Position numbers and translations under genes: made by a program
The notes under the pieces: model-generated
Told to the model about the DNA's origin: nothing
Databases searched by the model: none
What the model saw: the letters and a program-made list of their open reading frames with translations, nothing else
Shown here: piece by piece, positions 1 to 34,316 of the stretch
Layout: every line of letters starts with the position of its first letter
Numbering within the stretch: the stretch's first letter is position 1
Origin: a virus
Lineage: Duplodnaviria; Heunggongvirae; Uroviricota; Caudoviricetes
Length of the DNA stretch: 34,316 nucleotides
Virus record (IMG/VR): IMGVR_UViG_2737471860_000007
Reading direction: 5' to 3' (one strand)

Positions 1-128
1 GAAGAAATTGAAACGCCAGCACCATACAAAAAATTCTTATCGATACCGTAGGAAACATTTAGCTCTGGGGCGTTTTCTTTTTTATTATCTGCTAAATACG
101 AAAACCGTTCTTTTATAAATTCATTCAT
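1..128 (-). CDS. Partial CDS (N-terminus only, runs off window start): family-8 LPS core glycosyltransferase, WaaT/WaaJ-like
   Basis: Hand translation of the minus strand from ATG at 128: MNEFIKERFSYLADNKKENAPELNVSYGIDKNFLYGAGVSIS. The YGIDKNFL(Y/F)G-GVSI motif parallels the N-terminus of the adjacent 338-aa GT8 protein. AT-rich like the rest of the waa cluster. Not in the ORF track because it is truncated. Confidence 0.6.
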   Translation of the reverse strand, partial: MNEFIKERFSYLADNKKENAPELNVSYGIDKNFLYGAGVSIS

Positions 129-144
129 TTAACTTTTCTCAATT

Positions 145-1161
145 TCATTTTATTATCTTTAAATAAAAATAATAAATATAATTCATTATCCCGTTAATTG
201 GTTTGTTTTGTTTAAAATTATGCTTGGCGCAATAACGAGCATAGTTTGAGTTAACTGGCCGCATTAACGGTTCATTTTTCCAGGGCGATGCTTCTTTGGC
301 TTTGATAAAAGGTTGCGCACTTGGATAACCGGCCCAGTAATGCCAGGGTTTTGTCGGGCCGACATAATGAATTAATACGGTTTCATCATTAATTGGACAA
401 ACAAATGATTTTTTTAATTCATAATTTAAACTAAATTGCGTATTGTATTTAGCATCAATGAATTTAACTTTCCCTAACAGGATAAGATTAAGGATATCTT
501 GATCCATATAGGTTAAACGGGAAACGATGGCTTTATCAGCAAGCATCGACATCGCTTTAGCAGAAACGGACTCCTGCGCCCACGCTAGTGTATTAATTAA
601 CAGGACACCTGAATTAAAGTAACCCTTTTCAAGTTCATTACACTGCAGACTTTGACCCCGTAACGACCACCAGTTAGCATCGCGTTCAGTAACAACAGCA
701 GCAACGTTATTGGCAAGATCCATTGTTATCAGCGGCTTTAAGTTTCCCTGACAGGCGATATCAGCATCCAGGTAAAGGATCTTATCTTGTTGATCAATAA
801 AGTAATCTGCAATTACAAAACGGAAATACATGGCAATAGACCAATTTTTGGTCGTCGGTAATGCCTTAAGCCGTTCACAATTTACCAGATGGATCTGGAT
901 ACAGGTACGATAGCTTTTCGCCAATTGGGCTAAACGCTGGATATCGGCTTCAGGGATATCATCAATAAAAACGTGGAAAACAAAACTCACGTCGTTGTTA
1001 TGTAACAAAACTGACGTGATTGAAACACCACAACCAAAAAGAAAGTTTTTATCAATGCCATAAGCAACATGGAATGATGATGCCACTGACGCCGCTGGCC
1101 TTTCATCGAAGATGATTGTCTTATTGATCATCTCTTGTGGATTAAAATAGTGGGCACTCAT
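145..1161 (-). CDS. waaO: LPS core alpha-1,3-glycosyltransferase, family GT8 (WaaO/WaaI type)
   Basis: 338-aa ORF with ATG at 1161. GT8 hallmarks in the translation (YGIDKNF N-terminus, DxD-type region YLDADI, HYVGPTKPW near the C-terminus). Sits directly downstream of waaP, as in R1/R3/R4 core types. Confidence 0.85.
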   Translation of the reverse strand: MSAHYFNPQEMINKTIIFDERPAASVASSFHVAYGIDKNFLFGCGVSITSVLLHNNDVSFVFHVFIDDIPEADIQRLAQLAKSYRTCIQIHLVNCERLKALPTTKNWSIAMYFRFVIADYFIDQQDKILYLDADIACQGNLKPLITMDLANNVAAVVTERDANWWSLRGQSLQCNELEKGYFNSGVLLINTLAWAQESVSAKAMSMLADKAIVSRLTYMDQDILNLILLGKVKFIDAKYNTQFSLNYELKKSFVCPINDETVLIHYVGPTKPWHYWAGYPSAQPFIKAKEASPWKNEPLMRPVNSNYARYCAKHNFKQNKPINGIMNYIYYFYLKIIK

Positions 1162-1176
1162 ATTTCTCTCCGGAAA

Positions 1177-1974
1177 TTACAACGATTTTCGAATCGTTCT
1201 TTCCCTGATTTTTGTGGCTTTTGCTTCTGCTTGCGACAGCAGTCCTTGTTCCAGCTTGAGAATGTCTTTAAGCGGGGCGGCAAAATACACTTTCATAAAC
1301 CGCCAGATATCCCGCTGAGTCAGGCCGATATTCATCGAAGAAAAATAAAGCCCAATAAGATCTTTATCGCGCCAACGACGTGGAACGCGCGTGCGAAGCT
1401 GCGCCCGGTGCAGGTCAATTACCGAAATTTTTAACTCCTCTTCCTTACCGGAAAAAGGCAAGTGCAGCAGGAAATGACAGATATAACAGTCACGGTGATT
1501 AATGCCCGCAGCATGCATATCGCGCACCATCGTCGCGACACGCTTAATAAGCATACGCTTTACGCGAACATCTGGTGGGTTGGTCGCCCAGTCAGCACAG
1601 TAATCTTCCAGACTTATGGTTGGTGTCAGATCTTCGGTAATAATAAATGAAGTTCTGGTCAGCGGATTCATGCCTTTTTCGCCAAATGCCACCCCATACA
1701 TAGTATCAACGCCGACATCCCGCAGTCGATGAATCGCATTCCATTCGCGGTCAGCGCCTAATACTGGCATCCGCAATGAGAGTAAATTTTTGATTATCTC
1801 TTTCAGGGTCGTGCCGCGATGCCATTTGAGAAAATAGCTTTTGCCCGCCATTTCAAAGCGCAGAGTACGGCGAGTTTCCAGTTCACGAAATACCTCACCC
1901 TGCAAGGTTTTAACTTCCTCAAAAGGATCTTTGCCGCGCCATAACGTGGCAAACGGCTCTTTAAGTTCAACCAT
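1177..1974 (-). CDS. waaP: LPS core heptose(I) kinase WaaP
   Basis: Translation matches remembered WaaP ([33 protein letters not shown]...). The supplied ORF is extended by 3 codons; trimmed to the conserved ATG. Confidence 0.9.
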
Positions 1975-3091
1975 CCAGACCACCCGTTATGATATCCGCC
2001 GCTTTCTCTGGCAGACTGTATAAATCTTGTGTATCAGCATAATGTCGCGCATTTTCCGCCCAAGCCTGGCGCAATGAAGATTGCGTTAACGCTTTGCGTA
2101 AAATCTCATTCAATGTTTCCTGGCGGAATGGCTCAGCAATAGCCTCGCCGCAATTAGCGTCGACAATATAATGCGCATAGCCACAAACGGCAGTTGTTAG
2201 TACCGGTAATCCTGCAGTAATCGCTTCCAGCAGCACAATTCCCGCCGCTTCCTGGTAGGCAGGATGCAGTAATAAATCCGCCGCCGCCATTAATTCCGAG
2301 ACATCGTTGCGCCCCGAGAAGAAGTGAACATTACTGCGCACGCCGCGTTTTTCTGCCAGTGCCTCAAATTTTCGCGGTTTATCCTGCCCAACAACATATA
2401 GCAATGTGTTGTGGCGCAGCGAATCCGGTAACGAAGCAAGTGCTTCAATGGAACGATCGACACCTTTACGCGTGAAGTCTGAACCGACCTGCAACAATAA
2501 ATATTGTTGTTCGGTTATTCCATTCTTCTTACGGAAGATTTCACGGCTATTGGCTGGCTGCTGGCTATATTTACGATCAGGATAAATCCCCGGTGGCAGA
2601 ATATGAAAACGCTCCGCTTCAGTCTGATAATGTTTCTGGAAATCGGCGATTTGCTTATCTGTCAGCATCAGCAGCTGTGTCGGCTTGCCCTGTTCGAAGG
2701 TTGCCCGCTCAAAGGCGGCATAATGGCGATAACGTGACGTCAGGCGATAGAAAAAGCCTTTTTCCTGCGCTACTTTCTCGGCATAACAAACATCAGCGGC
2801 ATAATAAACGTCCAGCCCCGGCATTTTGTTGAATCCAACGACTTTATCGACGGGATGTTCGCGTAAATGTTTTTGCACCCAGGCAAAATACTCCGCATTG
2901 CGCCCGTGATTGGTATGCGATTTAACCGGCACTTTGATCAGTTCAAATACATCAGGGCATTCGCCTTCCCACGACTGGGTATAAACCCGAACATGATGAC
3001 CTCGGGCGGCGACTGTCTGAGCAATACGCATAAAATCACGCTGCAAACCGCCAAAGGGAAAATATTTATATAAACAAAAAGCAACGATCAT
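1967..3091 (-). CDS. waaG: LPS core glucosyltransferase I WaaG (GT4)
   Basis: 374-aa ORF; translation matches remembered WaaG ([43 protein letters not shown]...). 8-nt overlap with waaP start. Confidence 0.93.
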
Positions 3092-4146
3092 AACGACGTA
3101 CCTGTCGTGGAGGAGGGCAGTAATTTATCGACAGCAGCAATGACATCTGCCGCCGGAATAACCGAAAGATACATCTCATTTCGGTCACGCTGATCGCGCG
3201 TTGGCATTTCCCGGTAATCTCCCGCCCAGAATTGAATCATGTTATTTGACCAGGGACGCCAGAAAATATGGTCTGTCGCACCAAACAGCGATATCAGCGG
3301 CGTATTAACTGCAGCGGCAATATGCGCCGGTGCGGAATCAACGCCAATAAACAGCTGCGCATGATCGATTAACGCACCAAGTTCCGGGAAGGTCACCTTT
3401 CCAGCCAGCGCCGTTACTGGTGGCGTCTGGCATCCCTGCGCAATTTCATTGACGCAGGCCAGATCGTCTTTATCCGGGCCGGACGTCAGAACGACTTCAT
3501 AACCACGAGCATGTAAGGCATCAATCACAGCGGAAAACTTGGCGTTGTCCCAGCATTTGAAGATTTGCCGCGCCGTAGGTTGGATAACCACATAATTTTG
3601 TCCAACACCAGCGTGATCAAGTTCGCGACGCATACGTTTCCAGCTTGCAGGCGGGTAACTCATGGTTGTCTGCTTCACCAACGAATCAAGTCCCAATGGT
3701 GTCAGCACGGATAAGTTACTTTCCACCACATTTCCACCCTGCAACGGCACCAAATGGGTGAAACTTTTACGCCAAAAAGCAGACTGCCGATGATGATAAT
3801 CCTGGGAAATTTTCACACGGGCATTTAATAAGCGAACCAGTATAGCAACCATCCATTGATCGGTAAGATTGACGATAAGGTCATACTTATTGGCACGTAA
3901 TACCTTGATGAGATGAAAAAAGTTGGCAATTTTTTCTGAGGCTTTTGCTTTTTTATTTTTTATGCCGTAGAGCGCGTTAATCTCTGGATTTTCAGACAGG
4001 ATCGGGATGGTGTCCTGATAAAGCAGCACATCGATTTTTGCGTCAGGGTAATTTTTTTTCAGCGAACTAATGACGGGAGTAGTTAATAACATATCCCCAT
4101 GAAAACGCATCTTAATGAGCAAAATTCTTCGAAATGGCTTATCCAC
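3088..4146 (-). CDS. waaQ: LPS core heptosyltransferase III WaaQ (GT9); exact start codon uncertain
   Basis: 352-aa ORF with the heptosyltransferase N-terminal RILLIK..GDMLLTTPV pattern. 4-nt ATGA overlap with waaG. First gene of the waaQ operon, divergent from waaA. Confidence 0.88.
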   Translation of the reverse strand: MDKPFRRILLIKMRFHGDMLLTTPVISSLKKNYPDAKIDVLLYQDTIPILSENPEINALYGIKNKKAKASEKIANFFHLIKVLRANKYDLIVNLTDQWMVAILVRLLNARVKISQDYHHRQSAFWRKSFTHLVPLQGGNVVESNLSVLTPLGLDSLVKQTTMSYPPASWKRMRRELDHAGVGQNYVVIQPTARQIFKCWDNAKFSAVIDALHARGYEVVLTSGPDKDDLACVNEIAQGCQTPPVTALAGKVTFPELGALIDHAQLFIGVDSAPAHIAAAVNTPLISLFGATDHIFWRPWSNNMIQFWAGDYREMPTRDQRDRNEMYLSVIPAADVIAAVDKLLPSSTTGTSL

Positions 4147-4195
4147 AAGTAACTCTTTTTGTTGAGATTATCCGATTAAGGTGAAGCAGAAAAAG

Positions 4196-4207
4196 CACGC
4201 TACCGCC
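4196..4207 (-). promoter_or_regulatory. ops element (RfaH recruitment site) within the JUMPstart sequence of the waaQ operon leader
   Basis: Plus strand reads cacgctaccgcc; its reverse complement is GGCGGTAGCGTG, the ops consensus. Located about 50 nt upstream of the waaQ start on the transcribed strand. Confidence 0.65.
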
Positions 4208-4559
4208 CCAGGCTCAACAGCTACCTGAATACTGATACCGCACTGATATTGACGCGCTAGTGTATCACTTCTTTCGCGGCAATCCGACCCGAATGATTTT
4301 TAAGCACATTGTTGATTTTTCAATAAAGAAATCAATCAAATAAAATCATTAGCAACCATATTCTTTCACTGTTGCTCTGCGATTCCTTCCTGCACGTACA
4401 GCAGAAATCAATGAATCGCATAAAAATACAAAAAAAGTATAGATGTTCAGCAAGAATTGGCGGGTAAATTGCTATTTAAGTCAAAAACGGGAAAAGTAAT
4501 GGTAAAGCCACAGCTAAATACATAGAATCCCCAGCACATCCATAAGTCAGCTATTTACT

Positions 4560-6324
<1,765 letters not shown>

Positions 6325-6331
6325 CGTTTAT

Positions 6332-6353
6332 GCCGGATGGTATGCCATCCGGC
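6332..6353. terminator. Hairpin between convergent coaD and mutM (putative bidirectional terminator)
   Basis: Inverted repeat gccggatgg-tatg-ccatccggc seen directly in the sequence between the two stop codons. Confidence 0.4.
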
Positions 6354-6362
6354 GCGCATGAA

Positions 6363-7172
6363 TTACTTCTGGCACTGCCGACAATAAAACGTTGCCCGCT
6401 GCGCATGTTTAGTCGCCACAATCGGCGTACCGCACACCCGACACGGCTCGCCTTTTCGCCCGTAAACCTGCAATTCCTGCGCGAAATAGCCCGGTTTACC
6501 ATCACTTTGCAGAAAATCTTTCAGCGTTGTACCACCCTGCTCAATCGAACGCAGCAACACCGCTTTAATCACCCGAGCTAACAATTCACACTCTGCCAGC
6601 GACAGTGATGACGCCAGCCGATCCGGATGGATCCCCGCCGCAAACAGTGATTCGCTGGCATAGATATTCCCTACCCCTACCACCAGCTTGTTATCCATCA
6701 GCCACGGTTTAATCGCCGTTTTTTTCTTCGCGCACTTCTGATGCAGATACTCACCATTGAAATCGTCGCTGAGCGGCTCCGGTCCAAGATGGGCCAGCAC
6801 ATTATGCCCTTCCAGCTCTTTGGTCCACAGCCAGGCACCAAAGCGGCGCGGATCGGTGTAGCGCAGCACTTTACCGTTGCTCATCACCAAATCCACATGG
6901 TCATGCTTTTCAGGGGGAAGTTCTTCTGGAAGGATGCGCAGGCTGCCAGACATCCCCAAATGAATGATAATCCAGCCCTCAGGCAGCTCCAGCAGCAAAT
7001 ATTTAGCCCGCCGCTGCACGCTAAGCACTGGTTGGTCGCTTAAACGGTAGATCTCTTCTGAAACCGGCCAGCGCAAGCGTCCGTTGCGCACCACTGCATG
7101 AAGAATGGTTGCACCAACGAGATGCGGTTCTATGCCGCGACGGCTGGTTTCAACTTCGGGTAATTCAGGCAT
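6363..7172 (-). CDS. mutM: Formamidopyrimidine-DNA glycosylase MutM (Fpg)
   Basis: Translation from ATG at 7172 begins [20 protein letters not shown] (catalytic Pro2/Glu3) and ends with a zinc-finger C-terminus CRVCGTPI...CRQCQ. The supplied ORF starts at an upstream TTG. Confidence 0.95.
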
Positions 7173-7269
7173 AGCATCTCCAGGAATGAACAGATGCAAT
7201 CAATATGGGGGCAAGCAGATAACAAAAAACCCCGCCGGAGCGAGGTTTTTTGTTACATCAAAGCGAGAA

Positions 7270-7440
<171 letters not shown>

Positions 7441-7457
7441 TTATTTCCTCTAAGTAC

Positions 7458-7715
<258 letters not shown>

Positions 7716-7910
7716 TTAGCTCGAGCTTCGTATGGGGTATTGGCGCCTCGTCAGGCTTTACAGCCCGGTCATCGCAGTTCTATGTGAACTCTCGATTGCC
7801 AGGCCCAAATGCCAAACCCGAGATTCTCAAAGGTGGCGTAGTATACGCTGACTCAGCGATGTGCTCAAGTCCCGAACAGACAAAGATCCCGAAGGATCGC
7901 GCATAGCGGG

Positions 7911-8585
7911 TTAAATCCAGCCGCGTTCGGCAAAAGAAACATACTCTCCACGCCCAATCACGATATGGTCGAGCACGCGTAAATCCATGAACTGACAACT
8001 CTTTATTATCCGTTCAGTAATGAGTTTATCCGCTTTACTGGGTTCAGCACAACCCGAAGGGTGATTATGTGCAAGGATCAGCGCCGAGGCGTTTATTTTT
8101 ATCGCTTCGCGGATAATTTCCCGAGGATGGACTTCAACATGGTTTAGCGTGCCGGAAAAAAGTCGGCTATGCGTTATAACCCGGTGTTGTGAGTCGAGAA
8201 AGATCACCATAAAGATCTCCCGCTCCTCACCCGTGAGCTGGCTTTGTAAAAATTCCCGCGTCATCTCCGGGCTGAGTAAAGGGCTTTCTTCACGCATCCG
8301 CACGTTGTAGTAACGCCGCGCCAGTTCAGCAATCCCCTTTAACTGGGCAAATTTCGCCACGCCAATTCCATGAACGCCACTAAATTGTTCATATTCAGAG
8401 GTTAACAAGCCATAAAGAGAGCCGAAATTCTCCAGCATCTCTTTTGCCAGGGTTAATACATCTTTACCGCGCGTTCCGGTACGCAGAAATAGCGCCAGCA
8501 GCTCGACATCCGTTAAGGCGCTAATACCAAACTTCAGCATTTTTTCGCGCGGCATCAACAGCTGTGAATTGTTTTTCACCTTCAC
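7911..8585 (-). CDS. yicR: UPF0758 family protein YicR (formerly RadC), JAB/MPN domain; start may be 2 codons downstream
   Basis: 224-aa ORF; C-terminal HNHPSG..E motif typical of the RadC/JAB fold. Divergent from coaBC. Confidence 0.9.
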
Positions 8586-8750
8586 CTCCTTTGTGGTGCT
8601 CGCATCCTGTCATAGCCGTTCCGTTAAATCGACGGCCAGTTTTCAATCCTGGAAAGCGCCTCGCAAAGTGATTCTCAGGTGAAGGCACGACAACAAAAGT
8701 ATTGTGATAAAATCGCCAACTTCTGGTGTCACCCAACAGGAAAAATCATC

Positions 8751-9971
8751 ATGAGCCTGGCCGGTAAAAAAATCGTTCTCGGCGTTAGCGGCGGTATTGC
8801 TGCCTATAAAACCCCTGAACTGGTGCGTCGTTTGCGCGATCGCGGGGCCGACGTCCGCGTAGCCATGACCGAAGCGGCAAAAGCCTTTATCACCCCACTT
8901 AGCTTGCAGGCGGTTTCTGGTTATCCCGTTTCCGACAGTCTGCTGGACCCGGCAGCCGAAGCCGCTATGGGCCATATTGAGCTGGGTAAATGGGCTGATT
9001 TAGTGATTCTCGCCCCTGCCACGGCAGATTTGATTGCCCGTGTTGCTGCCGGAATGGCGAATGACCTGGTATCGACGATTTGTCTGGCTACACCTGCGCC
9101 TGTAGCCGTGCTCCCCGCCATGAACCAGCAGATGTACCGTGCCGCTGCCACGCAGCATAATTTAGAGGTGCTTGCTTCCCGTGGTTTGCTCATCTGGGGG
9201 CCAGACAGTGGCAGTCAGGCTTGTGGTGATATCGGTCCTGGGCGAATGCTCGATCCGTTAACCATTGTGGATATGGCGGTAGCGCATTTTTCGCCCGTCA
9301 ACGACCTGAAACATCTGAACATTATGATTACCGCCGGCCCGACGCGTGAACCGCTCGATCCCGTGCGTTATATCTCTAATCACAGCTCCGGCAAGATGGG
9401 TTTTGCTATCGCCGCCGCCGCTGCCCGTCGTGGCGCGAACGTCACGCTGGTATCAGGTCCGGTTTCACTACCGACGCCACCGTTTGTTAAACGTGTTGAT
9501 GTGATGACCGCGCTGGAAATGGAAGCCGCCGTGAATGCTTCTGTACAGCAGCAAAATATTTTTATCGGCTGCGCCGCCGTGGCGGATTATCGCGCAGCTA
9601 CCGTGGCCCCAGAGAAAATCAAAAAGCAGGCCACGCAGGGTGATGAATTAACAATAAAAATGGTTAAAAACCCCGATATCGTCGCAGGCGTTGCCGCACT
9701 AAAAGACCATCGACCCTACGTCGTTGGATTTGCCGCCGAAACAAATAATGTGGAAGAATACGCCCGGCAAAAACGTATCCGTAAAAACCTTGATCTGATC
9801 TGCGCGAACGATGTTTCCCAGCCAACTCAAGGATTTAACAGCGACAACAACGCATTACACCTTTTCTGGCAGGACGGAGATAAAGTCTTACCGCTTGAGC
9901 GCAAAGAGCTCCTTGGCCAATTATTACTCGACGAGATCGTGACCCGTTATGATGAAAAAAATCGACGTTAA
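8751..9971 (+). CDS. coaBC: Bifunctional phosphopantothenoylcysteine decarboxylase / phosphopantothenate-cysteine ligase CoaBC (Dfp)
   Basis: ATG at 8751 gives 406 aa [28 protein letters not shown]... The supplied ORF is extended 24 codons upstream. Confidence 0.95.
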
Positions 9972-10407
9972 GATTCTGGACCCGCGCGTTGGGAAGGAAT
10001 TTCCGCTCCCGACTTATGCCACCTCTGGCTCTGCCGGACTTGACCTGCGTGCCTGTCTCGACGACGCCGTAGAACTGGCTCCGGGTGACACTACGCTGGT
10101 TCCGACCGGGCTGGCGATTCATATTGCCGATCCTTCACTGGCGGCAATGATGCTGCCGCGCTCCGGATTGGGACATAAGCACGGTATCGTGCTTGGTAAC
10201 CTGGTAGGATTGATCGATTCTGACTATCAGGGCCAGTTGATGATTTCCGTGTGGAACCGTGGTCAGGACAGCTTCACCATTCAACCTGGCGAACGCATCG
10301 CCCAGATGATTTTTGTTCCGGTAGTACAGGCTGAATTTAATCTGGTGGAAGATTTCGACGCCACCGACCGCGGTGAAGGCGGCTTTGGTCACTCTGGTCG
10401 TCAGTAA
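9949..10407 (+). CDS. dut: dUTP pyrophosphatase
   Basis: 152-aa translation [36 protein letters not shown]... matches Dut. 23-nt overlap with the coaBC 3' end. Confidence 0.95.
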
Positions 10408-10513
10408 CACATACGCATCCGAATAACGTCATAACATAGCCGCAAACATTTCGTTTGCGGTCATAGCGTGGGTGCCGCCTGGCAAGTGCTTATTTTCAGG
10501 GGTATTTTGTAAC

Positions 10514-11110
10514 ATGGCAGAAAAACAAACTGCGAAAAGGAACCGTCGCGAGGAAATACTTCAGTCTCTGGCGCTGATGCTGGAATCCAGCGATGGAAGC
10601 CAACGTATCACGACGGCAAAACTGGCCGCCTCTGTCGGCGTTTCCGAAGCGGCACTGTATCGCCACTTCCCCAGTAAGACCCGCATGTTCGATAGCCTGA
10701 TTGAGTTTATCGAAGATAGCCTGATTACTCGCATCAACCTGATTCTGAAAGATGAGAAAGACACCACAGCGCGCCTGCGTCTGATTGTGTTGCTGCTTCT
10801 CGGTTTTGGTGAGCGTAATCCTGGCCTGACCCGCATCCTCACTGGTCATGCGCTAATGTTTGAACAGGATCGCCTGCAAGGGCGTATCAACCAGCTGTTC
10901 GAGCGTATTGAAGCGCAGCTGCGTCAGGTATTGCGTGAAAAGAGAATGCGTGAGGGTGAAGGTTACACCACCGATGAAACCCTGCTGGCAAGCCAGATCC
11001 TGGCCTTCTGTGAAGGTATGCTGTCACGTTTTGTCCGCAGCGAATTTAAATACCGCCCGACGGATGATTTTGACGCCCGCTGGCCGCTAATTGCCGCGCA
11101 GTTGCAGTAA
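10514..11110 (+). CDS. slmA: Nucleoid occlusion factor SlmA (TetR family)
   Basis: ATG at 10514 gives 198 aa [52 protein letters not shown]... The supplied ORF is extended 14 codons. Confidence 0.95.
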
Positions 11111-11116
11111 TATGAC

Positions 11117-11138
11117 GCCGGATGACTTTTCATCCGGC
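11117..11138. terminator. Hairpin between convergent slmA and pyrE (putative bidirectional terminator)
   Basis: Inverted repeat gccggatg-actttt-catccggc, with T-rich flank on the plus side. Confidence 0.4.
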
Positions 11139-11146
11139 GAGTTTCT

Positions 11147-11788
11147 TTAAACGCCAAACTCTTCGCGATAGGCCTTAACCGCCGCCAGATGTTCCGCCAT
11201 TTCCGGCTTCTCTTCCAGATAGGCAATCAGATCTTTCAGGGTGATGATAGAGATCACTTTGCAGTTGTAATCACGCTCAACTTCCTGAATCGCCGAAATC
11301 TCGCCGCGCCCCCGTTCCTGACGATCAAGCGAAATCAATACGCCAGCAAGCGTCGCGCCATTAGCCTGAATAATCTCCATCGATTCGCGAATCGCCGTTC
11401 CGGCGGTGATCACATCATCTACCAGCATTACGCGTCCTTGTAACGCGCTACCAACCAGATTGCCGCCTTCACCGTGGTCTTTTGCCTCTTTGCGGTTAAA
11501 GCAGTACGGCAGGTCAAGGTCATGATGCTCCGCCAGCGCCACGGCGGTAGTGGTCGCAATCGGGATCCCTTTGTAAGCAGGGCCAAACAGCAGATCGAAC
11601 TCAAGGCCGGAATCCACCAACGCTTCAGCGTAAAAACGGCCTAACAGTGCCAGATCGCGCCCGGTATTAAACAGCCCGGCGTTGAAGAAATAGGGGCTTT
11701 TGCGCCCGGACTTCAACGTAAACTCGCCAAACTTTAACACCTGCTTGCCAAGCGCAAATTCAATAAACTGGCGCTGATATGGTTTCAT
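11147..11788 (-). CDS. pyrE: Orotate phosphoribosyltransferase
   Basis: ATG at 11788 gives 213 aa [40 protein letters not shown]... The supplied ORF is extended 5 codons. Confidence 0.95.
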
Positions 11789-11820
11789 GCCTTCGCTCCT
11801 CATCTTACTTTTCTACAGAC

Positions 11821-11848
11821 AAAAAAAAGGCGACTCATCAGTCGCCTT
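11821..11848 (-). terminator. rph-pyrE intercistronic attenuator (rho-independent terminator)
   Basis: On the minus-strand transcript: stem aaggcgac / gucgccuu with a 6-nt loop, followed by a run of 8 U (plus-strand A-run 11821-11828). It lies 5 nt after the rph stop and about 40 nt before the pyrE start. Confidence 0.7.
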
Positions 11849-11853
11849 AAAAA

Positions 11854-12570
11854 TCAGTTTGCCAGCGCCGCCTTCTGCGTCGCTACAATGGATTCGATTC
11901 CCCCTCGGGCCAGAGCCAACAAGGTGAGTAGCTCTTCATGGGTGAACGGCTCGCCTTCTGCCGTCCCCTGCACTTCAATGATGCGCCCGTCTTCGGTCAT
12001 CACTACGTTCATGTCGGTCTCTGCGGCAGAGTCTTCAACGTATTCCAGATCGCAAACCGCTTCGCCGTTCACAATTCCGACAGAAACTGCGGCTACCATC
12101 CCTTTCATCGGATTGGTTTTCAGCTTGCCGTTTTCCACCAGCTTCTGTAGCGCATCTGCCAGCGCCACGCAGGCACCCGTAATCGACGCGGTACGCGTGC
12201 CACCATCAGCCTGAAGCACGTCGCAGTCCAGCGTAATGGTGAACTCACCCAGCGCTTTCAAATCTACTGCCGCGCGAAGAGCACGGGCGATCAGACGCTG
12301 GATTTCCATTGTGCGTCCACCCTGCTTACCTTTCGCCGCTTCACGAGCGTTACGGGTGTGGGTAGAACGTGGCAGCATGCCGTACTCTGCGGTGATCCAG
12401 CCCTGGCCCTGACCTTTCAGGAAGCGCGGCACGCCTTCTTCAATAGAGGCGGTACACAACACTTTGGTATCGCCAAATTCGACCAGCACCGAGCCTTCTG
12501 CATGTTTTGTATAGTTACGAGTCAGGGTAACGGGACGCACCTGATTATTGCTACGGCCTGCTGGACGCAT
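11854..12570 (-). CDS. rph: Ribonuclease PH, apparently full length (238 aa)
   Basis: ATG at 12570 gives [42 protein letters not shown]... ending ...[11 protein letters not shown]. The supplied ORF starts 8 codons upstream. Confidence 0.95.
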
Positions 12571-12696
12571 ATTGAAATCTCCGGCTTGAAACAAATGTGG
12601 CTGCGCATTATACGGACTTCCGGCGGTTATTCCTATCCTGACAAGGCATCGATGGCTATAATCCTTCCACCTCTCCTTTTATAAACAGGAACGTCT

Positions 12697-13560
12697 ATGA
12701 TCCGCAGTATGACCGCCTACGCCCGGCGTGAAATCAAGGGTGAATGGGGGAGCGCAACCTGGGAAATGCGCTCGGTAAACCAGCGTTATCTGGAAACTTA
12801 CTTTCGTCTGCCGGAGCAGTTCCGTAGCCTTGAACCTGTCGTTCGCGAGCGTATTCGTTCTCGCCTGACGCGCGGTAAAGTGGAATGTACCCTGCGCTAT
12901 GAGCCAGATGTTAGCGCGCAAGGTGAGCTGATCCTCAACGAAAAACTGGCTAAACAGCTGGTAACTGCCGCGAACTGGGTAAAAATGCAGAGTGACGAAG
13001 GGGAAATCAACCCGGTTGATATTCTACGCTGGCCGGGCGTGATGGCAGCCCAGGAGCAGGATCTTGACGCCATTGCCGCTGAAATTCTCGCGGCGCTGGA
13101 TGGTACGCTGGACGACTTTATTGTCGCGCGCGAAACCGAAGGTCAGGCACTGAAAGCATTGATCGAGCAGCGTCTGGAAGGCGTCACCGCCGAAGTGGTC
13201 AAAGTCCGCGCCCATATGCCGGAAATCCTGCAATGGCAGCGTGAGCGTCTGGTCGCGAAGCTGGAAGATGCTCAGGTTCAGTTGGAAAACAACCGTCTGG
13301 AGCAGGAGCTGGTTCTGCTGGCACAACGAATTGACGTTGCCGAAGAACTGGACCGCCTGGAAGCGCATGTCAAAGAGACCTACAACATTCTGAAGAAAAA
13401 AGAAGCCGTTGGTCGTCGTCTGGACTTTATGATGCAGGAATTCAACCGCGAGTCGAACACTCTTGCGTCGAAGTCTATCAATGCCGAAGTGACAAACTCC
13501 GCGATTGAGCTGAAAGTGTTGATTGAGCAGATGCGCGAGCAGATTCAGAACATTGAATAA
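12697..13560 (+). CDS. yicC: YicC family stress-induced protein
   Basis: 287-aa translation MIRSMTAYARREIKGEWGSATWEMRSVNQRYLETYFRLPEQFRSLEP... matches YicC. Confidence 0.93.
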   Translation: MIRSMTAYARREIKGEWGSATWEMRSVNQRYLETYFRLPEQFRSLEPVVRERIRSRLTRGKVECTLRYEPDVSAQGELILNEKLAKQLVTAANWVKMQSDEGEINPVDILRWPGVMAAQEQDLDAIAAEILAALDGTLDDFIVARETEGQALKALIEQRLEGVTAEVVKVRAHMPEILQWQRERLVAKLEDAQVQLENNRLEQELVLLAQRIDVAEELDRLEAHVKETYNILKKKEAVGRRLDFMMQEFNRESNTLASKSINAEVTNSAIELKVLIEQMREQIQNIE

Positions 13561-13596
13561 CTCGTAACGCCAATTCTTACTTTTCAGCCTTCACAA

Positions 13597-13627
13597 ATGC
13601 CGCCCACTCAAACAGAGCGGCATTTTT
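13597..13627 (+). terminator. Putative rho-independent terminator downstream of yicC
   Basis: Stem atgccgc / gcggcat with a 13-nt loop, followed by TTTTT. About 37 nt after the yicC stop. Confidence 0.45.
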
Positions 13628-13719
13628 CTTCCCCGCAACTTCAATTCTGTTTTGCGTGCCTGCTCCAGATTTTGCGATGTTTTTTTGCCCAGCACACTGA
13701 GAACGTGAGATACTCACAA

Positions 13720-13735
13720 CTGTATATAAATACAG
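13720..13735. promoter_or_regulatory. LexA box (SOS operator) upstream of dinD
   Basis: CTGTATATAAATACAG fits the CTG-N10-CAG LexA consensus exactly; about 45 nt upstream of the dinD ATG. Confidence 0.7.
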
Positions 13736-13780
13736 TTACAGATTTACTTTCTTTGCAATCGATATCACATGGAGTGGGCA

Positions 13781-14605
13781 ATGAACGAACATCATCAACC
13801 TTTTGAAGAAATACGGCATTATGGCACTGAAGGGCAAGAATTTTGGTCAGCTAGAGAATTGGCACCGTTACTGGATTATCGGGACTGGCGCAATTTTCAA
13901 AAGGTACTGGCCCGCGCGACTCAAGCGTGCGAAGCCAGCAATCAAGCTGCATCTGACCATTTCGTTGAAACCACCAAAATGGTTGTATTAGGTTCAGGGG
14001 CTCAACGAGAACTTGAAGATGTTCATCTCTCCCGCTATGCCTGTTACCTGGTAGTACAAAACGGCGACCCTGCGAAACCGGTTATTGCGGCAGGGCAAAC
14101 TTATTTTGCTATCCAGACCCGACGGCAGGAGCTGGCTGACGATGAAGCTTTCAGGCAACTTCGTGAAGACGAAAAGCGTCTTTTTCTGAGAAATGAATTG
14201 AAAGAACATAACAAACAATTGGTTGAGGCAGCGCAGCAAGCTGGGGTAGCGACAGCTATCGATTTCGCCATATTTCAGAATCATGGTTACCGGGGGCTGT
14301 ATGGTGGATTAGATCAGAAAGCCATCCATCAGCGGAAGGGGCTGAAAAAGAGTCAGAAGATCCTGGATCATATGGGTTCAACAGAACTGGCGGCTAATCT
14401 CTTTCGAGCTACCCAAACAGAAGAAAAACTCAAGCGGGATGGCGTGAATTCAAAACAGCAAGCTAATACCACACACTTTGACGTGGGTAGCAAGGTGAGG
14501 CAAACCATTCAGGAACTTGGCGGAACCATGCCTGAGGAGTTGCCGACCCCGCAGGTCAGCATCAAGCAGTTGGAAAACAGTGTAAAAATTACAGAGAAGA
14601 AATAG
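13781..14605 (+). CDS. dinD: DNA damage-inducible protein D
   Basis: ATG at 13781 gives 274 aa MNEHHQPFEEIRHYGTEGQEFWSARELAPLLDYRDWRNF... SOS operator immediately upstream. Confidence 0.9.
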   Translation: MNEHHQPFEEIRHYGTEGQEFWSARELAPLLDYRDWRNFQKVLARATQACEASNQAASDHFVETTKMVVLGSGAQRELEDVHLSRYACYLVVQNGDPAKPVIAAGQTYFAIQTRRQELADDEAFRQLREDEKRLFLRNELKEHNKQLVEAAQQAGVATAIDFAIFQNHGYRGLYGGLDQKAIHQRKGLKKSQKILDHMGSTELAANLFRATQTEEKLKRDGVNSKQQANTTHFDVGSKVRQTIQELGGTMPEELPTPQVSIKQLENSVKITEKK

Positions 14606-14896
14606 CAGAAACTAAAAACTCTTTTTGTTGATTGAGATACCCGATGCGTAAGCCAAAGTCCAGGTGCGGTGAACACAATGGCTAAACATTGCACCTTTCT
14701 TTTCCACCCCTCAATTTTAACCTATTTTTTCTTATGCATTTTCTCAGACAAGAAGTCAGAAGAATGCATCTACGCTACAGAAAATAGCGATTTCACATAA
14801 CTACAAGTTATCAATTTCCTCTCACCTTAAAAAATCTCAATCGTGACAATACGCACAAATCGCTACCCTGCCAGACAGATTTTTAGGGAGAGAACC

Positions 14897-18074
<3,178 letters not shown>

Positions 18075-18128
18075 ACCTGATTTCAGTATCATGCCCAGTC
18101 ATTTCTTCACCTGTGGAGCTTTTTAAGT

Positions 18129-18404
18129 ATGGCACGCGTAACTGTTCAGGACGCTGTAGAGAAAATTGGTAACCGTTTTGACCTGGTACTGGTCGCCGCG
18201 CGTCGCGCTCGTCAGATGCAGGTAGGCGGAAAGGATCCGCTGGTACCGGAAGAAAACGATAAAACCACTGTAATCGCGCTGCGCGAAATCGAAGAAGGTC
18301 TGATCAACAACCAGATCCTCGACGTTCGCGAACGCCAGGAACAGCAAGAGCAGGAAGCCGCTGAATTACAAGCCGTTACCGCTATTGCTGAAGGTCGTCG
18401 TTAA
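18129..18404 (+). CDS. rpoZ: RNA polymerase omega subunit
   Basis: 91-aa translation [58 protein letters not shown]... matches RpoZ. Confidence 0.95.
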
Positions 18405-18422
18405 TCACAAAGCGGGTCGCCC

Positions 18423-20531
18423 TTGTATCTGTTTGAAAGCCTGAATCAACTGATTCAAACCTACCTGCCGGAAGACCAAATCAAGCGTCTGCGGCAGGCG
18501 TATCTCGTTGCACGTGATGCTCACGAGGGGCAAACACGTTCAAGCGGTGAACCCTATATCACGCACCCGGTAGCGGTTGCCTGCATTCTGGCCGAGATGA
18601 AACTCGACTATGAAACGCTGATGGCGGCGCTGCTGCATGACGTGATTGAAGATACTCCCGCCACCTACCAGGACATGGAACAGCTTTTTGGTAAAAGCGT
18701 CGCCGAGCTGGTAGAGGGGGTGTCGAAACTTGATAAGCTCAAGTTCCGCGATAAGAAAGAGGCGCAGGCCGAAAACTTTCGCAAGATGATTATGGCGATG
18801 GTGCAGGATATCCGCGTCATTCTCATCAAACTTGCCGACCGTACCCACAACATGCGCACGCTGGGCTCACTTCGCCCGGACAAACGTCGCCGCATCGCCC
18901 GTGAAACTCTCGAAATTTATAGCCCGTTGGCGCACCGTTTAGGTATCCACCACATTAAAACCGAACTCGAAGAGCTGGGTTTTGAGGCGCTGTATCCCAA
19001 TCGTTACCGCGTAATTAAAGAAGTGGTGAAAGCCGCGCGCGGCAACCGTAAAGAGATGATCCAAAAAATCCTCTCTGAAATCGAAGGGCGTTTGCAGGAA
19101 GCGGGAATACCGTGCCGCGTCAGTGGTCGCGAAAAGCATCTTTATTCGATTTACTGCAAAATGGTGCTCAAAGAGCAGCGTTTTCACTCAATCATGGACA
19201 TCTACGCTTTCCGCGTGATCGTCAATGATTCTGACACCTGTTATCGCGTGCTCGGGCAAATGCATAGCCTGTACAAGCCGCGTCCGGGTCGCGTGAAAGA
19301 CTATATCGCCATTCCTAAAGCGAACGGCTATCAGTCGTTGCACACCTCGATGATTGGCCCGCACGGCGTGCCGGTTGAGGTCCAGATCCGTACCGAAGAT
19401 ATGGATCAGATGGCGGAGATGGGTGTTGCCGCGCACTGGGCTTATAAAGAGCACGGCGAAACCAGTACTACCGCACAAATCCGCGCCCAGCGCTGGATGC
19501 AAAGCCTGCTGGAGCTGCAACAGAGCGCCGGTAGTTCGTTTGAATTTATCGAGAGCGTTAAATCCGATCTCTTCCCGGATGAGATTTACGTTTTCACACC
19601 GGAAGGGCGAATTGTCGAGCTGCCTGCCGGTGCAACGCCCGTCGACTTCGCTTATGCAGTGCATACCGATATCGGTCATGCCTGCGTGGGCGCACGCGTT
19701 GACCGCCAGCCTTACCCGCTGTCGCAGCCGCTTACCAGCGGTCAAACCGTTGAAATCATTACCGCACCGGGCGCTCGCCCGAATGCCGCGTGGCTGAACT
19801 TTGTCGTTAGCTCAAAAGCGCGCGCCAAAATTCGTCAGTTGCTGAAAAACCTCAAGCGTGATGATTCTGTAAGCCTGGGCCGTCGTCTGCTCAACCATGC
19901 TTTGGGTGGTAGCCGTAAGCTGAATGAAATCCCGCAGGAAAATATTCAGCGCGAGCTGGATCGCATGAAGCTGGCAACGCTTGACGATCTGCTGGCAGAA
20001 ATCGGCCTTGGTAACGCAATGAGCGTGGTGGTCGCGAAAAATCTACAACATGGGGACGCCTCCATTCCACCGGCGACTCAAAGCCACGGGCATCTGCCGA
20101 TCAAAGGCGCTGATGGCGTGCTGATCACCTTTGCGAAATGCTGCCGCCCCATTCCTGGCGACCCGATTATCGCCCACGTCAGCCCCGGTAAAGGTCTGGT
20201 GATCCACCATGAATCCTGCCGTAACATCCGTGGCTACCAGAAAGAGCCAGAGAAGTTTATGGCTGTGGAATGGGATAAAGAGACGGCGCAGGAGTTCATC
20301 ACCGAAATCAAGGTGGAGATGTTCAATCATCAGGGTGCGCTGGCAAACCTGACGGCGGCAATTAACACCACGACCTCGAATATTCAAAGTTTGAATACGG
20401 AAGAGAAAGATGGTCGCGTCTACAGCGCCTTTATTCGTCTGACCGCTCGTGACCGTGTGCATCTGGCGAATATCATGCGCAAAATCCGCGTGATGCCAGA
20501 CGTGATTAAAGTCACCCGAAACCGAAATTAA
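18423..20531 (+). CDS. spoT: Bifunctional (p)ppGpp synthetase/hydrolase SpoT (TTG start)
   Basis: 702-aa ORF beginning at TTG 18423; HD hydrolase motif (HDVIED) and synthetase domain present. 18 nt downstream of the rpoZ stop. Confidence 0.95.
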   Translation: MYLFESLNQLIQTYLPEDQIKRLRQAYLVARDAHEGQTRSSGEPYITHPVAVACILAEMKLDYETLMAALLHDVIEDTPATYQDMEQLFGKSVAELVEGVSKLDKLKFRDKKEAQAENFRKMIMAMVQDIRVILIKLADRTHNMRTLGSLRPDKRRRIARETLEIYSPLAHRLGIHHIKTELEELGFEALYPNRYRVIKEVVKAARGNRKEMIQKILSEIEGRLQEAGIPCRVSGREKHLYSIYCKMVLKEQRFHSIMDIYAFRVIVNDSDTCYRVLGQMHSLYKPRPGRVKDYIAIPKANGYQSLHTSMIGPHGVPVEVQIRTEDMDQMAEMGVAAHWAYKEHGETSTTAQIRAQRWMQSLLELQQSAGSSFEFIESVKSDLFPDEIYVFTPEGRIVELPAGATPVDFAYAVHTDIGHACVGARVDRQPYPLSQPLTSGQTVEIITAPGARPNAAWLNFVVSSKARAKIRQLLKNLKRDDSVSLGRRLLNHALGGSRKLNEIPQENIQRELDRMKLATLDDLLAEIGLGNAMSVVVAKNLQHGDASIPPATQSHGHLPIKGADGVLITFAKCCRPIPGDPIIAHVSPGKGLVIHHESCRNIRGYQKEPEKFMAVEWDKETAQEFITEIKVEMFNHQGALANLTAAINTTTSNIQSLNTEEKDGRVYSAFIRLTARDRVHLANIMRKIRVMPDVIKVTRNRN

Positions 20532-20537
20532 TGTTTT

Positions 20538-21227
20538 ATGAACCCAACACGTTATGCACGCATCTGCGAAATGCTCGCCAGGCGGCAGCCTGATCTGACC
20601 GTCTGCATGGAGCAGGTCCACAAACCTCATAACGTTTCTGCGATTATTCGTACCGCAGATGCCGTTGGCGTACATGAAGTTCACGCCGTCTGGCCTGGTA
20701 GCCGCATGCGCACCATGGCTTCGGCAGCGGCGGGTAGTAACAGCTGGGTACAGGTGAAAACACACCGCACCATTGGCGATGCCGTCGCTCATCTCAAAGG
20801 CCAGGGAATGCAGATTCTGGCAACCCATCTTTCTGATAACGCTGTCGATTTCCGCGAAATTGATTACACTCGCCCGACCTGCATTTTGATGGGACAGGAG
20901 AAAACGGGCATCACGCAGGAAGCATTGGCCCTGGCGGATCAGGACATCATCATTCCGATGATCGGCATGGTGCAGTCGCTGAATGTTTCCGTTGCCTCAG
21001 CCCTCATTCTTTACGAAGCCCAGCGTCAGCGGCAAAATGCAGGCATGTACCTGCGTGAAAACAGCATGTTGCCGGAAGCAGAGCAACAACGCCTGTTGTT
21101 TGAAGGCGGCTATCCGGTGCTGGCGAAAGTCGCAAAACGCAAAGGCCTGCCTTATCCCCACGTCAATCAGCAAGGCGAGATCGAAGCTGATGCCGACTGG
21201 TGGGCTACTATGCAGGCTGCAGGGTAA
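20538..21227 (+). CDS. trmH: tRNA (Gm18) 2'-O-methyltransferase TrmH (SpoU)
   Basis: 229-aa translation MNPTRYARICEMLARRQPDLTVCMEQVHKPHNVSAIIRTADAVGV... matches TrmH; SPOUT fold. Confidence 0.95.
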   Translation: MNPTRYARICEMLARRQPDLTVCMEQVHKPHNVSAIIRTADAVGVHEVHAVWPGSRMRTMASAAAGSNSWVQVKTHRTIGDAVAHLKGQGMQILATHLSDNAVDFREIDYTRPTCILMGQEKTGITQEALALADQDIIIPMIGMVQSLNVSVASALILYEAQRQRQNAGMYLRENSMLPEAEQQRLLFEGGYPVLAKVAKRKGLPYPHVNQQGEIEADADWWATMQAAG

Positions 21228-21232
21228 GTGCC

Positions 21233-23314
21233 ATGAAAGGTCGCCTGTTAGATGCTGTCCCACTCAGTTCCCTAACGGGCGTTGGCGCAGCACTTAGTAA
21301 CAAACTGGCGAAAATCAACCTGCATACCGTGCAGGATCTACTCTTACACCTTCCCCTGCGCTACGAAGATCGCACCCATCTCTACCCCATCGGAGAACTA
21401 CTGCCGGGCGTTTATGCCACGGTGGAAGGCGAAGTGCTGAACTGCAATATCTCCTTCGGCGGTCGGCGGATGATGACCTGCCAGATCAGCGACGGTTCCG
21501 GCATCCTCACCATGCGCTTTTTCAATTTCAGCGCGGCAATGAAAAATAGCCTGGCGACGGGCCGCCGTGTACTGGCTTATGGCGAAGCAAAGCGCGGTAA
21601 ATATGGTGCGGAGATGATCCACCCGGAATACCGCGTGCAGGGCGATCTCAGCACGCCAGAATTACAGGAAACGCTCACGCCGGTTTATCCAACAACGGAA
21701 GGCGTAAAGCAGGCCACGCTGCGTAAATTAACCGACCAGGCGCTGGATCTGCTCGACACCTGCGCCATTGAAGAACTCCTGCCGCCGGAACTGTCACAAG
21801 GAATGATGACGCTACCGGAAGCGTTGCGCACTTTGCACCGCCCGCCACCGACGCTACAGCTTAGCGATCTGGAAACCGGGCAGCATCCGGCGCAACGTCG
21901 TCTGATTCTGGAAGAACTGCTGGCGCACAACCTCAGCATGTTAGCCTTACGTGCCGGAGCACAGCGTTTTCATGCCCAGCCGCTGAGCGCCAATGACACG
22001 CTGAAAAATAAACTCCTCGCCGCCTTACCGTTCAAGCCAACGGGCGCACAGGCACGCGTAGTGGCGGAGATCGAGCGCGATATGGCGCTGGATGTGCCGA
22101 TGATGCGTCTGGTGCAGGGCGATGTAGGTTCCGGTAAAACGCTGGTCGCCGCCCTCGCCGCGTTGCGTGCGATTGCCCACGGCAAACAGGTAGCATTGAT
22201 GGCACCAACCGAATTACTCGCCGAGCAGCACGCCAATAACTTCCGCAACTGGTTTGCACCGCTCGGTATCGAAGTGGGCTGGCTCGCCGGTAAGCAGAAA
22301 GGTAAAGCACGGCTGGCACAGCAGGAAGCCATCGCCAGCGGTCAGGTGCAGATGATTGTCGGTACACACGCCATCTTCCAGGAACAGGTGCAGTTTAACG
22401 GCCTGGCGCTGGTGATTATCGACGAACAGCATCGTTTTGGCGTGCATCAGCGTCTGGCATTGTGGGAGAAAGGCCAGCAGCAGGGCTTCCATCCGCATCA
22501 GTTGATCATGACCGCCACGCCGATCCCCCGCACGCTGGCAATGACTGCGTATGCCGATCTCGATACCTCGGTGATAGATGAGCTGCCGCCAGGCCGCACG
22601 CCAGTGACTACGGTCGCTATTCCTGATACCCGCCGTACCGACATCATTGACCGCGTGCGCCACGCCTGCATAACTGAAGGTCGTCAGGCATACTGGGTTT
22701 GTACGTTGATTGAAGAGTCGGAATTGCTGGAAGCGCAGGCGGCGGAAGCTACCTGGGAAGAGTTGAAACTGGCGCTACCAGAGTTGAACGTTGGCCTGGT
22801 ACACGGGCGGATGAAACCTGTCGAGAAACAGGCGGTGATGGCGTCGTTTAAACAAGGTGAGCTACACCTGCTGGTTGCCACAACCGTTATTGAAGTCGGC
22901 GTTGATGTGCCTAACGCCAGTCTGATGATTATCGAAAACCCGGAGCGTCTGGGTCTGGCGCAGTTACACCAGCTTCGCGGGCGTGTAGGTCGTGGTGCGG
23001 TGGCTTCTCACTGCGTGCTGCTCTACAAAACGCCGCTCTCCAAAACCGCGCAAATTCGGCTGCAAGTGCTGCGCGACAGCAACGACGGTTTTGTGATTGC
23101 ACAGAAAGACTTAGAGATTCGCGGACCGGGTGAACTGTTAGGTACGCGTCAGACGGGTAATGCTGAGTTTAAAGTGGCGGATTTACTGCGCGATCAGGCG
23201 ATGATCCCGGAAGTTCAGCGCCTGGCGCGACATATTCACGAACGTTACCCACAACAAGCAAAAGCCCTGATAGAACGCTGGATGCCGGAGACGGAACGTT
23301 ACTCCAACGCATGA
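21233..23314 (+). CDS. recG: ATP-dependent DNA helicase RecG
   Basis: ATG at 21233 gives 693 aa MKGRLLDAVPLSSLTGVGAALSNKLAKINLHTVQDLLLHLPLRYEDRT...; Walker A GDVGSGKT and DEQH box present. The supplied ORF is extended 11 codons. Confidence 0.95.
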   Translation: MKGRLLDAVPLSSLTGVGAALSNKLAKINLHTVQDLLLHLPLRYEDRTHLYPIGELLPGVYATVEGEVLNCNISFGGRRMMTCQISDGSGILTMRFFNFSAAMKNSLATGRRVLAYGEAKRGKYGAEMIHPEYRVQGDLSTPELQETLTPVYPTTEGVKQATLRKLTDQALDLLDTCAIEELLPPELSQGMMTLPEALRTLHRPPPTLQLSDLETGQHPAQRRLILEELLAHNLSMLALRAGAQRFHAQPLSANDTLKNKLLAALPFKPTGAQARVVAEIERDMALDVPMMRLVQGDVGSGKTLVAALAALRAIAHGKQVALMAPTELLAEQHANNFRNWFAPLGIEVGWLAGKQKGKARLAQQEAIASGQVQMIVGTHAIFQEQVQFNGLALVIIDEQHRFGVHQRLALWEKGQQQGFHPHQLIMTATPIPRTLAMTAYADLDTSVIDELPPGRTPVTTVAIPDTRRTDIIDRVRHACITEGRQAYWVCTLIEESELLEAQAAEATWEELKLALPELNVGLVHGRMKPVEKQAVMASFKQGELHLLVATTVIEVGVDVPNASLMIIENPERLGLAQLHQLRGRVGRGAVASHCVLLYKTPLSKTAQIRLQVLRDSNDGFVIAQKDLEIRGPGELLGTRQTGNAEFKVADLLRDQAMIPEVQRLARHIHERYPQQAKALIERWMPETERYSNA

Positions 23315-24165
23315 CCAGACTCATCACAAGACAAGTCACGCAGTAAATCTTCAATCTGGATAGTGAGGATATCCATTGCCTCATACGCATCCTGTGCAAT
23401 TCGCGCCGCCATTGCGCCTTCCGGTTCACCACGCAGAATTTCAGCCGCTGCCTGTACGCCAGCCACAATCATTTCAGGTGTTAACATTTGGCGAAGAAAA
23501 GCGCGATTATCAGAGGACCAGCCATCTTTATGGCCTAATGGATGCCCCCAGCCTATCCATTCTTGCGACCATAACGGATTGGCTTCTATGGGATAAATTA
23601 GATGCGCGGCATACTGAATAGCACACACCGCTTTTCCTGGCGTATCCAGCGCCCACCAGCGCGACCAGAGAGAATGAATTAACGGCGCGGCCCCACCCAG
23701 AGTATTGAACACCGCCAGCCAGCAAAGAACGTTATTGAAACCACGCTCGTTATCCATACGCTGCAACGCGGTGTCCAGTAAAAATTGCCGTACCTGCTGG
23801 CGTTGGGAAGCATTCATCATCTCCTGCCAGAGATAGGGCCGACACAATGCCTTCATTAAGGATTCTTCGAAGTGATCACCATAACCGCCAGCTAAAACGG
23901 TTTCATGCCATTGCGCCAGGCAGAGCGGAAACAGATAGCGAAACAACTCTATTTGCATCGGTTCGTTATAAACGAGATTGAGTACATAGTAAGCACTCAA
24001 ATCCCATACGCTGATCTGCTGCCACTCTTTAGCCGCCAGCGCCTTGAGTTCGGCATCTGCGTAATCAAATTCCGTTTCCCATACACAGAGCACTGGCGGC
24101 TCATCACCAAAAATATGGCGACAGTGTTCACGTAGCGTTTCCGGTTCCTTCCGACGCTTTTTCAT
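23299..24165 (-). CDS. Hypothetical protein (288 aa), unknown function; Trp-rich, predicted soluble
   Basis: ATG at 24165 lies 2 nt after the gltS stop codon (24168-24170) on the same strand, suggesting translational coupling. Its 3' end overlaps the recG 3' end by 16 nt in antisense. 14 Trp in 288 aa; no obvious hydrophobic transmembrane stretch or signal peptide. Codon usage is broadly E. coli-like with some rare codons (ATA, CTA, CGG, CGA). No recognisable motif from memory. Confidence 0.6.
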   Translation of the reverse strand: MKKRRKEPETLREHCRHIFGDEPPVLCVWETEFDYADAELKALAAKEWQQISVWDLSAYYVLNLVYNEPMQIELFRYLFPLCLAQWHETVLAGGYGDHFEESLMKALCRPYLWQEMMNASQRQQVRQFLLDTALQRMDNERGFNNVLCWLAVFNTLGGAAPLIHSLWSRWWALDTPGKAVCAIQYAAHLIYPIEANPLWSQEWIGWGHPLGHKDGWSSDNRAFLRQMLTPEMIVAGVQAAAEILRGEPEGAMAARIAQDAYEAMDILTIQIEDLLRDLSCDESGHALE

Positions 24166-24167
24166 TT

Positions 24168-25373
24168 TTAACCGGCAAAAATCGGCAACATTAAATACAG
24201 CTTAATCACCAGCGCATTGACGATATCGATAAAGAACGCACCGACCATCGGCACCACCAAAAACGCCATGTGCGACGGGCCAAAGCGTTCAGTGATCGCC
24301 TGCATGTTGGCGATTGCCGTTGGCGTTGCACCGAGGCCAAAACCACAGTGACCCGCAGCCAGCACTGCCGCATCGTAGTTTTTGCCCATCATGCGCCAGG
24401 TAACGAAGATGGCATACAACGCCATGAAGATGGTCTGTACCACCAGAATCGCCAGCATCGGCAGCGCCAGCGAAGCCAGCTCCCACAGTTTCAGCCCCAT
24501 CAGCGCCATCGCCAGGAACAACGACAGGCTTACGTTACCCAGCACGGATACCGCACGCTCAAAGACGCGGTAAAAGCCCATCATTGACAGACCGTTGCTC
24601 AGAATCACGCCAACAAACAGTACACAGACGAAGGTCGGCAGTTCAAAAGCAGTGCCAGCCAAAAGTTGCGCAACAATTTTCCCCACCGTCAGGCAGATAG
24701 CAATCAGCGCGATAGTTTCAATCAGCACCAGCGAGGTGATCATGCGGCCCACATCCGGCTTTTCAAACGCCGTCGGGACTTCCTGGTCATCCGGAATACC
24801 GTTCGGCGTGGTGGAGTGTTTCACCAGATAGCGCGCCACCGGACCGCCAATCAAGCCGCCCAGCACCAGACCGAACGTTGCACAGGCCATCGCCACTTCC
24901 GTCGCATTGGTGAAGCCATAACGTTCAATGAACAATTTACTCCACGCAGCGCCCGTACCGTGACCGCCGGAAAGCGTAATAGAACCGGCCAACAGCCCCA
25001 TCAGCGGATCAAGCCCTAACAGGCTAGCCATACCAATGCCAATGGCATTTTGCATCACCAACAGACCAACAACCACAATCAAGAAGATGCCAACCACACG
25101 CCCACCGGCACGCAAACTGGCAATGTTGGCGTTCAGGCCAATGGTGGCGAAGAAAGCCAGCATTAACGGATCGCGCAGGGACATATCAAAGTTGACTTCC
25201 CAGCCCATGCTTTTTTTCAGTACTAGTAGCGCCAGCGCCACCAACAAACCACCCGCAACAGGTTCCGGTATGGTGTATTTCTTCAAAAAGGAGACGGAAT
25301 GGACCAACTTACGCCCGAGCAGCAACGTCAGCGTTGCGGCAACAAGCGTTGCTAAAGTATCGAGATGAAACAT
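24168..25373 (-). CDS. gltS: Sodium/glutamate symporter GltS
   Basis: 401-aa translation MFHLDTLATLVAATLTLLLGRKLVHSVSFLKKYTIPEPVAGGLLVALALL... matches GltS; polytopic membrane protein. Confidence 0.95.
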   Translation of the reverse strand: MFHLDTLATLVAATLTLLLGRKLVHSVSFLKKYTIPEPVAGGLLVALALLVLKKSMGWEVNFDMSLRDPLMLAFFATIGLNANIASLRAGGRVVGIFLIVVVGLLVMQNAIGIGMASLLGLDPLMGLLAGSITLSGGHGTGAAWSKLFIERYGFTNATEVAMACATFGLVLGGLIGGPVARYLVKHSTTPNGIPDDQEVPTAFEKPDVGRMITSLVLIETIALIAICLTVGKIVAQLLAGTAFELPTFVCVLFVGVILSNGLSMMGFYRVFERAVSVLGNVSLSLFLAMALMGLKLWELASLALPMLAILVVQTIFMALYAIFVTWRMMGKNYDAAVLAAGHCGFGLGATPTAIANMQAITERFGPSHMAFLVVPMVGAFFIDIVNALVIKLYLMLPIFAG

Positions 25374-25652
25374 AGTTACTCCTTTGTATCCGCATCACTC
25401 TTTCATACTCGTCATACTTCATCGCGCAGTGGCAACTTCATGAACTATGACGGGTATCGAGTTATGCTTTCCTGGGTCAAATTCTCAGCTGTTAATGAAC
25501 AAATGGCATGGATTTTAAGCAGAAAAATACCAAAAGTTATATAAAAAAGTGCATTTATCTCATTTAAATATTTAGATGAGGATGTGGCAAACGTTTGCTT
25601 TTCTCTTTCGGTCAGCTAAAATGCCCGCTTTGCTACCACGGGATTGTTTTCG

Positions 25653-27044
25653 ATGTCTGTTTCCACCCTCGAGTCAGAAAATGCGCAACCGGTTGCGCAG
25701 ACTCAAAACAGCGAACTGATTTACCGTCTTGAAGATCGTCCGCCGCTTCCTCAAACCCTGTTTGCCGCCTGTCAGCATCTGCTGGCGATGTTCGTTGCGG
25801 TGATCACGCCAGCGCTATTAATCTGCCAGGCGCTGGGTTTACCGGCACAAGACACGCAACACATTATTAGTATGTCGCTGTTTGCCTCCGGTGTGGCATC
25901 GATTATTCAAATTAAGGCCTGGGGTCCGGTTGGCTCCGGGCTGTTGTCTATTCAGGGCACCAGCTTCAACTTTGTTGCCCCGCTGATTATGGGCGGTACC
26001 GCGCTGAAAACCGGTGGTGCTGATGTTCCTACCATGATGGCGGCTTTGTTCGGCACGTTGATGCTGGCAAGTTGCACCGAGATGGTGATCTCCCGCGTTC
26101 TGCATCTGGCGCGCCGCATTATTACGCCGCTGGTTTCTGGCGTTGTGGTGATGATTATCGGCCTGTCGCTAATTCAGGTTGGGTTAACGTCCATTGGCGG
26201 CGGTTACGCAGCCATGAGCGATAACACCTTCGGCGCACCGAAAAATCTGCTGCTGGCAGGCGTGGTCTTAGCCTTAATTATCCTGCTTAACCGTCAACGT
26301 AACCCTTACTTACGCGTGGCCTCACTGGTGATTGCGATGGCGGCCGGATATGCGCTGGCGTGGTTTATGGGCATGTTGCCAGAAAGCAACGAACCGATGA
26401 CGCAAGAACTGATTATGGTGCCAACGCCGCTCTATTACGGTCTTGGCATTGAATGGAGTCTGCTGCTGCCGCTGATGCTGGTCTTTATGATCACTTCGCT
26501 GGAAACCATTGGCGATATCACGGCGACCTCTGACGTTTCCGAACAGCCAGTGTCCGGTCCGCTGTACATGAAACGCCTGAAAGGTGGCGTGCTGGCAAAC
26601 GGCCTGAACTCGTTTGTTTCGGCGGTGTTTAACACCTTCCCGAACTCCTGCTTCGGGCAAAACAACGGAGTGATCCAGTTGACTGGTGTTGCCAGCCGCT
26701 ATGTCGGTTTTGTCGTCGCGCTGATGTTGATCGTGCTGGGTCTGTTCCCGGCAGTGAGCGGTTTTGTACAACACATTCCAGAACCGGTTCTGGGCGGCGC
26801 AACGCTTGTAATGTTTGGCACCATCGCCGCCTCCGGTGTGCGTATCGTTTCTCGTGAGCCGCTGAACCGTCGGGCGATTCTGATTATCGCGCTGTCGCTG
26901 GCGGTTGGTCTGGGCGTGTCTCAGCAGCCGCTGATTTTGCAGTTTGCCCCTGAATGGCTGAAAAACCTGCTCTCCTCCGGGATCGCCGCGGGCGGTATTA
27001 CTGCCATCGTGCTGAATCTGATTTTCCCACCAGAAAAACAGTAA
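25653..27044 (+). CDS. xanP: Xanthine permease XanP (YicE), NCS2 family
   Basis: ATG at 25653 gives 463 aa [47 protein letters not shown]... The supplied ORF starts at an upstream TTG. Confidence 0.93.
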
Positions 27045-27164
27045 TTCACTGGCGGCGGTAAGATAATTACCGCCGCAGTCTCACCTCTTTCACCATTCCC
27101 GCCTTGAGGATTGCGCGTAAATCGTGCATAACTCCCTTATGTGCATTTCACGGGATGGAAGACC

Positions 27165-28874
27165 ATGAAATTTATTGGGAAGCTGCTTCTCTACATTCTC
27201 ATCGCTCTGTTAGTGGTGATCGCTGGCCTCTATTTTCTTCTGCAAACCCGCTGGGGAGCAGAACATATCAGCGCATGGGTTTCCGAGAATAGCGACTATC
27301 ATCTGGCCTTCGGGGCGATGGATCACCGTTTTTCCGCGCCATCTCATATCGTGCTGGAGAACGTCACGTTTGGCCGTGATGGCCAGCCCGCGACCCTGGT
27401 GGCAAAAAGTGTCGACATTGCGCTAAGCAGTCGGCAACTGACCGAACCACGCCATGTCGATACCATCCTGCTGGAAAACGGGACGCTGAATCTCACCGAC
27501 CAGACCGCGCCGCTACCGTTCAAAGCCGATCGTCTGCAACTGCGTGATATGGCGTTTAATAGCCCGAATAGCGAATGGAAACTGAGCGCGCAGCGGGTAA
27601 ATGGCGGCGTAGTTCCGTGGTCACCAAAAGCCGGTAAAGTGCTGGGTACGAAGGCGCAGATTCAGTTTAGTGCCGGATCGCTTTCGCTCAATGATGTTCC
27701 TGCCACCAATGTACTGATTGAAGGCAGTATTGATAACGATCGCGTTACGCTGACTAACCTGGGTGCCGACATCGCCCGCGGGACATTAACCGGAAACGCG
27801 CAGCGTAACGCCGACGGCAGCTGGCAAGTGGAAAACCTGCGCATGGCGGATATACGTCTACAAAGCGAAAAATCGCTAACCGACTTCTTTGCGCCATTAC
27901 GCTCTGTCCCGTCGTTGCAGATTGGTCGCCTGGAAGTGATCGATGCTCGTTTGCAAGGTCCGGACTGGGCGGTGACCGACCTCGATCTCAGCTTGCGCAA
28001 CATGACCTTCAGTAAAGATGACTGGCAGACACAGGAAGGCAAACTGTCGATGAACGCTAGCGAGTTCATTTATGGTTCGCTGCATTTATTTGACCCGATT
28101 ATAAACGCGGAATTTTCCCCGCAGGGCGTAGCGCTGCGCCAGTTCACCAGCCGCTGGGAAGGGGGTATGGTCAGAACGTCAGGGAACTGGCTGCGTGACG
28201 GGAAAACGTTGATCCTTGATGATGTGGCAATTGCCGGGCTGGAATATACCTTGCCGAAAAACTGGCAACAGTTGTGGATAGAAACGACACCCGGTTGGTT
28301 AAACAGCCTGCAACTGAAGAGATTTAGCGCCAGCCGCAATCTGATCATTGATATCGACCCTGACTTCCCGTGGCAGCTCACCGCGCTCGATGGTTACGGT
28401 GCCAACCTGACGCTGGTTACCGATCATAAATGGGGCGTCTGGAGTGGCTCGGCGAATCTGAATGCCGCCGCCGCGACATTCAATCGTGTTGATGTTCGTC
28501 GCCCGTCGCTGGCGCTGACCGCCAACAGCAGCACGGTGAATATCAGCGAACTGAGTGCATTTACTGAAAAAGGCATTCTGGAAGCCACCGCCAGTGTTTC
28601 ACAAACGCCACAACGTCAGACACATATCAGCCTGAATGGACGCGGTGTGCCGGTGAATATTTTGCAACAGTGGGGATGGCCTAAATTACCGTTGACTGGC
28701 GACGGCAATATTCAGCTTACCGCCAGTGGCGATATTCAGGCCAATGTCCCGTTGAAACCTACGGTTAGCGGGCAATTGCATGCCGTGAACGCCGCAAAGC
28801 AGCAAGTGACTCAAACCATGAATGCTGGCATCGTTTCCAGCGGTGAAGTTACATCGACGGAGCCGGTGCGGTAA
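27165..28874 (+). CDS. yicH: AsmA family protein YicH
   Basis: ATG at 27165 gives 569 aa MKFIGKLLLYILIALLVVIAGLYFLLQTRWGAEH... with an N-terminal membrane anchor. The supplied ORF is extended 8 codons. Confidence 0.9.
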   Translation: MKFIGKLLLYILIALLVVIAGLYFLLQTRWGAEHISAWVSENSDYHLAFGAMDHRFSAPSHIVLENVTFGRDGQPATLVAKSVDIALSSRQLTEPRHVDTILLENGTLNLTDQTAPLPFKADRLQLRDMAFNSPNSEWKLSAQRVNGGVVPWSPKAGKVLGTKAQIQFSAGSLSLNDVPATNVLIEGSIDNDRVTLTNLGADIARGTLTGNAQRNADGSWQVENLRMADIRLQSEKSLTDFFAPLRSVPSLQIGRLEVIDARLQGPDWAVTDLDLSLRNMTFSKDDWQTQEGKLSMNASEFIYGSLHLFDPIINAEFSPQGVALRQFTSRWEGGMVRTSGNWLRDGKTLILDDVAIAGLEYTLPKNWQQLWIETTPGWLNSLQLKRFSASRNLIIDIDPDFPWQLTALDGYGANLTLVTDHKWGVWSGSANLNAAAATFNRVDVRRPSLALTANSSTVNISELSAFTEKGILEATASVSQTPQRQTHISLNGRGVPVNILQQWGWPKLPLTGDGNIQLTASGDIQANVPLKPTVSGQLHAVNAAKQQVTQTMNAGIVSSGEVTSTEPVR

Positions 28875-28885
28875 ACATCAATCTC

Positions 28886-28912
28886 GCCGGGTACGACTCA
28901 GACGTACCCGGC
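28886..28912. terminator. Hairpin between convergent yicH and yicI (putative bidirectional terminator)
   Basis: Inverted repeat gccgggtacg-actcaga-cgtacccggc between the two stop codons. Confidence 0.4.
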
Positions 28913-28926
28913 ATTCCATCAATAGA

Positions 28927-31245
28927 TTACAACGTAATTGTCAGCGCATTCCCTTGAGGCTTCACCACCAGCCCCTGCTCACTTTCAGCCTGCGAACCGT
29001 CTTGCAGACCATTTACTTTCACAACATTGCGCAGGCACAGCGTCCAGTTCTTCGCCTCGCCCGCACCAGTCACAGTAATCGTGTTGCCAGTACGTGCTGC
29101 TTTTAAAGTAAAGATCACCGATCCGTCAGTAGCGGGCACTTCACAGACGGCTTCATGCCCGTCTTGCAGATTAAAGAGGTGGAATGCCGTGCCTTCGTGC
29201 CACACGTAATCGGGACGTTGATCGTTGTTGCCCAGCGCCAGTAGGGTGTTATCACGCACATAAATGGGCAGACTCAGGAAGCTGTGCTGCTGTTTATGCC
29301 AGCGACTACCGTCGAGCTCATCGTTGTGCCACAGGTGTGTCCAGCGACCTTCCGGCAGGTAGAACTGCACATCGCCCGCTTCAGTGAACACCGGCGCAAC
29401 CATCACGTTGTCGCCTAACATGTATTGACGGTCAAGGTAATCACAAGCCGGATCGTCCGGGAACTCCATCATCATGGCCCGCATCATCGGCGTACCCCGC
29501 GCGTTCGCACGCGCAGCTTCACGATACAGATACGGCATCATGCGGCATTTCAGTTGCGTGAAGAAGCGCACCACATCACAGGACTCATCATCGTAGTCCC
29601 ACGGCACACGATAAGATTTGCTACCGTGTAAACGGCTATGGCTGGAGAGCAAACCAAACGCGCACCAGCGTTTGTAAACGTGCGCCGGAGCGGTATTTTC
29701 AAAGCCGCCGATATCGTGGCTCCAGAAGCCAAAACCTGAAAGGCCAATAGACAAACCACCGCGCAGGCTTTCCGCCATTGATTCGTAGTTAGCGTAACAA
29801 TCGCCACCCCAGTGTACCGGGAATTTCTGCGCACCGACGGAGGCCGAGCGGGCAAACAAGACAGCTTCTTCCTCACCAACGGTGTCCTTGAGCACGTTCC
29901 ACACCAGTTCGTTGTAGATGTACGCATAATGGTTATGCATTTTCTGCGGATCGGAACCGTCAAACCACTGAACATCAGTTGGGATACGTTCGCCAAAGTC
30001 GGTCTTAAAGCAATCAACGCCCATCGCGACCAGACCTTTCAGTTTGTCGGCGTACCATTTGCAGGCATCCGGATTGGTAAAGTCATAAATCGCCAGACCT
30101 GGCTGCCATTTATCCCACTGCCATAGCGAACCGTCCGGGCGTTTGAGTAAATAGCCTTTCTCTTGTAACTCTTTAAAGACGGGGGATTTTTGACCGATAT
30201 AGGGGTTAATCCAGACGCAGATTTTCAGTCCTTTCGCTTTCAGGCGGCGGATCATCCCTTCCGGGTCAGGGAAAGTCAGCGGGTCCCACTCAAAATCGCA
30301 CCACTGGAAGGCTTTCATCCAGAAACAGTCAAAGTGGAAAACATGCAGCGGCAGATTGCGTTCCGCCATACCATCGATAAAGCTGTTTACCGTCGCTTCG
30401 TCGTAGTTGGTGGTAAATGAAGTGGTTAGCCACAGGCCGAAGGACCACGCGGGCGGCAGCGCCGGACGACCAGTAAAGCGGGTATAACGATCAAGTACCG
30501 CTTTCGGCGTCGGGCCGTCGATAACAAAGTATTCGAGATATTCACTCTCAACGCTGAACTGCACTTTGGAGACTTTCTCCGATCCCACTTCAAAAGAGAC
30601 ACACTGGGGATGATTGACCAGTACCCCATAACCACGGTTAGTCATGTAGAACGGGATATTTTTATACGCCTGTTCAGTACTTGTGCCGCCGTCCCGGTTC
30701 CAGGTCTCTACCGTCTGGCCATTGCGCACCAGGGCAGTAAAGCGCTCTCCCAGACCGTAAACTGTTTCGCCAACGCCAAGATCAAGCCGCTCAAACATAT
30801 AATTGCGTTGATTATTCGTGTCCTGCACGTAGCCATTATTTTTCACCTGACTACCGGTAATACGTTCGCCGTTGCGCAGAAAATCCAGTGACCAGAACTC
30901 ACCTTTGCTGACACGCGCGCTTAAGTTGCCACTTTTAAACTCAGCATAACGTTCTGTGTTTTCGATTGTGACCTTCACGTCCTGCAAAATATTGAGCGGA
31001 TAATGAGGACCGTTATTCAGCGCCCCCTGAAAATGCTCAATCCGCACACCGACAATACCTTCCTGTGGGGAGAAAAAGCGCAACGTAAATAAAGGAGTAT
31101 CAAGCTGCCAGGTACGTTCACGCACATCACGGGGGGCAGCATAGACCACCATTTCATTATCCTGCTGTTCAACCTCGAACACCTGAAGCGGGTGAATCAA
31201 ATTGAGGCCAGGTTGAATCAACCAGTTTCCATCGCTAATTTTCAT
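28927..31245 (-). CDS. yicI: Alpha-xylosidase YicI (GH31)
   Basis: 772-aa translation [41 protein letters not shown]... matches YicI; GH31 catalytic region (WINPYI..., KTDFGE) present. Confidence 0.95.
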
Positions 31246-31254
31246 TGCCGTTCC

Positions 31255-32637
31255 TTAGTTCTGCACTTCTTGAGAGGTGAATTGTTGCTGGCAACGGCGT
31301 TTACCCTGAGCCAGCTGTTCCATAACGGTTTTCAGATTGTGCGTCGTGAGTGAGTAGTAGCGTTTAGCGATAATCGCGCTCAGCAAATAACAGATCGCCG
31401 GAACAATCGTGAATAGCGCAATAATGATGCTAATCGTGGCGCTGTTCTGCGCTTTTTCTGCCGCATCATATCCGCCATAAGCCAGCATCCAGCCGATAAG
31501 AGCGCCGCCGAAGGCCAACCCCAGTTTGAGCACAAACAGCGTGCCAGCAAAACTGATCCCGGTCAGGCGTTTACCATTGCACCACTCGCCGTAGTCGACG
31601 GTATCGGACATCATTACCCACTGGATAGGTGTCACCAGTTGATGCAACACACCAATCACGAAGATGAAGACAAACATAGTGATGCTGGCCTGCATGGGAA
31701 CAAAGAACATCGCGAGGCTAATCACTGCCAGCAGGGCGTTCGTCCACCAGAAGATAGTGACTTTACATTTCCAGTCGGTCAGAGGTTTTGCCAGTGCGGA
31801 ACCAATCAGGTTACCCACGCAATAAGTGGTGAGAAAAGCGACAAACACTTCCGGCGTGCCCAAAATCCATGTGACGTAATACATCATCGCCCCACCGCGT
31901 ACGCACACCGCCAGGATATTGAAAATGGTTAGTAAACCGACAATCCGCCACTGGTCGTTTTGCCAGATATCACGTAAATCTTCCCGCATAGACGTTGTTG
32001 TAGGTGGTGCTTCAACGCGTTCTTTAGTGGTGAAGAAACAAAATGCCAGCATCATGAATGCCACCACGGAAAGGACCGCGATACCGCCCTGGAAACCGAG
32101 TGGTTTATTATCACCGCCAATTAAATTAACCAGTGGCATCATCAGAACAGTAGAAAGCATGCCTCCCGCGGTCGCCAGCACAAAACGCCAGGATTGCAGC
32201 GAGATACGCTGAGTCGGGTCATTGGTGATTACACCACCCAATGCGCAGTAAGGGATATTGACGACGGTATAAAGTAAGGTAAGTAGGGTGTAAGTAATTG
32301 CTGCATAGATCATTTTGCCGTTCATACTGAGATCTGGCGTGCTATAGGCCAGTACACAGACGATCCCGAATGGCAGTGCGCCAAACAGTACCCACGGACG
32401 AAATTTACCCCAGCGAGAGCGCGTTCGATCGGCCAACAACCCCATGCAAGGATCGGAAATCGCATCCAGTGCACGAGCGACCAAAAACATGGTTCCGACA
32501 AATCCGGCAGGAATGCCAAAAATATCGGTATAAAAGAACATCATATATAACATTACGTTATCGAAAATAATGTGGCTGGCGGCGTCTCCCATGCCATAAC
32601 CAATTTTCTCTTTAACGGACAACACTTCACTCTTCAT
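31255..32637 (-). CDS. yicJ: GPH-family sugar:cation symporter YicJ
   Basis: ATG at 32637 gives 460 aa MKSEVLSVKEKIGYGMGDAASHIIFDNVMLYMMFFYTDIFG... The supplied ORF is extended 19 codons. 9 nt upstream of yicI, so likely a yicJ-yicI operon. Confidence 0.9.
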   Translation of the reverse strand: MKSEVLSVKEKIGYGMGDAASHIIFDNVMLYMMFFYTDIFGIPAGFVGTMFLVARALDAISDPCMGLLADRTRSRWGKFRPWVLFGALPFGIVCVLAYSTPDLSMNGKMIYAAITYTLLTLLYTVVNIPYCALGGVITNDPTQRISLQSWRFVLATAGGMLSTVLMMPLVNLIGGDNKPLGFQGGIAVLSVVAFMMLAFCFFTTKERVEAPPTTTSMREDLRDIWQNDQWRIVGLLTIFNILAVCVRGGAMMYYVTWILGTPEVFVAFLTTYCVGNLIGSALAKPLTDWKCKVTIFWWTNALLAVISLAMFFVPMQASITMFVFIFVIGVLHQLVTPIQWVMMSDTVDYGEWCNGKRLTGISFAGTLFVLKLGLAFGGALIGWMLAYGGYDAAEKAQNSATISIIIALFTIVPAICYLLSAIIAKRYYSLTTHNLKTVMEQLAQGKRRCQQQFTSQEVQN

Positions 32638-32929
32638 CTGCTTTTCCTTGATGCTATAGGGGTGCTGAGACCGATAACGCATTTTGTAAACCATCCCTGT
32701 GAGAGCGAATATTCCGATATCTGGTTATTAATTTATGATTCTTGTTTTATGTGATCGTGGTAGCGTTAATTCCGCTCATATATCATTGTAAAATATGGGT
32801 TTTATATGAACTATAATGCTTTCGTGATAATACGCTGCGTGTATTAGGCGGAAAAAACTGATCTGGGGGATGTAGAAACTCAAGGAAGTAGCTATAATGC
32901 GCCCCGCCTCCATGTAGCAATCGAGGCGC

Positions 32930-33024
32930 GGAAGATCGTCGTCTCCGGTGAGGCGGCTGGACTTCAAATCCAGTTGGGGCCGCCAGCGGTCCCGGGCAGG
33001 TTCGACTCCTGTGATCTTCCGCCA
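32930..33024 (+). tRNA. selC: tRNA-Sec (selenocysteine, UCA anticodon)
   Basis: 95-nt sequence GGAAGATCGTCGTCTCCGGTGAGGCGGCTGGACTTCAAATCCAGTTGGGGCCGCCAGCGGTCCCGGGCAGGTTCGACTCCTGTGATCTTCCGCCA matches remembered E. coli selC, including the long variable arm and CCA end. A TATAAT hexamer lies at 32893-32898 upstream. Confidence 0.93.
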
Positions 33025-34316
33025 AACTTCATCCAGCCAGTTCCGAGACACTCCATAAAACCCTTTATATTCAATATGATGAATAATCATCTTATCCGTA
33101 ATAGTCCGAGAACGTCTCCCTGAATCCGCGAAAAATATGTATAGTAATGTGTATAGAATTTTTATACGCAGTTTTCAGTTATACATATGGCTCTAACCGA
33201 TATACAAATCAAACGCGCAAAACCACAAGACAAACCATATACATTGAATGATGGGCAAGGTCTGTCATTGCTTATCAATCCCGATGGCTCGAAAGGATGG
33301 CGTTTCCGTTTCCGGTTTGCAGGGAAAGCGCGGTTAATGTCATTTGGTAGTTACGACCTTGTAAGCCTCGCGGAAGCACGTGAGAAACGCGATACGGCTC
33401 GTAAGCAGGTAGCAAACGGCATAGACCCAGTTGAAGAACGTAAAGCCCAAAAGCTGGCACAGAAACTCTCAACAGAGAACTCATTCGAAGCCATATGTAG
33501 AGAATGGCACACTAACAAAGCGGATCGCTGGACAGTGGCCTACCGCGAAGAAATCATTAAAACATTTGAACAAGATGTATTCCCATTCATTGGTAAACGC
33601 CCTATAAGTGAAATCAAACCGTTAGAACTGCTTGAAGTATTGCGACGAATAGAGAAACGTGGAGCACTAGAGAAGACCAGAAAAGTGCGGCAAAGATGCG
33701 GGGAGGTCTATCGCTATGCGATCATAACTGGTCGCGCTGAATACAATCCAGCGCCTGATTTGGCTATCGCTCTGGCCGTTCCTAAGCAAGAACACCATCC
33801 TTTTTTATCTGCTGAAGAGTTACCTCATTTTATTCGGGACCTTGAAGCGTATACCGGTAGCCTTATCACCAAAAATGCTACAAAGATAGTCATGTTAACT
33901 GGTGTAAGAACACAGGAGATGCGATTTGCTACGTGGGAAGAGATTGACCTTGAGAAAGGTATATGGGAGATCCCCGCTGAACGGATGAAAATGCGTAGGC
34001 CTCATATTGTTCCTTTATCCGCTCAGGTAGTTGATCTCTTTAAACAGCTCAAGCCTATCACCTATAATTACCCATACATTTTTATTGGCAGAAACAACCG
34101 TAGCAAACCGATTTCGAAAGAAAGTGTGTCACAAGTAATTGAGTTACTTGGTTATAAAGGACGAGCTACTGGCCATGGTTTTAGACATACAATGTCGACT
34201 ATTTTACATGAGCAAGGATACGATAGTAAATGGATTGAATTACAGCTTGCACATGTAGATAAAAATTCGATACGTGGTATTTATAACCATGCGCAAGGTA
34301 GTGACTCCAACTTACT
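33025..34316 (+). mobile_element. Left end of a selC-inserted genomic island (integrase module); extent beyond window unknown
   Basis: An integrase gene in the same orientation starts 162 bp 3' of the tRNA. In the K-12 arrangement, as I recall it, selC is followed by setC/yicL instead. selC is a well-known island insertion hotspot. Confidence 0.6.
33187..34316 (+). CDS. int: Partial CDS (C-terminus beyond window): P4-family tyrosine integrase adjacent to selC
   Basis: Hand translation from ATG 33187: MALTDIQIKRAKPQDKPYTLNDGQGLSLLINPDGSKGWRFRFRFAGKARLMSFGSYDLVSLAEAREKRDTARKQVANGIDPVEE... through ...TGVRTQEMRFATWEEIDL...GRATGHGFRHTMSTILHEQGY...LQLAHVDKNSIRGIYNHAQG. Has the N-terminal arm-binding domain typical of P4-like integrases, the conserved Arg box and the H-x-x-R box. 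Open to the window end, so absent from the ORF track. AT-rich compared with flanking core genes. Confidence 0.85.
   Translation, partial: MALTDIQIKRAKPQDKPYTLNDGQGLSLLINPDGSKGWRFRFRFAGKARLMSFGSYDLVSLAEAREKRDTARKQVANGIDPVEERKAQKLAQKLSTENSFEAICREWHTNKADRWTVAYREEIIKTFEQDVFPFIGKRPISEIKPLELLEVLRRIEKRGALEKTRKVRQRCGEVYRYAIITGRAEYNPAPDLAIALAVPKQEHHPFLSAEELPHFIRDLEAYTGSLITKNATKIVMLTGVRTQEMRFATWEEIDLEKGIWEIPAERMKMRRPHIVPLSAQVVDLFKQLKPITYNYPYIFIGRNNRSKPISKESVSQVIELLGYKGRATGHGFRHTMSTILHEQGYDSKWIELQLAHVDKNSIRGIYNHAQGSDSNL

Follow-up and report, generated by a model that had tools for sequence, protein, structure and literature searches.

Which lipopolysaccharide (LPS) core type does a host carry when only the beginning of its outer-core gene cluster is in view? 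Core type predicts the O-antigen ligase and its attachment site, the LPS-binding phages that adsorb, and the anti-core antibodies that react. The question is raised by a 34,316-nt stretch of DNA (hereafter the window), at whose left end (positions 1–1161, the flagged region) a gene for a 338-aa family 8 glycosyltransferase (GT8) directly follows waaP and is itself followed by the start of a second GT8 gene. A sequence-only reading had described this layout, which is indeed present, as a non-K-12 order of the kind found in R1, R3, and R4 cores and, together with an island at selC, as a hint of a possibly pathogenic lineage. Here we ask to which core type the layout belongs and whether it bears on pathotype.

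Gene order, protein identities, and leader

The open reading frame (ORF) list and the sequence place waaQ, waaG, waaP, the 338-aa GT8 gene (145–1161), and the second GT8 start (128–1) in this order on the minus strand. The operon opens with waaQ (3088–4146, minus strand), which encodes heptosyltransferase III (NF007742, 714 bits), and waaG (1967–3091, minus strand) encodes the GT4 glucosyltransferase I. The identity of both is supported by ORFs, Pfam or NCBIfam profile matches, and identity to annotated genomes. The LPS core heptose(I) kinase gene waaP (1177–1974, minus strand) encodes a product that matches the Pfam Kdo/WaaP family (1.5e-75) and NF011703 (480 bits) and is 100% identical to WP_001315906.1. 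Its ATG start gives a protein of 265 aa; the mechanical ORF, which begins at a GTG at position 1983, gives 268 aa.

A spacer of 15 nt separates the waaP stop (1177) from the start (1161) of the 338-aa GT8 gene, waaO (145–1161, minus strand), and waaS and waaB are absent from this gap, so that waaO lies directly downstream of waaP, as in the R1/R4 family. The second GT8 gene, waaT, also follows the R1/R4 pattern, with its ATG at position 128, 16 nt past the waaO stop. Its first 42 codons plus 2 nt are visible (1–128, minus strand) before the window start truncates it, and all 42 residues are identical to the N-terminus of WP_001001720.1, an annotated 331-aa GT8 (WaaT). The fragment also matches the N-terminus of the GT8 model NF011718 weakly (5e-08) and is too short for Pfam. 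Within the 16-nt waaO-waaT spacer (129–144, minus strand; G+C 0.188), a purine-rich GAGAAAAG stretch could be the ribosome-binding site of waaT. On the plus strand, the ORF list contains no ORF of at least 40 aa that starts within 1–1134, and the sole plus-strand ORF reaching the flagged region has its start at 1135, from where it extends antisense into waaP. A tblastn search of the whole 34-kb window found no homologue of WaaS, WaaB, WaaY, WaaZ, WaaU, WaaV, WaaX, or WaaL.

The 338-aa protein is a retaining glycosyltransferase of the GT8 family. It matches the entire Pfam Glyco_transf_8 profile (PF01501; positions 1–253 of 253, 6.8e-81, 272 bits against a cutoff of 24.3), the GT8 C-terminal domain Glyco_transf_8C (PF08437; 3.5e-24, 85 bits), and the NCBIfam WaaO/WaaI equivalog NF011718 (612 bits, cutoff 461), and it is identical to RefSeq WP_001272734.1 at 338 of 338 positions. 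In keeping with GT8 membership, the LgtC residues D103-I-D105 and H244, which bind the metal and nucleotide-sugar in the 1GA8 structure, have their aligned counterparts in D132-A-D134 and H265. Judged from these aligned residues, the DxD/His metal-binding motif is intact. Among the outer-core references, the protein is 100% identical to the WaaO of R1 and R4, 52.1% identical to R3 WaaI, and 50.7% identical to K-12 WaaO, and identity to the WaaJ, WaaT, and WaaW paralogues falls to 34–38%.

These alignments and the gene order bear directly on the other core types. In the MG1655 annotation the cluster reads waaQ-G-P-S-B-O-J-Y-Z-U, in agreement with the sequence-only reading, according to which K-12 places waaS and waaB between waaP and its GT8 genes. 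The K-12/R2 core type, marked by waaS and waaB between waaP and waaO, is excluded, since neither gene lies there; nor do they occur elsewhere in the window, and K-12 WaaO is far from being the best match. The description of the layout as non-K-12 is therefore upheld.

The R3 type (waaQGP-waaI-waaY-waaJ-waaD), which the same reading had allowed, likewise places a GT8 gene straight after waaP. In an O157:H7 genome (R3), however, the order is waaP-waaI-waaY-waaJ followed by a GlcNAc transferase gene, whereas in the window the gene that starts at 128 is a second GT8 and not waaY. The 52.1% identity to WaaI, the 100% match of the 42-aa fragment to WaaT, and the absence of R3 primer sites from related loci in silico also argue against R3, and its probability is negligible. 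Of the organization proposed for R1, R3, and R4, the R1 and R4 parts thus stand, on gene order and WaaO/WaaT identity, and the R3 part falls.

The automatic annotation of these proteins calls for separate comment. PGAP, through NCBIfam NF011718, labels every WaaO/WaaI as “lipopolysaccharide 3-alpha-galactosyltransferase”, K-12 derivatives included, in conflict with the curated name of MG1655 WaaO, UDP-glucose:(glucosyl)LPS alpha-1,3-glucosyltransferase. A WaaI-like galactose transferase, as the automatic name would have it, was considered and rejected, because K-12 WaaO, a curated glucosyltransferase, bears the same name. The donor sugar in that name is therefore unreliable for the WaaO of R1, R4, and K-12.

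The two GT8 genes had also been singled out as far more AT-rich than their neighbors, and base composition bears this out. G+C is 0.328 in positions 1–128 and 0.382 in waaO, compared with 0.475 in waaP, 0.482 in waaG, 0.470 in waaQ, 0.544 in waaA, and 0.51 in the window as a whole. Low G+C and exchange by homologous recombination have been described for the variable region of waa (PMC8715443), and low G+C as seen here is well known from the variable central block of waa loci. This block passes from one lineage to another by homologous recombination, for which conserved waaQGP and waaC/F on either side serve as flanks.

Upstream of waaQ, its leader contains a JUMPstart element (4196–4234, minus strand; Rfam RF01707, 55.2 bits against a gathering score of 35, E 6e-11), the sole RNA element found by an Rfam scan of positions 1–6000. 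A pattern search located the ops motif, GGCGGTAG, at 4200–4207. From established pathway knowledge, we infer that the ops/JUMPstart element is an RfaH loading site, which would allow transcription to extend into the AT-rich genes further along the operon. Near position 4320, between waaQ and waaA, strains 504838 and MEI2BO-21 differ from the window in length by 1 nt, and strain 13P460A does not.

In the proposed pathway, transcription would begin ahead of waaQ, and RfaH that has been recruited at ops would keep RNA polymerase moving through the AT-rich genes at the distal end. WaaG would place glucose I onto heptose II, WaaO would add glucose II in alpha-1,3 linkage, from UDP-glucose, onto glucose I of the outer core, and WaaT would add galactose I in alpha-1,2 linkage onto glucose II of the outer core, as in R1/R4 strains. 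Galactose II would be added next by WaaW, and in R1 strains WaaV would attach a beta-glucose side branch, to which WaaL would ligate the O-antigen. The functions of WaaO, WaaT, WaaW, and WaaV have been described in an R1 strain (PMC12548472), and the donor sugars given here are derived from the literature.

R1 versus R4

Both R1 and R4 loci carry waaP-waaO-waaT, so the junction itself cannot separate the two types. The published typing scheme splits them by waaV versus waaX alone (LPSTyper); in silico, a product of 842 bp from primers R1-F/R1R4-R denotes R1 and a product of 380 bp from R4-F/R1R4-R denotes R4. In silico, no LPSTyper primer site lies in the window. As the window stops short of waaV or waaX and of the matching waaL, the R1 call is one of linkage rather than of direct observation.

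The linkage is close. Many complete E. coli genomes match positions 1–1990 with 100% identity, and in these the genes are annotated as waaG, rfaP, waaO, and “glycosyltransferase family 8 protein”. In strain 504838, the cluster continues as waaQ-waaG-rfaP-waaO-GT8-rfaY-(alpha-1,2-galactosyltransferase)-GT2-(O-antigen ligase), which corresponds to the R1 arrangement, waaQGPOTYWV plus waaL. The window aligns collinearly over its whole length with strain 13P460A (3 mismatches in 34,296 nt), and this strain contains a full R1 cluster, waaO-waaT-waaY-waaW-waaV (GT2)-waaL. Over positions 1–25000, identity reaches 100% in more than 35 genomes. Three of these, ECOR29, FWSEC0010 (O113:H21), and GE3, all contain waaV and an R1 waaL by direct inspection, and these three and 13P460A all yield the 842-bp R1 product in silico. 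FWSEC0010 and GE3 are given as R1, phylogroup B1, in their entries of the LPSTyper supplement (Trofimova 2025). Strains KKa014 and S42 combine the window haplotype with full-length matches to the R1 distal block. Every haplotype-sharing genome checked (13P460A, ECOR29, FWSEC0010, GE3, KKa014, and S42) is R1.

An R4 locus, in which waaQGPOTYW is followed by waaX (a GT25 beta-1,4-galactosyltransferase) and an R4 waaL, would look very similar from within the flagged region. The R4 strain MEI2BO-21, in which a GT25 replaces the GT2, encodes WaaO as WP_001272734.1 and WaaT as WP_001001720.1, exactly as R1 does, and R4 genomes differ from the window by merely 1–7 SNPs within 1–1161. In approximately 700 of 2,528 genomes with the distal waaT-Y-W block, the waaV-waaL part typical of R1 is missing, and the published frequency of R4 is 12.3% (Trofimova 2025). 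Over positions 1–4146, however, five R4 genomes lie 20–54 SNPs from the window, compared with 0–7 for R1 genomes, and R4 reference loci give the 380-bp product in silico. Each haplotype-matching genome checked is R1, and the matching genomes belong to phylogroup B1, where R1 and R3 account for ~92% of strains. An R4 source is accordingly improbable.

The locus could also be atypical just past the edge, with waaT broken by an insertion sequence, as in the truncated rough core of E. coli B, or with an R1/R4 hybrid arrangement. Only 128 nt of waaT are visible before the window edge truncates it, and at its other end the window stops 20 nt into an IS1-like terminal repeat, which indicates that the source genome contains IS1; in BL21-type strains an IS1 lies in waaT, and an R1/R4 hybrid has been described in ECOR46 (PMC13293308). 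Against this, bases 1–128 are 100% waaT with no foreign sequence at the left edge, the BL21 insertion lies ~500 nt into waaT and not at 128, and such arrangements are rare, LPSTyper having typed 99% of genomes as standard types. We regard an atypical locus as very improbable.

The BL21 lineage is itself informative about how far gene order can be trusted. E. coli Nico21(DE3), of this lineage (L009, 5621–7392), encodes the same WaaO protein, and its waaT is split by IS1A ~500 nt in. This split of waaT is the known cause of the truncated E. coli B core. With waaT broken in Nico21(DE3), an R1-type gene order is no guarantee of a complete R1 core.

Taken together, the flagged region is best read as genes four and five of the waaQ operon, waaO in full and waaT at its 5′ end, from a locus of the R1/R4 family. 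By linkage to R1-defining genes that lie outside the window, the source locus is most probably R1, to which we assign a probability of about 0.9.

Frequency, pathotype, and the selC end

The window segment 1–1161 is common. Among 5,426 complete E. coli genomes, 2,525 (46.5%) contain it at an identity of at least 95%; 1,832 of these carriers contain the full R1 distal block and ~700 contain waaT-Y-W alone, consistent with R4. These counts agree with the published frequencies of 35.4% for R1 and 12.3% for R4 (Trofimova 2025). The genomes identical over 25 kb come from kangaroo rat (an ECOR strain), soil, pavement, chicken, pig, cattle, human, and faecal sources, and they mix commensal, environmental, STEC, and ETEC isolates. 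At the level of DNA sequence, the flagged region is identical to sequences in hundreds of strains, both harmless and pathogenic.

The sequence-only reading had suggested that core type and the selC island together mark a pathogenic lineage. An integrase does adjoin selC, and selC is a classic insertion site of pathogenicity islands. In addition, R1 dominates in ExPEC, NMEC, APEC, and ETEC (Trofimova 2025). R1 is, however, also the commonest core type in commensals (36.9%), and core type is weakly tied to pathogroups, with the exception of EHEC with R3 (Trofimova 2025). Isolates that share the 25-kb haplotype without a mismatch range from commensal and environmental to pathogenic ones, and the selC island of the nearest genome is a P4-like satellite, followed by setC-yicL as in K-12. 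The proposal is therefore not borne out, and we consider it unlikely. As R1 is the commonest type in commensals as well, a pathogenic lineage cannot be inferred from the segment: the waaP-waaO-waaT junction carries no pathotype information. The practical lesson is that this junction neither separates R1 from R4 nor informs on pathotype.

At the right end of the window, selC (tRNA-Sec) lies at 32930–33024, and the adjacent gene encodes a P4-type tyrosine integrase with Arm-DNA-bind_3, Phage_int_M, and Phage_integrase domains, extending from 33187 to an IS1 junction (34296/34297). The integrase allele is rare, with a match of at least 99% in only 11 of 5,426 complete genomes. In 13P460A, the nearest genome, the integrase heads a P4-like satellite of ~14 kb that contains a TrlF-family AAA ATPase, psu, ogr/delta, an icd-like gene, and a primase that ISEc12 interrupts; no virulence genes were found in this selC satellite. 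The last 20 nt of the window, 34297–34316 (GGTAGTGACTCCAACTTACT), differ from the sequence of all genomes that have the remainder of the integrase gene in common with the window, and GGTAGTGACTCCAACTTACT matches the IS1A terminal inverted repeat at 18 of 20 positions, beginning exactly at the end of the IS. It thus appears that an IS1-family element has broken the integrase gene next to selC ~52 nt short of its stop, and the window end may be a contig break due to the IS1 repeat.

Elsewhere in the window, a 288-aa ORF (23299–24165, minus strand) occupies the space between gltS and recG, reaching into the 3′ end of the latter. It corresponds to a RefSeq hypothetical protein found in ~1,911 of 5,426 genomes, and it has no Pfam matches. 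To our knowledge, K-12 has no gene at this site.

Comparison with known loci

In order to place the visible genes among known systems, the structural archetype of GT8 provides the distant end of the comparison. Neisseria meningitidis LgtC (PDB 1G9R/1GA8) belongs to the same GT-A fold family as WaaO. The alignment spans residues 32–277 (E 1e-18), and the DxD and His residues are conserved, although the relationship is distant. Unlike the window protein, LgtC transfers alpha-1,4-Gal onto lipooligosaccharide, and it does not contain the PF08437 C-terminal domain seen in Waa enzymes.

Among the E. coli loci, K-12 (and R2) keep the waaQ-G-P block, with a WaaP 84.5% identical to that of the window. 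The WaaO orthologue likewise adds glucose in alpha-1,3 linkage but is only 50.7% identical; waaS and waaB stand between waaP and waaO, and the next GT8 is WaaJ/R rather than WaaT. The R3 locus of O157:H7 resembles the window in that a GT8 gene, waaI, directly follows waaP, and its WaaP is 99.2% identical. It differs in having the kinase gene waaY after waaI, where the window has the second GT8, and in a WaaI that is 52% identical and transfers galactose, not glucose.

The R4 locus (waaQGPOTYWX plus waaL) is closer still, sharing the gene order through waaW and, in some strains, identical WaaO and WaaT proteins; where R1 has the GT2 gene waaV, it carries the GT25 gene waaX, and its waaL is different. 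No other layout is as common in the species as that of R1, descriptions of which date back to the late 1990s. The feature analyzed here is a textbook outer-core junction of the R1/R4 family, very probably R1, and is already known. With waaY, waaW, waaV, and waaL lying outside the window, the R1 locus (13P460A, ECOR29, FWSEC0010, GE3, and 504838) shows the same waaQ-G-P-O-T order, the same spacers, the same JUMPstart leader, and the same low G+C; its DNA is 100% identical over the flagged region, the likeness continues through the 25–34 kb flank (3 SNPs in 13P460A), and the visible part of the cluster shows no differences.

Follow-up and report, generated by a model that had tools for sequence, protein, structure and literature searches.

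The interval between recG and gltS

The window, i.e., the whole stretch of 34,316 nucleotides that was analysed, carries a 288-aa open reading frame (ORF) with an ATG start (positions 23299-24165, minus strand), for which we propose a role as an orphan immunity protein. It is located between recG (21233-23314, plus strand), which is convergent with it, and gltS (24168-25373, minus strand), which encodes a sodium/glutamate symporter and is its upstream neighbour on the same strand in both E. coli and Salmonella. The stop codons of recG and gltS are 853 bp apart, which agrees with the interval of about 850 bp filled by one ORF that was reported in a preliminary description of the locus. The ORF not only fills this gap but also enters the 3' end of recG by 16 nt. 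In this tail-to-tail overlap (23299-23314), the H-A-L-E-stop end of the ORF lies against the S-N-A-stop end of recG, whose stop codon ends at 23314, and all four of these terminal recG codons are one base off those of the alleles that lack the ORF, with the encoded end unchanged. Pseudocitrobacter and two metagenomic loci of the Enterobacteriaceae share this 16-nt overlap; in Salmonella and several other genera, the ORF homologue and recG do not overlap. At the opposite end, the gltS-ORF junction (24163-24170, minus strand) is composed of the gltS stop codon TAA (24168-24170), the spacer AA and the ATG of the ORF (24163-24165), and the coordinates bear out the earlier reading that the ORF begins 2 nt past the gltS stop on the same strand. 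The 2-nt gap is also present in Salmonella, and in a 48%-identical relative (L005) the gene overlaps gltS by 1 nt. No match to a promoter or a terminator was found at the junction and no Shine-Dalgarno-like sequence upstream of the ATG. In E. coli, the ORF is probably transcribed from gltS and its promoter, and ribosomes may reinitiate 2 nt past the gltS stop; we infer that such termination-reinitiation coupling is a reasonable reading of the junction.

The ORF is a real gene under purifying selection and not a chance open frame, which is indicated by its homologues in other genera (37-71% identity), its dN/dS values and its AlphaFold2 model. The dN/dS was 0.07-0.24 between genera (0.16-0.19 for the two pairs that were unsaturated) and 0.22-0.27 within E. 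coli. A lack of conservation or purifying selection among the carriers had been put forward as a possible refutation in the preliminary description; conservation and purifying selection were both observed. At the same time, the dN of the ORF exceeds that of recG by a factor of 6-10, deep allelic lineages occur at the single locus, and public data contain frameshifted alleles, namely P0002 (269 members) and P0014 (73 members). Plus-strand ORFs in the interval were also considered and rejected as real genes; all of them are at most 81 aa long, and the codon-level conservation tracks the minus-strand frame. No Rfam RNA family was found in the recG-gltS interval.

Alleles in E. coli and neighbours in other genera

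Among the complete E. coli genomes, 1911 of 5426 (35%) carry the ORF and about 65% do not, which establishes it as an accessory singleton within a core interval. It is present in BL21(DE3), O157:H7 and O145:H28 and missing from K-12, and the other refuting outcome named in the preliminary description, the same ORF in K-12 and essentially all E. coli, was thus not observed. In RefSeq, WP_000747337.1 of strain 120899 is the ORF protein, while WP_000747329.1 of BL21(DE3) and O157:H7 differs from it in two residues (V53E and H164R); both are annotated as 'hypothetical protein'. Three alleles, the ORF, a bare hairpin and a hairpin with a REP-like insert, each account for about one third of E. coli. 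The 33-bp hairpin of the ORF-less alleles is a bidirectional terminator that stands in place of the ORF, and in the K-12-type spacer, in which it is combined with the REP-like insert, the interval reaches 168 bp. The earlier statement that recG and gltS nearly abut therefore holds for the 33-bp allele but not for the K-12-type spacer. Directly past the gltS stop, the ORF-less spacer opens with ATG AAG CGG CGG, which matches the M-K-(K)-R-R start of the ORF. Because the first codons of the ORF are kept, the empty alleles look like deletions, and the description of the ORF as inserted was not supported, given also that six or more genera of Enterobacteriaceae have the gene at the 3' end of recG. 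In strain HH97, an apparent remnant of the ORF (51 nt) lies between long runs of poly-G, looks like an assembly artefact and was not used as evidence of deletion. The last 300 nt of recG (23015-23314, plus strand) differ from a K-12-type strain at 24 positions compared with five in the preceding 1200 nt, and this excess marks a recombination tract, on which the presence/absence allele is carried.

Across the Enterobacteriaceae, recG and not gltS is the constant neighbour of the gene. In the loci L004, L011, L013 and L015-L019, gltS is absent upstream and the position at recG is kept, and these include Superficieibacter, Klebsiella sp. MISC125 and Pseudocitrobacter (L015-L018) as well as Enterobacter sp. 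kpr-6 (L019); the same arrangement was seen in two metagenomic contigs. Where gltS is absent, its place upstream is taken by xanP, glpX or some other gene, which argues against the functional tie to gltS that had been suggested. An all-against-all BLAST of about 60 loci revealed no conserved partner gene, and the contexts that emerged when about 70 neighbouring ORFs were scanned with Pfam were heterogeneous. No relative outside the Enterobacteriaceae was found near recG, and no distant relative adjoined gltS.

An undescribed protein family with a predicted alpha-solenoid fold

An exhaustive HMM search (E<=1e-3) yielded at least 438 representative clusters of relatives, each a stand-alone protein of about 300 aa. 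Neither the ORF nor any of 32 diverse relatives matched Pfam, the single NCBIfam match was noise (it scored 10.8 bits where the cut-off is 817), PADLOC-DB 2.0 returned no defence family for the ORF at E<=1 and PHROG returned no match. A sequence-profile search of the PDB gave only noise (designed proteins at E 0.014). This aligns with the initial impression that the protein has no recognisable family or motif and, considering the number of relatives, the ORF belongs to an undescribed protein family. No literature was found on the accession WP_000747329, on a 'hypothetical protein' of O157 with recG and gltS or on DUF6869. Relatives were likewise not found in the phage or viral-contig collections, nor was a genuine plasmid copy of the ORF; among the three 'plasmid' matches are a record of 4.8 Mb and one of 40 kb that bears recG, and they thus look like mislabelled chromosomal sequence. 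Since the family copies of Sulfurovum and Marinicella are 63% identical, a transfer between phyla is likely.

The AlphaFold2 model of the 288-aa protein (pLDDT 88, pTM 0.87) is an all-alpha solenoid of 15 helices that looks right-handed. The structures that it matches best are those of MMS19, TOG domains, Pds5 and exportins, and the protein may be akin to the HEAT/ARM-type alpha-solenoid repeat proteins. The protein is acidic (pI 5.0) and rich in Trp, as was previously described, although a recount gave 13 residues (4.5%) instead of 14. No transmembrane or hydrophobic segment was detected (maximum KD19 1.48), in line with what had been read from the sequence. Together with the confident all-alpha model, this upholds the earlier view of a helical, cytoplasmic protein, and the product is predicted to be soluble and cytoplasmic. 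No ligand, enzyme or regulatory domain was detectable and no effector-type domain (nuclease, NADase or pore); the solenoid stands alone. Among the polar residues, D34 and N220 are invariant or nearly so family-wide, and Q71 and E249 are found in most of the members.

Relatives downstream of Rhs proteins and the possible role of the gene

The one informative context of the family was found in a distant clade, four members of which (P0167, P0196, P0116 and P0195) are encoded directly downstream of four different Rhs proteins (loci L032, L078/L079, L080 and L083), 1-28 nt past rhs and on the same strand. The four Rhs proteins are 44-65% identical over the last 450 aa ahead of their C-terminal domain, and all of them end in a common 107-aa domain that follows a DPxGL motif. 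The two partners diverge together, with 54-76% identity for the toxin domain and 42-60% for the downstream gene. Conserved residues of the 107-aa domain include GGGGTHG, REQ and HE. The domain had no match in Pfam (its Imm, Tox and Ntox models among them), in the PDB or among plasmids, and its HMM detected nothing in any other fetched locus or in the window; judged by these searches, it is a putative novel Rhs C-terminal toxin domain. The L078 Rhs locus sits between two VgrG genes in a VgrG/T6SS cluster. L081 has an Rhs protein whose C-terminal domain is not the shared one; a 224-aa ORF comes next and a full-length family member after it, an arrangement typical of a displaced orphan module. 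Apart from these five Rhs-linked loci, no toxin was found adjacent to the gene in the other loci that were examined, including those of the Enterobacteriaceae. The Rhs-linked clade is single, monophyletic and nested, belongs to the other half of the family tree and is 22-25% identical to the E. coli protein. In an hhalign comparison, the Enterobacteriaceae clade and the Rhs-linked clade were aligned over their full length with a probability of 99.9% (E 1.9e-34, 265 columns, 21% identity), and the ORF is thus homologous to proteins in the immunity position, which were also recovered by the family profile search.

Immunity genes of the RhsI type follow immediately upon the sequence for the Rhs C-terminal toxin (Poole et al. 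2011, PMC3150448), and the distant homologues of the ORF hold the same position. The ORF product also resembles this type in being small, fast-evolving and not an enzyme, as well as in the cytoplasmic character expected of immunity proteins, with neither a signal peptide nor a membrane segment; its size of about 290 aa, however, exceeds that of most immunity proteins and, unlike RhsI, the E. coli ORF has no adjacent toxin. In the window, the gene directly upstream on the same strand is gltS. Orphan immunity genes with no cognate effector are documented in accounts of T6SS/Rhs systems (PMC10539506, PMC12247911, PMC5361080), among which are the orphan immunities of a Serratia Rhs NADase (PMC10539506), the rapidly evolving orphan immunity genes of gut bacteria (PMC12247911) and the immunity arrays of Vibrio cholerae (PMC5361080). 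Similarly, the ORF is an immunity homologue with no adjacent effector that varies among strains (1911/5426), evolves rapidly and is exchanged by recombination. The orphans in the systems covered by these accounts are mostly located in arrays by T6SS/Rhs loci or in mobile islands. In contrast, the ORF is a lone gene between two core genes, with no immunity array, T6SS-Rhs neighbour or mobile element, and its position is conserved across genera. Its presence in 35% of the genomes, fast dN, deep alleles, frameshifts and lack of a partner, together with the likely transfer between phyla, are hallmarks of orphan immunity.

We consider that there is about an even chance that the ORF encodes an orphan immunity protein, standing alone, which is directed at a toxin that rival bacteria inject. 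The product would be a cytoplasmic all-alpha solenoid whose distant relatives would serve as immunity proteins for the 107-aa Rhs toxin domain delivered by a type VI secretion system, and it would neutralise, by binding to it, a toxin domain of a related type from competing bacteria. As no toxin gene is adjacent in E. coli, the gene would act there as an orphan. It is old at the recG 3' end in the Enterobacteriaceae and appears to have been lost repeatedly by deletion or frameshift, and its presence/absence alleles move among the E. coli lineages when the flanks undergo homologous recombination. As immunity proteins tend to be narrow in their specificity, homology this distant does not establish that the ORF neutralises a toxin. 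Of the original suggestion of an immunity-like singleton, the immunity part is favoured by the distant clade that follows four Rhs toxins and is weakened by the absence of a toxin beside the ORF.

It is also possible, if doubtful, that the ORF is a stand-alone cytoplasmic scaffold or adaptor in accessory physiology and that only one distant clade was recruited for Rhs immunity. Most of the loci of known context have unrelated housekeeping neighbours and no toxin, the Rhs-linked clade is single and nested, and the conserved residues D34, N220, Q71 and E249 could mark a site other than a toxin interface. However, a conflict gene would better account for a distribution that is patchy, a fast rate of evolution, repeated losses and transfer across phyla, and the domain searches gave nothing of the ligand, enzyme or regulatory kind for such a role. 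A rather unlikely variant is that the Enterobacteriaceae clade is a non-immunity cytoplasmic factor with an activity of its own, whose presence or absence in E. coli is maintained as a balanced polymorphism. Such a factor could, for example, sense or sequester a molecule of a phage or of the host, or modulate RecG or the convergent transcription at the 3' end of recG.

We regard a single-gene anti-phage defence or abortive-infection factor as improbable. An accessory singleton in a core interval would fit it, and some distant relatives are located near McrBC (L021), a type IIG restriction-modification gene (L023), a TIR-domain gene (L053), NADAR genes (L055, L062) or RlaP and R2K ATP-grasp genes (L054). 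Nevertheless, the neighbourhoods are not consistently defence islands, the solenoid carries no effector, and the empty PADLOC and phage searches also left the earlier label of "defence-like" without support. That the ORF product is a functional partner of GltS, such as a regulator or an assembly factor, is very improbable; the close junction in E. coli, Salmonella and L005, which has no promoter or terminator match, is outweighed by the loci that keep the gene at recG but lack gltS (L015-L019 and the metagenomic contigs), by the many E. coli strains that have GltS but no ORF and by distant relatives that never adjoin gltS. An equally slight probability attaches to a role tied to recG, either as a RecG-interacting protein or through antisense or convergent-transcription control of recG by way of the 16-nt overlap and the absent terminator, since the invariance of this neighbour, whose 3' end often overlaps that of the ORF, and the replacement of a bidirectional terminator by the ORF have to be set against a missing spacer (any breakpoint would destroy one of the two genes, and adjacency is expected from descent alone), the lack of overlap in Salmonella and several other genera and the absence of recG near the relatives outside the Enterobacteriaceae.

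Whichever role it has, an unnamed gene with neither a family nor a literature separates strains in wide use or of clinical importance (BL21(DE3), O157:H7 and O145:H28) from K-12, and the three-allele polymorphism is a clear case of gene loss that left a terminator made from the gene's own first codons. If the ORF is an orphan immunity gene, its relatives, in at least 438 clusters, would form an immunity family that is new, as would be the 107-aa Rhs toxin domain with which it is paired, and isogenic BL21 and K-12 alleles would provide a simple test system. It would also mean that interbacterial-defence genes can persist for a long time as lone genes within core intervals, which is where island-based searches do not look.

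The gene between recG and gltS and its protein family

ORF calling on the window placed a gene of 288 codons with an ATG start on the minus strand at 23299-24165, between recG (21233-23314, plus strand) and gltS (24168-25373, minus strand). The stop codon of gltS (TAA, 24168-24170) is followed by AA and then by the ATG of the ORF (24163-24165), which agrees with the 2-nt gap that was given in the preliminary description, and the last 16 nt of the ORF overlap the 3' end of recG at 23314 tail to tail. The encoded protein has a pI of 5.0, no hydrophobic segment and 13 Trp residues rather than the 14 that were first counted. Its GC3 was 0.50 compared to 0.63-0.65 in the neighbours. Simple scans for promoters and terminators gave no match at the junction of gltS with the ORF, nor between the ORF and recG, and no Rfam family was found in the recG-gltS interval of the window. 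The ORF is probably co-transcribed with gltS and may be translated by reinitiation. At 90% identity, the ORF falls into a cluster of 9280 members, in which 401-aa GltS sequences occur together with the 288-aa protein and whose representative is a GltS protein. This mixture, possibly caused by fused gene calls, may be the reason why the exact E. coli protein is missing among the homologue-search matches listed.

When 1.84 billion representative proteins were searched exhaustively with an HMM, 438 clusters passed E<=1e-3 and 110 of them passed E<=1e-30. The family matches listed, fragments aside, were about 270-330 aa long, aligned along most of their length and had no extra domain, and their conserved motifs include VWExxFD, LQP(D/E)LFxYLFPxCLxxW, WxxWW...PGxA and ENPxF...W..N..FL. 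Pfam matches were found in none of 32 diverse members, which bears out the earlier statement that no family could be assigned and, together with the 438 clusters, makes this a sizeable undescribed family.

The ORF is a real gene under selection, with dN/dS values of 0.07-0.24 between genera (0.16 and 0.19 in two pairs with unsaturated dS) and 0.22-0.27 within E. coli, where the most divergent alleles differ by 20 nt and 9-10 aa. Between genera, its dN was 0.23-0.53, whereas recG next to it had 0.036-0.060 in the same pairs of genomes. The rate of change of the protein is therefore 6-10 times that of its neighbour. Very divergent ORF alleles adjoin ordinary recG genes at two loci, L005 and L019. 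Frameshifted or internally deleted versions are present in public data (P0002, P0014 and P0022 with 269, 73 and 26 member sequences, respectively), which fits a dispensable gene that is decaying in some lineages; assembly errors could be behind some of them.

Elsewhere in the window, positions 1-1176, on the waa/LPS-core side, had no alignment to strain 120899, and the next 31.8 kb were 99.6% identical to it, which suggests a different LPS core-type gene at that end. A JUMPstart (ops-containing) RNA element was found at 4196-4234 on the minus strand, with a score that exceeds the Rfam gathering threshold. The LPS-core (waa) genes next to it are a setting in which such elements are expected. 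The tRNA-Sec gene (selC, 32930-33020) is followed by an open frame at 33186-34316 that starts with MALTDIQIKRAKPQDKPYTLNDG... and runs off the window; it resembles the integrases of the P4 type and would then indicate that a genomic island is inserted at selC. At this position, strain 120899, which is otherwise 99.6% identical to the window, has only a 129-bp rhuM remnant.

Rhs-linked relatives and the possible function of the protein

Four family members (P0167, P0196, P0116 and P0195, from loci L032, L078 = L079, L080 and L083) each start 1-28 nt downstream of a same-strand gene that encodes a long Rhs-repeat protein. Two of the upstream genes are complete and were identified as Rhs by the Pfam matches DUF6531, RHS_repeat, TEN_YD-shell and RHS, and the truncated other two share 41-56% identity with these. 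All four Rhs proteins have the canonical PxxxxDPxGL followed by one common C-terminal domain of 106-107 aa (L032 7669-7989, L078 7679-7999, L080 2120-2437 and L083 1435-1755), with the consensus ...FMFRDKR..GGGGTHGLV.RIREQILG..RPGS.GW.THE..I..QQ.ALR... and the conserved motifs GGGGTHGL, R(I/N)REQILG and (T/S)HE. This putative toxin domain is novel and had no Pfam or PDB match. In Rhs systems, it is established that the toxin domain is directly followed by its immunity gene (Poole et al. 2011, PMC3150448). The Rhs cores (44-65% identity), toxin domains (54-76%) and downstream genes (42-60%) diverge together, and the position of L078 between two VgrG genes indicates a type VI secretion context. 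At L081 1-3336 (GCA_001312805.1, BBEO01000135.1), the Rhs protein has a C-terminal domain of another kind, 111 aa long. Downstream of its gene come a 224-aa ORF and, behind that, a full-length family member, which the gene caller had cut to 249 aa; this looks like a new toxin-immunity module that displaced an older one and left an orphan immunity gene behind. The Rhs-linked proteins form one nested clade of the neighbour-joining tree, within that half of the family which lies far from E. coli, and they match the Enterobacteriaceae clade over the whole length in a profile-profile comparison (probability 99.9%, E 1.9e-34, 265 columns, 21% identity).

The best-supported mechanism for the E. coli protein, to which we give an even chance, is that of an orphan immunity protein. 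A cytoplasmic solenoid would bind and block a toxin domain delivered by the Rhs/T6SS systems of competitors, and the E. coli clade would still neutralise a toxin. We rate it no higher because the link to a toxin comes from a single distant clade, Enterobacteriaceae are not known to have a cognate toxin and the ORF is outside any immunity array or mobile element. The ORF is proposed to work like the Rhs and orphan immunity genes (PMC10539506, PMC12247911, PMC5361080). However, Rhs immunity genes directly follow their toxin and the E. coli ORF does not, and its membership among them is provisional. Judged by sequence, neither the ORF nor the putative toxin that would be its partner falls into a described family.

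A less probable reading, which still carries some weight, is that the family as a whole has a scaffold role and that a single clade was co-opted for immunity. The contexts of the relatives, compared in 15 loci from species-representative genomes, 45 from metagenomes and several from exact protein look-up, range from plainly housekeeping to conflict-flavoured, and an all-against-all BLAST of the flanking ORFs found no recurrent partner gene, duplicate or closely related contigs aside. The Leminorella relative lies between gapA and yeaD, a housekeeping setting; the Cupriavidus relative is beside DUF6869, DUF6714 and McrBC genes, and the Sulfurovum relative has a type IIG restriction-modification gene about 1.5 kb upstream. 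Others are directly downstream of a TIR-domain gene (L053) or of NADAR genes (L055 and L062), are followed by RlaP and R2K ATP-grasp genes (L054) or belong to a Chthonomonadaceae array with ankyrin, NUDIX, GNAT, APH and glyoxalase genes (L028). The copies of a Sulfurovum MAG (Campylobacterota; L023 7986-8873) and Marinicella sp. W31 (Gammaproteobacteria; L024 7980-8870) are 63% identical, closer than the E. coli copy is to some Enterobacteriaceae copies, which indicates horizontal transfer between phyla. Single-gene phage defence is improbable, as the ORF had no PADLOC match and its protein has no effector domain.

Descent and allelic variation at the recG 3' end

In the Enterobacteriaceae loci, the homologues (47-71% identity) are always convergent with recG, namely in Salmonella enterica, Superficieibacter, Klebsiella sp. 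MISC125, Pseudocitrobacter, Enterobacter sp. kpr-6 and several metagenomic Enterobacteriaceae, and several of them have the identical 16-nt recG overlap. The upstream neighbour varies, being gltS in E. coli, Salmonella and L005, a divergently oriented xanP in L011 and L019, and glpX in Superficieibacter, L013 and Klebsiella sp. MISC125. Hence, gltS is not a conserved partner, the association with gltS that was drawn in the preliminary description does not hold in several other genera, and a role as a GltS partner is very unlikely. We regard a recG-related role as equally remote, since the constant adjacency is explained by descent: there is no spacer where a rearrangement could break the pair, so no functional explanation is needed.

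A survey of the recG-gltS interval confirmed that the ORF is accessory and absent from the K-12 type. It was found in 1911-1912 of 5426 complete E. coli genomes, in a single copy on the chromosome in every case, and 1873 of the copies had at least 99% identity to the window. The carriers include BL21(DE3), O157:H7 and O145:H28, in which it is annotated as a hypothetical protein (WP_000747329.1); the window's own allele, shared with strain 120899, is WP_000747337.1. The counterpart of window 23315-24167 in the ORF-less genomes is either a 33-bp spacer that consists of a GC-rich hairpin and a T-run (L002 1816-1848) or a 168-bp spacer (L001 1816-1983; the K-12/DH5alpha/C600 type, 1873 genomes), in which a 135-bp REP-like element inside the loop splits the hairpin. 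Each of the three alleles accounts for about one third of the 5426 genomes. The hairpin is a bidirectional terminator (GGCGGCGGT...ACCGCCGCC and the T-run). One further locus, L087 2920-3085 (E. coli HH97, NZ_CP116409.1), was rejected as a biological deletion and looks like an assembly or sequencing artefact, with long poly-G runs in place of the recG-ORF-gltS interval, a 51-nt island of ORF sequence and a recG annotated as a pseudogene.

After the gltS stop, the ORF-less spacer reads CCG ATG AAG CGG CGG TCTTCTC ACCGCCGCC TTTT, and the ORF starts with ATG AAA AAG CGT CGG. As the M-K-(K)-R-R start is also conserved in genera without gltS, a deletion in the ORF is the most likely origin of the spacer, rather than an insertion of the ORF, as had been proposed; judging from an 11-of-12 match, the upstream arm of the hairpin would be the first codons of the ORF. 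Between a K-12-type strain and the window, recG has five differences over 1200 nt and then 24 in the last 300 nt by the junction, which shows that the alleles are old and were moved between lineages by homologous recombination. The ORF is patchily distributed and evolves fast, some of its alleles are losses, and alleles are exchanged by recombination. Three features are unusual. The ORF is a single copy that has long held its position between core genes, its locus has a three-allele polymorphism, and BL21 and O157 carry it whereas K-12 lacks it, which makes its proposed function directly testable.

Follow-up and report, generated by a model that had tools for sequence, protein, structure and literature searches.

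Probable left end of a P4-like satellite prophage in selC, with its integrase gene cut by an IS1 terminus at a contig edge

The foreign DNA at the right-hand end of the sequence analysed here (the window, a stretch of 34,316 nt given as IMG/VR record IMGVR_UViG_2737471860_000007) is best read as the left end of a P4-like satellite prophage inserted in the 3' end of selC, consisting of the attL arm and an integrase gene (int) that has been cut by IS1. This reading, which covers positions 33027 to 34296, is given a probability of about 0.8. Where the window ends, so does a draft contig (JUDC01000068.1, 60,732 nt, in assembly GCA_000798075.1), and the sequence stops at 34316 because short-read assembly broke at the repeated IS1. 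The features on which the reading depends are collected in Table 1.

Table 1. Features at the right-hand end of the window, in window coordinates
Feature	Position	Strand	Remarks
selC, tRNA-Sec (UCA), integration target	32930..33024	+	ARAGORN; Rfam RF01852, 83.8 bits
attL core GACTCCTGTGATCTTCCGCCAAA	33004..33026	+	23 bp: the 3'-terminal 21 nt of selC and the next 2 nt
int-proximal att arm and int upstream region, first foreign DNA	33027..33186	+	35% GC
Candidate arm-type integrase binding sites ATATGTATA (33135-33143) and ATGTGTATA (33147-33155)	33135..33155	+	tandem, 12 bp apart
Integrase gene, codons 1-370 of 393	33187..34296	+	DUF4102 arm-binding, core-binding and catalytic domains
Codon of catalytic tyrosine Y366 (RGIY366NHAQ)	34282..34284	+	by alignment, counterpart of the YTH tyrosine in XerH (5jjv) and XerA (5hxy)
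Terminal inverted repeat from the insB-proximal end of IS1, cutting int	34297..34316	+	sequence GGTAGTGACTCCAACTTACT

The tRNA-Sec gene is the only tRNA gene found in the window by ARAGORN, and the same selC sequence is present in E. coli K-12 and in strain E308, which carries an IS-free copy of the element. The 23-bp core occurs once in the window, as the attL copy, and twice in E308, 11,467 bp apart. In a second relative, 13P460A, an ISEc12 within the element widens this distance to 14,054 bp. The duplication of the core at both ends that goes with integration into a tRNA gene is thus seen in the relatives, the window itself holding the attL copy only. The empty site of K-12 equals the left flank of the E308 attL joined to the right flank of its attR, with 0 mismatches in 700 nt, and the window diverges from that empty site exactly past the core. 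Given this match and the 23-bp repeat, the insertion was therefore precise, and the window is foreign DNA from 33027 on. The left boundary of integrated DNA proposed in the first-pass annotation is borne out by these comparisons, as are its attachment core overlapping the tRNA 3' end and the direct repeat of that end which it suggested looking for. A simple consensus scan of the interval between selC and int gave no sigma-70 promoter and no terminator. A rhuM fragment located past attR was considered as a possible relic of a second island, with a further att copy as its boundary, and ruled out; it belongs to the chromosomal backbone, since K-12 carries the same fragment, as yicT, at the empty site.

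The att arm next to int contains a tandem pair of similar 9-mers, and when attP was rebuilt from both ends of the E308 element, the same ATATGTATA/ATGTGTATA pair was found to recur, with equal 12-bp spacing, on the arm adjoining attR. A shuffle control for the arm repeats gave a modest result (105 of 5000 shuffles, ~2%). The annotated attP of phage P4 is laid out likewise, with tandem 12-bp repeats in both arms, but both core and arm motif are different, the latter being ATRTGTATA here and TGCCCCC in P4. The ATRTGTATA tandem sites are put forward as candidates for the arm-type sequences to which the DUF4102 domain might bind. The candidate arm-site stretch for Int residues 1-90 reads ATATGTATAGTAATGTGTATAG.

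The integrase ORF, which reads in the same direction as selC, opens with an ATG 162 nt past that gene and meets no stop before the window ends. It corresponds to the database entry KHI54993.1, a partial integrase of 376 aa whose gene runs to the last base of the contig. Up to 34296 it is 100% identical at the nucleotide level to the copies in E308, 13P460A and others (WP_023352765.1). Three Pfam domains were recognised: Arm-DNA-bind_3/DUF4102 (PF13356) in residues 3-88, at 96 bits (cut-off 27), and Phage_int_M (PF22022) in residues 100-193 and Phage_integrase (PF00589) in residues 206-370, both well above cut-off. Clear homologues exist among the solved structures of CP4/CPS-53-type integrases, both for the N-terminal domain (PDB 3ju0 and 3jtz) and for the central one. 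All of the active-site residues (R241, H330, R333, H356, and Y366) are kept, and they are invariant in an alignment of 14 sequences that includes P4 Int, to which the protein is 37% identical over its full length (38% in the alignment). The identification as a P4-type integrase in the canonical position and orientation beside selC therefore agrees with the earlier description, and so does the contrast in composition noted there, the gene having 43.5% GC against 52.5% in the upstream core genes. That description had also placed the catalytic tyrosine just beyond the edge of the sequence; it is in fact inside the window (Table 1).

Among the 25 matches listed from a protein search of phage records, identity over most of the length did not exceed 49%, two further records in the 60-80% band falling outside those 25; P4 was absent among the 25 as well, and the comparison with it was made via NC_001609. 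Integrases of Sf6, HK633, CUS-3, and Erwinia and Klebsiella phages are 46-49% identical, again among the matches listed. A distant search of the int DNA against 50,697 phage records found short weak matches only. The protein shares with the IntSXT subgroup, to which P4 and Sf6 Int belong (PMC8138268), both the N-terminal DUF4102 domain and a site beside a conserved gene, here a tRNA gene. The arm-binding domain, the core-binding domain and the R..HxxR..H..Y active site typical of IntSXT and P4-type enzymes are all present, but the ORF is incomplete, its integrase sequence ending at residue 370 of 393, where it is cut by IS1.

Homology to the 393-aa integrase ends after codon 370 (Q370), so that the breakpoint lies between 34296 and 34297. 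When positions 32900-34316 were compared with 5,426 complete E. coli genomes by megablast, the 100% matches all ended at query position 1397, which is window position 34296. Beyond this point the intact E308 allele reads ...CATGCGCAA TATATAGAACAG... and has its stop at codon 394, and the window has instead the 20 nt GGTAGTGACTCCAACTTACT. These match the insB-side end of K-12 IS1F at 19 of 20 positions and that of IS1A at 18 of 20, and they have the form of an IS1 terminus, GGT(A/G)(A/G)TG..CCAACTTA(C/T)T, exactly at the junction; no chance match to this pattern is expected in the window. The exact 20-mer was found four times in a scan of species-representative genomes. Two of the matches are nt 1-20 of full 768-bp IS1 copies (99.2% identical to IS1F and 95.7% to IS1A), the third begins a cut IS1 end of 107 nt lying at an E. 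coli contig edge, and the fourth is in a Bryobacteraceae MAG, in surroundings without IS1 similarity. IS1 consists of a 768-bp body with insA and insB, has a left end of the pattern ..CAGTAAGTTGGCAGCAT[C/T]ACC, and produces target-site duplications of 8-9 bp. The likeness to IS1 here is that of the 20 visible nucleotides, the body, the other end and any target duplication being outside the contig. With an exact IS1 end right after codon 370, the integrase is therefore interrupted by IS1, and the earlier impression that it is intact as far as the sequence extends has to be given up.

The junction is four codons past Tyr366, and the 23-residue tail YIEQRRNMMQFYSDFILNLPLSE has been displaced. This tail holds R375, M378, and Q380, each present in 13 of 13 full-length sequences aligned (P4 Int included), as part of a family pattern Y-x-x-x-R-x-x-M-x-Q-W/F-Y/W. 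Read-through into an IS1F-like copy with the same 20-nt end is predicted to give a 396-aa chimera ending in GSDSNLLIVFYVQIMPDDLVMQLHRF; two such predicted 396-aa Int-IS1 chimeras had no exact match in a collection of 15 billion proteins. In tyrosine recombinases the segment past the nucleophilic tyrosine packs onto neighbouring protomers, and Cre and lambda Int are, besides XerA, further analogues for the need of a C-terminal tail. XerA deprived of its C-terminal helix retains cleavage, and its recombination is abolished (PMC3646895). By analogy, the IS1 insertion has most likely disabled the integrase by depriving it of its conserved C-terminal tail, all of the catalytic residues being still in place. 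Since tail loss abolishes recombination in XerA, the cut enzyme would be expected to be incapable of completing recombination, and hence of excising or integrating the element, and any satellite left beyond the IS1 would be locked in place.

What such a satellite looks like can be seen in relatives with the identical integrase. The nearest complete genome, 13P460A, matches at 100.0% over 24,980 nt, with 3 mismatches in 21,397 nt. There the intact int (WP_023352765.1) is followed by genes for a TrlF-family AAA-like ATPase, psu, ogr/delta, a sid homologue (244 aa), a vis/alpA HTH protein (88 aa), an icd-like protein, an eps-like protein (95 aa), orf151, orf106 (DUF5375), and the alpha primase-helicase, and then by setC; alpha is the gene split by ISEc12. 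E308, ECO8855, and EC17CM2 carry the same element, their Int and TrlF proteins being identical. The chromosomal backbone of EC17CM2 is a different one, and the presence of the same element in it therefore indicates horizontal mobility. In all four of these genomes the satellite is alone between selC and the backbone yicT/rhuM fragment and setC, and in all four the P4-like core set (psu, delta, sid, alpha, vis/alpA, and int) is present in the expected order within ~10-15 kb. The E308 element is a precise insertion of 11,467 bp. Protein identity to phage P4 is 99% for alpha, 99% for Sid, and 96% for Psu, against 37% for Int, and Rfam models detect in the element a C4/CI immunity RNA (74.9 bits) and c4-a1b1 targets (49.5 bits). 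On these sequence comparisons the element in the relatives is essentially phage P4 with another integration module and another hotspot gene. The lineage is visibly decaying through IS hits, namely the IS1 here and the ISEc12 in alpha of 13P460A.

More divergent integrase alleles also belong to P4-like satellites. In strain H10 (94% allele) the cargo is a hypothetical protein and a kinase-domain protein, and in O145:H28 RM12581 (92.7% nucleotide identity, at selC) a complete satellite carrying gapS4a and other genes has the LEE in tandem behind it. The cargo ATPase of the closer relatives is assigned to the TrlF family by the NCBIfam model TrlF_fam_ATP (572 bits, cut-off 350). It was also tried as a Ppl and rejected, with the Ppl anti-phage model giving 109 bits against a cut-off of 1000. 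A text search of the literature on TrlF yielded spectroscopy papers only, and a defence role for this ATPase is presumed from its position in the psu-int hotspot.

The prophage shares its gene order with phage P4 (NC_001609): att, int, hotspot, psu, delta, sid, vis, CI RNA, eps, orf151, orf106, alpha, att. P4 Int agrees with the integrase described here in its three-domain architecture and catalytic residues, but it also has a 12-residue insert and a long C-terminal extension, neither of which is found in the latter. The target also differs, being selC here and not P4's own site, which is leuX, and the hotspot cargo is the TrlF-family ATPase in the relatives where P4 has gop-beta-cII. P4-like satellites are very common and carry variable antiviral or defence genes between psu and int (PMC9122126, Rousset et al., 2022; PMC8628076, Moura de Sousa and Rocha, 2021). 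The satellites of this integrase clade are no different in kind, and likewise vary their cargo at psu-int. PMC1635311 and PMC6174562 cite Sun, Inouye and Inouye (1991) for the retronphage phiR73, a P4-like cryptic prophage in E. coli selC, and the present element is thus of an already known kind. As phiR73 is described in those citing papers, it is the same type of element at the same site, and its cargo is a retron (reverse transcriptase) where the relatives of the present element have the TrlF-family ATPase.

Taken as the left end of such a satellite, the region would have arisen by the action of the DUF4102-type tyrosine recombinase on the 23-bp core common to the attP of the circular satellite and the attB in selC, a recombination that would regenerate the tRNA 3' end. 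As in P4, the N-terminal arm domain would probably recognise the paired ATRTGTATA sites, spaced 12 bp apart, in each att arm. In this strain IS1 would later have inserted after codon 370, replacing the 23-residue C-terminal tail.

What lies beyond the IS1 can be judged from the relatives, and a simple insertion, with the body of the element (TrlF-family ATPase, psu, delta, sid, CI RNA, and alpha) retained on its far side, is the probable arrangement, if by no means an assured one. The sequence past the contig end would then be expected to run through the left end of IS1 to a 9-bp duplicate, CATGCGCAA, followed by TATATAGAACAGCG (TATATAGAACAGCGAAGAAATATG) and then by the genes for the TrlF ATPase and psu. 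IS1 also promotes adjacent deletions, and by such a deletion or another rearrangement the satellite could have been lost in part or in whole, or moved, leaving int as a remnant in front of setC/yicL or of unrelated DNA. A single IS1 end is present in the window, with the target-site duplication beyond view, and the ISEc12 that splits alpha in 13P460A is a sign that the same lineage decays through IS hits. Set against this, transposition most often results in simple insertion, the whole satellite is still there in the near-clonal 13P460A, and positive evidence for a deletion is nil, so that a loss or rearrangement of this kind is held to be unlikely. The first-pass annotation had itself named an integrase truncated or frameshifted just past the edge, with setC/yicL following directly, as the finding that would speak against an island. 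Truncation there is, at the codon given above; the setC/yicL sequel falls outside the window.

That annotation had favoured an intact integrase at the edge of a genomic island whose cargo could be virulence, defence or metabolic genes, which would make this the left edge of a large selC island of the LEE, PAI-I536, SHI-2, or LPA type. selC is a documented site for cargo islands of this sort (PMC6174562), and the related integrase of O145:H28 RM12581 does have the LEE further downstream. The O145 integrase belongs to the complete P4-like satellite that precedes the LEE, though, and each close relative examined proved to contain a P4-like satellite with one or a few hotspot genes, the four genomes with the identical integrase having nothing else before the backbone. 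No large virulence or fitness block tied to the integrase was found in the relatives that share the identical gene, and the gene itself is not intact, so a large island is regarded as very improbable. Least credence of all is given to an assembly artefact, in which the 20-nt IS1 tip would be a mis-join or graph tip and the integrase really intact. The junction is indeed documented by a single contig end, in one draft assembly, and is present in 0 of 5,426 complete E. coli genomes. But the sequence changes over precisely at GGT, the canonical end of IS1, and ambiguous bases are absent; contigs that end some tens of bases into a multicopy IS are a normal sign of a real insertion; and another E. 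coli contig (L010) ends in IS1 in the same way.

It might also be imagined that the IS1 hit was selected as an immobilisation, turning a satellite with an uncharacterised anti-phage gene, for a TrlF-family ATPase distantly related to Ppl, into a domesticated defence locus. On such a view the 396-aa chimera would keep the catalytic residues without the tail needed for a productive synapse, and the independent ISEc12 in alpha of 13P460A would be a further case of a recurrent grounding of the satellite lineage. This is a speculative suggestion, and it is considered quite improbable.

For a P4-like satellite end with an IS1-cut integrase, the preferred reading, the biological weight is small, as roughly every second E. 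coli genome harbours a P4-like satellite and insertions of IS1 are common. Genes that run off the ends of contigs need to be checked for IS termini, the last 20 nt being enough in this case to turn "intact" into "disrupted". The presence of the catalytic tyrosine does not prove that a gene is complete, because in this integrase family it lies ~27 residues ahead of the C-terminus. Nor is a P4-type integrase at selC a flag for a pathogenicity island: in this integrase clade it signifies a satellite of ~11.5 kb, even where the LEE follows in tandem.

The P4-like satellite that begins in the window is also present, with an identical integrase, in E. coli E308, 13P460A, ECO8855 and EC17CM2. The one gene at the E308 hotspot (the variable cargo position between psu and int) encodes a TrlF-family ATPase, and this gene is identical in the other three strains. 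The similarity of the ATPase to the anti-phage protein Ppl is weak and sub-threshold, and a literature search found no paper on TrlF. The ISEc12 copy in the alpha gene of 13P460A, whose complete genome is near-clonal to the window's, is an independent IS insertion into the same satellite lineage as the window's.

Features in the window and in compared sequences
Sequence	Feature	Position	Strand	Remark
Window	3-alpha-galactosyltransferase	145-1161
Window	rfaP	1177-1983
Window	GT4 glycosyltransferase	1967-3091
Window	rfaQ	3088-4146
Window	JUMPstart element	4196-4234	(-)	upstream of rfaQ
Window	waaA	4560-5837		divergent
Window	288-aa ORF	23299-24165	(-)	between recG and gltS
E308 (L001)	ISKox3	262-1482		between yicC and dinD
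E308 (L001)	890-aa TrlF-family AAA-like/SMC-like ATPase	21487-24159	(-)	single hotspot cargo gene
E308 (L001)	rhuM-family pseudogene fragment	31671-31832		just beyond attR
13P460A (L005)	alpha primase gene split by ISEc12 (IS21-family)	28753-33672
EC17CM2 (L012)	PTS/aldolase/lyxose-isomerase operon, ~7 kb	2790-9733		between yicH and yicI
K-12 empty selC site (L015)	rhuM-family fragment (yicT)	1926-2057
O145:H28 RM12581 (L014)	complete P4-like satellite	12031-25393
L007	full-length E. coli-type IS1	224-991		contig labelled uncultured Prevotella MAG
L009	full-length E. coli-type IS1	54-821		contig labelled Streptomyces pinistramenti

The rhuM-family fragment beyond attR, the far-end att site, is backbone and not part of the satellite, because the empty K-12 site has it too; possibly it is what remains of an earlier island at selC. 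Salmonella SPI-3, located at selC, carries rhuM. Backbone near selC differs among the relatives, as seen in EC17CM2 (the PTS/aldolase/lyxose-isomerase operon) and E308 (ISKox3).

Elsewhere in the window, the ORF between recG and gltS overlaps the 3' end of recG by 16 nt and lies 2 nt from gltS. Searches of Pfam, NCBIfam and PADLOC gave no match for it, and it is annotated as a hypothetical protein at every occurrence. Of 5,426 complete E. coli genomes, 1,911 carry this segment; others, E308 among them, lack it. The window begins inside the LPS core (waa) cluster, whose genes in the table lie within positions 1-5837, and the GC content of the window's first kilobase is only 37%.

Two contigs assigned to other bacteria match the 20-nt IS1 end that cuts the window's integrase. 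Each is about 1 kb long and mostly IS1, and their presence in Prevotella and Streptomyces assemblies is probably a matter of contamination or mis-binned sequence.

In RM12581, the satellite lies between selC and the LEE (espF, escG, escF and following genes). Its hotspot contains gapS4a, and its int is 92.7% identical in nucleotide sequence to the window's integrase. Since a complete satellite separates selC from the LEE, the "LEE integrase" at selC in this strain is really that of the satellite, and satellite and LEE form a tandem array.
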